A stretch of DNA of 64,000 nucleotides, from the NCBI GenBank assembly GCA_964540565.1, contig CAZINB010000004.1, forward strand, positions 862-64,861. The letters run 5' to 3'. The number at the start of each line of letters is the position of its first letter. Positions within the stretch are counted from its first letter, which is position 1. Shown piece after piece: positions 1 to 64,000 of this stretch. The notes beneath the pieces were generated by a model that was not told the DNA's origin, made no database searches, and saw nothing but the letters and a program-made list of their open reading frames with translations. The translations under genes were made by a program, and so were the position numbers. The stretch comes from an uncultured Faecalimonas sp. GTDB lineage: Bacteria; Bacillota; Clostridia; Lachnospirales; Lachnospiraceae.

Positions 1-1523
1 CAGTAGTGGACACAGTAACTGTAACTTACGGATACCGTTCTTTCAGTGTAGATCCTAACACAGGATTCTGGTTAAATGGAAAGAGTTTCCCTCTTCACGG
101 TGTATCCCGTCACCAGGATAGATTAGATAAAGGTTGGGCAATCTCCAAAGAAGATCATGAACAGGATTGTGCAATCATCAAAGAAATCGGTGCAAATACA
201 ATCCGTCTTGCTCACTACCAGCATGATCAGTATTTCTATGATCTCTGTGATAAGACAGGATTTGTTCTCTGGGCTGAGATCCCATTTATCTCTAAGTTTA
301 TTCCTACAGAAGAAGCTTTCGAAAACACAATGAGCCAGATGAAAGAATTAGTAGCACAGAACTACAACCACCCATCTGTTTTCTTCTGGGGTATTGCAAA
401 TGAAATCTTAATCGGTGCAGACAACGAACCTTTAAGAAAGAACTTAAGAGCGTTAAATGATCTGGCAAGATCTATGGACCCAAGCCGTAAGACAACTATC
501 GCGCAGGTTTCCGCAACACCGATGGATTCTGAACACAACTATATTACAGATGTTGTTTCCTACAACCATTACTTTGGATGGTACAGTGGAGATGTATCTA
601 AGAATGGTGCTTGGCTCGATGAGTACCATGCAATGAACCCAGACATTCCTTTAGGTTTATCTGAGTACGGTGCAGAAAACATCTTAAAATGGCATTCTGC
701 AACACCAATGAACCATGACTATACAGAAGAATATGCTTCTTATTTCCATCACGAAATGTTAAAGACATTTGCAACACGTCCATACCTTTGGAGTACCCAT
801 GTATGGAACATGTTCGACTTCGCAGCAGATGCTCGTAACGAAGGTGGTATTAAAGGACGTAACAACAAAGGTCTCGTAACATATGACAGAAGCACAAAGA
901 AAGATGCCTTCTTCATCTACAAAGCATACTGGAATCCAGAACCAATGGTATATGTAGCAGGACGTCGTTTTGCAGACCGTGCACCAGAAGAAAGAAACAT
1001 TACAGTATACACAAACTGTGAAGAAGTGACATTAGTAGTAAATGGCACAGAAGTAGAGACAAAGAAAGCAGTAGACCATGCCGTTGTATTTGAAAATGTA
1101 GCCCTTGCAGATGGCGCTAACACAGTGACAGCAAAAGCAGGTGAACTGGAAGATACTATCACATTAAATGGTGTAGCAGAACACAATCCAGAATACACAT
1201 TACCAGATATCGCAGCAGCAATGACAGCTGGAAACTGGTTTGATGACATTGCAGACAACGAAGAGGATGAAGAAATTGTAATCGTGGACGGATACTATTC
1301 CGTAGAAGATTCTTTAGAAGTACTCTGTGCAAATAAAGAAGTTGAAAAAATCCTCAAAGGATGGATGATGAGTAGCGGAAACCTTACACTTGCTACTATG
1401 CTTACATCAACAGTAGATATGATGGGAGATATCAAGTTAGATCGAATTGTAGCATTCTCTGGCGGATGTACTCCAAAACAGTTTGCACAGCTGAATCGTA
1501 TGCTCATTAAAATAAAAAAATAA
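1..1523 (+). CDS. Glycoside hydrolase family 2 (beta-galactosidase/beta-glucuronidase-like), 5'-truncated by the window edge
   Basis: The ORF is open to the window start; stop TAA is at 1521-1523. The translation shows GH2 TIM-barrel hallmarks (HGVSRHQD, IRLAHYQHDQYFYDLCD, FFWGIANE, WNMFDF). It lies in a locus with AraC, a GPH symporter and GH3. Confidence 0.85.
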   Translation, partial: VVDTVTVTYGYRSFSVDPNTGFWLNGKSFPLHGVSRHQDRLDKGWAISKEDHEQDCAIIKEIGANTIRLAHYQHDQYFYDLCDKTGFVLWAEIPFISKFIPTEEAFENTMSQMKELVAQNYNHPSVFFWGIANEILIGADNEPLRKNLRALNDLARSMDPSRKTTIAQVSATPMDSEHNYITDVVSYNHYFGWYSGDVSKNGAWLDEYHAMNPDIPLGLSEYGAENILKWHSATPMNHDYTEEYASYFHHEMLKTFATRPYLWSTHVWNMFDFAADARNEGGIKGRNNKGLVTYDRSTKKDAFFIYKAYWNPEPMVYVAGRRFADRAPEERNITVYTNCEEVTLVVNGTEVETKKAVDHAVVFENVALADGANTVTAKAGELEDTITLNGVAEHNPEYTLPDIAAAMTAGNWFDDIADNEEDEEIVIVDGYYSVEDSLEVLCANKEVEKILKGWMMSSGNLTLATMLTSTVDMMGDIKLDRIVAFSGGCTPKQFAQLNRMLIKIKK

Positions 1524-1573
1524 AATACCAATATAAATATCCTCTAAAATATGAAAAGATAAATATCCAAAGT

Positions 1574-1616
1574 AAAAAGGTGCCAAGACGCAGATGCGTT
1601 TTGGTACCTTTTTTTG
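1574..1616. terminator. Bidirectional rho-independent terminator between convergent GH2 and araC-family genes
   Basis: AAAAAGGTGCCAA...TTGGTACCTTTTT stem (one G:T pair), with an A-run on the left and a T-run on the right. Confidence 0.7.
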
Positions 1617-1642
1617 AATCTGTAAAAAATTAAACAGAATCC

Positions 1643-2923
1643 CTATTTTTTCTTTTTTAAATGTTCGATGATCTTCCGATCTGGGACCAAGGTCTGTTCT
1701 TCTCGATAAGCCTTTGGGGAAAGACCGGTATATTTTTTAAATTGGCGGCTAAAATAGTGTATGTCGGAAAAACCGCACTGAAAGGCGATATTTTTCACCG
1801 TCATATTGGATCTAGTCAATAATTTCTTTGCATGTTCCATGCGGCATTTGGTGACATAGTTGGTAAGAGAAATGCCCATTTCCTCGGAAAACAGTGCAGA
1901 GAGGTAACTGGCATTGACATTCAGATGTGCCGCCAAAGTCTTTAGGGAGAGATCTGCCCGAAGGTCAGCTTCAATATAGGTAAGCACCGTATCCACAAAA
2001 GGAGAGTACTCCAGATGAGATGTTTTCTTGGCAATCTTACAGTAAGCAAGGAGAATCTTCTTATATAAATCCATAAGCTGCTCCACGCTGGTACATTTCT
2101 CTATCTCAACGGCAAATTCACCGGAGGTGGCATCACAGTAGATGGGATGGACCCCGTTTAATTCGATGGATTTGCGAAGGAGTGTATTAAAAGAGAGCAT
2201 GTAGTTCTTTGTGTTTCGCAGCTGATTGGAAACACGGGAAGGCAATGTCGGTAGTTTTTGAAGGCTTTGTTCCGCTACCTCCAGTGCCAAAATCTCTTTG
2301 CCCGAGAGAACGGTCTGGATCACTTCATTTTCAATTTCGTATCGTCTTGCCAGAAGATCAATGTTGGAAAAATTGGCATCAGAAGTCTGAAAGGTGTTCT
2401 CTATATCAAAGATAGGATGCTCAAAATCTTCATAGGAAAAGTATTGGATGGAATAGTCATCTCCATAGAGGGTCTGCATGAGCTCCAAAAAAATTGTCTC
2501 ATAAAAAGAACGGGCATTGAGCACAGGAACATTTCGATAGTAATCCTGCATAGGCAGTTCAAAGTCCAGAGAAAGTTCAAATTGTTGTAACAAATCAAGA
2601 ATCTGTTTTTTCCCCATAGGTTCCCACAGCACGGGACCGCAGTGGAAGAGGGCTTCCCTTCCCGGCAGAGAAAAAGTCACATAGTTGCAGTGGAAAAGGT
2701 CTGTGAGAAAGTAGATATTATTCGGTTCGATATGGCGGAAAAATCGTTGGATGTCCTTGGTGGCATTGTCATGTTCCAATATGCCGGAGCGAAGTCCCAT
2801 ATCAACATTTTCCATAATATCTTCTGTGTTTTTTAGATAGAAACATGAAATTCCGTTCTCTTTTAGCAGATTTTCCACGAACTGGAATAAAATAGTGACG
2901 TTTGCATCGGCAAATTTATCCAT
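1643..2923 (-). CDS. AraC-family transcriptional regulator
   Basis: C-terminal AraC HTH (LSLKTLAAHLNVNASYLSALFSEE...; IAFQCGFSDIHYFSRQFKKYTGLSPKAYR). Start trimmed to ATG 2923 (MDKFADA...), which has GGAGG 8 nt upstream; the track's longer start has no RBS. Confidence 0.85.
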   Translation of the reverse strand: MDKFADANVTILFQFVENLLKENGISCFYLKNTEDIMENVDMGLRSGILEHDNATKDIQRFFRHIEPNNIYFLTDLFHCNYVTFSLPGREALFHCGPVLWEPMGKKQILDLLQQFELSLDFELPMQDYYRNVPVLNARSFYETIFLELMQTLYGDDYSIQYFSYEDFEHPIFDIENTFQTSDANFSNIDLLARRYEIENEVIQTVLSGKEILALEVAEQSLQKLPTLPSRVSNQLRNTKNYMLSFNTLLRKSIELNGVHPIYCDATSGEFAVEIEKCTSVEQLMDLYKKILLAYCKIAKKTSHLEYSPFVDTVLTYIEADLRADLSLKTLAAHLNVNASYLSALFSEEMGISLTNYVTKCRMEHAKKLLTRSNMTVKNIAFQCGFSDIHYFSRQFKKYTGLSPKAYREEQTLVPDRKIIEHLKKKK

Positions 2924-3081
2924 AAACGACCTCCGTATAATTGTTATTTTTGTTAGTATAACACATAACCAAAAAAAATGCAAAAAAAGCAAAAGATTTT
3001 TCATATGAAAATAAGACATTATGTATTACAATTGTCTCATAGTTAAATAAATAACGATTTTCAAAAAAGGAGAAATGAACA

Positions 3082-4467
3082 ATGAGTACAAAAACCAAAA
3101 GACCTTTTGGAATGCGTGACAAAATTGGTTACATGTTTGGTGACTTCGGTAATGACTTTACCTTTGTTTTATCATCAAGCTTCATGCTGAAATTCTATAC
3201 AGACGTTATGGGAATTCCAGGTGGTATCGTAGGTGTCCTGATGATGGCAGCTCGTTTTGTAGACGCAATCACAGACGTAACAATGGGACAGATCGTTGAC
3301 CGTGCAAAACCAACAAAAGACGGTAAATTTAAACCTTGGATCAAGCGTATGTGTGGTCCAGTAGCGATTGCTTCCTTCTTGATCTATCAAAGTGGATTCG
3401 CTGGTATGAGTATGGGATTCAAGATTGTATGGATGACAGTGACATACCTCTTATGGGGTTCTATCTTCTATACATCCATTAACATTCCTTATGGTTCTAT
3501 GGCATCTGCAGTATCTGCAGAAGCAAAAGACCGTGCTGATCTTTCCACATTCCGTACAATGGGTGCAACACTTGCAGGCCTTGTAATCGGTGTAGGAACA
3601 CCAATGTTCGCTTATGTAACAGTAAATGGAAATCCAGTCCTTTCTGGAAGCCGTATGACAATCATTGCTGGTGTGTTCGGTGTTTGCGCAATCATCTGCT
3701 ACTTAATCTGCTTTAACTTAGTAACAGAGCGTGTGGAAGTGCCAGCAAACAATGAGAAATTAGACGTTGTAAAGATGTTCAAGAGCATCGTAACAAACCG
3801 TTCTCTCCTTGGTATTATCGCAGCAGCAATGCTTCTTCTTCTTGCAATGCTCGGTATGCAGGGTATGGCGGGTTATGTATTCCCGAACTTCTATGGTTCT
3901 GCAGCAGCGCAGTCTACAGCATCTCTTGCAGCTAGTATCGCAGTACTTGTAATCTGTGCACCATTTGCTTCTAAACTTGCAGCAAAATTTGGTAAGAAAG
4001 AAATTTCTATAGTTGGATGTTTAGTTGGTGGAGTGGCATACCTTGTATGTCTTGTTTTGAAGCCAGCAAGTCCTTGGGTATATGTAGGTTTCTACACACT
4101 TGTATTTACATCCTTTGGTTTCTTTAACACAGTTATCTGGGCGATGATTACAGACGTAATCGATGACGCAGAAGTAAAGAACGGTGTACGTGAAGATGGT
4201 ACGATCTACGCTGTATACTCTTTTGCACGTAAGATTGGACAGGCAGTATCCTCTGGTTTAATTGGTGCAATCCTTTCCGTAATCGGATATACACAGGCAA
4301 CAGCTTTCGATCCAGCTGTAACAACAAAGATTTTCCAGGCTTCCTGTATTGTACCAGGTGTTTGCTTGATCTTAGTTGCTCTTGCCCTTATGTTCCTCTA
4401 CCCATTAAACAAAGCAAAGGTAGATGCAAACATCGTAGAGCTGAAAAAACGCCGCGGCGAAGCGTAA
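3082..4467 (+). CDS. Glycoside-pentoside-hexuronide (GPH):cation symporter, MFS superfamily
   Basis: 461 aa, about 12 hydrophobic segments. The N-terminus (KIGYMFGDFGNDFTF...YTDVMGI) and the DxxxGxxxDR-like loop (ITDVTMGQIVDR) are typical of MelB/YicJ-type carriers. AAGGAG RBS; sits between AraC and GH3. Confidence 0.8.
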   Translation: MSTKTKRPFGMRDKIGYMFGDFGNDFTFVLSSSFMLKFYTDVMGIPGGIVGVLMMAARFVDAITDVTMGQIVDRAKPTKDGKFKPWIKRMCGPVAIASFLIYQSGFAGMSMGFKIVWMTVTYLLWGSIFYTSINIPYGSMASAVSAEAKDRADLSTFRTMGATLAGLVIGVGTPMFAYVTVNGNPVLSGSRMTIIAGVFGVCAIICYLICFNLVTERVEVPANNEKLDVVKMFKSIVTNRSLLGIIAAAMLLLLAMLGMQGMAGYVFPNFYGSAAAQSTASLAASIAVLVICAPFASKLAAKFGKKEISIVGCLVGGVAYLVCLVLKPASPWVYVGFYTLVFTSFGFFNTVIWAMITDVIDDAEVKNGVREDGTIYAVYSFARKIGQAVSSGLIGAILSVIGYTQATAFDPAVTTKIFQASCIVPGVCLILVALALMFLYPLNKAKVDANIVELKKRRGEA

Positions 4468-4495
4468 AAACAATAGCTATATATAAAAAACACGT

Positions 4496-4524
4496 GGCTG
4501 ACTCTCTCCTAGGAGGAGTCAGCC
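4496..4524 (+). other. Intercistronic stem-loop (possible weak terminator or mRNA-stabilising hairpin)
   Basis: GGCTGACTC(TCTCCTAGGAG)GAGTCAGCC, a perfect 9-bp outer stem with further inner pairing, followed by CTTTGTGGATTTT. Lies between the symporter stop and the GH3 RBS. Confidence 0.45.
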
Positions 4525-4555
4525 CTTTGTGGATTTTAAATAAGGAGGAAAACTC

Positions 4556-6814
4556 ATGGCAGTAAAAGCAAGTGATAACGCGAAATTTTATAAAAATGAA
4601 AATGGTCCTGTAATCAGTACTGTGACTCGTAAAGTGATCGAAAAAGATGGACTTTACTTTAAAGATATTGACGGAACAGGGGAAGTAAGCAAGGTAAATG
4701 ACTGGAGACTTCCAGCAAAGGAACGTGCAGCAGCTTACGCAGAAGTTCTTACAACAGAAGAAAAAATCGGACAACTTTTTATTTCTGACTGGAGAATGGG
4801 CGGTAAATATCGTACTATTTTGCCACCAACAGAAGACGGAAGACAACAAGAAATCAAAGATGATGAATCAGGTATTTTAGATGAAGGACGTTTTGTAGGA
4901 AAAACAATTTTCGGAGAACAAGACCTTCCTGGAACATCTGTATTGATTAAAGATTGGTTTGCTCGTCACACAATCCTTCGTGCAAATCCAACAGCAGCAG
5001 ATATGGCAGATTATCTCAACCAGCTTCAAGCAGTAGCAGAAGAATGTGAACATTTTGTTCCTGTAAGTGTAGCATCCAATTCCCGCAATGAACATGGGGA
5101 AATCGTATTTGGTATGAATGATGCAGCAGGTGTATTTCCTGCATGGCCTGGTACAATTGGGATTGCAGCAGCAGCTAAAGGAACAGATATGGCTGTGGTA
5201 GATGAATTTGCTGATTGTGTACGTCGTACATGGAATGCAGCAGGACTTCGTAAAGGCTATATGTATATGGCAGACGTTTTATCAGATCCACGTTGGCAAC
5301 GTTCATACGGTACATTTGGGGAAGACCCAGCTTTAATCTGTGAAATTTTTGATCACATTATTCCACGTATCCAAGGAAGCAAAGATGGGGTAACAGAAGA
5401 TGGTGTTGCCATGACTGTAAAACATTTCCCAGGTGGCGGTGCACGTGAAAATGGTTTTGACCCTCATTACAAAGCAGGACAATGGAATGTATACCAAACT
5501 CCAGGCAGCTTGACAAAATATCATTTACCAGGTTTCCAAACTGCAGTAGATAATAATGCCGCTTCTATTATGCCTTACTATGCAAAACCAGCAGAAGAAA
5601 AGAGCGCAGCTCAAGTATTAGAAAATGGTGAAACAATGAAAATGGAACCATACGGATTTGCATATAATAAACCATTTATTGATGGTTTACTACGCAACCA
5701 AATGGGATTCAAAGGTTACATTAACTCCGACACAGGTATCGTTCATAACATGTGCTGGGGAGTAGAAATGTTAGATAAAGCAGAACGTATTGGATTTGCA
5801 GTAAATCATGCAGGTGTAGATGTTATCAGTGGATTATTTGATCATGAATTAGGTATGGAAGCATACAATCGTGGAAAAAATGATTACTATGATACACATC
5901 CAGTACCAGAAGGATTTACAAAGGAAGAATTAATCTTAACAGATGCAAGCATTAACCGTGCAGTAACACGTACTATGACAGAAATGTTTGAGCTTGGAAT
6001 GTTTGATAACTCTTATCGTAATCCAGCAGAAGCAGCTGAAATGGCAGCTACGAAAAAGGATTGGGATAATGCAATGAAAGCACATAGACAAAGTGTAACA
6101 CTTCTAAAAAATGATGGTACATTACCTCTTACAGAAGAAAAACTTGCTGGTAAAAAAGTATACGCAGAAGCGTTCCATAAACGTGCTGAAATGGCTGAAC
6201 GTCTTAATACAGAGTTAAAAGAACTTTTATCAGATGTAACTTTGACAGAAGACCCAGCAGAAGCAGATGTGGCAATCCTTATGATTTCTCCATCTTCAGG
6301 GGACTATTTCACAGCGACAAAAGGATATTTGGAACTTGATATTTGTGAAAATAAAGAAGTACCTGATGTAGATGATTTCTGTCGTCCAATGAAAGAAACT
6401 CATATGGAAACAACTTTAACTGGTGCAGGACGCATTGCAGAAATCGCAGCAGCAGTTCATGCAAATGGCGGTAAAGTAGTTGCAAACGTAAACGTAACGC
6501 TTGCATGGATCCTTGGTAATGTAGAACCATATGTAGATGCATTTACAGTAGGATACGATACTTATGCATCAGCTACAATTGATGTGATGAGAGGAAGATT
6601 CTCACCAGTCGGAAAACTTCCAATTACATTCCCTAAGAATGATGAAGTTCTTGCAGTAAATGAAGAAGGCGTATGTATCAGTCCAAACGATGTACCTGGA
6701 TTTGATAAAGACCAATATATGCCAGCAGAAATGAAAGACGAAAACGGAAAAGCTTACGCATACCGTGATGCTGCTGGAAATTACTATGAATATGGATTTG
6801 GTTTAAGCTACTAG
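4556..6814 (+). CDS. Glycoside hydrolase family 3 (beta-glucosidase/xylosidase-like)
   Basis: 752 aa with GH3 N-terminal domain motifs (VKHFPGGGARENG; GFKGYINSDTG, which holds the nucleophile Asp region). AGGAGG RBS. Confidence 0.85.
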   Translation: MAVKASDNAKFYKNENGPVISTVTRKVIEKDGLYFKDIDGTGEVSKVNDWRLPAKERAAAYAEVLTTEEKIGQLFISDWRMGGKYRTILPPTEDGRQQEIKDDESGILDEGRFVGKTIFGEQDLPGTSVLIKDWFARHTILRANPTAADMADYLNQLQAVAEECEHFVPVSVASNSRNEHGEIVFGMNDAAGVFPAWPGTIGIAAAAKGTDMAVVDEFADCVRRTWNAAGLRKGYMYMADVLSDPRWQRSYGTFGEDPALICEIFDHIIPRIQGSKDGVTEDGVAMTVKHFPGGGARENGFDPHYKAGQWNVYQTPGSLTKYHLPGFQTAVDNNAASIMPYYAKPAEEKSAAQVLENGETMKMEPYGFAYNKPFIDGLLRNQMGFKGYINSDTGIVHNMCWGVEMLDKAERIGFAVNHAGVDVISGLFDHELGMEAYNRGKNDYYDTHPVPEGFTKEELILTDASINRAVTRTMTEMFELGMFDNSYRNPAEAAEMAATKKDWDNAMKAHRQSVTLLKNDGTLPLTEEKLAGKKVYAEAFHKRAEMAERLNTELKELLSDVTLTEDPAEADVAILMISPSSGDYFTATKGYLELDICENKEVPDVDDFCRPMKETHMETTLTGAGRIAEIAAAVHANGGKVVANVNVTLAWILGNVEPYVDAFTVGYDTYASATIDVMRGRFSPVGKLPITFPKNDEVLAVNEEGVCISPNDVPGFDKDQYMPAEMKDENGKAYAYRDAAGNYYEYGFGLSY

Positions 6815-6837
6815 TCATTAAATTTGAAGAATAACAT

Positions 6838-6899
6838 AAAAAAGAAACTTTTACATGAACGAGGTGTAATCTCGCAATCATGTAAAAGTTTCTTTTTTT
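6838..6899. terminator. Bidirectional terminator between GH3 and the merR-family gene
   Basis: Long stem of about 20 bp, AAAAAGAAACTTTTACATGA...TCATGTAAAAGTTTCTTTTTT, with flanking A and T runs. Confidence 0.8.
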
Positions 6900-6900
6900 A

Positions 6901-7299
6901 TTATTCTTCCGAATCAATAAGATTGCTGTAGTATTGAATTTTCCCAGATAAAACATCATCATAGAATCCTTGCTTCCAATCAATATAATCAATACACTCC
7001 TGAAGCTGCTTCATTTGCTCTGTCAGAGCTGTTCTCTTGATTGCCAATATAGCTTTGCGATCTGGAATCGTGGATTCTCCTATGATACAAAGTTTGATAT
7101 ATTCTTTCATTTCAGAAATGCTCATGCCACAGTTTCTGAGGCAACTTAAACTTTTTATCCATGCAATATCTTTTTCGCTAAAGATACGACGGTTATTTTT
7201 ATCACGTTTTACATTCGGAACGAGTCCTTGATTGCAGTAAAATTTGAGTGTTTCGTAGGATAACTGTGTTTGTTCACAGGCTTGCTTCATAGTAAACAT
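6901..7299 (-). CDS. MerR-family transcriptional regulator
   Basis: N-terminal MerR HTH (MKQACEQTQLSYETLKFYCNQGLVPNVKRDKNNRRIFSEKDIAWI). Start trimmed to ATG 7299, which has GGAGGA upstream. Divergent from the AKR/flavoprotein pair. Confidence 0.85.
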   Translation of the reverse strand: MFTMKQACEQTQLSYETLKFYCNQGLVPNVKRDKNNRRIFSEKDIAWIKSLSCLRNCGMSISEMKEYIKLCIIGESTIPDRKAILAIKRTALTEQMKQLQECIDYIDWKQGFYDDVLSGKIQYYSNLIDSEE

Positions 7300-7401
7300 A
7301 TTTTTCCTCCAAATATAAAATAATGCTTGACCGGTAGTAGCTACCGATTGATACAATTGGAGTGTAACATAAGTAGGAAAGACTTTCAAGGAGGGAGCAA
7401 A

Positions 7402-8262
7402 ATGGAATATAAGGTATTGTGCAACGGTGTGAAAATGCCACAATTAGGATATGGTGTATATCAGGTGACAAAGGAAGAGTGCGAGCGTTGTGTATTGGAT
7501 GCACTAAAGGCTGGTTATCGCTTGATAGATACGGCACAGTCTTATTTTAATGAGGAGGAAGTAGGCTCAGCAATCAAGAAAAGTGGAATTCCTCGTGAAG
7601 AAATATTTTTAACAACAAAAGTATGGCTTGAACATTATGGGTACGAAGCATGTAAGAAATCAATCGAAGAATCTATGAGAAAATTACAGACAGATTATTT
7701 GGATTTATTGTTGCTTCACCAACCGTTTGCAGATTACTATGGTGCATGGAGAGCCTTGGAAGAATATTATGAGGCTGGAAAGATCAGAGCAATTGGAATT
7801 TCAAATTTCTATCCAGATAGAATGATCGATCTTGCAACATTTGCAAGAATCAAACCGATGATAAATCAAGTAGAAATTCACCCATATCATCAACAAGAAA
7901 TATCAAAAAAATGGCATGATAAATATGGAATTCAGTTGGAAGCATGGGCACCATTTGGAGAAGGCAGAGGAGATATGTTTACAGATACTTTGCTAACAGA
8001 AATTGGTGCAAAATATGGAAAGACTGCTGCTCAAGTGATTCTTAGATGGCATTTACAACGCGGGATTGTAGTGATTCCAAAGTCAGTGCATTATGAAAGA
8101 ATGGTGGAAAACTTTGCTGTATTTGACTTTGCATTAACGGAAGAAGAAATGGAAAAGATAGCTTCCTTGGATAAAAAACAGAGTGCATTTTTCTCTCATA
8201 CAGATCCAAATATGGTAGAATGGTTTGGTCAAATGGTAGAAGAGAGAAAGAAAAAATCGTAA
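7402..8262 (+). CDS. Aldo/keto reductase
   Basis: AKR motifs (LGYGVYQV, GYRLIDTAQSY, DLLLLHQP, IGISNF, VIPKS). Start trimmed to ATG 7402, which has GGAGGGAG upstream. Confidence 0.9.
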   Translation: MEYKVLCNGVKMPQLGYGVYQVTKEECERCVLDALKAGYRLIDTAQSYFNEEEVGSAIKKSGIPREEIFLTTKVWLEHYGYEACKKSIEESMRKLQTDYLDLLLLHQPFADYYGAWRALEEYYEAGKIRAIGISNFYPDRMIDLATFARIKPMINQVEIHPYHQQEISKKWHDKYGIQLEAWAPFGEGRGDMFTDTLLTEIGAKYGKTAAQVILRWHLQRGIVVIPKSVHYERMVENFAVFDFALTEEEMEKIASLDKKQSAFFSHTDPNMVEWFGQMVEERKKKS

Positions 8263-8275
8263 AGGAGAAGGGTTA

Positions 8276-8812
8276 ATGAGTAAGAAAGTTTTGATTTTAT
8301 CGGGCAGTCCTAGAAAAGGTGGAAATTCCGATTTGTTGTGTGATGAATTTATGCGTGGCGCAATGGATGCAGGACATCAAGTAGAAAAAATACGTGTACA
8401 GGAGAAAAAAGTTGCTTATTGTACAGCATGCTATGCCTGTCAAAATACTGGAAACTGTGCAATTAAGGATGATATGGCAGAAATTATGCAGAAGATGATT
8501 GATTGTGATGTTATGGTGCTAGCAAGTCCAGTTTACTTCTATTCGATAGATGCACAATTGAAAGCAGTCATAGATAGAAGTGTGTGTCGTTGGACAGAAG
8601 TGAAGGATAAGGAAATGTATTACATCATGACAGCGGCAGATGGAGAAAGAAGTTCGATGAATACAACGCTTGCATGCTTCAGAGGATATGCAGATTGCGT
8701 AGAAGGTGCCATGGAAAAAGGAATCATTTACGGAACAGGAGTATATCATGCAGGTGAGATTAAAGGAACACCAGCAATGCAAGAAGCCTATGAAATGGGA
8801 AGAGGCATATAA
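8276..8812 (+). CDS. Iron-sulfur flavoprotein / NAD(P)H-dependent FMN reductase-like
   Basis: Flavodoxin-like N-terminus (VLILSGSPRKGGNS) plus a compact CX2CX2CX5C motif (CTACYACQNTGNC), as in Isf-type proteins. Confidence 0.75.
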   Translation: MSKKVLILSGSPRKGGNSDLLCDEFMRGAMDAGHQVEKIRVQEKKVAYCTACYACQNTGNCAIKDDMAEIMQKMIDCDVMVLASPVYFYSIDAQLKAVIDRSVCRWTEVKDKEMYYIMTAADGERSSMNTTLACFRGYADCVEGAMEKGIIYGTGVYHAGEIKGTPAMQEAYEMGRGI

Positions 8813-8820
8813 AAAGAAGA

Positions 8821-8865
8821 ATCAAAACGGGGTACATATCACAGAGATATGTATCTCGTTTTTTT
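8821..8865 (+). terminator. Terminator hairpin, copy 1 of a duplicated ~44-nt element (degenerate stem)
   Basis: ATCAAAACGGGGTACATATCACAGAGATATGTATCTCGTTTTTTT; differs at 4 of 44 positions from the element at 12261-12304. Confidence 0.7.
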
Positions 8866-8985
8866 CATATCATTCATAACGAAACTTTTGCATCAGCAGT
8901 ATTAAATCACTGAAAAGAGATGCTGAATACTTCGGAATATGTTATTCTTATGTAAGAGATTAGCTGCATGAAAAGGAGAAAACTT

Positions 8986-10407
8986 ATGAAAATATTACCA
9001 AAGCGAAAGATGTATCGTTATTGTTTGGCAGATATTGCAAAAGGCTTATTCAACGGTATGATTGGAAACTATTTATTGTATTTCTTTCAACCAACAACAA
9101 AAAGTGGATTACCTGTGTTACTGCCGGAGAGCAAATTTCTTGGATTCATTACGATTATGGCATTTGTGACGGCTGCTGGAAAAATAGTGGACGCTGTAAC
9201 TGATCCATTAGTAGCAAGCATGTCAGATAAATGCACCCACAAAGATGGACGTAGGATGCCATTTATGAAATATTCTGCAATCCCATATGCATTATCGGTA
9301 TTGCTTATCTTTTATGCACCATTTGCAGCAGGTTCCGTGGCAAACGCTATTTGGGTAGGATTCTTCTTAATATCTTATTATGTTGCATATACCTTTTATT
9401 TTATTCCGAGAAATGCGCTGGTACCGGAAATTATACCAGATGCGAAAGCTCGAGTAGGTTATTATGGAATCAGTACTGCATTTTTTATGGGTTCCAGTTC
9501 GTTTATGTATACAGCAACGTTATTTGTAAATTTGTTGAAAAATGCAGGACTTACTCCTCTTTGGTCGTGGCGTGTTGTATTTCTTGTATTTGCGGTAATC
9601 GGTTTGGTTTGCGTATTACTTAGTGCAACAGCATTTCGGGAAAAAGATTATGTGGAAGAAAATACAAAGCCAAAGGAATCTTTATGGAAATCATTTGGTC
9701 TCGTATTGCGAAACAAAAATTTTGTATTGTACGGATTAGGAGATTTGTTTAGCGGAGTATCTATGGCATTTTTCCAAACAGCAATGTTGTATTACATCAC
9801 AATGCTTCTAAATGTGCCAGAATCACAATCCTTTCTCGTTATGCTTTTTGCAATTGCGGTAGCACTAAGTTTATTTCCATTTATTGTGTCATTTAGTCGT
9901 AAATATAGTAAGAAAATTTTACTTGTTGCAGCAAGCATTATATTTACAATAGTATTTGCGTTTATCTATGTAGGTGATAAAATTGCTGCTTTAGCACCAG
10001 GACACGAATTATGGATTGGTTTGGGAATGGGACTTGTAGTAGCTTTTCCATTTGCAGCAATCAATATTCTTCCACAATCTATGTTATCAGATATTATCCA
10101 GCAAGATAGTCTGACAAGTGGTGTGAACCGAGAAGGGTTCTTTTCCGCAACGAAGACATTTATCGAAAAGATTGCATCAGCAGTTGCGATGATGGTGGTA
10201 TCAAGTGTTCTTGCAATTGGTGCACAGACAGGAGAATCCGTTGGCATGGAAGGTGTTAAATTAACAGGAATTTATGCGGGTATCTTTAGTTTGCTGTCAT
10301 TAGTCTTTTTTGCACTGTATAATGAAAAGAAAGTGACACAATCTATCGAAGCCCATACGAAAAAATATGAGGAGATGGAGAGAGGAAGTGAAAATGAAAA
10401 AGCGTAA
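8986..10407 (+). CDS. MFS transporter, GPH-like
   Basis: About 12 TM segments. AAGGAG lies 7 nt upstream of ATG 8986 (the track start 8968 has no RBS). The stop overlaps the start of the next gene. Confidence 0.75.
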   Translation: MKILPKRKMYRYCLADIAKGLFNGMIGNYLLYFFQPTTKSGLPVLLPESKFLGFITIMAFVTAAGKIVDAVTDPLVASMSDKCTHKDGRRMPFMKYSAIPYALSVLLIFYAPFAAGSVANAIWVGFFLISYYVAYTFYFIPRNALVPEIIPDAKARVGYYGISTAFFMGSSSFMYTATLFVNLLKNAGLTPLWSWRVVFLVFAVIGLVCVLLSATAFREKDYVEENTKPKESLWKSFGLVLRNKNFVLYGLGDLFSGVSMAFFQTAMLYYITMLLNVPESQSFLVMLFAIAVALSLFPFIVSFSRKYSKKILLVAASIIFTIVFAFIYVGDKIAALAPGHELWIGLGMGLVVAFPFAAINILPQSMLSDIIQQDSLTSGVNREGFFSATKTFIEKIASAVAMMVVSSVLAIGAQTGESVGMEGVKLTGIYAGIFSLLSLVFFALYNEKKVTQSIEAHTKKYEEMERGSENEKA

Positions 10408-11743
10408 GAATATGAGTTCAGAACAAATAGAACAATATGTCAGCACGCTTAAAAAAATGGTGGATTGCAAAACGGTATTTACTGCTAGCGGAGAAAACCA
10501 GGAAGCGTATCAAAAATTTTATAAAGTGTTGGAACAAGAATTTCCACAGTTGCATGCAAAAGCAAAAAGAATGACATTTGGTAGTGGCTGTTTTGTCTAT
10601 CTCATTGAAGGGAAAAATGCGAAGAAAAATGTAATGTTGATGTCACATCACGATGTGGTAGATGGAGATGACAGTTGGAACACAGATCCTTTCCAAGCAG
10701 TAGAAAGAGATGGGGCTTTGTGGGGAAGAGGTACGATTGATACCAAGACACCATTGTTTGCAGAATTGCAGGCATGCGAAGAACTGCTGCAAGAAGGATA
10801 TGATTTTGACGGAATCAATTTGTACATAGGTTCATCCAATAACGAAGAAACATGTGGTGATGGGATGGTACTGGCAACAACATATTTCCGAGAAAATGGT
10901 GTTTCCTTTGATGTCGTGTTGGATGAAGGTGGAGCCATTACAACAGGGATGATCCCTGGTGTAAAACAAAAAAGTGCTATGGTGGCAGTACATGAAAAGA
11001 GCCGTCATGTGTATCGTTGTGTAACGAAACGTAATACCAAAGGACATGGCGGATTAAACCCAAACACGGATGATGCTTTAGTTCGTATGAGTCGTTTTAT
11101 AGATGAAGTAAGTAAGAAAAAACTAGAAGCAGGTAGTTTTTCGGAAGAAGTGAAAGCAACTTTTACAGAACATGCGTCATATATGTCCTTTCCTTTGAAT
11201 ATACTGTTTGGAAATTTTGGCCTATTTGGACCTTTGATCAAGCAGATTATGTATCGAATTCCACAGACAAGAGCAATGCTCTCTACAGGTGTTTCTTTTA
11301 CTACCATGTTTGCGGGAGCGAAAGAGGATGTGCAAGTAAAGGCAAAAGAGGCAGAGGCAACGTTGTTTTTACGTTGTGTCAGAGAAGAACAAATGAAGAA
11401 AACATTAGAGAAGATAAAACAAATTGGAGTAAAGTATGGTGTTGAGATAGAAGAAATGTCACGTGACTATTGCGAACCAACAGATTTTACAAAGCGACCA
11501 TACCAGATACTAAAGTCTGTACTGAATGAGCATTTTCCAGATGTGATCGTAGCACCATTTTTACTGACTGCGGGAACGGATGCAAGACATTTTACAGGCA
11601 TTGCAGATAGTATTTTGCGGTTTGCACCAATTGATCTTGATAAAGAGCAGTATGCTTCCATTCATGCAGCGAATGAGCATATCAAAGTGGAAAATATAGG
11701 AGAATGCGTTTGCTTTTACAAAGCATTTGTAAAGCGTATATAA
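10394..11743 (+). CDS. M20-family metallopeptidase / amidohydrolase
   Basis: M20 motifs (LMSHHDVV, WGRGTIDTK, SSNNEE, VLDEGG). ATG 10394 overlaps the transporter stop by 14 nt. Confidence 0.8.
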   Translation: MKKRKNMSSEQIEQYVSTLKKMVDCKTVFTASGENQEAYQKFYKVLEQEFPQLHAKAKRMTFGSGCFVYLIEGKNAKKNVMLMSHHDVVDGDDSWNTDPFQAVERDGALWGRGTIDTKTPLFAELQACEELLQEGYDFDGINLYIGSSNNEETCGDGMVLATTYFRENGVSFDVVLDEGGAITTGMIPGVKQKSAMVAVHEKSRHVYRCVTKRNTKGHGGLNPNTDDALVRMSRFIDEVSKKKLEAGSFSEEVKATFTEHASYMSFPLNILFGNFGLFGPLIKQIMYRIPQTRAMLSTGVSFTTMFAGAKEDVQVKAKEAEATLFLRCVREEQMKKTLEKIKQIGVKYGVEIEEMSRDYCEPTDFTKRPYQILKSVLNEHFPDVIVAPFLLTAGTDARHFTGIADSILRFAPIDLDKEQYASIHAANEHIKVENIGECVCFYKAFVKRI

Positions 11744-11758
11744 AAGGAGGAAACTATC

Positions 11759-12253
11759 ATGAGTAAAGTGAAAAACGAACCAAAGTACAAAAATGGACTA
11801 TTGCAAGCCATTCGTGCACAATTAGAACATCGTGCGTTTTGGCTCTATCTATTATGTGATGAGGCGCAAAAGAGAGGATTAGATCCAAGAGATTTCGGAA
11901 GTGCAGCAGTGAAACGTTGTGGTCTTTCTCAAGGTGCTAATCTGGTAAAGAAGGGAAAAACAGATAGCCTAAAAGGACTAAAGAAAACATTATTCACAAA
12001 AGCAGCACAGCTTGTCTTTGAAATGGATGTGTTAGAGAGCACAGATGAGAAGCTATCCATTGATTTTCATTATTGTCCACTTGTAAAAGCATGGCAAAAT
12101 GCAGGATGTAGTGCTGAAGAAATCGCAATGCTTTGCGATATTGCAATGTGTGGAGATCATGGAATTGGGGAATGCTACGGAAGTGTTTTAGATTTACCAA
12201 AATGTATTGCAAAAGGCGATGACTATTGCGCTTTAAGATATCATAAAAAGTAG
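11759..12253 (+). CDS. L-2-amino-thiazoline-4-carboxylic acid (ATC) hydrolase-like protein
   Basis: 164 aa with a Cys-rich C-terminal half (HYCPLVKAWQNAGCS...LCDIAMCGDHG...DDYCALRY). It resembles the ATC_hydrolase family from memory. AGGAGG RBS. Confidence 0.55.
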   Translation: MSKVKNEPKYKNGLLQAIRAQLEHRAFWLYLLCDEAQKRGLDPRDFGSAAVKRCGLSQGANLVKKGKTDSLKGLKKTLFTKAAQLVFEMDVLESTDEKLSIDFHYCPLVKAWQNAGCSAEEIAMLCDIAMCGDHGIGECYGSVLDLPKCIAKGDDYCALRYHKK

Positions 12254-12260
12254 CAAATAT

Positions 12261-12304
12261 ATCAAAACGGGGTACATATCATAGCGATATGTACCCCGTT
12301 TTTT
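12261..12304 (+). terminator. Terminator hairpin, copy 2 of the duplicated element (perfect stem)
   Basis: ATCAAAACGGGGTACATATCATAGCGATATGTACCCCGTTTTTT; GGGGTACATATC pairs perfectly with GATATGTACCCC. Confidence 0.85.
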
Positions 12305-12319
12305 AGTGCCAGAAGAGAC

Positions 12320-12374
12320 TTGACGTAAATTTCACATTTTTTGTATTTTTTATTTCACATTAGGTTCCTAAAAT
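12320..12374 (+). promoter_or_regulatory. Pho-box-like direct repeats upstream of pstS
   Basis: TTGACG (12320), TTCACA (12331) and TTCACA (12354) match the Bacillus PhoP half-site TT(A/T/C)ACA at roughly 11-bp phasing. The A/T-rich candidate -10 is TAAAAT at 12369. Confidence 0.5.
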
Positions 12375-12432
12375 GATAAATGTAGCAAGAAAAAGAAAAA
12401 AAGAGATGACTTGTCTGAAAGGAGACATAAAA

Positions 12433-13236
12433 ATGAAGAAGAAATTAATGATGATTATGATTGCAGCGATAGCCGTTTTTTCGTTAGTAGGTTGTGGAAA
12501 CAAAGTAACAGGTTCTGTTTCAACAGATGGTTCCACTTCAATGGAAAAAGTAATTGGTGCTTTGGGAGAAGCATTTCAAAATGATACAGGTATCAGCTTT
12601 ACATATAATCCTACTGGTTCAGGAAGCGGGATTCAAGCAGTTCAAGAAGGACGTTGTGATATTGGATTATCTTCTAGAGATTTAAAAGCAGAAGAGAAAG
12701 AATCAGGATTGAAAGCAACTGTATTAGCTTATGATGGTATTGCACTTGTCGTAAATCCAGAAAATCCTGTAACAGATTTAAGTCTAGAAATGGTTGCAAA
12801 GATTTATACAGGAGAAATTACAAATTGGTCTGAAGTAGGTGGGAAAGACGCAGAAATCGTTTTGATCGGCAGAGAGGCAGGAAGTGGTACACGTGATGGA
12901 TTTGAATCTATTACAGGAACAGAAGATGCATGCCAATATCGTCAAGAATTAACATCTACAGGGGACGTAATTACAACTGTTTCACAGAATCCAGATGCCA
13001 TTGGATATGCATCTGCAGCATCTGTAAAAGATAGTGTGAAAGCACTTATGGTAAATGGTGTTGCTGTTACAGAAGATACAATTAAAGATGGAAGTTATGT
13101 AGTACAACGTCCATTCATCTTGGTAACAAAAGAAGATACAGAATTAAGCGAAGCAGCACAGAAGTTCTTTGATTATATTACTTCTAAAGATGCAAATGGA
13201 ATTATTTCTGAAGCAGGTGTTGTTTCTGCAAACTAG
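12433..13236 (+). CDS. pstS: Phosphate ABC transporter substrate-binding lipoprotein
   Basis: Lipobox (FSLVGCGN); PstS motifs (GSTSM, TGSGSG, GREAGSGTRD). Start trimmed to ATG 12433. Confidence 0.9.
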   Translation: MKKKLMMIMIAAIAVFSLVGCGNKVTGSVSTDGSTSMEKVIGALGEAFQNDTGISFTYNPTGSGSGIQAVQEGRCDIGLSSRDLKAEEKESGLKATVLAYDGIALVVNPENPVTDLSLEMVAKIYTGEITNWSEVGGKDAEIVLIGREAGSGTRDGFESITGTEDACQYRQELTSTGDVITTVSQNPDAIGYASAASVKDSVKALMVNGVAVTEDTIKDGSYVVQRPFILVTKEDTELSEAAQKFFDYITSKDANGIISEAGVVSAN

Positions 13237-13303
13237 ATTATATACAGATATGGAGGTTAAGCTACAGACCTTCCTATCTGTTTTAGTACGAGGTTTTACA
13301 TAA

Positions 13304-14170
13304 ATGAAAAAGAATCAAATGATGGAAGAAATTATTCATGGCATTTTTCTAGTGCTAGGATTGATTACAGTAGGAATCGTTCTACTAATTACATGTTATC
13401 TGATCATTTCAGGAATTCCTGCAATTCAGGAAATTGGTCTTTTTAATTTTATACTTGGGGACAAATGGGCTTCTACAGCAGATGAACCATTATATGGAAT
13501 ATTACCTTTTATTCTAACAAGCATTTACGGAACAGCAGGTGCAATGCTCCTAGGTGTGCCAATTGGATTTTTAACAGCAGTATATCTTTCCAAAATGGCT
13601 TCACCAAAGGTAAAAGCAGTGATGCAATCTGCCGTAAGTTTGCTTGCTGGGATTCCATCTGTCGTATATGGTTTGGTTGGAATGCTGGTACTTGTTCCAG
13701 CAATTCGAGAATTATTTCATGTGCCAGATGGTGCTAGTTTATTGGCCGCAATCATTGTATTGGCAATTATGATTTTACCATCCATTATTAAAATGTCTGT
13801 TACAGCATTAGATGCGGTACCGAAAGAATACGAAGATGCCTCACTTGCATTAGGAGCAACTCCAATAGAAACCTACTTTAAAGTTTCAGTACCAGCAGCA
13901 AAAAGTGGTATTACAGCTGCCATAATATTAGGAATAGGCCGCTCGATTGGGGAGGCTATGGCAGTTATGATGGTTGCAGGAAATGTACCAAATATGCCGG
14001 ATTCTTTGTTTCAAAGTGTACGTTTTCTGACAACAGCAGTGTCTAGTGAAATGGCATATTCTAGCGGTTTGCAAAGACAGGCGTTATTTTCGATTGCATT
14101 GGTATTGTTTTTATTTATCATGTTGATCAATGTTACGCTAAATTTCTTTCTGAAAAGGGAAAAGGAGTAA
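13304..14170 (+). CDS. pstC: Phosphate ABC transporter permease
   Basis: Polytopic permease with an EAA-like loop (DASLALGAT), located in the pst operon. Confidence 0.9.
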   Translation: MKKNQMMEEIIHGIFLVLGLITVGIVLLITCYLIISGIPAIQEIGLFNFILGDKWASTADEPLYGILPFILTSIYGTAGAMLLGVPIGFLTAVYLSKMASPKVKAVMQSAVSLLAGIPSVVYGLVGMLVLVPAIRELFHVPDGASLLAAIIVLAIMILPSIIKMSVTALDAVPKEYEDASLALGATPIETYFKVSVPAAKSGITAAIILGIGRSIGEAMAVMMVAGNVPNMPDSLFQSVRFLTTAVSSEMAYSSGLQRQALFSIALVLFLFIMLINVTLNFFLKREKE

Positions 14171-14173
14171 TCG

Positions 14174-15028
14174 ATGAATCAATCATTAGCAAGAAAAAGA
14201 AGAAGATATGAGAGAGTGATGAAGACGTTAATGCTTTGTGCAGTGTCTTTGACAGCAATACTGGTAATATTTCTCTTGGCTTATGTTTTTATACAAGGAA
14301 TTCCGAACATCAATGTACAGATGTTGACTAGTAAACCAAGCTATTTGTCAGGGGAAATTGGAATTTTACCAGATATTTTAAATACCATATACATTGTGAT
14401 AGCAACACTTTTGATTGTGCTTCCATTGGGCGTAGGAGCAGCTATTTACTTGACAGAGTATGCTACCAATAAAAAGATTGTTGGCGCAATTGAATATGCG
14501 GCAGAAACACTTTCAGGAATTCCCTCTATCATTTATGGTTTGGTGGGGATGCTATTATTTTCAAATCACATGGGAACCTGCTTGATGGCAGGTGCACTTA
14601 CTTTAGTGATTATGAATCTTCCAACAATTATGCGTACGACACAGGAGAGTTTGAAAACAGTACCTGTTGGATATCGAGAAGGTGCATTTGGTTTAGGTGC
14701 AGGAAAATGGAGAGTCATCCGTACGGTGGTTTTACCAGGATGCGTAGATGGTGTGATCACAGGATGTATCTTATCTGTTGGACGTATTCTTGGAGAATCT
14801 GCAGCACTTCTTTTCACAGCGGGGTTTGCGCATACGGTAAATGGAGTGATAAATGGATTGACAGCACCAGGAGCAACGTTAACAGTTGCGCTTTACGTCT
14901 ATGCAAAAGAGCAAGGTGAATTTGGTGTTGCATTTGGAATTGCAGCTATATTAATGATTTTAACAATATTGATTAATTTTGCAGCAACTTTCGTACAGAA
15001 TTATTTTGAAAAGAGGAGAAGTCTATGA
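14174..15028 (+). CDS. pstA: Phosphate ABC transporter permease
   Basis: Second permease ([11 protein letters not shown] loop), 3 nt after pstC. Confidence 0.9.
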
Positions 15029-15780
15029 GTCATATTATTTCTGTAAAAGATATGTGCCTTTGGTATGGAGAACATCAGGCATTAAGAAATATAAATATTG
15101 AAATTCCAGAGAAAAGCATTACTGCTTTTATAGGGCCTTCTGGATGCGGGAAATCAACTTTTCTGAAAACACTTAATCGAATGAATGATTTGATCCCAGA
15201 TGTAAAAATTACAGGGGATGTTTGCTATGAAGGTACCGATATCTTTAAAAAAGAGGTTGATGTAAATCACTTGCGCAAAGACATTGGTATGGTCTTTCAA
15301 AAACCAAATCCATTTCCAATGAGCATTTATGACAATGTAGCATATGGACCACGTACACATGGGATTCATAATAAAGCACAATTGGATGAAATTGTAGAAA
15401 AGGCATTACGTGATGCGGCTATTTGGGATGAAGTCAAAGATCGATTGAAGAAAAATGCGCTTGGAATGTCAGGAGGACAACAACAACGTTTGTGCATTGC
15501 AAGAGCATTAGCGGTGCAGCCAAAAGTGCTGTTGATGGATGAGCCAACATCTGCACTTGATCCAATTTCTACTTCACGTATTGAAGAACTTGTTATGGAA
15601 TTGAAGGAGCAATATACGATTGTTATGGTGACGCATAATATGCAGCAGGCAGTACGTGTATCAGATTATACTGCATTCTTTTTACTAGGAGAATTAGTGG
15701 AATTTGGAAAAACAGATAACATTTTTTCACAACCAAAGGATCAACGTACGGAAGACTATATTACAGGTAGATTTGGTTAA
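15025..15780 (+). CDS. pstB: Phosphate ABC transporter ATP-binding protein
   Basis: Walker [10 protein letters not shown], signature [15 protein letters not shown], Walker [12 protein letters not shown]. Overlaps pstA by 4 nt. Confidence 0.95.
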
Positions 15781-15790
15781 GGAGGGCAAG

Positions 15791-16435
15791 ATGAGAAACC
15801 GATTTGATGAACAACTTTTTGAATTAAACAGAGAAATTATAGAAATGGGTGCTTTGTGTGAAGAAGCAATTGCAAAAACTGTCAAAGCATTAAGTACAGG
15901 AGATGTTGCAGCAGCAAAAAACATCAAAACAGAGAGTGTTGCAATTGACCAATTGGAACGAGACATTGAAAATCGGTGCATGAAATTGCTTTTGCATCAA
16001 CAGCCAGTAGCAAAAGATCTTCGTCTTATTTCTGCAGCATTAAAAATGATCACAGATATGGAACGCATTGGGGATCAGGCAGAAGACATTGCAGAAATCA
16101 TTACTTTCTTTAATGGGCGGACCATTAAAGAAATTCGTTTTGTGGAAGAGATGGCGCGAGAAACCATAGAAATGGTAACAGAAAGTGTCGATGCATTTGT
16201 GAAAAAGGATGTGATGCTTGCAGAGAACGTAATTGCGCGAGATGATAAAGTAGATCATTATTTTTCAGAAGTAAAACATGGAATAATCGATTTGATCAGA
16301 AAAAATTCTGCAGATGGGGAATATGCACTTGATCTTTTAATGATTGCAAAATATTTTGAGCGAATCGGTGATCACGCGACAAATATCGCTGAGTGGGTGA
16401 TCTATTCTGTAACAGGAACACACAAGGAGGCATAA
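15791..16435 (+). CDS. phoU: Phosphate signalling accessory protein PhoU
   Basis: Two PhoU repeats (ERIGDQAEDIAE; ERIGDHATNIAE). Start trimmed to ATG 15791, which has GGAGGG upstream. Confidence 0.9.
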   Translation: MRNRFDEQLFELNREIIEMGALCEEAIAKTVKALSTGDVAAAKNIKTESVAIDQLERDIENRCMKLLLHQQPVAKDLRLISAALKMITDMERIGDQAEDIAEIITFFNGRTIKEIRFVEEMARETIEMVTESVDAFVKKDVMLAENVIARDDKVDHYFSEVKHGIIDLIRKNSADGEYALDLLMIAKYFERIGDHATNIAEWVIYSVTGTHKEA

Positions 16436-16437
16436 AG

Positions 16438-17118
16438 ATGATATGGTGTGTAGAGGATGATACAAGCATCCGCGATATTGAAATCTATGCGCTAAATGCA
16501 GCAGGTTTCGAAGCAAAAGGGTTTGAAAATGGTAAAACTTTTTTAGAAGCGCTTAAAAGTGAAAAGCCTCAATTGATTCTGTTGGATGTGATGCTTCCAG
16601 GAATGGATGGAATAGAAATTTTAACAAAACTGAAAGAGTCCATAGAGTATAAGAAGATTCCTGTTATTCTGGCAACTGCAAAGGGCGAAGAATATGACAG
16701 AATCAAAGGGTTGGATCTAGGTGCGGATGATTACATCGTAAAACCATTTAGCATGATGGAAATGGCAGCTAGAGTGAAAGCTGTTTTACGCAGAAGTCAG
16801 GCAGAACAACCGACAAAATTGTTAAGAACAGGCGGACTTGTTGTAGATTTAGAAAAACATACGGTTGCGATAGATGATGAAAGAATACAGTTGACTTACA
16901 AAGAGTTTGAACTGATTCGACTTTTTCTTTCTCATCCAGGCATGGTATATACGAGAGAACAATTATTTTCACAAGTATGGAAAATGGATTATATGGGTGA
17001 TTCACGAACATTAGATTCCCATATCAGAACACTTCGACATAAACTTGGGGAATATGGGAAAATGATTGAAACAGTGCGTAATGTAGGATATCGTTTGGAG
17101 ACATTGTATGAGAAATAA
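16438..17118 (+). CDS. phoP: OmpR-family response regulator, PhoP/PhoB-like
   Basis: Receiver domain (LILLDVMLPGMDG) and winged-helix output (TVRNVGYRL). Sits between phoU and the PhoR-like kinase. Start trimmed to ATG 16438. Confidence 0.75.
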   Translation: MIWCVEDDTSIRDIEIYALNAAGFEAKGFENGKTFLEALKSEKPQLILLDVMLPGMDGIEILTKLKESIEYKKIPVILATAKGEEYDRIKGLDLGADDYIVKPFSMMEMAARVKAVLRRSQAEQPTKLLRTGGLVVDLEKHTVAIDDERIQLTYKEFELIRLFLSHPGMVYTREQLFSQVWKMDYMGDSRTLDSHIRTLRHKLGEYGKMIETVRNVGYRLETLYEK

Positions 17119-18760
17119 AATTTTAAAAGCAATTCTTTCTGTGGGAACAACTGTTTTAGTAGCAAGTCTTGTTATTATTACAGGTATTTTGTACCAATAT
17201 TTTGGGACCATACAGCAATCCCAATTGAAAGATGAATTAAGTTTAGCAGCAAATGCAACAGAGACACTTGGAGAAAAATATCTAGAAGGATTACATGCGA
17301 TTCAATATCGGTTGACTTTGGTGGCAGAAGATGGCACCGTTCTTTTTGATAATTATGTTGCTGCAGAAGAAATGGAAAACCATGGAGATAGAGAAGAAAT
17401 TAAGGAGGCTCTTGCTACTGGAACAGGAAGCAGCAGTCGCTATTCCACAACGTTGACAGAGCAAAATATTTATGAAGCAGTTCGTCTCGCAGATGGAAGT
17501 GTTTTGCGTATTTCAGAAAGTCGGGCAACGGCATTAGTATTGATCGCGAAGATGCTGCAGCCAATTGTCGTGCTTTTTATTATGGTGATTGGAGTATCTG
17601 TATGGCTTGCAAATAGAATGGCTAAGCGCATTGTAGAACCATTGAATCAATTGGATTTAGACAAACCTTTAGAAAATGATGCGTATGAAGAACTTTCTCC
17701 TTTGTTGCGTCGTCTGCACGCACAGCAGCAGGAAATCAAAGAGCAAATACAGACATTGAAATGCAAACAGGATGAGTTCCATCAGATTACAGAAAACATG
17801 AGAGAGGCTTTGATTCTTTTGGATAATACTAGCAGAGTGGTAAGCATCAATACAGCTGCAAAAAAATTATTTATGTCAGATGGCTACTGTGGTGAAGATT
17901 TTTCCGTGATTGATCGAAAGCCGAATATGCGAATGGCAATAGAAAAGGCGAGAGAACAAGGAATGTCCTCTTATCATGAAAAAAGAAATGGACGAGAATA
18001 TCAATTTGAGTTAAGCAGCATTAACTCAGATGGAAAAGTACTTGGATTAGTAATTCTTGGGTTTGATATTACGGAGCAAGTAAATGCAGAGCAAAATCGT
18101 CGACAGTTTACAGCAAATGTATCACATGAACTAAAAACACCATTGCAATCAATCATTGGCTCTGCCGAATTATTGGAAAATGGAATTGTAAAACAAGATG
18201 ATGTTCCTCGATTTGTAGGTCATATTCGAAAAGAAGCAGCGCGACTCGTTTGCTTGATTGATGATATTATTCGTTTGTCACAATTGGACGAAGGAGCAGA
18301 AATGCCACAGGAAATGATTTCTCTTTATGATATTTCAGAAGAAGTTTGTGAGGTGCTAGCTGACTCTGCAAAAATGAAACAAGTTTCTATGGAAATATAT
18401 GGAGAGAAAGCAGTCATTAAAGGGGTAAAACGATTGCTTTATGAAGTGATTTACAATTTATGTGACAATGCAGTCAAATATAATTGTATTGGTGGAAGTG
18501 TAAAAATCTATATAAAGGAAGAACAAGGAATGATATGCCTGAAAGTGAAGGATACAGGAATCGGAATTGCGCCAGAAGAGCAAGAAAAAGTGTTTGAACG
18601 TTTTTATCGTGTCGATAAAAGTCATTCAAAGCAATCAGGTGGTACAGGACTCGGTCTATCCATTGTAAAACATGCAGTACAATATCACCATGGTAAAATT
18701 CAAATTGAAAGTGAATTAAAGAAAGGAACAACCATTTCGATTTTGTTTGATAAGAACTAA
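17108..18760 (+). CDS. phoR: Sensor histidine kinase, PhoR-like
   Basis: Two TM segments, a PAS-like region, H-box FTANVSHELKTPL, and HATPase motifs (DNAVKY, DTGIGI, GGTGLGLSIV). Confidence 0.75.
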   Translation: MRNKILKAILSVGTTVLVASLVIITGILYQYFGTIQQSQLKDELSLAANATETLGEKYLEGLHAIQYRLTLVAEDGTVLFDNYVAAEEMENHGDREEIKEALATGTGSSSRYSTTLTEQNIYEAVRLADGSVLRISESRATALVLIAKMLQPIVVLFIMVIGVSVWLANRMAKRIVEPLNQLDLDKPLENDAYEELSPLLRRLHAQQQEIKEQIQTLKCKQDEFHQITENMREALILLDNTSRVVSINTAAKKLFMSDGYCGEDFSVIDRKPNMRMAIEKAREQGMSSYHEKRNGREYQFELSSINSDGKVLGLVILGFDITEQVNAEQNRRQFTANVSHELKTPLQSIIGSAELLENGIVKQDDVPRFVGHIRKEAARLVCLIDDIIRLSQLDEGAEMPQEMISLYDISEEVCEVLADSAKMKQVSMEIYGEKAVIKGVKRLLYEVIYNLCDNAVKYNCIGGSVKIYIKEEQGMICLKVKDTGIGIAPEEQEKVFERFYRVDKSHSKQSGGTGLGLSIVKHAVQYHHGKIQIESELKKGTTISILFDKN

Positions 18761-18837
18761 CAGATATTCCTGTTTCATATGAAAAAAATGTATGCTATAA
18801 TCTAACAATGAGAACGACTTGAAAAGAGGGCAAAAAG

Positions 18838-20091
18838 ATGAAATTAGACTGGAACAGTAAATATTTTAAATGGGGATTGACCGCATTTGTTGTGATTGTA
18901 GCAAGCATTTGCTTCTATTACATGATTTTTCATACACCTGCAATCAAAGCAAGTATGAGCGTAGTAATAGAAGTTGTTATGCCGATTATTGTTGGATTTA
19001 TCATTGCGTATTTGATGACTCCGGTATTGAATTTTATAGAACAACGTATTTTGATTCCTTTGGCAGATTATTGCAAAATAAAAGAATCTTCAAAAAGGAA
19101 AAGTGCTATCAGAGGTCTTGGGATTTTGTTTACCAGCTGTCTGATACTAGCGATTATCTACTGTGTGATTGCAATGTTGCTTTCTCAGATTCTTCCAAGT
19201 ATCAAAAACATCATTTCCAATATTGATGTGTATATTCACAATTTGAGTCAATGGTTGGATAAATTATTGGAAGATAATCCTACGTTAGATGCATATGCAA
19301 ATGAAGCAATTAAGAGTTATTCAGCAGAGTTGGAAAATTGGTTTAACGATACGGTATTGTTGAAGGTAAGTTCTTTGATCAGAACGTTGTCTACAGGTGT
19401 TATGAATATTGTAGGTGTCTTTTGGAATCTGATCATTGGATTTATCATTGCGATTTATGTTCTTGGAAGCAAAGAAAAATTTGTTGGACAAGCAAAGAAG
19501 ATTACTTATGCGATATTTGAAAAGGGAACAGCTAATGTCATTATTCGCAATTTCCGCTTTACACATAAGACATTTATTGGATTTGTAAGTGGGAAGATTT
19601 TAGATTCCTTAATCATTGGTGTATTATGTTTTATTGGAACCACATTATTGAAAACACCATATGCAGCATTGATTAGTGTGGTAATTGGGATTACCAATGT
19701 GATTCCATTTTTTGGACCATTTATCGGAGCAATTCCATGTACAATTTTAATCTTTGTAGTAGACCCACTTCATCCATTGAATTATCTCTATTTTGTAATC
19801 TTTATTTTTGTGTTACAACAATTTGATGGAAATATTTTAGGGCCTAAAATTCTTGGTGAATCTACAGGACTTGCAGGATTCTGGGTTATTTTTGCCATTA
19901 CCGTATTTGGCGGATTGTTCGGCGTGATGGGAATGGTGATAGGTGTTCCTGCTTTTGCTGTGATCTATGCGGCGATTAAATCTTTTGTAAATACTGCTTT
20001 GCAAAAGAAGCAAATGTCACAAAAGACGGATGAATATGTGCAGCTAGAATATATAGATACAAATGGAACATATCATAAAAAAGAAAAGTAG
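18838..20091 (+). CDS. AI-2E family transporter (PerM/YdiK-like permease)
   Basis: 417 aa polytopic protein with the C-terminal motif region (ITNVIPFFGPFIGAIP...PKILG) typical of the family. Confidence 0.75.
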   Translation: MKLDWNSKYFKWGLTAFVVIVASICFYYMIFHTPAIKASMSVVIEVVMPIIVGFIIAYLMTPVLNFIEQRILIPLADYCKIKESSKRKSAIRGLGILFTSCLILAIIYCVIAMLLSQILPSIKNIISNIDVYIHNLSQWLDKLLEDNPTLDAYANEAIKSYSAELENWFNDTVLLKVSSLIRTLSTGVMNIVGVFWNLIIGFIIAIYVLGSKEKFVGQAKKITYAIFEKGTANVIIRNFRFTHKTFIGFVSGKILDSLIIGVLCFIGTTLLKTPYAALISVVIGITNVIPFFGPFIGAIPCTILIFVVDPLHPLNYLYFVIFIFVLQQFDGNILGPKILGESTGLAGFWVIFAITVFGGLFGVMGMVIGVPAFAVIYAAIKSFVNTALQKKQMSQKTDEYVQLEYIDTNGTYHKKEK

Positions 20092-20201
20092 GAGTATCGT
20101 ATGAACTTTTGCGTTTTATATGGTTCAGTATCTTTGATTGAAAGATTTGCAAAAATTTATCCTAACATGATACAAGTAGATTAAGAAAGGAAGGAAAAGT
20201 T

Positions 20202-20819
20202 ATGAAAGTATTATTAGTTAACGGGAGCCCACATCAAACAGGAAGTACTTATACAGCATTGCATGAGATGGAAAAGGTATTTGCACAGGAAGGAATTGAA
20301 ACGGAGTTATTACAGATTGGTGCAAAAGACATTCGTGGATGTATCGCATGCCGTAAATGTGGTGAGATAGGAAAGTGTGTGTTTGATGATGTGGTAAATG
20401 AAGCGGCGGAAAAATTTAAGACTTGTGATGGTCTTGTAGTGGGGAGCCCTGTATATTATGCATCTGCAAATGCAACATTAATTGCATTTTTAGATCGCCT
20501 TTTTTACAGCAGCAATTTTGATAAAACAATGAAAGTTGGGGCAGCAGTTGCTTCAGCAAGGAGAGGTGGACTAACATCTACCTTTGATGAATTGAATAAA
20601 TATTTTACGATTAGCGGAATGCCAATTGCATCAGGACAGTATTGGAATGGAATTCATGGAAATAATGCCAGCGAAGCCATGGAGGATGGAGAAGGTATGC
20701 AGCAGATGCGTACTTTAGCTAGAAACATGAGCTTTTTAATGAAGAGTATTTCACTGGGAAAAGAACAGTTTGGATTGCCAGAAAAAGAGTCCCATGTTTG
20801 GACAAATTTTATTCGTTAA
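20202..20819 (+). CDS. Iron-sulfur flavoprotein / flavodoxin-family FMN reductase
   Basis: MKVLLVNGSPH N-terminus and CX2CX2CX5C motif (CIACRKCGEIGKC). Paralogous in type to 8276-8812. Confidence 0.75.
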   Translation: MKVLLVNGSPHQTGSTYTALHEMEKVFAQEGIETELLQIGAKDIRGCIACRKCGEIGKCVFDDVVNEAAEKFKTCDGLVVGSPVYYASANATLIAFLDRLFYSSNFDKTMKVGAAVASARRGGLTSTFDELNKYFTISGMPIASGQYWNGIHGNNASEAMEDGEGMQQMRTLARNMSFLMKSISLGKEQFGLPEKESHVWTNFIR

Positions 20820-20835
20820 ATTGAAAAAAATAGAA

Positions 20836-20864
20836 TTGACAAATCCTTCTAAGTTTGTTATATA
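20836..20864 (+). promoter_or_regulatory. Sigma-A-type promoter for the DUF3793-flavodoxin pair
   Basis: TTGACA-17 nt-TATATA, preceded by TGt (extended -10). The downstream 5'-UTR hairpin TGTTAGT-TAAG-ACTAACA is at 20872-20889. Confidence 0.6.
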
Positions 20865-20915
20865 TAACATATGTTAGTTAAGACTAACAAAGAAACAAAC
20901 TTAGGAGGGTTTTTT

Positions 20916-21470
20916 ATGGCAATAGAAAAAATGTTAGTGGAGCATTGTTCAGCAACTTTAGCGTCAATTAAAACTGCAAATCTATTTAATATGAAATTCT
21001 CATCCCAAGTAGAATTGGAAGAGCAATTTGCGTATTGGAATCTCTGCTTGGCAGAAAAAGGAATACGATTATTTGTATTGCGAATTCAAAATGGAATGGC
21101 GCTCGTGTACGTATATCGACAAAAACAACTTCATTATGATTTGAATCGCCCAGAAGTGGCTGATTTTCTGAAAACATATGGATATCTCTCGACAAACGTA
21201 GATTACGCACTTGAGCGTCTTCGTTGCAGAATTCAGTCTAGCGAAGTGTTTCCACATGAGATTGGACTTTTCTTGGACTATCCATTAGAAGATGTAAAAG
21301 GCTTTATTGAGAATAAAGGACAGAATTATAAATTTTCTGGTTTGTGGAAAGTATATTGTAATGAAGATGCGACAAAGAAAATCTTCCAAAAATATAAAAA
21401 ATGTAAAGATGTATATGCGAAACTTTGGCAACAAGGCAGAAGTGTGATACAGCTTACCGTTGCAGCATAA
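20916..21470 (+). CDS. DUF3793-family protein
   Basis: The N-terminal LVEHCSATLASIKTANLF segment resembles DUF3793 (from memory). GGAGGG RBS before ATG 20916. Immediately followed by a flavodoxin gene. Confidence 0.55.
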   Translation: MAIEKMLVEHCSATLASIKTANLFNMKFSSQVELEEQFAYWNLCLAEKGIRLFVLRIQNGMALVYVYRQKQLHYDLNRPEVADFLKTYGYLSTNVDYALERLRCRIQSSEVFPHEIGLFLDYPLEDVKGFIENKGQNYKFSGLWKVYCNEDATKKIFQKYKKCKDVYAKLWQQGRSVIQLTVAA

Positions 21471-21492
21471 AAATCTAGAAAGAGGTAATTGA

Positions 21493-21915
21493 ATGAGTAA
21501 AATTGCAGTAGTATATTGGAGTGGAACAGGAAACACAGAAGAAATGGCAAATTTAGTAGCACAAGGTGCAAAAGAAGCAGGTGCAGATGTTTCTTTATTT
21601 ACACCTTCGGAATTTTCAGCAGATTCCATGGACGAATTTGATGCAATTGCATTTGGATGTGCCGCAATGGGAGCAGAGGAATTAGAAGAAGTAGAATTTG
21701 CTCCAATGTTTTCGGAGTGTGAATCAAAATTAAATGGAAAGAAGATAGCATTATTTGGTTCTTACGGATGGGGCGATGGAGAATGGATGCGTAGCTGGGA
21801 AGAAAACTGTATCAACAATGGTGCTGTTATGGCGTGCGAGTTTGTGATTTGTTGCGGAAGTCCTGATGGAGGCGTGGAAGATGAGTGTAAAAATCTAGGA
21901 AAAGCACTCGTATAG
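21493..21915 (+). CDS. Short-chain flavodoxin
   Basis: 140 aa; FMN phosphate loop VVYWSGTGNTEEMA; SYGWGDGEWM. Confidence 0.9.
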   Translation: MSKIAVVYWSGTGNTEEMANLVAQGAKEAGADVSLFTPSEFSADSMDEFDAIAFGCAAMGAEELEEVEFAPMFSECESKLNGKKIALFGSYGWGDGEWMRSWEENCINNGAVMACEFVICCGSPDGGVEDECKNLGKALV

Positions 21916-21925
21916 GATAGAAAAT

Positions 21926-21962
21926 GAGTTGGCGATATGTTGATATGCCAACTCTTTTTTGG
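21926..21962 (+). terminator. Rho-independent terminator
   Basis: GAGTTGGC...GCCAACTC followed by TTTTTT. Confidence 0.8.
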
Positions 21963-22064
21963 TTATAAAAAGTTTATAAAAAGGTTATAATTAAGTGATT
22001 GTATTATTTGGTAAAAGGTGTAAAATGGAAAACGTTGTAAATAGAGAAAAAGAAAGGCGAAAAC

Positions 22065-25000
22065 ATGTTACAGATTAAGAAAATAGCAAAACAATATCGG
22101 ACAGGTGACTTAGTGCAGCATGCTCTAAACGGAGTCAGTTTAAATTTTCGAGATAACGAATTTGTTTCCATTTTAGGACCTTCAGGTTCGGGAAAGACAA
22201 CATTACTGAATGTTATCGGAGGGTTAGATCGATATGATAGCGGTGATTTGATCATCAATCATATTTCTACCAAGAATTATAAAGACAGAGACTGGGATTC
22301 TTATCGTAATCATACAATTGGATTTGTATTCCAAAGTTATAATTTAATTCCACATCAAACGGTTTTAGCAAATGTTGAGCTTGCTTTAACAATCAGTGGG
22401 ATTTCGAAAAAAGAAAGAAAACAAAGAGCTTTAGCAGCATTAGAAGAAGTTGGTTTGAAGGAACAGGCACATAAGAGACCAAATCAAATGTCTGGTGGAC
22501 AGATGCAGCGTGTTGCAATTGCAAGAGCGCTTGTAAATAATCCAGATATTTTGCTTGCAGATGAGCCTACAGGAGCTCTTGATACAGAGACAAGTGTACA
22601 GGTCATGAATCTGCTCAAAAAAGTAGCGAAAGATCGTTTGGTTATTATGGTTACACATAACCCAGAATTAGCAGAAGAGTATTCCACACGTATTGTACGT
22701 TTAAAAGATGGGGAAATTATTGGGGATACAGATCCATTTTTCCCAGAACAGGAAAAAGAAGTTCCAGCAGTGCATAAAAACATGGGAAAAGCAGCAATGT
22801 CAATTTGGACAGCCTTTTCTTTGAGTTTTAATAACCTTTTGACAAAGAAAGGTCGAACTTTATTAACTGCATTTGCAGGTTCCATTGGAATTATTGGGAT
22901 TGCATTGATTTTATCTTTATCAACTGGATTCCAAAATTATATCGATCAGATTCAGGAAGAGACTTTAACATCTTATCCTCTTACAGTTACTTCTGAGACT
23001 GCAGATACCATGTCTGCTTTGCTTACAATGGCATCTCAAACAGGTGAAGGCAATGGCACGGATGTTGTTTCGGAAAGACAATATATCAGCACGATGTTTT
23101 CAAAAATCGGAACCAATGATTTGACATCATTCAAATCATATTTGGAAGAGGAACAAGAGAAAGTAGATGATATGGTATCATTGGTGCGTTACCAATATAG
23201 TATTTCGCCTATGATCTATACAGAAAATCAAGATGGGAAAATCGTACAGTTAAATCCAAGCTCATTGTTATCATCGATCAGTGGTGGTTCCATGTCAGCG
23301 GCTAGCAGCATGATGTCTACCACAGCAAGCTCTGTTTTTAATGAAATGATTGATGATCGAGCTTCTTTAGAAGAACAATATGAAGTATTAGAAGGAAGAT
23401 GGCCAGAAGCATACGATGAGGCTATTTTAGTGTTACCTGAATCCAATGGAATGCCAGATATGTTGGTATATAGTCTTGGTTTACGTGATAGTTCTGAACT
23501 TACAGATATGATTTCAAAAATCATGGCAGGAGAATCTGTTGAAAATAAAGCAGAACCTTTGGAATTTACATATGAAGAACTGATGGAACTTCCATTGAAA
23601 GTAATTGATGCCAGTGCAACTTACAAATACAATGCATCTTATGAAATTTATGAAAGTATGTCAGAAGACACTGCATTTATGAAAGAAGCATACGATCAGG
23701 CAATGAATTTGAAAATTGTGGGAATCGTTTCAGCGAAAAAAGGAGTTACAGCATCTTCACTTACACCAGGGGTTGCTTATACAAAAGAATTGACGCAACA
23801 TGTGATGGAGAAAGCTGCTGAATCTGAACTTGTAAAGAAACAATTAGAAAACGAAGAAATCAACGTATTTAATAACAAACGATTTGATGATGAAAGTGAA
23901 GAAGCAGGACTTGATTTTGCAGATATGATTTCCATTGATGAAGAAATGTTATCCTCCGCTTTTGGTGCAGATATCAGTGAAGAAATGATTTCGAATATGA
24001 CACAAGGTTATATGACAGAAATTTCTAGTGCAATTACAGCTGATACAGCAAAAGCAGAAGCAGCATTTCAAGATACTTTGGTAACACTTACAAGTGGAAT
24101 GCTAAATGACTATATCGCATCTCATGGTAATCCACTTATGGATCAGGCTGCTATCATCAAAGCAAGTGAAGTAGATGGTGTGATTGCAGCTTATATGGCA
24201 AAAGAGGAAAGTCAGGTACTTCTTGCTGCTTTAGAAGAAAGCTATTTGATTCCAAAAGATACATTTGCAAATATGTATACAGAATTGATCAAAGGTGCAG
24301 TGCAAGGTTATATCGCAATGGCACCAATCGATGGAGTGGATACAGATGATATGTCTGCAGTATTAACACCAGAAGTTGTTGAAACTGTAGTGGCTGAATT
24401 TGTAGCGCAAGATATGGTTGTATCTACAAAGGAAACACTTGCTGCAAAAATGACAGAAGCGGTGATGCAAAAAACAATTCTTACAAAAGTAGGCGAATTA
24501 ACAGGAAAATTGATGCAAACGATGGCAAGTGCATTCCAGGTTGATCCAAGCCAGATTGCAGGTGCATTCCAATTTGATTTAAGTGAAGAAGAAGTGATGC
24601 GTTTATTTGAAACCATGTCAACAAGTGGAGTAGAGAAAAATGCAAATACAAATCTCATTTCCTTAGGGTATCAGGAAATGGATGAACCATCATCGATTTC
24701 ATTCTATTTTAAAGATTTTGAAGCAAAAGAAGCATTTATTGATTTCTTAGAAGATTACAATGATCAAATGGAAAAAGAAGACGATGAAAAGGTCATCAAA
24801 TATACAGACTTAACTGGTATTTTGATGTCTTCTGTAAAAACGATCGTAGATAGTGTAAGTTATGTTTTAATCGCATTTGTAAGTATTTCACTTATCGTAT
24901 CTTCTATTATGATTGGAATTATCACATATATTTCTGTGTTAGAACGTACAAAAGAAATTGGGGTACTTCGTGCGATTGGTGCATCTAAGAGAAATATCTC

Positions 25001-25259
25001 TTCTATTTTCAATGCAGAAACATTTATTGTAGGATTGGCTTCTGGTTTATTGGGAATTGGTGTAACTTTATTACTGTTGATTCCAATTAATCATGTGATC
25101 TATAGTCTTACAGGTAATTTGAATATTACAGCAGTGCTTCCAGTTCAGGGTGGCGTAGTATTAGTTGTTTTAAGTATTATTTTGACCTTGATCGGTGGAT
25201 TGATTCCTTCGAAACAAGCAGCGAAGAAAGATCCTGTGACAGCACTTCGAAGTGAATAG
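22065..25259 (+). CDS. Fused ABC transporter ATPase + MacB/FtsX-type permease with a very large extracytoplasmic domain
   Basis: N-terminal NBD (GPSGSGKTT, LSGGQMQRVAIARAL, LLADEPTGALD) and a first TM (LLTAFAGSIGIIGIALILSL). A non-hydrophobic, acidic insert of roughly 630 aa follows, then a C-terminal FtsX module (ERTKEIGVLRAIGASKRNI plus 3 TM). Confidence 0.85.
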   Translation: MLQIKKIAKQYRTGDLVQHALNGVSLNFRDNEFVSILGPSGSGKTTLLNVIGGLDRYDSGDLIINHISTKNYKDRDWDSYRNHTIGFVFQSYNLIPHQTVLANVELALTISGISKKERKQRALAALEEVGLKEQAHKRPNQMSGGQMQRVAIARALVNNPDILLADEPTGALDTETSVQVMNLLKKVAKDRLVIMVTHNPELAEEYSTRIVRLKDGEIIGDTDPFFPEQEKEVPAVHKNMGKAAMSIWTAFSLSFNNLLTKKGRTLLTAFAGSIGIIGIALILSLSTGFQNYIDQIQEETLTSYPLTVTSETADTMSALLTMASQTGEGNGTDVVSERQYISTMFSKIGTNDLTSFKSYLEEEQEKVDDMVSLVRYQYSISPMIYTENQDGKIVQLNPSSLLSSISGGSMSAASSMMSTTASSVFNEMIDDRASLEEQYEVLEGRWPEAYDEAILVLPESNGMPDMLVYSLGLRDSSELTDMISKIMAGESVENKAEPLEFTYEELMELPLKVIDASATYKYNASYEIYESMSEDTAFMKEAYDQAMNLKIVGIVSAKKGVTASSLTPGVAYTKELTQHVMEKAAESELVKKQLENEEINVFNNKRFDDESEEAGLDFADMISIDEEMLSSAFGADISEEMISNMTQGYMTEISSAITADTAKAEAAFQDTLVTLTSGMLNDYIASHGNPLMDQAAIIKASEVDGVIAAYMAKEESQVLLAALEESYLIPKDTFANMYTELIKGAVQGYIAMAPIDGVDTDDMSAVLTPEVVETVVAEFVAQDMVVSTKETLAAKMTEAVMQKTILTKVGELTGKLMQTMASAFQVDPSQIAGAFQFDLSEEEVMRLFETMSTSGVEKNANTNLISLGYQEMDEPSSISFYFKDFEAKEAFIDFLEDYNDQMEKEDDEKVIKYTDLTGILMSSVKTIVDSVSYVLIAFVSISLIVSSIMIGIITYISVLERTKEIGVLRAIGASKRNISSIFNAETFIVGLASGLLGIGVTLLLLIPINHVIYSLTGNLNITAVLPVQGGVVLVVLSIILTLIGGLIPSKQAAKKDPVTALRSE

Positions 25260-25288
25260 AGGTTAAGAAGGGAGCTATAAAATAGCCT

Positions 25289-27484
25289 ATGAAAAAAGTA
25301 GTAGAACTTGTAGAGAAAAATGATCTGATTGGACATTATCGTAGTATCAGTGATTATGATAATATGTTAAAACTGGCAAAAGAGTTGCTGGAACTTGTGT
25401 CAGAATGTCAGTTGCAGGATACAGAAGAAGGGGCTACTACTTTTTTGAATGTAGCAACAGCGTATCGAGCAGTGAATCAGCTTCCAGAAGCTTTGGAAAT
25501 GTATGAAAAAGCAAAACAGGTGTATGAAAGCCTTGGCAAAAGAGATGCAAAAGTAGCAGGACTTTATAACAATATGAGCATGGCTTATCAGAGTGCAGGG
25601 CAATTTGATAACGCAATCCGATGTCTCGAAAATGCGTTGGAGATCATTTTGCAAGTGGAAGGTGCAGAGAGTGAAATTGCAACCACCTATGTGAACCTTG
25701 CAGGAGTGTATTTTCAAAAAGGTGCGTATGATGCGGGAACAGAAGTTTTGGAAAAGGCAATTACTATTTTTGAACAGATGGAGGAAGCAGATGCTCATTT
25801 TGCAGGAGCTTTGGCATTGCTTGGGCAAGGATATTATCAAAAGCAGGATTATGAAAATGCAATTGCCTGTTATACGAGAGCTTTGCAAGAAATTTTAACC
25901 TATTTTGGGAAAAATGAGTCGTATGCTATTACCTGTGAAAATTGTGCTATGGTTTTGAAAGCAGCAGGTTATGAAAAAGAAGCAGAGCACCTTCAAAGGG
26001 AAGCAAAAATTACTTACGATAAGATTCGTGGTGTAGCAGAACCGATAAGTGGTTTGACGCTTTCTAAAAAGTATTATGAAGCATATGGGAAGCAAATGTT
26101 AGAAGAACAGTTTCCAGCATATGTGCAGCGAGCAGCAGTTGGCTTGGTAGGGCATGGTTCAGAATGCTTAGGATTTGATGATGAGATATCCCAAGATCAC
26201 GACTTTGGACCAGGATTTTGCATTTGGCTTACAAAAGAAGATTATGATGCTGTTGGAGAGCAAATGCAGGAGGCTTATGATAAGTTGCCAAAAGCATTTA
26301 TGGGATTTGCAGCGCGGAATACGAGTAAGCGTGGAGAAAACCGTGTTGGAGTTTTTGAAATACAATCATTTTATGAAGGATTTTTAGGAAGCGAAGCAGA
26401 GCTGGCAATGGCTGTAAATGGAGAAGTATTTGTAGACCCACTAGGACGGTTTACAGAAATTCGAAATCGTTTGAAAAAGGGCGATACATTTCCAATCTGG
26501 AAGCAGAAATTAGCAAACAGCGTTGCACTTATGGCTCAAGCAGGACAATATAATTATATACGCTGCTTGAGAAGAGGGGATGCAGTTGCGGCATCGCTCG
26601 CTTTGCATGAATTTATAAAAGAAAGTATGCATACAATCTATTTGCTAAATCACAGTTATATGCCATACTATAAGTGGGCATGGCGTGGCTTAGAGAAGGT
26701 AGAGCGTTTGAGTAATGTCAAAACGATGTTAGAGGAACTTTTGAAAACGGAAGAGAAAGAGCAGTTGATCGAAGAAATATGCAGTATCATTTTGCTGGAG
26801 CTGAAGCGACAACATTTAACATACGGACAAGAAACTTTCTTAGAAGACCATGTAAATCGTATTTTAGAAGCGGAGGATCATATGGATACAGTGATAGAAA
26901 AAATTGTAGCATTGGAATGGGAGATGTTCCAAAACACAAGAAATGAAGGCGGAAGAGCATCGTGCCAGGATGATTGGAAAACTTTCGAAATCATGAGAAA
27001 GAGTCAATACTTAACTTGGAACGAATCATTGCTTCATAGCTTTTACAGAGATTTGCTGGAAGGAAAAGAGGCAGGACGCAACTTGATCATGGAAAAGTAT
27101 GCATACATGATGGAATCTACAGAGCCGGAAGAATATGAAAAATTGAAAGCAGGTCTTCCAATGGTATCGGAAGAAAAGAAAGCGCTTTTAGAGCAGATTG
27201 TAGCAATTCAAGTGGATTGGAGAGAAGAATTTGCTAGAAGTTATCCACATTTATCGGGACAAGCACGTATCATTCGTACAGAAGAGGATACCCTTTTTCA
27301 AGTTTCTTTTGAAACCTATTTGAGAGGTGAATTGAAAACTTACTCGATGGAAACACTTGTACTTTATGGAAGACATGTGGTGGAATATGTAAAAGCTGGA
27401 AAAAATCTGACAGAAGAGATCATGAAGCATACCGTAGCTTTTTATGGTTATGATTCCCTTGCAGATGCAGAACTTAGAAGCTAA
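25289..27484 (+). CDS. TPR-repeat protein with C-terminal domains of unknown function (DUF4037-like and DUF4125-like)
   Basis: 731 aa. The first ~240 aa are recognisable TPR units (repeated A..Y...A......G.Y..A pattern). The central segment (VGLVGHGSECLGFDDEISQDHDFGPGFCIW) and C-terminal segment (LEWEMFQNTRNEGGRASCQDDW) resemble DUF4037/DUF4125 from memory only. Confidence 0.5.
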   Translation: MKKVVELVEKNDLIGHYRSISDYDNMLKLAKELLELVSECQLQDTEEGATTFLNVATAYRAVNQLPEALEMYEKAKQVYESLGKRDAKVAGLYNNMSMAYQSAGQFDNAIRCLENALEIILQVEGAESEIATTYVNLAGVYFQKGAYDAGTEVLEKAITIFEQMEEADAHFAGALALLGQGYYQKQDYENAIACYTRALQEILTYFGKNESYAITCENCAMVLKAAGYEKEAEHLQREAKITYDKIRGVAEPISGLTLSKKYYEAYGKQMLEEQFPAYVQRAAVGLVGHGSECLGFDDEISQDHDFGPGFCIWLTKEDYDAVGEQMQEAYDKLPKAFMGFAARNTSKRGENRVGVFEIQSFYEGFLGSEAELAMAVNGEVFVDPLGRFTEIRNRLKKGDTFPIWKQKLANSVALMAQAGQYNYIRCLRRGDAVAASLALHEFIKESMHTIYLLNHSYMPYYKWAWRGLEKVERLSNVKTMLEELLKTEEKEQLIEEICSIILLELKRQHLTYGQETFLEDHVNRILEAEDHMDTVIEKIVALEWEMFQNTRNEGGRASCQDDWKTFEIMRKSQYLTWNESLLHSFYRDLLEGKEAGRNLIMEKYAYMMESTEPEEYEKLKAGLPMVSEEKKALLEQIVAIQVDWREEFARSYPHLSGQARIIRTEEDTLFQVSFETYLRGELKTYSMETLVLYGRHVVEYVKAGKNLTEEIMKHTVAFYGYDSLADAELRS

Positions 27485-27558
27485 GTAATTGTTGACTTTG
27501 GTAATTCGATGTGGTAGAAATACTAAAGATAAGAAAAGAAAAAGGTACGGTGAACGAT

Positions 27559-29310
27559 ATGATTCAAGTAGAAAAATTATCTTATGAATTTCCAGATAAA
27601 GAGTTGTATAAAAAGGTGTCTTTTACGATAGAAGCAGGGGTACATTGTGCATTTATTGGAAGTAACGGAACCGGAAAAACAACATTAGTAGATATGATGA
27701 TGCATCCAGATAACTATTTGTATGACGGAAAGATTATCAAAGATGAAAATTGTAGATTTGGTTATGTAAGTCAGTTCTCAAGGGATGAAAAGGAACAAGA
27801 GGTTTCGGTGTTTGACTTTTTAAGTGAAGTTTTTGTGGCAAATCAGGAAGCGACAGCAAAGATTTGCGAAGAAATGGCAACAGCAGAAGAGCTAGACGGA
27901 CTTTTTGAAACTTATCAAAAACTTTTAGATGCATTCCAGGCCATGGATGGTGACAATTATGTAAGTAACATCCGCAAACAGTTGAAAGCAGCAGGAATGG
28001 AAAAACAAGAAAATATTAGCATTGCACAGTTAAGTGGTGGAGAATACAAGCTATTACAAGTAATGAAAGAAATGCTATTGCAGCCAGACTTACTTGTGAT
28101 GGATGAACCAGATGTATTTCTTGATTTTGAAAATCTAAACGGTCTTTGTGAGTTGATCAATGGATATAAAGGAACCTTATTAGTAATCACACATAATCGT
28201 TACTTATTAAATCATTGCTTTAACAAGATTTTACATTTAGAAAATACAGATATCCAAGAATTTGATGGTAATTATATAGATTATAATTTTGCATTATTAC
28301 AAAAGAAAGTAGAATTAGCAGAACTTGCAGCTAGAGATACGGAAGAAATTGAACGAACAGAAAAAATGGTAGATCGTTTGCGTACAAATGCTACGAATGC
28401 AAGCATTGCAGCGCTTGGCCGTGCAGTGCATGCGAAGCAGACACACCTTGACAGACTTCGTGCAAGAAGAATCAAAGCTCCATTTTTAGATATTCGTAAT
28501 CCGCAAATCGTATTTCCAGAAGTGGAAGTAGATGCAGAAAAAGTTGCACTCAGTGTCTGGGACTACGAAGTTGCATTTGATGAACTTCTTTTAGAAAACG
28601 TAAGTTTTGAACTTCATGAAGGAGAGAAGGTTGCAATCGTTGGTGCCAACGGAACAGGTAAGACAACGATGCTTCGCGAAATTTACAAAAATAAAAACGA
28701 AGCAATTACGATGGGAGAAGACGTAGAAGTAGGTTTCTTGTCTCAAATTCATGGGGAAATGTTAGATGAATCTTTAACGGTATATGAACAATTTGAACAA
28801 TTGGGATTTGAGTCGAAAGCAGAAATTCAAGAATATTTAAAAGGTTACTGTTTTGATGCAGAAGCACTTTGCAGTAAGATTGGACAACTTTCTGGTGGAG
28901 AACAAAATCTATTACAGTTGGCAAAAATCTGTGCGGGCAACGCGAATCTTTTATTGTTAGATGAACCAACGAGTCACTTGGATACTTATTCACAGATTGC
29001 ATTAGAAAAGGCAATCTCAGAATATAAGGGTGCAGTACTTATGGTATCCCATGATTTCTATAACATTGTAAACTGTGCTGATTATGTACTTTTTGTGGAT
29101 GACAAATCAGTGCGTCGCATGCGTATTCGTTCTTTCCGCAAGATGATTTATGAAAACCATTTCAATAAAACATATTTGGAATTAGAGCAACGCAAGAAAG
29201 AATTAGAAACAAGAATTTCTGCTTGCATCAAGGAAACCGATATAAAAACAGCAAAGAAACTTTGCGAGCAATTAGAAGAAGTTATCACAGAAATGAATAA
29301 CTGTCAGTAG
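27559..29310 (+). CDS. ABC-F family ATPase (two NBDs, no TM domain)
   Basis: Two Walker A sites (GSNGTGKTT; GANGTGKTT), two signatures (LSGGEYKLL; LSGGEQNLL), an inter-domain helical linker and a coiled C-terminal tail. The start is uncertain: ATG 27559 preferred over GTG 27511. Confidence 0.8.
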   Translation: MIQVEKLSYEFPDKELYKKVSFTIEAGVHCAFIGSNGTGKTTLVDMMMHPDNYLYDGKIIKDENCRFGYVSQFSRDEKEQEVSVFDFLSEVFVANQEATAKICEEMATAEELDGLFETYQKLLDAFQAMDGDNYVSNIRKQLKAAGMEKQENISIAQLSGGEYKLLQVMKEMLLQPDLLVMDEPDVFLDFENLNGLCELINGYKGTLLVITHNRYLLNHCFNKILHLENTDIQEFDGNYIDYNFALLQKKVELAELAARDTEEIERTEKMVDRLRTNATNASIAALGRAVHAKQTHLDRLRARRIKAPFLDIRNPQIVFPEVEVDAEKVALSVWDYEVAFDELLLENVSFELHEGEKVAIVGANGTGKTTMLREIYKNKNEAITMGEDVEVGFLSQIHGEMLDESLTVYEQFEQLGFESKAEIQEYLKGYCFDAEALCSKIGQLSGGEQNLLQLAKICAGNANLLLLDEPTSHLDTYSQIALEKAISEYKGAVLMVSHDFYNIVNCADYVLFVDDKSVRRMRIRSFRKMIYENHFNKTYLELEQRKKELETRISACIKETDIKTAKKLCEQLEEVITEMNNCQ

Positions 29311-29316
29311 TAAAGG

Positions 29317-29346
29317 AGAAAGTGGAATTTCCACTTTCTTTTTTTG
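29317..29346 (+). terminator. Rho-independent terminator
   Basis: AGAAAGTGGA-ATT-TCCACTTTCT followed by TTTTTT. Confidence 0.85.
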
Positions 29347-29379
29347 TTGCAAGTGCTATACTAAGTGCTAGAAAGAGAG

Positions 29380-30765
29380 ATGAGAGAAATGCGAGAACAA
29401 AAGAAGAAACGTTATGAAATGGATATGTGTAGTGGATCTGTATTGAAAAAGATGTTGCTTTTTTCACTTCCATTAATGCTTTCCAGTATTTTACAGTTAC
29501 TTTTTAATGCGGCTGATATCATTGTAGTTGGTCGGTTTGCAGGAGATGAATCGTTGGCAGCAGTAGGTTCTACAAGCTCTTTGGTAAACTTACTTGTGAA
29601 TTTATTTGTGGGATTGTCCATCGGGTCCAATGTATTGGTTGCAACGTATTATGGGGCAAAAGATAAGAAAAGTTTGGGGGAAACAGTACATACTGCAATT
29701 GCTCTGAGTGTGATTAGTGGTATTTTGCTAACAATCGTGGGTGTTTTAGGAGCTCCTGTTATTTTACAAATGATGAATACGCCAGAAGAGGTATTAAATC
29801 TTGCAGTTGTATATTTACGTGTTTATTTCTGCGGAATGACAGCAATGATGCTGTATAATTTTGGAGCAGCGATTTTACGAGCAATGGGAGATACCAAGAG
29901 ACCATTGTATTATTTGACGATTGCAGGTGTTGTAAATATTTCATTGAACTTGATTTTCGTAATTGTATTTCATTGGGGTGTGTTTGGGGTTGGCTTAGCG
30001 ACAACCATTTCACAGATTGTATCGGCAGCTTTTGTAATCCGTTGTCTGATGAAGAGTGAAGGAACAATTCGCTTAGAACTTTCTCAGTTGAAATTACATA
30101 AAGATAAACTTAGAAAGATTTTGCAAGTAGGATTACCAGCAGGCATACAAGGAATGCTATTTTCTGTATCGAATGTAGTTGTACAGTCTTCGGTAAACGT
30201 GTTTGGTGCAACGGTCGTTGCAGGAAATTCAGCAGCATTGAACATAGAAGGGTTCATTTATGCATCTACCAATGCGTTCAATCAGGGAGCAGTTTCTTTT
30301 ACTAGTCAAAATGTTGGAGCAGGAAAATATCACCGTATCAATCGCATTTTATTTGCATCAATTGGATGTGCGATGACCGTAGGAATGGTGATGGGATTTG
30401 GTGCAGTGTTGTTTGGAAATTCTTTATTGGGACTTTATACAGCAAGCCCAGCAGTTATAAAAGCAGGAATGCTTAGATTGAAGATTGTTGGTACTGCATA
30501 TGTACTTTGCAGCATTATGGACACCATTGTAGGAACATTAAGAGGATTAGGGTATTCAATCATGCCAATGATTGTGTCTTTACTAGGCGCGTGTGCATTT
30601 CGTATCGTTTGGATCATGACCGTATTCCAAATAGATGCATTTCATAAGATTGAAACAGTATATTGGGTATATCCAATTAGCTGGGCATTGACAAGTATGG
30701 CACATATTATTTGTTATATGATTGTATATCGAAAATTATCAAGGAAATGGAAGGTGAATCTTTAG
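29380..30765 (+). CDS. MATE-family efflux transporter
   Basis: 12-TM protein with a MatE-type N-terminus (LKKMLLFSLPLMLSSILQLLFNAADIIVVGRF) and an internal duplication. The start codon is uncertain (ATG 29380 vs GTG 29365). Confidence 0.85.
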   Translation: MREMREQKKKRYEMDMCSGSVLKKMLLFSLPLMLSSILQLLFNAADIIVVGRFAGDESLAAVGSTSSLVNLLVNLFVGLSIGSNVLVATYYGAKDKKSLGETVHTAIALSVISGILLTIVGVLGAPVILQMMNTPEEVLNLAVVYLRVYFCGMTAMMLYNFGAAILRAMGDTKRPLYYLTIAGVVNISLNLIFVIVFHWGVFGVGLATTISQIVSAAFVIRCLMKSEGTIRLELSQLKLHKDKLRKILQVGLPAGIQGMLFSVSNVVVQSSVNVFGATVVAGNSAALNIEGFIYASTNAFNQGAVSFTSQNVGAGKYHRINRILFASIGCAMTVGMVMGFGAVLFGNSLLGLYTASPAVIKAGMLRLKIVGTAYVLCSIMDTIVGTLRGLGYSIMPMIVSLLGACAFRIVWIMTVFQIDAFHKIETVYWVYPISWALTSMAHIICYMIVYRKLSRKWKVNL

Positions 30766-30856
30766 AAAATCTTTCGGATTTTCTAGAGATTCTTTTTAGA
30801 TTACAAGAGTATGATATCATCATACATGAAAGAACTGTAGAAAAAGGAGAAAAAGG

Positions 30857-31546
30857 ATGGAACAATATCACGTATTAGTTGTGGAGGATGACAAAGAGAT
30901 CCGAGACGGCATTGAAATTTATTTGAAAAGTCAAGGATACGAAGTATCCAAAGCAAAAGACGGGATAGAAGGATTGGAAATCATCAGAAAGAAGACCGTG
31001 CATTTGGCTATAGTTGACGTCATGATGCCACGCATGGACGGAATCCGTATGGTGATGGAACTTCGAAAAGACTACGAATTTCCAGTGATCATGCTTTCGG
31101 CAAAATCAGAAGAGGTGGATAAAATCATGGGATTGAATATGGGCGCAGATGATTATGTGACCAAACCATTTCAGCCATTGGAATTATTAGCTCGTGTCAA
31201 TTCACAATTGCGCAGGTACAAAAGATTTCTTCAGGTAACAGGAGACAATATTCACTGTGTAGGCGGTTTAGAAGTAAACGAGGACACGGTGGAAGTAACT
31301 GTGGATGGAGAACCCGTGAAATTGACACCGATGGAATTTAAAATCTTATTATTGTTGATCAAATCTCCAGGGCGTGTGTTTTCCGCAGAGGAAATTTATG
31401 AAAGAGTCTGGGAGGAACAAGCAATCACAACAGATACAGTTATGGTTCATGTAAGACATATTCGAGAAAAAATAGAAATTAATCCAAAAGAACCAAAATA
31501 TTTGAAGGTGGTGTGGGGTGTTGGCTACAAAATTGAAAAAATCTAA
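30857..31546 (+). CDS. OmpR-family response regulator
   Basis: Receiver domain (LAIVDVMMPRMDG) plus winged helix (VWGVGYKI). Confidence 0.9.
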   Translation: MEQYHVLVVEDDKEIRDGIEIYLKSQGYEVSKAKDGIEGLEIIRKKTVHLAIVDVMMPRMDGIRMVMELRKDYEFPVIMLSAKSEEVDKIMGLNMGADDYVTKPFQPLELLARVNSQLRRYKRFLQVTGDNIHCVGGLEVNEDTVEVTVDGEPVKLTPMEFKILLLLIKSPGRVFSAEEIYERVWEEQAITTDTVMVHVRHIREKIEINPKEPKYLKVVWGVGYKIEKI

Positions 31547-33641
31547 CAAGTTATTATATGGAATTGTGATCCTATTGGTAATCATTCCAGCACTTTTGAT
31601 TATACTTATTTATCCAAAAACACGAGAAGAAGTGCAAAAAAAGAAGGCAGAGATGGAGGCAACTGTTTCTGCACAAAGACCAGAAGAACTTTACTATATT
31701 GAACCTGAATTTGTGAATTATGCAATGGAATCCAGCTATTATATTTATTCTCTTATGGCTATGGAAAGAGGAGAAAATGTTTCTCTAGAATTGCTAGACA
31801 AAACAGGATGGGTAAACGATTATAATACGATAGAAATAGCAACAGCGTATCAGGCAGTCATAGATGTTAATGAAGAAACGCAAGTGATGTCAAACGTCAG
31901 TGATTGGGATAATGCAGAAAGTATAGGAACTTTGGAAATTGCTTTTGGCCCATACGGATCTATGCAAAAAATTGATTTTCAATCTACCGAACTAATTTAC
32001 GAGGAGTATGAATATAGGAACCTTTTTGACAGAGCTTATGCAAGTGTAGAACAATATAGATCGAATTTAGATTTTTATAGAGAAAGCTATAATCTAGATG
32101 ATGATTTTGACTTAGGAAATATTCCAAAATCATTTCACATTACCTTCAAGATTGGTAGTGAGTTCCCAATGATTTATGAAATGGATGGACATAATGGCTA
32201 TTATGATCAGTCTGTAGAAGGGGTACTGTATAATACCGGAGCTGTGTGGATTATAGTAGCGTGTTTCGTAGTAGCAGCAATTGTTTATTTGTTTGTTCCA
32301 ACTATTCGTAAATTAAAATGGCCATTAGAAATTCTAGTGTTTGTTGTTGGATTAGGTGTGCTTATGGTCATAGGCATGTATTATGCAATGGCGACAACAA
32401 GTTGGAATACAGAATATGATAGTGTGTTTATCTTAGAATATGAATTTACCCAATCTGTAATCTACACAGGCTTGGTGATTGCACAATTCTTTGGGTGGTG
32501 CAGCTGCTTCTTGGCAGAGTACATTGTGATTGCAAACATACGTGATTTCTTCTTAGGACCAAAAGTTTATATAAGAGAGCGTGTTTTATGTGTGAGAATA
32601 TTCAGATGGATGAAGCGAAAATGTAAAGCGCTCTATTGTTACATTACCAGCATTGATATTTCTGAAAAATTAAATCAAAGTATTATAAAAATAGTTCTTG
32701 CAAACTTTGTGGTGTTAACAATTTTATGCTGCATGTGGGTATTTGGTGTAGCTGGTCTGATTGTATATTCTGTAGCGCTATATGTGCTACTAAGAAAATA
32801 TGGCGAAAAGATAAGAAAACAATACAATAGTATCTTAGAAGCAACAGAACAAATGGCAGAAGGAGATTTGAAAATTTCCTTGGAAGAAGATCTTGGCGTA
32901 TTTCAACCAATCGGCGACTCTTTGAATGAATTGCAAGTTGGATTTGCAAAAGCGGTAGCAGAAGAGGCAAAAAGCCAAAACATGAAAACAGAATTGATTA
33001 CCAATGTTTCTCATGATCTAAAAACTCCGCTTACAGCAATCATTACTTATGTGGATTTGCTGAAAAAAGAAGACATTACAGAAGAAGAAAGAAAATCTTA
33101 TATCAATACGTTGGATGTCAAATCCCAAAGACTAAAAGCACTTATTGAAGATTTGTTTGAAGTGAGCAAGGCACAATCAGGTAATGTGAAAATGAATTGT
33201 ACAGAAATTGATGTGGTAAGTCTGATCAAACAAGTACGTTCCGAAATGAGTGATCGTATAGATGCAAGTTCACTTCAGTTTAAATGGAATTTACCTGAAG
33301 AAAAAGTGGTTTTATCATTAGATGGACAAAGAACGTATCGCATTTTTGAAAATCTGATTCAAAATATTTTAAAATATGCAATGCCATATTCTCGTGTGTA
33401 TATTGATTTGTCGAAAGAGGATGAAAAAACAGAAATCGTATTTCGGAATATTTCAGCAGAAGAAATTCAGTTTGATGCAGAACATTTGACAGAACGTTTT
33501 GTAAGAGGAGAATCTTCTAGAAGCTCTGAAGGAAGTGGACTTGGTCTTGCAATCGCAAAAAGTTTCACAGAATTGCAGGGTGGAATTTTTAAAATCGAAG
33601 TGGATGGCGATTTATTCAAAGTTCGACTAATATGGAATTGA
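31518..33641 (+). CDS. Sensor histidine kinase with a large N-terminal sensor (extracytoplasmic domain plus multi-TM bundle)
   Basis: GTG start overlaps the RR stop. H-box ITNVSHDLKTPL; HATPase motifs (ENLIQNILKYA, GSGLGLAIAKS). About 200 aa lie outside between TM1 and TM2, followed by at least 4 more TM segments. Confidence 0.8.
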   Translation: MLATKLKKSNKLLYGIVILLVIIPALLIILIYPKTREEVQKKKAEMEATVSAQRPEELYYIEPEFVNYAMESSYYIYSLMAMERGENVSLELLDKTGWVNDYNTIEIATAYQAVIDVNEETQVMSNVSDWDNAESIGTLEIAFGPYGSMQKIDFQSTELIYEEYEYRNLFDRAYASVEQYRSNLDFYRESYNLDDDFDLGNIPKSFHITFKIGSEFPMIYEMDGHNGYYDQSVEGVLYNTGAVWIIVACFVVAAIVYLFVPTIRKLKWPLEILVFVVGLGVLMVIGMYYAMATTSWNTEYDSVFILEYEFTQSVIYTGLVIAQFFGWCSCFLAEYIVIANIRDFFLGPKVYIRERVLCVRIFRWMKRKCKALYCYITSIDISEKLNQSIIKIVLANFVVLTILCCMWVFGVAGLIVYSVALYVLLRKYGEKIRKQYNSILEATEQMAEGDLKISLEEDLGVFQPIGDSLNELQVGFAKAVAEEAKSQNMKTELITNVSHDLKTPLTAIITYVDLLKKEDITEEERKSYINTLDVKSQRLKALIEDLFEVSKAQSGNVKMNCTEIDVVSLIKQVRSEMSDRIDASSLQFKWNLPEEKVVLSLDGQRTYRIFENLIQNILKYAMPYSRVYIDLSKEDEKTEIVFRNISAEEIQFDAEHLTERFVRGESSRSSEGSGLGLAIAKSFTELQGGIFKIEVDGDLFKVRLIWN

Positions 33642-33646
33642 TAATG

Positions 33647-33680
33647 AAGTCTGGAAGTTTATCCAGACTTTCATTGTTTT
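33647..33680 (+). terminator. Rho-independent terminator
   Basis: AAGTCTGGA...TCCAGACTT followed by a T-rich tract. Confidence 0.65.
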
Positions 33681-33718
33681 GCAAAAACTTACAAAAAACA
33701 ACGTTAAAACAAGCGAGT

Positions 33719-33773
33719 TGTCGAAATATTGTACACATCATTTGTTGCAAGACAAAAAATGGCATTTTATAAT
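33719..33773 (+). promoter_or_regulatory. 0A-box plus sigma-A-type promoter upstream of spo0A
   Basis: TGTCGAA (33719-33725) matches the Spo0A-box consensus. TTGCAA (33745)-17 nt-TATAAT (33768). Confidence 0.5.
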
Positions 33774-33818
33774 GAAAATGGGAAAGCAATTAGTGAAAGT
33801 CGTTACATGGAGGGGAAA

Positions 33819-34607
33819 ATGGCGCAGATAAATATCGCGATTGCAGATGATAATGAGAGAGTGTTGGAAGTTCTAGAAGATGTTTTATGTGCAGATAAAG
33901 AAGTAAATCTTGTAGGGAAAGCGACAGATGGTGTCGATATGTATGAAATTATTAAACAAAAGCAACCGGATGTTGTGTTATTAGATTTGATCATGCCTAA
34001 AATGGATGGATTAGGCGTAATGGATAAAGTGCACCAGGACAAGAAACTAGAAAAGAAACCATATTTCATTATTGTAACAGCAGTTGGGCAAGAGCGAGTT
34101 ACGGAAGATGCCTTTCGCAAGGGAGCAAGTTACTATGTGATGAAACCGTTTCGTAATGAAGCGATTATGGAACAAATCCAAAATATCAAACAGGAAGTAC
34201 AAAAAGAAACAAAGAAAACAGCTTATGCAACATACAGTCAAGAAACACAGGAAGAAGATTTGGAAAGCATAGTAACAGATATGATTCATGAGATAGGAAT
34301 TCCAGCGCACATAAAAGGATACCATTATTTACGAGATGCTATTTTAATGGCAATTGATGATATGGATGTGTTAAATGCGATTACGAAGATTTTATATCCC
34401 ACAGTCGCAAAAAAACATCAGACAACTTCGAGTCGTGTGGAGAGAGCAATTCGCCATGCGATCGAAGTTGCTTGGAACAGAGGGAAGGTAGAGTTATTAG
34501 ATAGTCTATTTGGGTATACGATTAGCAATGGAAAAGGGAAACCTACAAATTCGGAATTCATTGCATTGGTGGCAGACACAATCCGTTTGGAACGGAAAAT
34601 GCGATAA
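33819..34607 (+). CDS. spo0A: Sporulation master regulator Spo0A
   Basis: Receiver domain ([20 protein letters not shown]) and the diagnostic Spo0A C-terminal domain ([16 protein letters not shown]...[20 protein letters not shown]). GGAGGGG RBS before ATG 33819. Confidence 0.95.
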
Positions 34608-34610
34608 ACC

Positions 34611-34639
34611 TTGACCGTCACAAAATGAGTCGGTATAAT
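34611..34639 (+). promoter_or_regulatory. Sigma-A-type promoter upstream of glgA
   Basis: TTGACC-17 nt-TATAAT. Confidence 0.6.
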
Positions 34640-34677
34640 AAAGGTAGAGTTTTTGTTATAAAGCGGAGGAAAAACGT

Positions 34678-36117
34678 ATGAAAAAATTATTGTTTGCTGC
34701 ATCAGAATCGGTACCATTTATAAAAACAGGAGGTCTTGCAGATGTTGTAGGATCATTACCTAAGAATTTTAATAAAGATGAATTTGATGTACGTGTGATT
34801 TTACCAAAATATGCATGTATGAAACAAGAATGGAAAGAAAAATTAGAATATGTAACACATTTTTACATGGATTTTAATTGGAGAGACCGTTATGTTGGAA
34901 TTCTTAAATTAGAATTAGATGGAGTTACATTCTACTTTGTGGACAATGAAGAGTATTTTAATGGACCTAAGCCATACAGCGGAGATATGATTTGGGATAT
35001 TGAAAAATTTGCATATTTCTCAAAAGCAGTTTTAAGTGCACTCCCACAATTGGATTTTAGACCAGATATTATTCACTGTCATGACTGGCAGACTGGATTG
35101 ATTCCGGTTTATCTTGATAATTTCCGTTTTGGAGCAGAATATTATCGAGGTATTAAAACAGTAATGACAATTCACAACTTGAAGTTCCAAGGTGTTTGGG
35201 GAACGGAAGATGTAAGACAGATTACAGGACTTCCAGAATATTACTTTGTACCAGATAAAATGGAAGCATATAAAGATGCAAACCTTTTAAAAGGTGGTAT
35301 CGTTTATGCGGATAAAGTTACAACAGTAAGTAACACATACGCAGAAGAAATCAAACAGCCATTTTACGGAGAACATTTAGACGGATTAATGAATGCAAGA
35401 AGCAATTGTCTCTGTGGTATTGTGAATGGTATTGATTATGATGAATATAATCCTGAGACAGATATGTGGTTAGAAAATAAATTCTCAGTTGAAAACTTTA
35501 GAAAAGAAAAAGTAAAAAATAAAGTTGCATTACAAGAAGAATTAGGTTTAGAAAAAGATCCTAAGAAGATGATGATCGGTATTGTATCACGTCTTACAGA
35601 TCAAAAAGGATTTGACTTGATCGCACATGTGTTAGATGAATTATGCCAAGACGAAATTCAATTAGTAGTACTTGGTACTGGAGACGAAAAATATGAAAAT
35701 ATGTTCCGTCATTTTGCATGGAAATATCCAAACAAAGTGTCTGCGAATATTTATTATTCAGATCCAATGTCACACAAGATTTATGGTTCATGTGATGCAT
35801 TCTTGATGCCATCTCTATTTGAACCATGTGGACTTAGCCAATTAATGAGCCTTCGTTTCGGAACATTACCAATCGTTCGTGAAACAGGTGGATTAAAGGA
35901 TACAGTAGAACCATACAATGAATATGAAAAAACTGGAACAGGATTTAGCTTTACAAATTATAATGCACACGAAATGATGAATACAGTTCGTTATGCAGAA
36001 CAAATCTATTACGATAAAAAACGTGATTGGAATAAACTTGTAGAGCGCGCTATGGAAAAAGATTTTTCATGGAAGAATTCTGCAAAACAATACGAAGATT
36101 TATATAACAACTTATAG
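34678..36117 (+). CDS. glgA: Glycogen synthase (ADP-glucose type)
   Basis: N-terminal ASESVPFIKTGGLADVVGSLP (KTGGL motif) and the GT5 C-terminal region (PSLFEPCGLSQL). Confidence 0.95.
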   Translation: MKKLLFAASESVPFIKTGGLADVVGSLPKNFNKDEFDVRVILPKYACMKQEWKEKLEYVTHFYMDFNWRDRYVGILKLELDGVTFYFVDNEEYFNGPKPYSGDMIWDIEKFAYFSKAVLSALPQLDFRPDIIHCHDWQTGLIPVYLDNFRFGAEYYRGIKTVMTIHNLKFQGVWGTEDVRQITGLPEYYFVPDKMEAYKDANLLKGGIVYADKVTTVSNTYAEEIKQPFYGEHLDGLMNARSNCLCGIVNGIDYDEYNPETDMWLENKFSVENFRKEKVKNKVALQEELGLEKDPKKMMIGIVSRLTDQKGFDLIAHVLDELCQDEIQLVVLGTGDEKYENMFRHFAWKYPNKVSANIYYSDPMSHKIYGSCDAFLMPSLFEPCGLSQLMSLRFGTLPIVRETGGLKDTVEPYNEYEKTGTGFSFTNYNAHEMMNTVRYAEQIYYDKKRDWNKLVERAMEKDFSWKNSAKQYEDLYNNL

Positions 36118-36126
36118 GGGTACGAC

Positions 36127-36993
36127 ATGAAGATTAGAGAAAAATTATTGGAAGATAAAGTACATATTTCTTTTGAGGTGTTTCCTTCAAAGACAGAAGC
36201 AGGATTTGAAAAAGTAATCCATGCAGTTGATGAGATTGCAGAGCTAAAGCCATCTTTTGTCAGTGTTACATATGGTGCAGGCGGTGGAACAAGCAAGAAT
36301 ACCGTTAAGATTGCATCTTATATTCAAAATGATTTGGGAGTGGATAGTATTGCTCACCTTACATGTGCTTCTTCAACGAAAGAAGAAGTGAAGCATGTAA
36401 TCGAAGAAATGAAAGAAAGTGGAATTCAGAATATTTTAGCATTACGTGGAGATATTCCGAAAGCTGCTTCATTTCCAAACGAAAGACAATATAAGTACGC
36501 ACAAGAATTAATTGAAGATATTAAGTCATACGGAGATTTTTGTATTGGGGCAGCATGTTATCCAGAAGGACATGTGGAAAGTAATACGAAGACAGAAGAT
36601 ATTGCACACTTAAAAGAAAAAGTAGATAGTGGAGTTGACTTTTTAACGACACAGATGTTTTTCGATAATAATATTCTCTATAATTTCTTATATCGTATTC
36701 GTGAAAAAGGAATTACAGTACCAGTGCTTCCAGGTATTATGCCTGTTACGAATGAAAAGCAGATTGCAAGAATCTGTCAGTTGTCAGGCACGATTTTACC
36801 AGAAAGATTTCGTGCATTGGTAGATCGATTTGGCGGAAATCCAGCAGCAATGCAACAAGCTGGCGTTGCATATGCTACCGATCAGATTATAGATCTGATT
36901 GCAAATGGCATTCAGAACATTCATGTTTATTCCATGAATAAACCAGAAGTCGCTGCGGCAATTATGAGAAACTTATCGGAAATAATTAAATAA
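36127..36993 (+). CDS. metF: Methylenetetrahydrofolate reductase
   Basis: MTHFR pattern (SFEVFPSKT, VSVTYGAGGGT, ALRGD, TQMFFD). Starts 9 nt after the glgA stop. Confidence 0.9.
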   Translation: MKIREKLLEDKVHISFEVFPSKTEAGFEKVIHAVDEIAELKPSFVSVTYGAGGGTSKNTVKIASYIQNDLGVDSIAHLTCASSTKEEVKHVIEEMKESGIQNILALRGDIPKAASFPNERQYKYAQELIEDIKSYGDFCIGAACYPEGHVESNTKTEDIAHLKEKVDSGVDFLTTQMFFDNNILYNFLYRIREKGITVPVLPGIMPVTNEKQIARICQLSGTILPERFRALVDRFGGNPAAMQQAGVAYATDQIIDLIANGIQNIHVYSMNKPEVAAAIMRNLSEIIK

Positions 36994-37004
36994 AGAGGAT
37001 ATCA

Positions 37005-37649
37005 ATGAATACACGAACAAAAGAAGCGGTTCGTTATTTAGGATATGGAAGAAACGCGATAGACGAGCGTACATTAGGTCTTGTACAAGAATGCTTTGCA
37101 GAATTGGATGAGATTGTGGATGTACGTTTTGTCTATCGCATTTTTGAATTATTTCATAAAGATAATGAAACGTTAGAGATTGAACAAAGAACCATACAAA
37201 GTAAACATTTGAGCAAAAATCTAAAGGGATGCGACAAAGTGATTACGTTAGCAATCACACTTGGAAGTAATGTAGATCGCGAGATGCGAAAACATGAAGT
37301 TTGTCATATGTCAAAAGCAGTAGTATTTCAGGCGTGTGCTGCAGCTTATTTGGAAGAGGTGTGTGACCAAACACAACATCAGATTTTGCTACAGATGGAG
37401 AAAGAAGGGTTGTATGGACGACCAAGATTTAGTCCGGGCTATGGTGATTTTTCCATTTTTCATCAAAAAGATGTATTGGAATTAACAAATGCAGCGAAAA
37501 TAATTGGATTAAGTATGACAGATGGCTATATGCTGACTCCTACAAAGTCGGTGACTGCTTTGATTGGTTTGAGCCGTAAGAAGGAACCTTGTCATCAAAA
37601 AGGCTGTGAGGCTTGTCAAAAGATAGATTGTATATATAGGAGAAACTGA
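37005..37649 (+). CDS. Methionine synthase activation (AdoMet-binding) domain protein, stand-alone
   Basis: 214 aa with an RFSPGYGD motif typical of the MetH reactivation module. Encoded directly upstream of a metH that lacks this module. Confidence 0.8.
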   Translation: MNTRTKEAVRYLGYGRNAIDERTLGLVQECFAELDEIVDVRFVYRIFELFHKDNETLEIEQRTIQSKHLSKNLKGCDKVITLAITLGSNVDREMRKHEVCHMSKAVVFQACAAAYLEEVCDQTQHQILLQMEKEGLYGRPRFSPGYGDFSIFHQKDVLELTNAAKIIGLSMTDGYMLTPTKSVTALIGLSRKKEPCHQKGCEACQKIDCIYRRN

Positions 37650-37651
37650 AA

Positions 37652-40036
37652 ATGGTATTAGACAAATTAGGAAAAGAACTCCTTATTTTAGATGGAGGAA
37701 TGGGAACATTATTACAGCAAGAAGGTCTGCTTGCTGGTGAATTGCCAGAAAATTGGAATATGGAAAAGCCAGAGGTGATTCGAAAAATTCACCAAGCTTA
37801 TTTTGAGGCGGGAAGTGATATTGTTCTTACCAACACCTTTGGGGCAAACTGCAAGAAATATTACGACCAACCATATACTATTGAAGAAGTCGTTTTTGCG
37901 GCAGTTGAAAATGTGAAAATGGCAGCGCAGGCAGCTGGAAAGAAAGAATATGCGATTGGATTAGATATGGGTCCAACTGGAAAATTGTTGAAACCAATGG
38001 GAGACTTAGCTTTTGAAGATGCATATGAAGCCTATAAAGAATTGGTAGAGTGTGGCGTGAAAGCAGGAGCTGATTTGATTCATATTGAAACAATGAGTGA
38101 TACTTATGAAGTAAAAGCGGCAGTGCTGGCAGCAAAAGAAAATGCAAAACTTCCTGTGTTCGTTACATTGATTTTTGATGAACGAGGAAAACTTTTGACA
38201 GGTGGAGATGTACCTTCTGTTATAGCAATGTTGGAAGGACTTCGTGTAGATGCGCTAGGAATGAATTGTGGGTTGGGACCAGATCAAATGGCACCGATTT
38301 TGGAAGAGGTTGCCAAGTATACTTCGCTTCCAATCATTGTAAAACCAAATGCAGGTTTACCAAAACAAAAAGATGGGGAAACTTATTATGATGTAAAACC
38401 AAAAGCATTTGCGAATTCGTTGGCAAAATTAGTAGATGCAGGTGCTTGTGTGATTGGTGGTTGTTGTGGAACTACACCAGAACATATCAAAGAGATGGTT
38501 AAGGTGTGTTGTGATAAGAAGATGATTCTTCCACAAAAAAAAGAGAGAACTATGATTTCTTCTTATGGGCAGGCAGTTTGCTTATCGGATGGGCCAGTGA
38601 TTATTGGAGAACGAATCAATCCAACAGGAAAAAGCAAATTAAAACAAGCATTGAAAGAGCATAACTTAGATTACATTTTGAAAGAAGCAATTGTTCAGCA
38701 GGAGCAAGGGGCACATGTTTTGGATGTGAATGTAGGATTACCAGATATTGATGAAGCAGCTATGATGTGCGATGTGGTTAGGGAAGTGCAAAGTGTAGTA
38801 AATACACCACTTCAAATTGATACAGTGGATCCACAGGCGTTAGAAGCAGCTATGCGTATCTATAATGGAAAACCGATGGTGAATTCCGTTAGTGGGAAGC
38901 AGGAATCTATGGATGTAGTCTTCCCATTAGTTGCAAAATATGGTGGTGTTGTAGTAGGTCTGACTTTAGATGAAGCTGGCATTCCAAAGACAGCGGAAGG
39001 GCGTGTGACCATTGCAAAACGAATTATAGCTGAGGCAGAAAAATATGGAATTGATAAAAAAGATATTGTGATAGATGTGCTTGCTATGACAATCAGTTCT
39101 GAACCAGATGGGGCAAAGGTAACATTAGAAGCTCTGAAGAGAGTGAAAGAGGAATGTGGTGTAGGAACAGTACTTGGCGTTTCCAACATTTCTTTTGGAT
39201 TGCCAAATCGTCCAATCATCAATGCGAATTTTTATACAATGGCATTGCAACAAGGGTTGGATGCGGGAATCATCAATCCATCTTCAGAAGCGATGATGAA
39301 GTCTTATCATTCCTATCGAGCACTAATGGGATATGATACCAATTGTCAAACTTATATTGCAAAATATACACCGACGCAAGAAACAGGAAATGTGACTGTA
39401 ACAGAACAGAAAATGGATCTGAAGGCTGCAATCGAAAAGGGGCTGAAAGAGGAAGCGAAAGAAACAACAGGAAAATTGCTTCAAACAGAACAACCACTAG
39501 AAATTATCAAAACATACTTAATTCCTGCATTAGATGAAGTGGGAAAAGGATTTGAACAAGGAACTGTCTTCTTACCACAACTTCTTATGAGTGCGGAAGC
39601 GGCAAAGGAAGCTTTTGAAATAATCAAGGAAAATATGGGAAGTGATGAAGCAAGTGCTGTTCGAAAAGAAAAAGTAGTGATTGCAACGGTAAAAGGTGAT
39701 ATTCATGATATTGGAAAGAATATCGTGAAGGTGTTACTGGAAAACTATAGTTTTGAAGTGCTTGATTTGGGAAAAGATGTACCACCAGAAAAGATTGTAG
39801 AAACTGTTTTGCAAGAAAATATCAAATTAGTTGGATTGAGTGCATTGATGACAACGACAGTGGCCAGCATGCAGGAAACCATTGAGCAGTTAAGAGAAAA
39901 AGCGCCTGATTGCAAAGTAATGGTAGGAGGTGCTGTACTCAATCAGGAATATGCAGATTTGATTGGGGCAGATTTCTATGGAAAAGATGCAATGCAAAGT
40001 GTATATTATGCACAGAAGATGTTTGCGGAATCATAA
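37652..40036 (+). CDS. metH: Cobalamin-dependent methionine synthase (Hcy-, folate- and B12-binding modules)
   Basis: Hcy S-methyltransferase N-terminus (LDGGMGT, GGCCGTTP), a pterin-binding module, and the B12 motif GDIHDIGKNIV (DxHxxG). Confidence 0.9.
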   Translation: MVLDKLGKELLILDGGMGTLLQQEGLLAGELPENWNMEKPEVIRKIHQAYFEAGSDIVLTNTFGANCKKYYDQPYTIEEVVFAAVENVKMAAQAAGKKEYAIGLDMGPTGKLLKPMGDLAFEDAYEAYKELVECGVKAGADLIHIETMSDTYEVKAAVLAAKENAKLPVFVTLIFDERGKLLTGGDVPSVIAMLEGLRVDALGMNCGLGPDQMAPILEEVAKYTSLPIIVKPNAGLPKQKDGETYYDVKPKAFANSLAKLVDAGACVIGGCCGTTPEHIKEMVKVCCDKKMILPQKKERTMISSYGQAVCLSDGPVIIGERINPTGKSKLKQALKEHNLDYILKEAIVQQEQGAHVLDVNVGLPDIDEAAMMCDVVREVQSVVNTPLQIDTVDPQALEAAMRIYNGKPMVNSVSGKQESMDVVFPLVAKYGGVVVGLTLDEAGIPKTAEGRVTIAKRIIAEAEKYGIDKKDIVIDVLAMTISSEPDGAKVTLEALKRVKEECGVGTVLGVSNISFGLPNRPIINANFYTMALQQGLDAGIINPSSEAMMKSYHSYRALMGYDTNCQTYIAKYTPTQETGNVTVTEQKMDLKAAIEKGLKEEAKETTGKLLQTEQPLEIIKTYLIPALDEVGKGFEQGTVFLPQLLMSAEAAKEAFEIIKENMGSDEASAVRKEKVVIATVKGDIHDIGKNIVKVLLENYSFEVLDLGKDVPPEKIVETVLQENIKLVGLSALMTTTVASMQETIEQLREKAPDCKVMVGGAVLNQEYADLIGADFYGKDAMQSVYYAQKMFAES

Positions 40037-40096
40037 AAAGTATGGTATCATATTATGCGTGAATTCGTAGTTTAATATCATACAGGGAGGAAAAAG

Positions 40097-40228
40097 ATGG
40101 CATTTATAGGAACATTAATACAGACTCTTATTAAAATGGTAGTTGTAGGCGCTTTTGCGTTTGGCGGAATTCAACTTGGTAGACATTTGCGCAATAAGAA
40201 AACTGACAAGAATGAGAGTAACGCGTAA
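40097..40228 (+). CDS. Small hydrophobic protein (43 aa, one predicted TM), absent from the ORF track
   Basis: ATG 40097 is preceded by GGGAGG. Translation: MAFIGTLIQTLIKMVVVGAFAFGGIQLGRHLRNKKTDKNESNA. Lies between metH and alaS. Coding status is inferred only from the RBS and the TM-plus-basic-tail architecture. Confidence 0.45.
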   Translation: MAFIGTLIQTLIKMVVVGAFAFGGIQLGRHLRNKKTDKNESNA

Positions 40229-40258
40229 ATTATAAAATAGACACTTAGGAGGAAACAC

Positions 40259-42898
40259 ATGAAACAATATGGAGTGAATGAACTTCGAAAAATGTTTTTA
40301 GACTTCTTTGAAAGTAAAGAACATCTTGCAATGAAGAGTTTTTCGCTAGTTCCACACAACGATAACAGTTTATTGTTAATTAATTCAGGGATGGCACCAT
40401 TAAAACCATACTTTACAGGTGCAGAAATTCCACCAAGAAAGAGAGTGACAACATGTCAAAAATGTATCCGTACAGGTGATATTGAAAACGTTGGTAAAAC
40501 AGCACGTCACGGTACATTCTTTGAAATGCTTGGTAACTTCTCATTTGGAGATTATTTCAAAAGAGAAGCAATTCAATGGTCATGGGAATTTTTAACAGAA
40601 GTAGTTGGATTAGATCCTGACAGATTATATCCTTCTGTTTATGTAGATGATCAAGAAGCATTTGACATTTGGAATAAAGAAATGGGAATTGCACCAGAAC
40701 GTATTTTCAAATTTGGAAAAGCAGATAACTTCTGGGAACATGGTGCAGGTCCATGTGGTCCATGTTCAGAAATTTATTATGACCGTGGAGAAAAATACGG
40801 ATGTGGAAGTCCAGACTGTACAGTAGGTTGTGAATGTGACCGTTTCATGGAAATCTGGAACAACGTATTTACACAATTTGATAATGATGGAAATGGAAAT
40901 TACGAAGAATTAGATCAAAAGAACATCGATACAGGTATGGGTCTTGAAAGACTTGCATCTGTTGTACAAGATGTAGATTCTATTTTTGATGTAGATACAA
41001 TCAAAGCGCTTCGTGATAAAGTTTGTGAATTTGCAAACAAAACATACAAAGCAGACGAAAATGTAGACGTATCCATTCGTTTGATTACAGACCATATTCG
41101 TTCAGCAACATTTATGATCTCTGACGGTATCACACCATCAAATGCAGGAAGAGGATATGTGCTTCGTCGTTTGATTCGCCGTGCAGCACGTCACGGACGT
41201 CTTCTTGGTATCGAAGGAAAATTCCTTGCAAGATTAAGTGAAACAGTTATTGCTGGTTCAAAAGATGGATACCCAGAATTAGAAGAAAAGAAAGACTTCA
41301 TCTTCAAAGTGTTAACACAAGAAGAAGAACAATTTAATAAAACAATCGATCAAGGTTTAAGTATTTTAGCTACTATGCAAGATGAAATGAAAGCAAATGG
41401 AGAAACAGTGCTTTCAGGAGACAATGCATTCAAATTGTATGATACTTATGGATTCCCTCTTGATCTAACAAAAGAAATCTTAGAAGAAGCTGGATATGGA
41501 ATCGATGAAGATGGTTTCAAAGCAGCTATGGAAGAACAAAGAGTAAACGCACGTAACGCACGTAAGGTAACAAACTACATGGGTGCAGATGCAACTGTTT
41601 ACGATGAAATTGATGCAGATGTAACAACAACATTTGTAGGATATGATAAATTAACACATGAATCAAAAGTGACTGTTCTTACAACAGAAACAGAAATCGT
41701 TGAAGCAATTGTAGAAGGAGATAATGCTACAATTTTCGTAGAAGAAACTCCATTCTATGCAACAATGGGTGGACAACAAGGTGATACAGGTGTGATCAAA
41801 ACAGCGGATGCTGAATTTGTTGTAACAGATACAATCAAATTATTAGGTGGAAAAGTTGGACATGTTGGTAAAGTGACAAAGGGTATGTTCAAAGTTTCAG
41901 ATGTAGTAACATTAGAAGTAGCTGCAAAAGAAAGAGCAAATACATGTAACAACCACAGTGCAACTCACCTTTTACAAAAAGCATTAAAAACTGTTTTAGG
42001 TTCACACGTAGAACAAAAAGGTTCTTTAGTAACACCAGACAGACTTCGTTTTGACTTTGCTCATTTCTCAGCAATGACAGCAGAAGAAATTGCACAAGCG
42101 GAAGCAATTGTAAATGAAGAAATCGCAAAACAACTTCCAGTTGTAACAGAAGTTATGAATATTGAACAAGCAAAAGCATCAGGAGCAATGGCTTTATTCG
42201 GTGAAAAATATGAAGAAGATGTACGTGTTGTATCAATGGGAGACTTCTCAAAAGAACTTTGTGGTGGTACACATGTAAGCAATACAGGAAATATCGTAAC
42301 ATTCAAGATTGTATCTGAAGCTGGTGTAGCAGCGGGGGTACGTCGTATTGAAGCACTTACAGGTGAAGGTGTATTTGCATACTACAAAGATGTTGAAAAA
42401 ACATTGGCAGAAGCAGCAAAAGTAGCAAAAGCAACTCCAGCAAACTTAGTTGAAAAGATTGAACATATGCTTGCAGAAATGAAAGCAATGCAAAGTGAAA
42501 TGGAAAGCTTAAAGAGCAAGGCAGCACAAGATGCACTTGGCGATGTTATGGATCAAGTAACAGAAGTGAAAGGTGTGAAACTTCTTGCAACTGCTGTAGA
42601 AGGCGTTGATATGAATGGTCTTCGTGATTTAGGTGATGGATTAAAAGAAAAATTAGGAGAAGGTGTTGTAGTAATTGCATCTTCAAATGATGGAAAAGTA
42701 AACTTGATTGCAATGGCAACAGATGGAGCTATGAAACAAGGAGCACATGCAGGAAATCTAATCAAAGGAATTGCAGCACTTGTAGGTGGTGGCGGTGGTG
42801 GCCGTCCTAACATGGCACAAGCAGGTGGTAAGAATCCAGCAGGTATTCCAGATGCAATTGCGAAGGTTACTGAAGTTTTAGGCGAACAAATTAAATAA
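40259..42898 (+). CDS. alaS: Alanine--tRNA ligase
   Basis: 879 aa with class II AlaRS motifs (CQKCIRTGDIENVG, HGTFFEMLGNFSFGDYFK), editing-domain HxxxH (NHSATHLL) and CGGTH, and a C-terminal DHHA1-type G-rich tail. Confidence 0.97.
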   Translation: MKQYGVNELRKMFLDFFESKEHLAMKSFSLVPHNDNSLLLINSGMAPLKPYFTGAEIPPRKRVTTCQKCIRTGDIENVGKTARHGTFFEMLGNFSFGDYFKREAIQWSWEFLTEVVGLDPDRLYPSVYVDDQEAFDIWNKEMGIAPERIFKFGKADNFWEHGAGPCGPCSEIYYDRGEKYGCGSPDCTVGCECDRFMEIWNNVFTQFDNDGNGNYEELDQKNIDTGMGLERLASVVQDVDSIFDVDTIKALRDKVCEFANKTYKADENVDVSIRLITDHIRSATFMISDGITPSNAGRGYVLRRLIRRAARHGRLLGIEGKFLARLSETVIAGSKDGYPELEEKKDFIFKVLTQEEEQFNKTIDQGLSILATMQDEMKANGETVLSGDNAFKLYDTYGFPLDLTKEILEEAGYGIDEDGFKAAMEEQRVNARNARKVTNYMGADATVYDEIDADVTTTFVGYDKLTHESKVTVLTTETEIVEAIVEGDNATIFVEETPFYATMGGQQGDTGVIKTADAEFVVTDTIKLLGGKVGHVGKVTKGMFKVSDVVTLEVAAKERANTCNNHSATHLLQKALKTVLGSHVEQKGSLVTPDRLRFDFAHFSAMTAEEIAQAEAIVNEEIAKQLPVVTEVMNIEQAKASGAMALFGEKYEEDVRVVSMGDFSKELCGGTHVSNTGNIVTFKIVSEAGVAAGVRRIEALTGEGVFAYYKDVEKTLAEAAKVAKATPANLVEKIEHMLAEMKAMQSEMESLKSKAAQDALGDVMDQVTEVKGVKLLATAVEGVDMNGLRDLGDGLKEKLGEGVVVIASSNDGKVNLIAMATDGAMKQGAHAGNLIKGIAALVGGGGGGRPNMAQAGGKNPAGIPDAIAKVTEVLGEQIK

Positions 42899-42913
42899 AA
42901 TTAAAAAAACACC

Positions 42914-42941
42914 TTGACGAAACTGAAATATATGTTATAAT
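42914..42941 (+). promoter_or_regulatory. Strong sigma-A-type promoter upstream of rpsU
   Basis: TTGACG-16 nt-TATAAT with an extended -10 (TGtTATAAT). Confidence 0.65.
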
Positions 42942-43022
42942 AACTTTCAGTGCAATAAAAAAATACCCAAACAGTCGTATGTTGCACAATATAGGGCTGG
43001 AGGGGAGGTTAGGTGTGAGACT

Positions 43023-43199
43023 ATGTCAAATGTAATCGTTAAAGAAAACGAAACGTTAGATAGTGCTTTACGCAGATTCAAAAGAAACTGTGCAAAAGCT
43101 GGTATTCAACAAGAAATTCGTAAAAGAGAACATTACGAAAAACCAAGCGTAAAACGTAAAAAGAAATCAGAAGCTGCTAGAAAACGTAAATTTAACTAA
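43023..43199 (+). CDS. rpsU: 30S ribosomal protein S21 (below the ORF-track size cutoff)
   Basis: The 58-aa translation [58 protein letters not shown] is a canonical bS21 sequence. GGAGGGGAGG RBS upstream. Confidence 0.95.
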
Positions 43200-43210
43200 T
43201 ATGTGCAGAG

Positions 43211-43239
43211 AAGGAGTGTTGAATAAACACTCCTTTTTA
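43211..43239 (+). terminator. Rho-independent terminator
   Basis: AAGGAGTGTT-GAATA-AACACTCCTT followed by TTT. Confidence 0.8.
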
Positions 43240-43312
43240 TATGAAAAAATAAGTTGTAGAAATGTAGAAAAGATTATATAATGCAAAAGGAATCAAAGGA
43301 GGCAATGTTGAA

Positions 43313-44209
43313 ATGGGATGGATAATAGCATTCGGAATACTATTTCTTATATGTATCGCAGAATGGATGCGGGAAATACATACATTTGTAGTTACTCATT
43401 ATGAGATTGCATCTCCGAAACTGCAGTCATGGAAAGCAGAGAAGAAATTTCTTGTACTGAGTGATTTGCACAATACATCTTATGGGAAAGAAAATGCAAA
43501 ATTATTGGAGGCAATTTACAAAGAACAGCCTGATCTGATCTTGATTGCAGGTGATATGCTTGTAGGAAAACCAAACCGAGATGCTACAGTTGCACAAAAG
43601 CTGGTAGAACAATTAACGGAAATTTGTCCAGTCTATTATGCGAATGGAAATCATGAGTATCGCATGAAAATTTATCCGGAAGTATATGGAAGTACTTTCG
43701 CAAAGTATAAAGCGGCCCTAGAAGAAAAGGGCGTCATCTTTTTAGAAAATACCAGTGAAAAGATTGTGCTAGATGGCGTGGAGCTTACTTTGAGCGGATT
43801 AGAGATTGATAAGAAATATTATTCCAAGGGGAAAAGACATTTCTATCCTTTGGAAGAGATGGAACAGCAAATTGGTGGAAGCGATGAAAAGAGCTATCAA
43901 ATTTTATTTGCGCATAACCCATTGTATATGAATACATACTTGAAATGGAAGGCGGATTTGATTTTGTCTGGACATTTACATGGAGGCGTAGTGCGTATTC
44001 CAGGTGTTGGTGGTGTTATTACACCTCAGTTTGGCTTGTTTCCATATTACTCAGGTGAACATAGAAAAAAAGGAAAAACGGATGTGGTCGTGAGCAGAGG
44101 ACTTGGGACACATACGATTAAAATTAGATTTTTGAATACAGCAGAATTAATTGTACTGCATATGAATGGAGGAACAGATGGGGATTCCAGTAAAGTTACA
44201 AGTGTTTGA
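43313..44209 (+). CDS. Membrane-anchored metallophosphoesterase (YkuE/calcineurin-like)
   Basis: N-terminal TM; motifs LSDLHN, AGDM, GNHE, GHLHGG. Confidence 0.85.
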   Translation: MGWIIAFGILFLICIAEWMREIHTFVVTHYEIASPKLQSWKAEKKFLVLSDLHNTSYGKENAKLLEAIYKEQPDLILIAGDMLVGKPNRDATVAQKLVEQLTEICPVYYANGNHEYRMKIYPEVYGSTFAKYKAALEEKGVIFLENTSEKIVLDGVELTLSGLEIDKKYYSKGKRHFYPLEEMEQQIGGSDEKSYQILFAHNPLYMNTYLKWKADLILSGHLHGGVVRIPGVGGVITPQFGLFPYYSGEHRKKGKTDVVVSRGLGTHTIKIRFLNTAELIVLHMNGGTDGDSSKVTSV

Positions 44210-44921
44210 AGGTCCGCTGGATTTATTGCTGCACTTGATCGAAAAAAATAAAATTGATATATATGATATTCCAATTGTAGAGATTACCAATCAATACATG
44301 GAGTATATTCGTGAAATGGAAGAAAAAGATCTGAATGTAATGAGTGAATTTCTTCTGATGGCAGCAATTCTTTTGGATATTAAATGTAAAATGCTTCTTC
44401 CGAAAGAAGTGAATGAGGAAGGGGAAGAGGAAGATCCAAGACAAGAACTGGTAGAACAATTATTGCAATACAAGATGTATAAATATATGTCGTTTGAACT
44501 TCGAGACATGCAGAAAGATGGAGAACTCCTGATGTTTAAGGAAGCGACGATTCCAGAAGAAGTAAAAAGCTATCAGGAACCTGTGGATTTGGATGCCTTG
44601 TTAGATGGAATTACGCTAGCAAAGCTTAACGGCATTTTTAAGGAAGTAATGCGAAAACAGCAAGATAAATTAGACCCTGTACGAAGTACTTTTGGAAAGA
44701 TTGAAAAAGAAGAAGTAACTGTTGATGATAAGATGGATTATCTGAATGAATATATCTTGTCGCATAAATATTTCTCATTTCGCGAACTTTTAGGCAAACA
44801 AAAGTCAAAGGTACAGATAGTAGTAACATTTCTTGCTATTTTGGAAATGATGAAGATGGGAACAATCGTGGTAGAACAAGAAGGTACTTTAGGAGATATC
44901 ATGATCACATCCAATGTATAG
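44178..44921 (+). CDS. scpA: Segregation and condensation protein A
   Basis: FEGPLDLLLHLIEKNKIDIYDIPI N-terminus. GGAGGA RBS before ATG 44178; overlaps the upstream gene. Confidence 0.9.
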   Translation: MGIPVKLQVFEGPLDLLLHLIEKNKIDIYDIPIVEITNQYMEYIREMEEKDLNVMSEFLLMAAILLDIKCKMLLPKEVNEEGEEEDPRQELVEQLLQYKMYKYMSFELRDMQKDGELLMFKEATIPEEVKSYQEPVDLDALLDGITLAKLNGIFKEVMRKQQDKLDPVRSTFGKIEKEEVTVDDKMDYLNEYILSHKYFSFRELLGKQKSKVQIVVTFLAILEMMKMGTIVVEQEGTLGDIMITSNV

Positions 44922-44938
44922 AGAGACGAGGTGCAAAA

Positions 44939-45508
44939 GTGGAGATCAAAAAGATAGAAGGTATAATTGAAGCGATTTTATTTACGATGGGTGAATCGGT
45001 TGAAGTCAGCAAGATTGCAAAGGTAATTGAACATGATGTAGAAACAACAAAACGTATCATCCATAATATGATGGATCGCTACCAAGAAGAAAATAGAGGG
45101 ATTTGCATTATCGAGCTAGAAGATTCTTTTCAAATGTGTACCAAAAAAGAAATGTATGAATATTTGATTCGGATTGCAAAACAACCGAAACGTCATGTGT
45201 TGTCGGATGTTGTTTTGGAAACACTTTCTATTATTGCTTATAGACAACCGATTACGAAGATTGAGATTGAAAAGATTCGTGGTGTGAAATCAGATCATGC
45301 AGTAAATAAATTAGTAGAATATAATCTTGTTGCAGAAGTGGGAAGAATGGATGCTCCTGGACGTCCAATCTTATTTGGAACAACGGAAGAGTTTTTGCGT
45401 AGATTTTCAGTGCAGTCTGTAGAAGAACTACCACAGATTACTGCGGAAAAAGTGGAAGATTTTAAAGCAGAAGCAGAAGATGAGATTCAATTGAAATTAA
45501 ATTTATAA
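44939..45508 (+). CDS. scpB: Segregation and condensation protein B
   Basis: GTG start. IIEAILFTMGE, LETLSIIAYRQPITKIEIEKIRGV and GRPILFGTT motifs. Confidence 0.9.
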   Translation: MEIKKIEGIIEAILFTMGESVEVSKIAKVIEHDVETTKRIIHNMMDRYQEENRGICIIELEDSFQMCTKKEMYEYLIRIAKQPKRHVLSDVVLETLSIIAYRQPITKIEIEKIRGVKSDHAVNKLVEYNLVAEVGRMDAPGRPILFGTTEEFLRRFSVQSVEELPQITAEKVEDFKAEAEDEIQLKLNL

Positions 45509-45548
45509 AGGCAACATATACTGATAGAAAAAAGATAGGGCGCGTGAG

Positions 45549-46748
45549 ATGAGGTATATTTTACTCATTGTATGTCTTGTGTTTTCTTCTGTCAAAGTAA
45601 ATGCCGAAGAAACCGTAGGTAATTTATACGCCCAGTCAGCTGTTTTAATGGACGCTGATAGTGGGCGTATTTTATTTGGGAAAAATGAAGATGATGTAAA
45701 AGCGATGGCAAGCACAACAAAGATCATGACATGTATCTTGGCGTTAGAATATGGTGATTTACAAGGTGTGGTTGCGTTTTCGGATTTAGCAGTAAGTCAA
45801 CCCAAAGTTCATCTAGGGGCTTCTGAAGGCACCCAGTTTTATTTGAAGGATTTATTGTATTCGTTAATGTTGGAATCACATAATGACTCGGCTGTAGCAG
45901 TAGCGGAAGCAACAAGCGGCTCGGTAGAAGCGTTTGCAGAACTTATGAATCGAAAAGCAGAAGAGTTAGGGTGCAAGCAAACCCATTTTGTCACTCCAAA
46001 TGGATTGGATGGAGAAGATGCGGAAGGAAAACATTGTACAACGAGCGCAGAATTGGCGAAAATCATGAGTTATTGTATTATGGATTCCCCACAAAAAGAT
46101 ACATTTCTTGAGATTACACAATGCAGAGCCTATTCATTTGCAGATGTAAGTGGTACCACTACATATTCCTGCCAAAATCACAATGCATTTTTAGAGATGA
46201 TGGATGGTGCATTGTCTGGAAAAACAGGATATACGGCGAAGGCGGGATACTGCTATGTAGGAGCACTGCAAAAAGATGGAAAGACATTTGTGGTAACACT
46301 TTTAGGGTGTGGATGGCCGAATCATAAGAACTACAAATGGCAAGATACCCGGAAACTCATGGAATATGCATTAGAGCATTATGAGTATCGGGATATTCTG
46401 TATCCGGAAGAATATGAAGATATTTTTGTGGGCAATGGTGCAAAAGAGAATGGTACGCTGCATGAAATTGGACGGATTTCTGTTGAAGTAGAGGGAAATC
46501 CTGAAATGTGGCAGATGCTTTTGCATGAGGATGATAGGGTAGAAGGCAAACTGTGTTTGAATGAGAAAATAGAAGCCCCCATTCGAAGTGGGGAGCAAGT
46601 AGGTACTTATGAATGGTATTTAAATGGCGAAAGAATCAGATGTGATATTCTTGTGGCAAAAGAAAATATACAAGAACGTGATATGAGATATTATTTTGAA
46701 ATGATTTGTCGATGGTATTGTATGAGAATGAAAACGCAGGTTTCCTAA
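45549..46748 (+). CDS. D-alanyl-D-alanine carboxypeptidase (S11 PBP5-type)
   Basis: Signal peptide; SxxK (ASTTKIMT), SxN (ESHNDS) and KTG (GKTGYT) motifs. Confidence 0.9.
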   Translation: MRYILLIVCLVFSSVKVNAEETVGNLYAQSAVLMDADSGRILFGKNEDDVKAMASTTKIMTCILALEYGDLQGVVAFSDLAVSQPKVHLGASEGTQFYLKDLLYSLMLESHNDSAVAVAEATSGSVEAFAELMNRKAEELGCKQTHFVTPNGLDGEDAEGKHCTTSAELAKIMSYCIMDSPQKDTFLEITQCRAYSFADVSGTTTYSCQNHNAFLEMMDGALSGKTGYTAKAGYCYVGALQKDGKTFVVTLLGCGWPNHKNYKWQDTRKLMEYALEHYEYRDILYPEEYEDIFVGNGAKENGTLHEIGRISVEVEGNPEMWQMLLHEDDRVEGKLCLNEKIEAPIRSGEQVGTYEWYLNGERIRCDILVAKENIQERDMRYYFEMICRWYCMRMKTQVS

Positions 46749-46766
46749 GGAGACCTGCGTTATTCG
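46734..46766 (+). terminator. Terminator overlapping the stop of the carboxypeptidase gene
   Basis: ACGCAGGTTTCC-TAA-GGAGACCTGCGT (one mismatch) followed by TTATTCGTT. Confidence 0.6.
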
Positions 46767-46907
46767 TTAATATGGCACAAGTTGAGTGGAAAACAGTGTG
46801 AAAAAAATGTCAAAAATAACAAGAAAGTGTTTGCTATCTGTTGATAATTAAGATATACTATATATTGGCAGAAAATTTAAAATTAATATAAATGGAGGTC
46901 TACATTT

Positions 46908-48347
46908 ATGAGCAACACAACATCTAAAAACCTTGCAAGTACAAGAATTGCCACTTTACTTGATGAAGGAAGTTTTGTTGAAATCGGTGGAGCAATTACT
47001 GCTAGAACAACAGATTTTAACATGCAGCAAAAAGAAACTCCAGCAGATGGAGTAATCACAGGCTACGGCGTGATTGATGGCAACTTAGTGTATGTTTACA
47101 GCCAAGACGCATCAGTTTTAAAAGGTGCAATCGGCGAAATGCATGCAAAGAAAATTGCAAATATCTATGATATGGCAATGAAAATGGGAGCACCAGTTAT
47201 TGGATTGGTTGACTGCGCAGGGCTTCGTCTGCAAGAAGCAACAGATGCACTTAACGGATTTGGTAATCTATATTTGAAACAAACAATGGCTTCTGGTGTA
47301 ATTCCTCAAATCACAGCAGTATTTGGTAACTGCGGCGGTGGTTTAGCAGTAGCTTCAGCTATGACAGACTTTACATTCATGGAAGGAAGCAAAGCAAAAT
47401 TATTCTTAAACTCACCAAATGCAATTGAAGGAAATGAAGTATCTAAATGTGACACAGCTTCAGCTGCATTCCAAAGTGAAAATACAGGTCTTGTAGATGC
47501 TGTTGGAACAGAAGAAGATATTTTAGAAGAAATCAGAACACTCGTATGTATGCTTCCAGCAAACAACGAAGATGATGCATTCTATAGTGAATGTTTGGAT
47601 GATTTGAACAGAGTTTGTGCTGATTTAGAAAACGCAGCAGATGACACAGCGATTGTTGCATCTATGCTTTCAGACAACAATATGTTCTTTGAAACAAAAA
47701 GAGAATATGCAAAAGATATGGTAACTGGATTTATCAAATTAAATGGTATGACAGTAGGTGTTGTTGCCAACCGTAAGAAAGTGTATGGGGCAGAAGGCGA
47801 TGTAGTAGCTGAATTTGACGGAAGATTAACTTCAGCAGGCTGCAAAAAAGCAACAGATTTCGTAAACTTCTGTGATGCATTTAATCTTCCAATCGTTACA
47901 TTGACAAACGTAGAAGGCTTTGCAGCTGACAAATGTTCAGAAAAGACATTAGCAAGAGAAACAGCTAAATTAACATATGCATTTGCAAATGCGACAGTTG
48001 CAAAAGTAAACGTTGTAATTGGTAAAGCATACGGAAGTGCTTACATCACAATGAACAGTAAATCAATCGGAGCAGATATGGTTTATGCATGGCCTAATTC
48101 TGAAATCGGTATGATGGATGCAACATTAGCAGCTAAGATTATGTATGCAGACACAGATGCAGCTACAATCAATGAAAAAGCAGCTGAATACAAAGAATTA
48201 CAAGCTAGCCCAATGGCAGCAGCAAGACGTGGATATGTGGATACAATCATCGCTCCAGCAGATACAAGAAAGTACTTAATTGGTGCGTTCGAAATGTTAT
48301 ATACAAAGAGAGAAGAACGTCCATCTAAAAAACACGGAACAATCTAG
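46908..48347 (+). CDS. Acyl-CoA:biotin carboxyltransferase (methylmalonyl-CoA decarboxylase alpha / transcarboxylase 12S-like)
   Basis: Crotonase-fold carboxyltransferase pattern (GVITGYGVIDG, QDASVLKGAIGEMHAKKI, PVIGLVDCAGLRLQE, GNCGGGLAV, second half GFAAD...AYGSAYITM). Confidence 0.8.
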   Translation: MSNTTSKNLASTRIATLLDEGSFVEIGGAITARTTDFNMQQKETPADGVITGYGVIDGNLVYVYSQDASVLKGAIGEMHAKKIANIYDMAMKMGAPVIGLVDCAGLRLQEATDALNGFGNLYLKQTMASGVIPQITAVFGNCGGGLAVASAMTDFTFMEGSKAKLFLNSPNAIEGNEVSKCDTASAAFQSENTGLVDAVGTEEDILEEIRTLVCMLPANNEDDAFYSECLDDLNRVCADLENAADDTAIVASMLSDNNMFFETKREYAKDMVTGFIKLNGMTVGVVANRKKVYGAEGDVVAEFDGRLTSAGCKKATDFVNFCDAFNLPIVTLTNVEGFAADKCSEKTLARETAKLTYAFANATVAKVNVVIGKAYGSAYITMNSKSIGADMVYAWPNSEIGMMDATLAAKIMYADTDAATINEKAAEYKELQASPMAAARRGYVDTIIAPADTRKYLIGAFEMLYTKREERPSKKHGTI

Positions 48348-48360
48348 TGAGGTGAATCAA

Positions 48361-49122
48361 GTGAAGAAAAAGATTAGTTTATTGCTTTGCGTTCTTTTGA
48401 CAGCCCTTTGTTTCGCTGGATGTTCTTCAAAAGAAGCAACAACAGTTGATACATCAGTACATGAACAAGTTGCAAATACAATCCTTGCAAGTTTTTCACA
48501 AATGGGTGAAGAAGATTTTGCACAGTTTGAAGAGGTGTCAGAGTATCAATTAGAGTATACAATGATGACAGCCGGTCTTCCAATTGAAGGAGAAAATTTC
48601 CTTGCAATGATTCGTTCATGGCAAGCTGCAGAAAAAGAATGTGGTAGCTTAATTCAATATGGTGAATTAGAAGTTGAAGTGGATGGCGACGAAGTAACAA
48701 TCACTTCAGTAGCACAATACGAACAAAGAGAAGCAACAATTATGTTCTGCTTCGATGAAGATTCGAATTTGGAATCAATGGACGTATCGGCAAAATACTC
48801 AACAGGAGAAATCCTTGAAAAAGCTGGTTTAAATACATTGTTAGGTATGGGAACTGTATTTGCTGTACTTATTTTCTTAGCATTCTTAATTTCATTGATG
48901 AAATATATCCCAGTTATTATGGATAAACTTCAAGGAAAACCACAAAAAGAAGAAGCAAAAGCAGAAGTTGTTACAGCACCAGTTGTAGTAGAAGAAGACT
49001 ACACAGATGATTTAGAATTAGTTGCAGTTATTACAGCGGCAATTGCAGCACAAGAAGGTACAAGCACAGATGGATTTGTAGTACGTTCTATCAGACGTAG
49101 ATCATCGAATAAATGGAATTAA
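48361..49122 (+). CDS. OadG-like decarboxylase membrane subunit fused to an N-terminal lipoprotein domain
   Basis: GTG 48361 follows GAGGTGA. Lipobox LTALCFAGC|SS, a soluble domain of about 150 aa, an OadG-type TM (LLGMGTVFAVLIFLAFLISL), then the tail LELVAVITAAIAAQEG. Confidence 0.65.
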   Translation: MKKKISLLLCVLLTALCFAGCSSKEATTVDTSVHEQVANTILASFSQMGEEDFAQFEEVSEYQLEYTMMTAGLPIEGENFLAMIRSWQAAEKECGSLIQYGELEVEVDGDEVTITSVAQYEQREATIMFCFDEDSNLESMDVSAKYSTGEILEKAGLNTLLGMGTVFAVLIFLAFLISLMKYIPVIMDKLQGKPQKEEAKAEVVTAPVVVEEDYTDDLELVAVITAAIAAQEGTSTDGFVVRSIRRRSSNKWN

Positions 49123-49148
49123 TATTGATTTTAGGAGGATTATAAATC

Positions 49149-49520
49149 ATGAAGAGTTATACAATTACAGTAAATGGAAACGTATATGACGTTACAGTAG
49201 AAGAAAATACAAACGGAGCAGCACCAGTTGCCAGACCAGCAGCTCCAGTAGCAGCACCAAAAGCAGCTCCTAAAGCAGCTCCAGCTCCAGCAGCAAAAGC
49301 AGCAGGAAGCATCAATGTAGAAGCTGGTGCAGCAGGTAAAGTATTCAAAATTGAAGCAAATGTTGGTCAAGCTGTTAAAAGAGGAGAACCAGTTATCATC
49401 ATCGAAGCAATGAAAATGGAAATTCCAGTAGTAGCTCCAGAAGACGGAACAGTTGCAAGCATTAATGTTGCAGTTGGTGACGCAGTGGAAGCAGGAGCAG
49501 TAATGGCTACATTAAACTAG
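49149..49520 (+). CDS. Biotin carboxyl carrier protein (1.3S / MmdC-like)
   Basis: Ala/Pro linker followed by a biotinyl domain with the EAMKME motif. Confidence 0.9.
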   Translation: MKSYTITVNGNVYDVTVEENTNGAAPVARPAAPVAAPKAAPKAAPAPAAKAAGSINVEAGAAGKVFKIEANVGQAVKRGEPVIIIEAMKMEIPVVAPEDGTVASINVAVGDAVEAGAVMATLN

Positions 49521-49560
49521 TAAGAATCATTACGCTAATGACTACACAGGAGGGTGAAAA

Positions 49561-50712
49561 ATGGAATATATTACAACGACGTTAGGAAATCTCGTTGAGC
49601 AAACAGCCTTTATGAATTTAACATATGGTAACTTCATTATGATTGGGTTTGCTTGTCTTTTCCTATACTTAGCAATCAGACATGGATTTGAACCATTGCT
49701 CCTTGTTCCAATTGCATTTGGTATGCTTTTGGTAAACATCTATCCAGATATCATGATCAGTCCAGAAGATTCAGCAAATGGTGTAGGTGGTTTACTTCAC
49801 TATTTCTACATCTTAGATGAATGGGCAATTTTACCATCACTTATCTTTATGGGTGTAGGTGCGATGACAGACTTTGGTCCACTTATTGCAAATCCAAAGA
49901 GTTTCTTATTAGGTGCAGCAGCACAATTCGGGATCTTTGCAGCATACCTTGGCGCTATGGCAATGGGATTCTCAGACAAAGCGGCAGCAGCTATTTCAAT
50001 TATCGGTGGAGCAGATGGTCCTACTTCAATTTTCTTAGCTAGTAAGCTAGAACAAACAGCAATTATGGGACCAATCGCGGTAGCAGCATATTCATATATG
50101 TCATTGGTACCAATTATCCAACCACCAATTATGAAATTATTAACAACAGAAGAAGAACGTAAGATTAAGATGGAACAATTAAGACCAGTTTCGAAATTGG
50201 AAAAAATCTTATTCCCAATTATCATTACAATCGTTGTTTCTTTAATTTTACCTACAACAGCACCACTTGTTGGTATGCTTATGTTAGGTAACTTGTTCAA
50301 AGAATCAGGTGTTGTAAGACAGTTAACAGATACAGCATCGAATGCATTAATGTATATCGTAGTTATCTTACTTGGTACATCAGTAGGTGCAACAACAAGT
50401 GCGGAAGCGTTCCTTAACTTAGATACAATCAAAATCGTTGTATTAGGTTTGGTAGCGTTTGCATTTGGTACAGCAGCCGGTGTATTGTTTGGTAAACTTA
50501 TGTGCAAAGTTACAGGTGGTAAAATCAACCCACTTATTGGTTCAGCAGGTGTTTCTGCGGTACCGATGGCAGCCAGAGTATCACAAAAAGTTGGTGCGGA
50601 AGCTGACCCTACAAACTTCTTACTGATGCATGCGATGGGACCAAACGTTGCAGGTGTTATTGGTACAGCTGTAGCAGCTGGTACATTTATGGCAGTATTT
50701 GGTGTTAAATAA
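49561..50712 (+). CDS. Na+-translocating decarboxylase beta subunit (OadB/MmdB/GcdB family)
   Basis: 383 aa polytopic protein with family-typical segments ([49 protein letters not shown]). Confidence 0.9.
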
Positions 50713-50729
50713 TCTTGGAGGACGATAGA

Positions 50730-52139
50730 ATGGAAATCACAAAAAAACCAATTAAAATTACGGAAACAATTTTACGTGATGCTCACCAATCTTTGATTGC
50801 GACTAGAATGACAACAGAACAAATGGTTCCAATCATTGAAAAAATGGATAAAGTTGGTTACCACTCAGTAGAATGCTGGGGTGGTGCAACATTTGATGCA
50901 TCTCTTCGTTTCTTAAAAGAAGATCCATGGGAAAGACTTCGTAAATTCCGCGATGGATTCAAAAATACAAAATTACAAATGTTATTCCGTGGACAAAATA
51001 TCTTAGGATACCGTCCATACGCAGATGATGTAGTAGAATACTTTGTAAAAAAATCAGTAGCAAATGGAATTGATATCATTCGTATTTTCGATTGCTTAAA
51101 TGATATGCGTAACCTTCAAACAGCTGTAAAAGCTGCTGTTGCAGAAAAAGCAGATGCTCAAGTAGCACTTTCTTATACATTAGGTGATGCTTATACATTA
51201 GAATACTGGATGAACATTGCAAAACAAATCGAAGATATGGGAGCTACATCTATCTGTATCAAAGATATGGCTGGTTTATTAGTTCCTTACAAAGCAACAG
51301 AATTAGTAGAAGCAATGAAAGATGCTACAAATCTTCCAATTCAACTTCATACACACTATACATCAGGGGTTGCATCTATGACATATTTAAAAGCTGTAGA
51401 AGCAGGTGTTGATGTAATTGATACAGCAATGTCTCCATTTGCTATGGGTACATCTCAACCAGCAACAGAAGTTATGGTTGAAACATTTAAAGGAACTCCA
51501 TATGATACAGGATTTGATCAAAATCTTCTTGCTGAAATCGCAGATTACTTTAGACCAATCCGTGATGAAGCTTTAGCATCAGGCTTATTAAATCCAAAGA
51601 ATATGGGTGTTGATATTAAAACATTATTATATCAAGTACCAGGTGGTATGTTATCAAACTTAACATCTCAATTAAAAGAACAAGGTGCAGAAGATAAATT
51701 CTATGACGTATTAGCTGAAATTCCAAAAGTACGTAAAGACCTTGGAGAACCACCTCTAGTAACACCATCTTCACAAATCGTTGGTACACAAGCTGTATTT
51801 AACGTATTAATGGGAGAACGTTACAAAATGGCTACTAAAGAAACAAAAGATGTTTTAAGTGGAAAATATGGTGCAACTGTAAAACCATTTGATAAAGAAG
51901 TACAAAAGAAATGTATCGGTGATGCAGAAGTAATTACTTGCCGTCCAGCAGATTTAATTCCTGATGAATTAGATACATTAAGAGGGGAAATGGCACAATG
52001 GTCTAAACAAGACGAAGACGTATTATCATATGCATTATTCCCACAAGTAGCTACTGAATTCTTCAAATATAGAGAAGCTCAAGAAACAAAAGTGGATCAA
52101 ACAGTAGCAGATACAGAAAATGGAAGCTATCCAGTATAA
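50730..52139 (+). CDS. Oxaloacetate decarboxylase alpha / transcarboxylase 5S-type carboxyltransferase, without a biotinyl domain
   Basis: HMGL-like TIM barrel (ITETILRDAHQSL, ECWGGATFD, ICIKDMAGL, LHTHYTSG). The ORF ends without an AMKM biotinylation motif. Start trimmed to ATG 50730, which has GGAGGA upstream. Confidence 0.85.
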   Translation: MEITKKPIKITETILRDAHQSLIATRMTTEQMVPIIEKMDKVGYHSVECWGGATFDASLRFLKEDPWERLRKFRDGFKNTKLQMLFRGQNILGYRPYADDVVEYFVKKSVANGIDIIRIFDCLNDMRNLQTAVKAAVAEKADAQVALSYTLGDAYTLEYWMNIAKQIEDMGATSICIKDMAGLLVPYKATELVEAMKDATNLPIQLHTHYTSGVASMTYLKAVEAGVDVIDTAMSPFAMGTSQPATEVMVETFKGTPYDTGFDQNLLAEIADYFRPIRDEALASGLLNPKNMGVDIKTLLYQVPGGMLSNLTSQLKEQGAEDKFYDVLAEIPKVRKDLGEPPLVTPSSQIVGTQAVFNVLMGERYKMATKETKDVLSGKYGATVKPFDKEVQKKCIGDAEVITCRPADLIPDELDTLRGEMAQWSKQDEDVLSYALFPQVATEFFKYREAQETKVDQTVADTENGSYPV

Positions 52140-52171
52140 AAATAGCAAGTAGCAAACAGGAGGAGACTACA

Positions 52172-53260
52172 ATGGATACAAATAAATTGGGTCGTATTTT
52201 AAAAGAGATGGAAGCGCAAGGAATGCCACAAATGATCATTACTGATCCTCCATCAATCTATTATTTAACAGGAAAATGGATTCATCCAGGTGAAAGAATG
52301 CTTGCATTATACTTGAACGTGAATGGAGATCATAAAATTATTATCAATAAACTTTTCCCACAAGAAAAAGATCTTGGTGTAGAAATCGTTTGGTATGATG
52401 ATGTGGAAGATGCGGTAGAAATCTTAAGTAGATATGTAGAAAAAGATAAACCTATCGGAATCGATAAAGTATGGTCAGCACGTTTCTTATTAAGACTTCA
52501 AGAACTTGGTGCAGGAAGCAAATTCTTAAATGGTTCTTTGATCGTTGATGGTGTAAGACAAATCAAAGACGAAAAAGAACAACAATTAATGAGAGAAGCT
52601 GGAGCAGCAAATGATAAAATCGTAGAAAGATTGATTCCATATGTAGTAAAAGGCTACACAGAATTAGAAATGGAAAAGATCTGTCGCGATATGTATGCTG
52701 AAACAGGACATTCAGATGTATCCTTTACTCCAATTATCGGATATGGAAAATCTGGTGCTGATCCACATCATGCAAATGCAAATATCAAAGGTCAAGTGGG
52801 AGACAGCGTTATCATTGATATCGGCGGTATCTTAAATGATTATTGTTCAGATTTAACTAGAACAGTATTCATTGGAGAAGTATCAGATAGAGCACGTGAA
52901 GTATATGAAGTTGTAAAAGAAGCACAATTACGTGGTATTGCTGCTGCAAAACCTGGAAACAGAATGTGTGATGTAGATAAAGCTTGTAGAGATTACATTA
53001 CAGAAAAAGGTTTTGGAGAATACTTTACACATAGAACAGGACATTCTATTGGTATGGAAGATCATGAATATGGTGATGTATCTTCAGCAAATACAGCAAT
53101 CATCAAACCAGGTCAATGTTTCTCAATTGAACCAGGTATCTACTTGATGGATGAAGGTATTGGTGTTCGTATCGAAGATATCGTTCTTATTACAGAAGAT
53201 GGATGTGAAACACTTAATAACTATACAAAAGATTTAATTGTTGTTCCTGTAGAAGAATAA
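52172..53260 (+). CDS. M24-family Xaa-Pro aminopeptidase/dipeptidase
   Basis: Pita-bread fold metal ligands (DIGG...YCSDLTRT, HRTGHSIGMEDHE, SIEPGIY, GVRIED). Confidence 0.9.
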   Translation: MDTNKLGRILKEMEAQGMPQMIITDPPSIYYLTGKWIHPGERMLALYLNVNGDHKIIINKLFPQEKDLGVEIVWYDDVEDAVEILSRYVEKDKPIGIDKVWSARFLLRLQELGAGSKFLNGSLIVDGVRQIKDEKEQQLMREAGAANDKIVERLIPYVVKGYTELEMEKICRDMYAETGHSDVSFTPIIGYGKSGADPHHANANIKGQVGDSVIIDIGGILNDYCSDLTRTVFIGEVSDRAREVYEVVKEAQLRGIAAAKPGNRMCDVDKACRDYITEKGFGEYFTHRTGHSIGMEDHEYGDVSSANTAIIKPGQCFSIEPGIYLMDEGIGVRIEDIVLITEDGCETLNNYTKDLIVVPVEE

Positions 53261-53283
53261 TAAAAATATCCTTTAGAAATGAT

Positions 53284-53320
53284 AAATAGGGTGGGATTCT
53301 TGTGAAATCCCACCCTATTT
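53284..53320. terminator. Bidirectional terminator between the M24 peptidase gene and the repeat-peptide gene
   Basis: AAATAGGGTGGGATT-CTTGTG-AAATCCCACCCTATTT, a perfect 15-bp stem. Confidence 0.85.
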
Positions 53321-53355
53321 ATGTTGTTCTTGATTTACTCAATGTTACAGCTCTG

Positions 53356-53547
53356 TTATTCTCCTAAGCAGTTCATGTCGTTCAAACTGCAAGAAGAGTC
53401 GTCGTCTTCTGAGAGGCAATTCATATCATTGAGGCCACATGTGATATCATCATCGTCGGCGATGCAATTCATATCGTTGAGTCCACATGTAACTTCATCG
53501 TCATCAGTTACTCCGTTCATGTTAGTAATACCTAAATTTTTGTCCAT
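53356..53547 (-). CDS. Orphan 63-aa acidic, Cys-rich tandem-repeat peptide (unknown family)
   Basis: ATG 53547 has GGAGGAGG 6 nt upstream; stop TAA. Translation: MDKNLGITNMNG VTDDDEVTCGLNDMNC IADDDDITCGLNDMNC LSEDDDSSCSLNDMNC LGE. Synonymous divergence between the repeat copies supports translation in this frame. Confidence 0.7.
   Translation of the reverse strand: MDKNLGITNMNGVTDDDEVTCGLNDMNCIADDDDITCGLNDMNCLSEDDDSSCSLNDMNCLGE
53368..53511 (-). repeat. 3 x 48-nt tandem coding repeat
   Basis: Units at 53368-53415, 53416-53463 and 53464-53511, each encoding [acidic run]-x-(T/S)-C-(G/S)-LNDMNC. Confidence 0.9.
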
Positions 53548-53583
53548 AAAAAACCTCCTCCATGAGTTCGTACATTTTCTTAT

Positions 53584-53613
53584 ATTATATCTCATAGTTG
53601 AATAAAATAACAA
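53584..53613 (-). promoter_or_regulatory. Candidate sigma-A-type promoter for the repeat peptide
   Basis: On the minus strand: TTGTTA-18 nt-TATAAT, about 35 nt upstream of the ATG. Confidence 0.4.
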
Positions 53614-53643
53614 GTATCTGAAAGAAAAAAGTAAAAGAATTAG

Positions 53644-53672
53644 TTGATGTAAAATAAAGAGAAGATTATAAT
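53644..53672 (+). promoter_or_regulatory. Candidate sigma-A-type promoter for ahpC
   Basis: TTGATG-17 nt-TATAAT, about 30 nt upstream of the ahpC ATG. Confidence 0.5.
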
Positions 53673-53701
53673 AAAATCAGAAAATAATAGGAGGTATCCA
53701 A

Positions 53702-54268
53702 ATGGAAAGTTTAATCAATCAAGAGATAACAGAATTTAAGGTACAAGCGTATAGACAAAAGGAATTTTTGGAAGTAAGTAAGGAAGATGTGTTAGGACAT
53801 TGGTCAGTATTTTTCTTTTATCCAGCGGACTTTACATTTGTTTGTCCAACAGAATTGGGAGATTTGCAAGATTTTTATGAAGAATTTCAAGAACTAGGAT
53901 GTGAAGTTTATTCTGTATCCATGGATTCCCATTTTGTTCATAAAGCATGGGCTGATGCGTCAGAAACGATTTCTAAGATTGAATATACGATGTTGGCAGA
54001 TCCTACAGGAAAACTTTCGGACTTTTTTGGAGTTCATGTGAAAGAATTAGGACAAGCACTTCGTGGAACATTTATTTTAAATCCAGAAGGAAAAATCAAA
54101 GCATACGAAATTCATGATATGGGAATTGGAAGAAATGCAGAAGAATTGCTTCGTAAAGTACAAGCGGCGCAATTCGTAGAAGAGCATGGTGATCAAGTAT
54201 GTCCTGCAAAATGGAAACCTGGAGAAGAAACATTGATGCCGAGTTTAGATTTAGTTGGAATGCTATAG
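53702..54268 (+). CDS. ahpC: Typical 2-Cys peroxiredoxin (alkyl hydroperoxide reductase C)
   Basis: Peroxidatic Cys motif DFTFVCPTE and resolving Cys in VCPAKW; 188 aa. Confidence 0.95.
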   Translation: MESLINQEITEFKVQAYRQKEFLEVSKEDVLGHWSVFFFYPADFTFVCPTELGDLQDFYEEFQELGCEVYSVSMDSHFVHKAWADASETISKIEYTMLADPTGKLSDFFGVHVKELGQALRGTFILNPEGKIKAYEIHDMGIGRNAEELLRKVQAAQFVEEHGDQVCPAKWKPGEETLMPSLDLVGML

Positions 54269-54278
54269 AGGGAAAAAT

Positions 54279-54941
54279 ATGAGTTTGTTAGAAAAGATAC
54301 CATCAGAAAGTGCGTTGATTACTGCTGAACTTCAACAACAGATTACAACTATTTTTTCAAAATTAGATAAGAAAGTTCGGTTAGTGGCAATTTTGGACGA
54401 AACAGAAGAAAAGTCAATGGAACTGGGAAGTTTTTTGAAAGTGATTTCGAGCTGCAGTGATCAATTAGAATTAGAATTATATACAAAAGGAGAATGTCCA
54501 GATAAGGAAACGGAATTGCATGCACAACATTTACCTGTGGTTGGAATTTATGGAGATACCTATACAGGAGCGGCGTTCCATGGAGTTCCTGGTGGGAAAG
54601 AAATAAATTCTTTTATTGCAGCAATTGGAAACTATGGTGGTGCAGGGCAACCATTGGATAAGCGATTGAAAAAGAATATAGAAAAAATTCAAAAGCCAAT
54701 GAATTTGAAAATATTTGTATCGCTTGCTTGCCATCATTGTCCACTCGTAGTGGCAGCTTGCCAGAAAATAGCAATTGCAAATCCGTTTGTAACAGCAGAA
54801 ATGTATGATGCAAAATTGTATGAGGATATTGTACAAAAGTATAAAGTGGAAAGAGTTCCGATGGTGGTAGTGAATGAAGAGCAGGTAATCATGGGACAGA
54901 AATCCATAGAAGAAATGGTAAATCGACTTATGAATATGTAA
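54279..54941 (+). CDS. Stand-alone AhpF N-terminal-domain-like thioredoxin-fold protein
   Basis: 220 aa collinear with the AhpF double-Trx-fold N-terminal domain. Redox motif CHHC (SLACHHCP) and a VPMVVVN cis-Pro-type region. No FAD/NAD(P)H module follows. Start trimmed to ATG 54279. Confidence 0.7.
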   Translation: MSLLEKIPSESALITAELQQQITTIFSKLDKKVRLVAILDETEEKSMELGSFLKVISSCSDQLELELYTKGECPDKETELHAQHLPVVGIYGDTYTGAAFHGVPGGKEINSFIAAIGNYGGAGQPLDKRLKKNIEKIQKPMNLKIFVSLACHHCPLVVAACQKIAIANPFVTAEMYDAKLYEDIVQKYKVERVPMVVVNEEQVIMGQKSIEEMVNRLMNM

Positions 54942-54944
54942 AAA

Positions 54945-54985
54945 GAAGACATGCTATGAAGTGAAGTTTATAGCATGTCTTTTGT
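54945..54985 (+). terminator. Rho-independent terminator
   Basis: AAGACATGCTAT...ATAGCATGTCTT followed by TTGTG. Confidence 0.75.
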
Positions 54986-55127
54986 GCAAAATAGACAAAA
55001 AAGAGAGCGGAAAATAGTAAATAATATGCAAAAATTAATTTTTAAAGAAAAAAGGGACAGGAGTCCTATCTGAATTTTTTGAATTATGTGATAATTTAAA
55101 TACATTATTCAGACGGGAGGAATATAT

Positions 55128-57284
55128 ATGAAAAAGTTTATTGAAAAAAGCAAATGCTTAAGAAAAACTTTGTTAGCTTATCTGCTTAGCGTATCGTTAA
55201 TCTTTTCATTAGGAATGACAGCGATGGCAGAAGAAGCTGGTAGTTCAGAAAGAGACTATACAGGATGGGACACATTAAAAGTGTTCGAAACAACAGACGT
55301 ACATGGTTACATTACAGATGTTTCAACTTATAAAGAAGAAACTTTCCAATACAGACTTGCTTATATTGCAAATATTGTAAATAAAGCACGTGCTGAAATG
55401 GGAGAAGAGAATGTAATTCTTCTTGATAGCGGTGACATTTATCAAAGTACACCTCATTCAAATCTTACATATGGTAATTATATGCGTGCAGCATTTGATG
55501 TAATGGGGTATGATGCATTAGGTCTTGGAAATCATGAATTTGACTGGGATGTAACAAAATATGCAGCTGATGCAGATGGTACAATGTCAAGTTATGAAAC
55601 AACAAAGACAGGAGAAGTTGATCCTACAATTCCTGTAGTAATGGCAAATTTATATTATGCAGGAACATCAGATAGAGTAAACTTTACAAAAGATTATGTA
55701 GTTGTTCAAAAAGGTGATTATAAAGTGGCAATTGTTGGATGGACAGACGAATATACAGCTGACATCAAAGCTTCACAAATTGAACCATATGATATTGATG
55801 ACAACGTAGAACATTTGAACGCATTGGTGGAAACTGTTGAAGAAACAGAAACTCCAGATATTATGATCGTTCTTACACATGGTGCTCCAGATACACTTGC
55901 AGCACAAGTAGATGCAGATCTTGTAGATTTAGTTTGTGGTGGACATACTCATTTAAGAACATGTGGAACAGCGTCAAATGGAGTTGACTATATTCAAGGA
56001 AACTGCAAAGCACAAGGATATGCAACAGCAGAAATTAAAATCAATCCAGAAACAAAAGAAGTTGATGTAATTTCTCCAAAATATACATGGATTACATCTA
56101 CAACGGATAATTCTCATCTTTACTACAAAGATGGTACAAATGCAGAACTTGATGGAGAAATTGTAGAAATCAGTCAAGAAGCATGGGATGCTGTAAAAGA
56201 TAACATGTATGAAGTGCTTGCAACAGTAGATGAAGATATTACAAAAGAAGTATTGGACGGCGGTATTGTAATTAGTTCAGCTGGAAAATGGCTTACAGGT
56301 CTTATGATGGATGCTACAAAAGAATACAACACAGTTGCAGCATTTGCAAATAGTGGAGGTATCCGTACAAGCTTAATAAAAGAAGCAGGTGCAGAAACAA
56401 GAGATATTACAATAGCAGACGTTTATACAATCAGTCCATTTGGTAACCGAATCTTAACATATGCTATTACAGGACAACAAATGGCACAACAAATCGAAAA
56501 TACAATTCGATTTGAAACTGAAACATCAAATGCAACTGTTTACAATTATACAAACTTCGGAGATCAATTCTCTGGAATTTCTGTTACATTTGAAAGGGTG
56601 GGAACTGGAATCAAAGTATTATCAATTGTTACAGATGATGGACAAGTTATTGATGTGAATGATAATACAAAAACATACAATGTAGCTGTAAATGAATATT
56701 GTGCAACACTTACATATGATGGAATTGATTCTGTATTCAAAAATCTAACACCATTAGCAGCAATGGATGAAGCTCCAGTTGATAATGAAAGTGCAATTGC
56801 AGCATTGAGAGAACGTAGAGAAGCAGAAGGTCTTGAAATGAAATTAGACACAACTGCTTGCTTGAAAGTAGATACTGGTGAAGCAGCAGCTTCTACTCAA
56901 ATGTCACAACTTTTAGAAACAGCAGAACAATTTAATGCAAATAATGTAACTGCAGCAAATAAAGCAGAATTACAACAACTTGTAAATGACATGAAAGCTT
57001 TAATCGATGGTGGTAAACTTACAGATGCACAAGTAGTAGTAATGGAAAAACAAATTGCAGATATGGAAACATTAATTGGAAGATTAAATACAACAGATGA
57101 TAACAAAACAGACAATAAAGTAGATCAAAATACAGGCAATAACAAAGCTGATAAAAATGAATCTACAAATGCAGTGAAAACAGGTGATGCAGCGAATGTA
57201 ATGCCTTGGATTGCTGTTATGGGAATCTGTGGAGCGGTTGTAGTTATGAATGCAGAAAGAGCAAAACGCAAAGAAAATAATTAG
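55128..57284 (+). CDS. Secreted, cell-wall-sorted bifunctional metallophosphatase / 5'-nucleotidase
   Basis: Signal peptide; metallophosphatase motifs (TTDVHGY, SGDIYQ, GNHEFDWD, THGAP, GGHTH); 5'-nucleotidase C-domain. The C-terminus is AVKTGD plus a hydrophobic stretch plus RAKRKENN. Confidence 0.85.
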   Translation: MKKFIEKSKCLRKTLLAYLLSVSLIFSLGMTAMAEEAGSSERDYTGWDTLKVFETTDVHGYITDVSTYKEETFQYRLAYIANIVNKARAEMGEENVILLDSGDIYQSTPHSNLTYGNYMRAAFDVMGYDALGLGNHEFDWDVTKYAADADGTMSSYETTKTGEVDPTIPVVMANLYYAGTSDRVNFTKDYVVVQKGDYKVAIVGWTDEYTADIKASQIEPYDIDDNVEHLNALVETVEETETPDIMIVLTHGAPDTLAAQVDADLVDLVCGGHTHLRTCGTASNGVDYIQGNCKAQGYATAEIKINPETKEVDVISPKYTWITSTTDNSHLYYKDGTNAELDGEIVEISQEAWDAVKDNMYEVLATVDEDITKEVLDGGIVISSAGKWLTGLMMDATKEYNTVAAFANSGGIRTSLIKEAGAETRDITIADVYTISPFGNRILTYAITGQQMAQQIENTIRFETETSNATVYNYTNFGDQFSGISVTFERVGTGIKVLSIVTDDGQVIDVNDNTKTYNVAVNEYCATLTYDGIDSVFKNLTPLAAMDEAPVDNESAIAALRERREAEGLEMKLDTTACLKVDTGEAAASTQMSQLLETAEQFNANNVTAANKAELQQLVNDMKALIDGGKLTDAQVVVMEKQIADMETLIGRLNTTDDNKTDNKVDQNTGNNKADKNESTNAVKTGDAANVMPWIAVMGICGAVVVMNAERAKRKENN

Positions 57285-57295
57285 TGTTATATAGA

Positions 57296-57330
57296 AAGAA
57301 ATGGCCTTTTACGAGGTCATTTCTTTTTTG
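57296..57330 (+). terminator. Rho-independent terminator
   Basis: AAGAAATGGCC...GGTCATTTCTT (one mismatch) followed by TTTTG. Confidence 0.75.
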
Positions 57331-57414
57331 CTGTATACATATATTGCAATGTGCAAATTGTATAAAATTTAACAATTATTTCAAAAATATTAGATAATTT
57401 GCACAAAAAATATA

Positions 57415-58992
<1,578 letters not shown>

Positions 58993-59034
58993 AGAAATGA
59001 TTCAATGAATTGATTAGAAAAGGGGGAAACCTAT

Positions 59035-59748
59035 ATGTTACCATATTTGGCAGAATTTTTAGGAACTATGATGCTTATCATTCTTGGGGATGGTGTAGTT
59101 GCAAACGTTAACTTAAATAAATCAGGTATGAAAGGTGGCGGATCTGTTCAGATCACATTAGCTTGGGGACTTGCAGTTATGGTTCCTGCATGTATCTTCG
59201 GAAAAGCTTCAGGAGCTTCGTTCAACCCTGCTTTAACATTAGCGTTAGCACTTGATGGAAGTTTTTCATGGGCAATGGTGCCAGGTTATATTATCGCTCA
59301 ATTCGCAGGAGCTTTTGTAGGTGCAGTCATTGTTTACTTAATGTTTAAAGATCAATTTGATGCAACTCCAGATCCTGGATCAAAATTAGGTGTATTCTCT
59401 ACTGGTCCTTCTATTCCAAATCTTCCAAGAAATATTTTCTGTGAAGCTGTTGCTACTTTCGTATTAGTATTTGCTATCAAAGGTATGGCACAAATCGAAG
59501 GTATTGCAGGTGGTTTAGGAAACTTTGTAGTATTCGGAATTATCGTTTCAATTGGTATGTCTTTAGGTGGATTAACAGGTTATGCTTTAAATCCAGCACG
59601 TGATATCGGACCTCGTATCGCACATGCAGTTTTACCAATTCAAGGAAAAGGAAGTTCAAACTGGGGCTACGCAATCGTTCCACTTGTTGGACCAATCATT
59701 GGTGCAGTTGTAGCTGTATTATTATATGGAGCAATTCCTTGGGCATAG
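59035..59748 (+). CDS. glpF: Glycerol uptake facilitator (aquaglyceroporin)
   Basis: Two NPA boxes (SFNPALT; LNPARD); six TM segments. Confidence 0.95.
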   Translation: MLPYLAEFLGTMMLIILGDGVVANVNLNKSGMKGGGSVQITLAWGLAVMVPACIFGKASGASFNPALTLALALDGSFSWAMVPGYIIAQFAGAFVGAVIVYLMFKDQFDATPDPGSKLGVFSTGPSIPNLPRNIFCEAVATFVLVFAIKGMAQIEGIAGGLGNFVVFGIIVSIGMSLGGLTGYALNPARDIGPRIAHAVLPIQGKGSSNWGYAIVPLVGPIIGAVVAVLLYGAIPWA

Positions 59749-59768
59749 GATTAAGCAAATTATGAAGG

Positions 59769-59808
59769 TGAGTCGAGCTTGCGATACTAGTTATCTGGGC
59801 TCGACTCA
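59769..59808 (+). other. Intercistronic stem-loop between glpF and the G3P dehydrogenase-like genes
   Basis: TGAGTCGAGC-20 nt-GCTCGACTCA (perfect 10-bp, GC-rich stem); no T-run follows. Confidence 0.5.
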
Positions 59809-59832
59809 GCTACTTTAAGGGGGAACTAAAAA

Positions 59833-61269
59833 ATGTATGATGTAATTATTATCGGAGGCGGTGTGTCAGGTGCTGCTTCTGCAAGAGAATTATCTCGTTA
59901 TAAAGTAAATGTATGCGTATTAGAAAAAGAAGACGATGTTTGCTGTGGTACATCAAAAGCAAACAGCGCAATTGTGCATGCGGGATTTGATGCTGCAAAT
60001 GGTTCGTTGATGGCAAAATTAAACGTACGTGGAAATGAAATGATGGAAGCACTTTCAAAAGAATTAGATTTTCCATTCAAAAGAAATGGCTCTCTTGTTA
60101 TTTGCCGCGCAGAAGAAGATATGCCAAACTTGGAAGCACTTTATGAAAGAGGTGTAAAGAATGGCGTAAAAGATCTTCGAATTATTTACAAAGATGAATT
60201 ATTGGAAATGGAACCAAATATTTCAGAAGAATGCTATGCTGCACTTTATGCACCAACAGGTGGAATTGTTTGTCCATTCCATTTGAATATCGCGTTAGCT
60301 GAAAATGCAAATGTAAATGGTGTTGATTTCAAATTTAATACAGAAGTTCTCGATATCAAGAAAATAGACGGAGGATTTGAATTAGTTACAAATCAAGGCT
60401 CCTTTGAAACAAAATATGTTGTCAATGCAGCTGGTGTGTATGCAGACAAGTTCCATAATATGGTAAGCGAAAAGAAAATTCACATTACACCAAGACGAGG
60501 AGATTATTGTCTTCTTGATAAGACAGCGGGAAATCATGTTAGCAAAACAATCTTTGCTCTACCAAGTAAATTAGGAAAAGGAATTTTAGTATCCCCTACA
60601 ATTCATGGGAACCTATTACTTGGTCCTACTGCAGTTGATATTGAAGATAAAGAAGGAACAAATACAACAGCAGCTGGGTTAGCAGATGTTATTTCAAAAG
60701 CAGGATTAAATGTGAAAGACATTCCATATCGTCAAGTAATCACATCTTTTGCAGGACTTCGTGCACATGAAGATAATCACGAATTTATTATTGGTGAAGT
60801 GGAAGATGCAAAAGGATTTATTGACTGTGCAGGTATTGAATCACCAGGTTTGACAAGTGCACCAGCAATTGGTGAGATGGTAGCAAATATTTTGAAAGAT
60901 TTGATGGGATTAGAAGAAAAAGAAGATTTCATCGCAACTAGAAAAAATATTTTAAATCCAGAAAACTTATCTTTAGAAGAAAGAAAAGCATTAATCAAAG
61001 AAAACCCAGCATACGGAAATATTATTTGCCGCTGTGAAATGATTACAGAAGGTGAAATCGTTGATGCAATCAGACGTCCTCTTGGAGCACGCTCCTTAGA
61101 TGCAGTAAAACGTAGAACAAGAGCAGGTATGGGACGTTGCCAATCAGGTTTCTGTTCACCAAGAACGATGGAAATTCTAGCAAGAGAATTAGGAGTTGAT
61201 ATGTCTGAGATTACAAAGACAGGAAAAGGCTCTGAAATTATTGTGGGAATCAACAAAGATCGTTTATAA
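59833..61269 (+). CDS. FAD-dependent glycerol-3-phosphate dehydrogenase/oxidase-like protein with a BFD-like [2Fe-2S] domain
   Basis: DVIIIGGGVSGAA dinucleotide fold; C-terminal CRCEMITEGEIVDAI...GRCQSGFC. Confidence 0.8.
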   Translation: MYDVIIIGGGVSGAASARELSRYKVNVCVLEKEDDVCCGTSKANSAIVHAGFDAANGSLMAKLNVRGNEMMEALSKELDFPFKRNGSLVICRAEEDMPNLEALYERGVKNGVKDLRIIYKDELLEMEPNISEECYAALYAPTGGIVCPFHLNIALAENANVNGVDFKFNTEVLDIKKIDGGFELVTNQGSFETKYVVNAAGVYADKFHNMVSEKKIHITPRRGDYCLLDKTAGNHVSKTIFALPSKLGKGILVSPTIHGNLLLGPTAVDIEDKEGTNTTAAGLADVISKAGLNVKDIPYRQVITSFAGLRAHEDNHEFIIGEVEDAKGFIDCAGIESPGLTSAPAIGEMVANILKDLMGLEEKEDFIATRKNILNPENLSLEERKALIKENPAYGNIICRCEMITEGEIVDAIRRPLGARSLDAVKRRTRAGMGRCQSGFCSPRTMEILARELGVDMSEITKTGKGSEIIVGINKDRL

Positions 61270-61286
61270 GAAGAGGAGGCAGAAAT

Positions 61287-62549
61287 ATGAAATCATATGA
61301 TATTGTAATCGTAGGAGGAGGTCCAGCAGGTCTTGCCGCTGCCGCTTCTGCAAAGGAAAATGGCATTGATAGTATTTTAATTCTTGAAAGAGATAAAGAA
61401 TTAGGTGGTATTTTAAATCAATGTATTCATAATGGATTTGGGTTACATACATTTAAAGAAGAGTTAACTGGTCCTGAATATGCAGGAAGATTTATCGATA
61501 AAGTGAAAGCACTTGATATCGAATACATGTTAAATACAATGGTTATGGACATTTCGAAAGAAAAAGTTGTAACAGCTATGAATCGAGAAGAAGGATTATT
61601 TGAAATTCAAGCAAAAGCAATTATTCTTGCTATGGGATGTCGTGAACGCCCTCGTGGAGCTTTGAATACACCAGGATATCGTCCAGCAGGTATTTTCTCA
61701 GCTGGTACAGCACAACGTCTTGTAAATATGGAAGGCTATTTACCAGGACGTGAAGTTGTTATTCTTGGATCTGGTGATATTGGACTGATCATGGCTCGCC
61801 GTATGACATTAGAAGGTGCAAAAGTAAAAGTTGTTGCAGAATTAATGCCATATTCAGGAGGGCTAAAGAGAAATATCGTTCAATGTTTAGATGACTTTGG
61901 AATTCCATTGAAATTAAGTCATACAGTAGTTGACATTGATGGAAAAGAAAGAGTGAAAGGTGTTACTCTTGCACAAGTAGATGAAAGAAATAAACCAATT
62001 CCAGGAACAGAAGAATACATTCCATGTGATACATTGTTATTATCTTGCGGTTTAATTCCTGAAAATGAATTATCAAGAGGATTGAACCTTGATATGGAAA
62101 TGGTAACAAATGGTCCAGTTGTAAATGAAAGCTTAGAAACAAGTATGGAAGGTGTATTTGCTTGTGGTAACGTACTTCATGTACATGACTTGGTTGACTT
62201 TGTTTCTGAAGAAGCAGCTATGGCAGGGAAAAATGCAGTACGATATATCAAAGGGGAAACAGAACGAGATGCAGCTCGTATTGATATTGTTCCTACAGCA
62301 GGCGTTCGTTATACAGTGCCTAAATTTATCAGACCAGATAATATGGAAGATAATTTGACAGTTCGTTTCCGTGTAGGCGGTGTTTATAAGAATTGTTATG
62401 TTGCTACATATTTTGGAGAGGAATGTGTTATGAGAAGAAAACGTCCAGTTGTAGCACCAGGAGAAATGGAAGAAATTAAGTTATCAAAAGCAAAATTAGC
62501 GGAATATCCAGATCTTAAGACAATTACCGTGAAAATCGAGGAGGCGTAA
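61287..62549 (+). CDS. FAD/NAD(P)-dependent pyridine nucleotide-disulfide-type oxidoreductase (glp-associated)
   Basis: Two Rossmann motifs (DIVIVGGGPAGLAAA; VVILGSGDIGL). Confidence 0.8.
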   Translation: MKSYDIVIVGGGPAGLAAAASAKENGIDSILILERDKELGGILNQCIHNGFGLHTFKEELTGPEYAGRFIDKVKALDIEYMLNTMVMDISKEKVVTAMNREEGLFEIQAKAIILAMGCRERPRGALNTPGYRPAGIFSAGTAQRLVNMEGYLPGREVVILGSGDIGLIMARRMTLEGAKVKVVAELMPYSGGLKRNIVQCLDDFGIPLKLSHTVVDIDGKERVKGVTLAQVDERNKPIPGTEEYIPCDTLLLSCGLIPENELSRGLNLDMEMVTNGPVVNESLETSMEGVFACGNVLHVHDLVDFVSEEAAMAGKNAVRYIKGETERDAARIDIVPTAGVRYTVPKFIRPDNMEDNLTVRFRVGGVYKNCYVATYFGEECVMRRKRPVVAPGEMEEIKLSKAKLAEYPDLKTITVKIEEA

Positions 62550-62553
62550 AATA

Positions 62554-62919
62554 ATGGAAAAAAGAGATTTGATTTGTATTAGATGTCCTTTAGGATGTAT
62601 GCTTGCGGTAGAAATGGAAAATGGAGAAGTCGTTAGTGTTACAGGTAATACATGTCCAAGAGGAAAAGCTTACGCAGAAAAAGAAGTGACAAATCCAACA
62701 AGAATTGTAACTTCAACTGTAAAAGTTGCAGGAGGAGACAGAGTATCAGTAGCTTGTAAAACAAAAGATGATATTCCAAAAGATAAAATTTTTGATGTTG
62801 CAAGAGCATTGAAAGATGTCGTTGCACAAGCACCAGTTGCAATTGGTGATGTACTAGTAGAAAATGTTGCAGGAACTGGAGTAGAAATCGTGGCTACTTC
62901 TCATGCAGATGTGAAATAA
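62554..62919 (+). CDS. DUF1667-domain protein (glp-associated, Cys-rich)
   Basis: CIRCPLGC...GNTCPRG motif pattern; third gene of a triad that I recall as conserved in Clostridia. Confidence 0.75.
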   Translation: MEKRDLICIRCPLGCMLAVEMENGEVVSVTGNTCPRGKAYAEKEVTNPTRIVTSTVKVAGGDRVSVACKTKDDIPKDKIFDVARALKDVVAQAPVAIGDVLVENVAGTGVEIVATSHADVK

Positions 62920-62930
62920 GATGATGAATA

Positions 62931-62959
62931 AAGAGGGTGGACTTTCCACCCTCTTTTTG
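62931..62959 (+). terminator. Rho-independent terminator
   Basis: AAGAGGGTGGA-CTT-TCCACCCTCTT followed by TTTGTG. Confidence 0.85.
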
Positions 62960-62999
62960 TGTATAATAAAAAAGATAAAAAACAGAAAGGGAAGAGTCG

Positions 63000-64000
63000 A
63001 TGAGTAAAGTACTTGTAGTAGGTGGCGGTGCTGCGGGAATGTTTGCAGCAATTTTTGCGGCGTATAATGGAAATGAAGTACATTTATATGAGAAAAATGA
63101 AAAGTTAGGAAAGAAGATATATATTACTGGAAAAGGAAGATGTAATATTACAAATGCGAGTGACATGGAAACATTGTTTGCATCGGTTGTAACGAATTCT
63201 AAATTCTTGTTCAGTAGTTTTTATGGATATACAAATCAAGATGTGATTGATTTTTTTGAGCGCATAGGAGTAAAAACGAAAGTAGAAAGAGGAAATCGTA
63301 TTTTCCCTGTTTCAGACCATTCATCGGATGTCATTGCAGGACTTACAAGAGAGCTCCACAATTTGGGAGTAGAAATTCATCTTCATACGGCTGTAAAAAA
63401 AGTCGTCGGAAAAGAATCTTTTGAATATATTGAATTAGCAAATGGACAAAAAGTTTATGGAGATGCTTGTATAGTTGCAACAGGCGGATTTTCATATCAA
63501 ACAACAGGATCAAATGGTGACGGATACAAATTTGCAAAAGCATTAGGACATACTGTGACAGATATTCGTCCGGCATTAGTACCTTTGGTAATTAAAGAAT
63601 GGTATGCGAAGGAATTACAAGGCTTATCTCTTCGCAATGTAGAAGCTACGATTTATGATGGCAAGAAAAAGTTATATCATGATTTTGGAGAAATGCTATT
63701 TACCCATTATGGTGTAAGTGGTCCGTTGATGTTAAGTGCAAGCAGTTACATTGGAAAGAAATTACAGGACAAACAGTTACAGTTGGAAATTGATTTAAAA
63801 CCAGCGCTTTCTGTAGAACAATTAGATCAAAGAGTCCTTCGCGATTTTGAAGAAAATATGAATAAGCAGTTTAAAAATGCGATTGGAAAATTATTCCCAT
63901 CAAAATTGATTCCGGTAATGCTGGAATTAAGTGGAATTGATCCAGAAAAGAAGGTGAATTTAATTTCCAAAGAAGAAAGACAGCAGTTTGTACATTTGAT
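63000..64000 (+). CDS. NAD(P)/FAD-dependent oxidoreductase, HI0933/YhiN family, 3'-truncated by the window edge
   Basis: ATG 63000; open to the window end. Translation MSKVLVVGGGAAGMFAAIFAA...LGKKIYITGKGRCNITN carries the family-typical GxGxxG and GKGRCN motifs. Confidence 0.8.
   Translation, partial: MSKVLVVGGGAAGMFAAIFAAYNGNEVHLYEKNEKLGKKIYITGKGRCNITNASDMETLFASVVTNSKFLFSSFYGYTNQDVIDFFERIGVKTKVERGNRIFPVSDHSSDVIAGLTRELHNLGVEIHLHTAVKKVVGKESFEYIELANGQKVYGDACIVATGGFSYQTTGSNGDGYKFAKALGHTVTDIRPALVPLVIKEWYAKELQGLSLRNVEATIYDGKKKLYHDFGEMLFTHYGVSGPLMLSASSYIGKKLQDKQLQLEIDLKPALSVEQLDQRVLRDFEENMNKQFKNAIGKLFPSKLIPVMLELSGIDPEKKVNLISKEERQQFVHL

Follow-up and report, generated by a model that had tools for sequence, protein, structure and literature searches.

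The 64-kb stretch of DNA analyzed in this study (hereafter the window) carries, at positions 53356 to 53547 on the minus strand, an ORF for an acidic repeat protein of 63 amino acids, which we call PEP. Its translation (53547 to 53356, ending in a stop codon) is MDKNLGITNMNG-[VTDDDEVTCGLNDMNC]-[IADDDDITCGLNDMNC]-[LSEDDDSSCSLNDMNC]-LGE and comprises 17 Asp and Glu residues, a single Lys, six Cys, five Met, and nine Asn. A Shine–Dalgarno (SD) sequence, GGAGGAGG, lies on the same strand at 53554 to 53561, with the ATG 6 nt downstream. Further upstream, a sigma-70-type promoter-like site (TTGTTA-18-TATAAT; 53584 to 53613, minus strand), recognized by consensus match only (10 of 12 positions), is predicted to yield a monocistronic transcript. 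On the downstream side, a GC-rich hairpin at 53282 to 53322 (17 pairs; shuffles expect 0.2) would serve as the common terminator of the PEP gene and the convergent pepP (52172 to 53260). A preliminary description of this DNA had listed the ORF, the SD sequence, the promoter, the composition, and the codon changes between the first and third Cys-containing copies, all of which are present in the sequence as described. It had also called the terminator bidirectional; the perfect stem (15 to 17 bp) is there, whereas the terminator scan called the plus strand only, the T-run on the minus strand being weaker. An EF-hand or DxDxDG reading of the acidic run and loop was rejected on inspection, because the residues are out of register and the composition of the acidic run varies.

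The three Cys-containing repeat units of PEP are encoded on the minus strand at 53464 to 53511 (unit 1, residues 13–28, VTDDDEVT-CGLNDMNC), 53416 to 53463 (unit 2, residues 29–44, IADDDDIT-CGLNDMNC), and 53368 to 53415 (unit 3, residues 45–60, LSEDDDSS-CSLNDMNC). Residues C21, L23, M26, N27, and C28 of unit 1 are invariant in alignment A1, as are C53, M58, N59, and C60 of unit 3 in alignment A2; the Cys pair of unit 2 is missing in some relatives. Alignments A1, A2, and A4 further identified residues 5–12 (LGITNMNG; 53512 to 53535, minus strand) as a fourth copy of the unit that lacks Cys, and the protein of the window thus has four units. Identities between the units are 12/16, 9/16, and 10/16 for amino acids and 37/48, 30/48, and 28/48 for nucleotides. 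Within the C-x-L-N-D-M-N-C block, copy 3 differs from copy 1 by TGT>TGC, CTC>TTG, GAT>GAC, AAT>AAC, and GGA>AGT, the last of which replaces Gly with Ser. Tandem Repeats Finder called no DNA repeat in 53200 to 53750, the copies being too diverged, and the repeat therefore appears to be maintained at the protein level.

Selection on the encoded peptide

Intact orthologous ORFs were obtained from 89 of the 91 loci examined, and all 83 distinct orthologous coding sequences are open, free of the frame-breaking indels that the preliminary description had said would speak against the gene. Their median dN/dS is 0.17, and the entropies at codon positions 1, 2, and 3 are 0.56, 0.48, and 1.43, respectively, with the wobble position being the most variable. 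The conserved Leu is encoded by all six Leu codons across the orthologs, and an SD core is found within 20 nt of the ATG in 77 of the 81 distinct upstream regions. These data indicate that PEP is a genuine translated gene with purifying selection acting on the peptide. The low dN/dS, the use of six Leu codons, and the lack of a tandem repeat call also agree with the earlier claim that the peptide, and not merely a DNA repeat, is conserved.

We also considered that PEP might not be a functional protein and that a cis-acting leader ORF for either dhaKLM or the glp operon, an RNA, or the opposite-strand ORF (53321 to 53605), already raised in the preliminary description, is conserved instead. The antisense frame is open in 81 of the 83 orthologs with an apparent dN/dS of 0.22, a low value explained by the two frames sharing their wobble positions; the values of 0.17 and 0.22 alone do not separate the two strands, and the Leu codons and the SD and ATG signals were used for this purpose. 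At the conserved Leu, changes between CTN and TTR codons are silent on the sense strand but alter the antisense product. In addition, the antisense ORF has an ATG together with an SD sequence in only 2 of the 83 orthologs and lacks an ATG in its first part in 25 of them, whereas gene callers in several sources predict the sense ORF. A leader function would suit the 35 loci in which the PEP gene lies just upstream of dhaK (median gap, 65 bp). However, the window and about 20 other loci have the gene as a monocistronic unit or without linkage to dhaK, and an Rfam scan of 52900 to 54000 gave only sub-threshold noise. We therefore consider these alternatives to be extremely improbable.

A repeat family with paired cysteines

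Homologs of PEP form 119 clusters (119 representatives at the 50% identity level), and the family is encoded in 159 species-level genomes of Lachnospiraceae, including Faecalimonas, Enterocloster, Lacrimispora, and Hungatella, so that the label "orphan" given to the peptide earlier no longer applies. Cultured carriers include Enterocloster, Lacrimispora, Hungatella, and Mediterraneibacter, and single variants were seen on hundreds of metagenomic contigs. Every copy to which its source assigns a name is listed as "hypothetical". Searches of PEP and 10 relatives against Pfam, NCBIfam, PADLOC, and PHROGs returned only noise, and profile searches of the PDB with the family found nothing. A full-text literature search for the core motifs CGLNDMNC, LNDMNC, and GLNDMN found no publication, and a search on the gene context found nothing relevant.

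Profile searches led to Cys-free relatives composed of four units of the form [FY]-S-[IL]-x-[ND]-M-N-G, with an aromatic residue and Gly at the two Cys positions. The Cys-type profile retrieved the Cys-free members with E values of about 1e-7 to 1e-3, and the Cys-free profile retrieved Cys-type members with E values down to about 1e-11. The Cys-free relatives retain the loop motif and can be aligned with the Cys-type proteins unit for unit. One metagenome scan for such relatives found none, and a further scan yielded five loci, two of them informative. We propose that these "NMNG-repeat" small proteins of Clostridia constitute a previously undescribed family, defined by a length of 55 to 80 amino acids and three to five units of approximately 16 residues with the core [FYC]-x-[LIF]-x-[ND]-[MLQ]-N-[GC...], the first of which never contains Cys; PEP fits this definition. 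The window and the relatives also share a position beside glp/dha genes, oxidative-stress genes, or both, with the exception of two Cys-free members that have neither context.

The first unit lacks Cys in every Cys-type sequence examined, and LGITNMNG can be aligned with the [FY]S[IL]x[ND]MNG repeats that make up the Cys-free relatives; this N-terminal unit is best read as the ancestral form of the repeat. Among the non-N-terminal units, 226 have both Cys residues, 38 have neither, and 2 have a single one, one of which is an adapter artifact. Where unit 2 is altered in relatives (SHGLNNMNG, AFALEDMNA, or FSITDMNA), both Cys are always lost together. Across the non-N-terminal units, the replacing residues are Phe, Tyr, His, or Ser at position 1 and Ala, Gly, or Ser at position 8. 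As read from these alignments, the cysteines of the family behave as pairs that are gained and lost jointly. Intact family members have zero, two, three, or four Cys pairs, the number differs among close relatives, and single-pair forms are almost absent. This near-absence suits a cooperative metal site with four to six Cys at least as well as independent disulfides. The existence of Cys-free homologs suggests that the cysteines were added in particular lineages to a repeat scaffold that is older and counts against Cys chemistry as the whole function of the family. In the Lachnospiraceae branch that includes the window, Cys pairs (C-x6-C) would have replaced the aromatic residue and Gly in two to four units, and the linkers would have become strongly acidic.

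Gene neighborhood of the family

Divergent from the PEP gene, ahpC (53702 to 54268, plus strand) encodes a typical 2-Cys peroxiredoxin (TIGR03137 AhpC, 296.7 bits against a cutoff of 272; Pfam AhpC-TSA). On the same strand, trx3 (54255 to 54941) encodes a stand-alone thioredoxin-fold protein with a CHHC motif that resembles protein disulfide oxidoreductase (PDO) and the N-terminal domain of AhpF. Its PDB matches are 5h29/6il7 (E = 1e-46), the AhpF N-terminal domain (1zyn), and PDO (1a8l), and its profile scores (C-terminal part of TIGR03143, 214 bits; TIGR02187 PDO, 135 bits) are both under the whole-protein cutoffs. A glycerol module at 57469 to 62919 (plus strand) consists of glpK, glpF, and genes for a G3P-oxidase-like DAO+BFD protein, a Pyr_redox_2 flavoprotein (PyrRedox), and a DUF1667 protein. 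The G3P enzyme resembles type-2 G3P oxidase (321 bits, under the model cutoff), and this resemblance provides a rationale for a link to H2O2.

Clustering of the ORFs that surround 90 loci (±10 kb) gave no recurrent family besides the trx3, glp, dha, and ahpC genes. Across 78 species-level loci with flanks of up to 10 kb, the recurrent neighbors are trx3, glpK, glpF, the G3P-oxidase-like gene, PyrRedox, DUF1667, glpP, ahpC, and dhaKLM, and no others. The most constant of them is trx3, found within 10 kb in 36 of the 39 fully flanked loci; ahpC is within 10 kb in 24 of the 39, and in 11 species-level loci it directly adjoins the PEP gene. Where ahpC is absent, trx3 still adjoins the PEP gene, and a tblastn search for a missed or selenocysteine-containing ahpC found the gene to be truly absent there. 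Eight minimal clusters contain ahpC, trx3, and the PEP gene without glp genes. In most relatives, the PEP gene directly follows DUF1667 (50 loci; median gap, 74 bp) and precedes dhaK (35 loci). Its strong predicted co-transcription with these two genes might point to a peroxide-independent role in glycerol metabolism. An unlabeled ORF cluster that recurs in 39 loci turned out to be the antisense shadow of DUF1667, and a TGTACA-N12-TGTCAA promoter element was rejected as an ahpC operator because the DNA preceding ahpC/trx3 in 46 co-directional clusters lacks it. As its fallback, the preliminary description had offered a peptide acting as redox partner to the divergently encoded thiol-peroxidase pair, and the context bears this out. 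The pair is a consistent neighbor, as stated, but not the only one: the link to glycerol, G3P oxidation, and dihydroxyacetone (DHA) kinase is equally strong and is already visible in the window from 57469.

The primary suggestion of that description was a multi-core RiPP, pheromone, or ranthipeptide precursor. On such a reading, a radical-SAM enzyme from another part of the genome would cross-link the C-x3-D or N-C motifs, and the units would be released as signaling or antimicrobial peptides. The core-like units are indeed repeated, with Asp at position 5 (C-x3-D) in 221 of 241 Cys-type units and C-x3-N in the other 20. In freyrasin, six Cys are linked to Asp Cβ with the same C-x3-D spacing, and SCIFF-type peptides are common in Clostridia (PMC8326336). 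A Cys donor at a fixed distance from an Asp/Asn/Thr acceptor is thus present, a spacing that alone is not diagnostic. However, the ±10 kb flanks of the 78 species-level loci show no recurrent radical-SAM/SPASM enzyme, peptidase, or ABC exporter, and no maturase family recurs around the 90 clustered loci. Of the neighbors that had been singled out at the outset, ahpC recurs, whereas radical-SAM/SPASM genes and ABC exporters do not. The statement that the window contains no radical-SAM enzyme also held, because the only CxxxCxxC ORF of at least 150 amino acids is a shadow ORF; a B12-dependent radical-SAM gene lies near just one Cys-free relative. An NCBIfam scan of PEP at E ≤ 10 gave only a spurious 6.9-bit match to MovA, and ten family members scanned at E ≤ 1 matched no RiPP model (e.g., TIGR03973 SCIFF). 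The N-terminal region of the family consists of 4 to 12 residues followed by the Cys-free repeat copy, without a leader-like region or a double-Gly or other cleavage motif, and no dedicated protease or exporter recurs beside the gene. Moreover, the gene lies inside a catabolic operon and is co-oriented with it, at the short median gaps given above, and paired Cys loss with replacement by an aromatic residue and Gly is unexpected for Cys-to-Asp cross-links. The context in the 78 species-level loci thus lends no support to a peptide precursor, which we regard as very improbable. The PEP family sits beside glycerol-oxidation and peroxide-defense genes, not peptide-antibiotic machinery.

The Cys-free relatives extend this picture. 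Two independent loci with cut flanks lie in glycerol clusters, with no trx3 or ahpC in the available DNA, which fits the Cys pairs and the PDO-like protein traveling together. Other Cys-free relatives are located between the genes for desulfoferrodoxin and rubrerythrin or beside those for an encapsulated ferritin or a FecCD-type iron ABC transporter, and their proximity to desulfoferrodoxin/rubrerythrin or ferritin genes suggests that the whole family is linked to oxidative stress.

These iron-related neighbors also bear on the main rival explanation, a metal-binding mini-protein in which two to four C-x6-C pairs form a site of four to six Cys for Fe, Zn, or another thiophilic metal. Such a protein could carry electrons for the G3P oxidoreductase complex, in the manner of an acidic, rubredoxin-like carrier, or could sense metals or act as a metallochaperone during oxidative stress. 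Ferredoxins and rubredoxins are small and very acidic, as is PEP. The position of the PEP gene directly after the G3P dehydrogenase–PyrRedox–DUF1667 genes in 50 loci would suit such a carrier, and the scarcity of single-pair forms would follow from a requirement for four or more thiolates. On the other hand, Cys-free relatives share the loop motif and the type of glycerol cluster, which means that thiolate ligation cannot be the core function of the family, and the number of pairs varies among close relatives. The Cys motifs of metallothioneins, rubredoxins, and ferredoxins, such as CxxC knuckles and CxxCxxCxxxCP, are absent from PEP, which has C-x6-C pairs only, many homologs lack Cys altogether, and the Pfam, NCBIfam, and PDB searches matched no metalloprotein family. 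We consider a metal site, together with these roles, unlikely.

A poly-dithiol reductant consumed stoichiometrically, or thiol buffer, would pass electrons to the PDO-like protein and AhpC or scavenge H2O2 or electrophiles (methylglyoxal and DHA) arising from glycerol catabolism. The AhpC/PDO-like pair is encoded without an AhpF-type flavoprotein reductase domain in the cluster, each PEP chain offers six Cys and five Met, and the synteny with trx3/ahpC and a triose-producing pathway is tight. By contrast, the whole G-L-N-D-M-N loop is constrained, even in Cys-free relatives, and a simple buffer would not require this. There is no evident reductase for the disulfides of the peptide, the PyrRedox translation shows no CxxC pair on inspection, and ribosomal synthesis of a sacrificial scavenger would be costly. 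This role appears distinctly unlikely. PEP also does not resemble a thioredoxin-fold oxidoreductase: it lacks CxxC and no fold is predicted for it, whereas the neighboring Trx3 has this fold.

Candidate role and relation to known systems

PEP is probably a thiol-redox-controlled accessory protein. As a tentative but preferred mechanism, to which we give clearly less than an even chance, we propose that PEP is a small cytoplasmic repeat protein in which redox-switchable Cys pairs close the loops and have their state set by AhpC and the PDO-like protein. The conserved G-L-N-D-M-N loops would form the working surface, and the two residues closing each loop would touch each other, so that in the Cys version loop closure would depend on the thiol/disulfide state. 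Peroxide would oxidize the Cys pairs, either directly or relayed through the 2-Cys peroxiredoxin AhpC, and the CxxC protein encoded alongside, which resembles PDO and the AhpF N-terminal domain, would reduce them again. PEP might then be an accessory or regulatory factor, gated by peroxide, for the G3P-oxidizing, H2O2-producing glycerol module and its AhpC defense. Disulfide formation, electron exchange with Trx3 and AhpC, and the regulatory output are putative steps deduced from sequence and gene order. To our knowledge, C-x6-C is not an established redox motif, which counts against the switch.

AlphaFold2 gave a pLDDT of 56 and no secondary structure for the window peptide (43-sequence alignment) and a pLDDT of 65 with a pTM of 0.29 for the Cys-free relative P0194 (44-sequence alignment). 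A Foldseek search of the PDB with the P0194 model found no match. The proposed contact between positions 1 and 8 comes solely from covariation, which is inflated by shared ancestry, and neither version yielded a confident AlphaFold2 fold. A bolder and less likely version holds that this ribosomally encoded dithiol peptide could be a new component of peroxide defense in anaerobes. In gut Lachnospiraceae, it would be either the missing redox partner, as electron donor or acceptor, with which the stand-alone PDO-like protein and AhpC work, or a switch through which peroxide throttles the H2O2-producing oxidation of G3P, and it would have evolved from a Cys-free four-hairpin scaffold through the exchange of aromatic–Gly for Cys pairs.

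The family is widespread in abundant gut Lachnospiraceae (at least 159 species-level genomes). How AhpC is reduced in strict anaerobes without glutathione and AhpF, and how these bacteria cope with the peroxide of their own flavoenzymes, are both poorly understood, and a dedicated small protein welded to a peroxide and glycerol gene set offers a concrete entry point at which both can be tested. The conversion of aromatic–Gly to Cys pairs, if true, would be a clean natural example of a redox switch installed on an existing scaffold. Should PEP instead prove to hold a metal site or to be inert, a false RiPP lead is still removed from genome-mining lists.

Among known systems, the freyrasin (PapA) and SCIFF precursors of Firmicutes resemble PEP in their small size, Cys richness, repeated C-x3-D spacing, six Cys, and occurrence in Clostridia (PMC8326336). 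They have an adjacent radical-SAM/SPASM maturase and match a curated model, whereas PEP does neither; the Cys of PEP covary as pairs within units and are dispensable in homologs, and its gene sits in a catabolic and peroxide-defense cluster. The dithiol relays that feed peroxiredoxins include trypanothione–tryparedoxin–TXNPx, lipoamide(SucB)–AhpD–AhpC, and AhpF N-terminal domain–AhpC. Like these, the PEP locus encodes a 2-Cys peroxiredoxin, a thioredoxin-fold CxxC protein, and a carrier of thiol pairs, with the flavoprotein reductase domain missing; unlike them, the candidate carrier is a ribosomally made 63-residue repeat protein with C-x6-C pairs, and its electron transfer is putative. Orp1–Yap1 and Hsp33 exemplify thiol switches and peroxiredoxin relays. 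PEP resembles them in idea, in that a peroxidase-linked Cys pair would toggle between an inactive reduced and an active disulfide form, with the pair replaced in homologs by a proposed constitutive contact of an aromatic residue and Gly, although it has no sequence or structural similarity to either. The Tenebrio antifreeze protein is a disulfide-stapled β-solenoid with 12-residue TCTxSxxCxxAx coils. PEP similarly has short tandem units with one Cys pair within each and conserved Thr and Asn positions, and its Cys-free relatives carry an Asn-Gly turn signature reminiscent of that protein; by contrast, its units have 16 residues, AlphaFold2 predicted no solenoid, the Foldseek search of the PDB was empty, and PEP is a bacterial, cytoplasmic protein.

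The small gene and its coding strand

The gene for the 63-residue acidic protein lies at 53547..53356 on the minus strand and encodes MDKNLGITNMNG-VTDDDEVTCGLNDMNC-IADDDDITCGLNDMNC-LSEDDDSSCSLNDMNC-LGE, with a composition of 17 D+E, 1 K, 6 C, 5 M, and 9 N. When re-read from the sequence, the ORF, its product, and the signals reported in the preliminary description were all present: a ribosome-binding site GGAGGAGG with the ATG 6 nt downstream, a promoter-like site TTGTTA-18-TATAAT upstream of the ORF (53613..53584, minus strand), and a strong hairpin (53282..53322) common to this gene and the convergent pepP. The three 16-residue units share 9 to 12 of 16 residues in pairwise comparisons but only 28 to 37 of 48 nucleotides, and no DNA tandem repeat was called at the gene by Tandem Repeats Finder. 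The window is Faecalimonas-like, with 91.5% nucleotide identity to a Faecalimonas MAG contig across 7.4 kb.

The ORF is a genuine gene. Word-indexed searching across 5.8 billion proteins gave 119 homologue clusters, all "hypothetical" where the source gave a name, and, with one genome scanned for each GTDB species, relatives were encoded in 159 genomes; the protein is thus not the orphan it had been taken for. An intact ORF was recovered from 89 of 91 loci, and no Rfam match was found at the locus. None of the 83 distinct orthologous coding sequences has an interrupted sense frame; codon-position entropies are 0.56/0.48/1.43 and the median dN/dS is 0.17. The antisense frame is likewise open in 81 of 83 orthologues with a low dN/dS (0.22), because the two frames share their wobble positions; the sense codons used (GAY, AAY, ATG, and TGY) give no reverse-complement stops. 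Such a long antisense frame (53321-53605 on the plus strand of the window) can mislead gene callers and dN/dS tests. Three observations identify the sense strand as the one encoding the product, against the suggestion that the opposite-strand ORF might be the real one. The invariant Leu uses all six codons (CTG 65, TTA 60, CTC 44, TTG 21, CTT 19, and CTA 4), and CTN/TTR switches are non-synonymous on the opposite strand; a Shine–Dalgarno core and ATG precede the sense ORF in 77 of 81 cases versus 2 of 83 for the antisense ORF; and in most genomes the surrounding operon runs in the direction of the sense ORF.

Repeat units and cysteine-free relatives

Profile searches of Pfam, NCBIfam, PADLOC, PHROGs, and PDB with the family gave noise only, and a full-text literature search for the repeat motif found no paper. 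The family is therefore undescribed, yet widespread and strongly constrained, and in abundant gut anaerobes it occupies an unusually constant genomic position. Alignment identified the N-terminal LGITNMNG as a fourth unit that lacks Cys. A profile search across 1.8 billion representative proteins and a further round started from its matches uncovered a wider family of Clostridia proteins of 55 to 75 residues, typically Cys-free and built from four [F/Y]-S-[I/L]-x-[N/D]-M-N-G-[I/V/M]-[S/T] units. Aligned unit for unit, the aromatic residue takes the position of the first Cys and Gly that of the second. P0259, on a 495-kb NCBI contig, joins in one reading frame the C-terminal part of an Fe-hydrogenase-like domain (PF02906) and the final two units of a Cys-free member, either through a real fusion/deletion or as an assembly or gene-calling artefact.

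Units of the Cys-type branch carry both cysteines in 226 cases, neither in 38, and a single one in 2 (one an adapter artefact), counts that are inflated by shared ancestry. The pairs replacing lost cysteines differ (F..A, Y..A, H..G, S..S, and S..G), and the change therefore happened more than once. On the simplest reading of these alignments, unit positions 1 and 8 would contact each other, and the ancient functional element would be the conserved G-L-N-D-M-N loop between them rather than the cysteines; an aromatic–Gly contact was apparently swapped for a Cys pair in one branch. AlphaFold2 models of the window protein (pLDDT 56) and of a Cys-free member (pLDDT 65) could not confirm the 1–8 contact, and a Foldseek search against PDB with the Cys-free model gave no match. 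A stoichiometric dithiol donor or scavenger is possible, though quite improbable; it leaves the loop conservation unexplained. Mixed forms carry 0, 2, 3, or 4 Cys-pair units, and the near-absence of single-pair forms would suit a metal site of four to six cysteines, the main rival to the thiol-disulfide switch considered below. The protein is also small and acidic, like an electron carrier, and its gene directly follows an oxidoreductase trio; however, Cys-free homologues occupy the equivalent positions, and we regard a metal site as unlikely.

Genomic setting

Genomic context proved the most informative line of evidence. Reference proteins were compared with all ORFs up to ±10 kb around the gene at 90 loci, and flanking ORFs were additionally clustered without supervision. 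The sole recurrent neighbours were trx3 (a stand-alone thioredoxin-fold gene resembling PDO and the AhpF N-terminus), glpK, glpF, a DAO+BFD enzyme scoring as type-2 glycerol-3-phosphate-oxidase-like, a Pyr_redox_2 flavoprotein, DUF1667, the antiterminator gene glpP, ahpC, and dhaK/L/M; one further recurrent ORF cluster was rejected as an antisense shadow of DUF1667. Among 39 fully flanked species-level loci (9 kb or more on each side), trx3 was found in 36, glpF in 32, glpK in 31, the G3P enzyme in 29, and dhaKLM in 20. Of the partners considered in the preliminary description, ahpC did co-occur (24 of the 39), whereas radical-SAM enzymes and exporters, like peptidases, did not recur within ±10 kb of the surveyed loci. 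The window itself contains no CxxxCxxC ORF of at least 150 aa apart from one shadow ORF.

The commonest order, on one strand, is ahpC-trx3-glpP-glpK-glpF-G3PDH-PyrRedox-DUF1667-[PEP]-dhaK-dhaL-dhaM, where PEP is the small gene, with median gaps of 74 bp upstream and 65 bp downstream of it. Alternatively, the small gene has its own promoter and is divergent from ahpC or trx3, as in the window, and several genomes have a minimal ahpC-trx3-PEP cluster alone. Where ahpC seemed to be missing, tblastn showed it to be truly absent with trx3 retained; judging from this gene content, trx3 must there have a substrate other than AhpC. A trx3 gene heads the glycerol cluster with no ahpC within 10 kb in L017, L018, L066, L074, L085, and about 20 co-directional loci.

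In the window, trx3 (54255..54941, plus strand) and glpK are separated by a gene for a 718-aa 5'-nucleotidase/metallophosphoesterase (55128-57284, plus strand) that has a signal-like segment at the N-terminus and is anchored by a hydrophobic C-terminus, an arrangement shared only with the closest relative, L011, among the loci examined. Upstream of pepP, a five-gene cluster (46908-52139, plus strand) resembles a Na+-translocating decarboxylase, as judged by inspecting translations; it encodes a carboxyltransferase-like protein (479 aa), a membrane-anchored ORF (280 aa), a biotin-carrier-like protein (123 aa), an integral membrane beta-like subunit (383 aa), and an alpha-like subunit (474 aa).

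A conserved element TGTACA-N12-TGTCAA lies about 125 nt before the small gene's ATG at L005, L006, L062, L066, L067, L074, L078, L085, and L087; in those lineages it precedes the -35 box in every case where the small gene is driven by its own promoter. It has one further match in 1.66 Mb of locus DNA, and it occurs neither ahead of ahpC/trx3 in 46 co-directional clusters nor in the window's own small-gene promoter; some regulator probably binds there. At L062 (7498-10192; Lachnospiraceae bacterium JLR.KK009, CP143549), a 619-aa transposase gene (7808..9667) is flanked on both sides by the small gene's promoter region. Of these two copies, the upstream one retains only the first 17 codons before diverging and the intact gene follows the second, which looks like an IS insertion with a duplicated 5' end.

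The neighbourhoods of the Cys-free relatives point in the same direction. The Cys-free P0194 is divergent from glpP-dhaKLM-glpK-glpF-G3PDH-PyrRedox, with a glpK 88% identical to that of the window, and a second glycerol-linked copy follows dhaM in the glycerol cluster of a fermentation metagenome; neither trx3 nor ahpC was found in the examined DNA around these copies. In Caproiciproducens sp. R2 (L094, CP195750, 6017-8909), the gene order is encapsulated ferritin, encapsulin, desulfoferrodoxin, the Cys-free gene, rubrerythrin; a near-palindrome CAATAACAATTACTATTATTG between the -10 region and Shine–Dalgarno sequence of the Cys-free gene looks like a Fur/PerR-type operator. A Clostridiaceae member is also near encapsulated ferritin and encapsulin. 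One MAG contig (JAPJQL010000002.1) carries both a Cys-type gene at the DUF1667/dhaK junction (L043) and a Cys-free paralogue (L099); the latter is transcribed away from a FecCD-type iron ABC transporter operon that also encodes a Fer4 protein and MntP. Two other Cys-free members have no telling context. The data support a functional link of this small, cytoplasmic protein to glycerol/G3P oxidation and to peroxide and oxygen defence.

A possible thiol-disulfide switch

We tentatively consider a thiol-disulfide switch the most economical mechanism, because the branch with Cys pairs at its loop-closing positions nearly always has a CxxC disulfide oxidoreductase alongside it, and frequently also the peroxiredoxin that this enzyme presumably serves. 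In this model, oxidation by AhpC or peroxide would keep the loops closed and functional, and reduction by the PDO-like protein would open them. With cultured hosts in existence, the family is a good experimental lead.

A multi-core RiPP precursor, the leading idea of the preliminary description, is very improbable and was not upheld: two testable hallmarks of such precursors, a precursor-model match and an adjacent maturase, are lacking, and both the loss of cysteines in pairs and the Cys-free homologues would be left unexplained. The likeness that speaks for such a precursor is the repeated C-x3-D spacing of freyrasin (PMC8326336), which the mini-protein shares.
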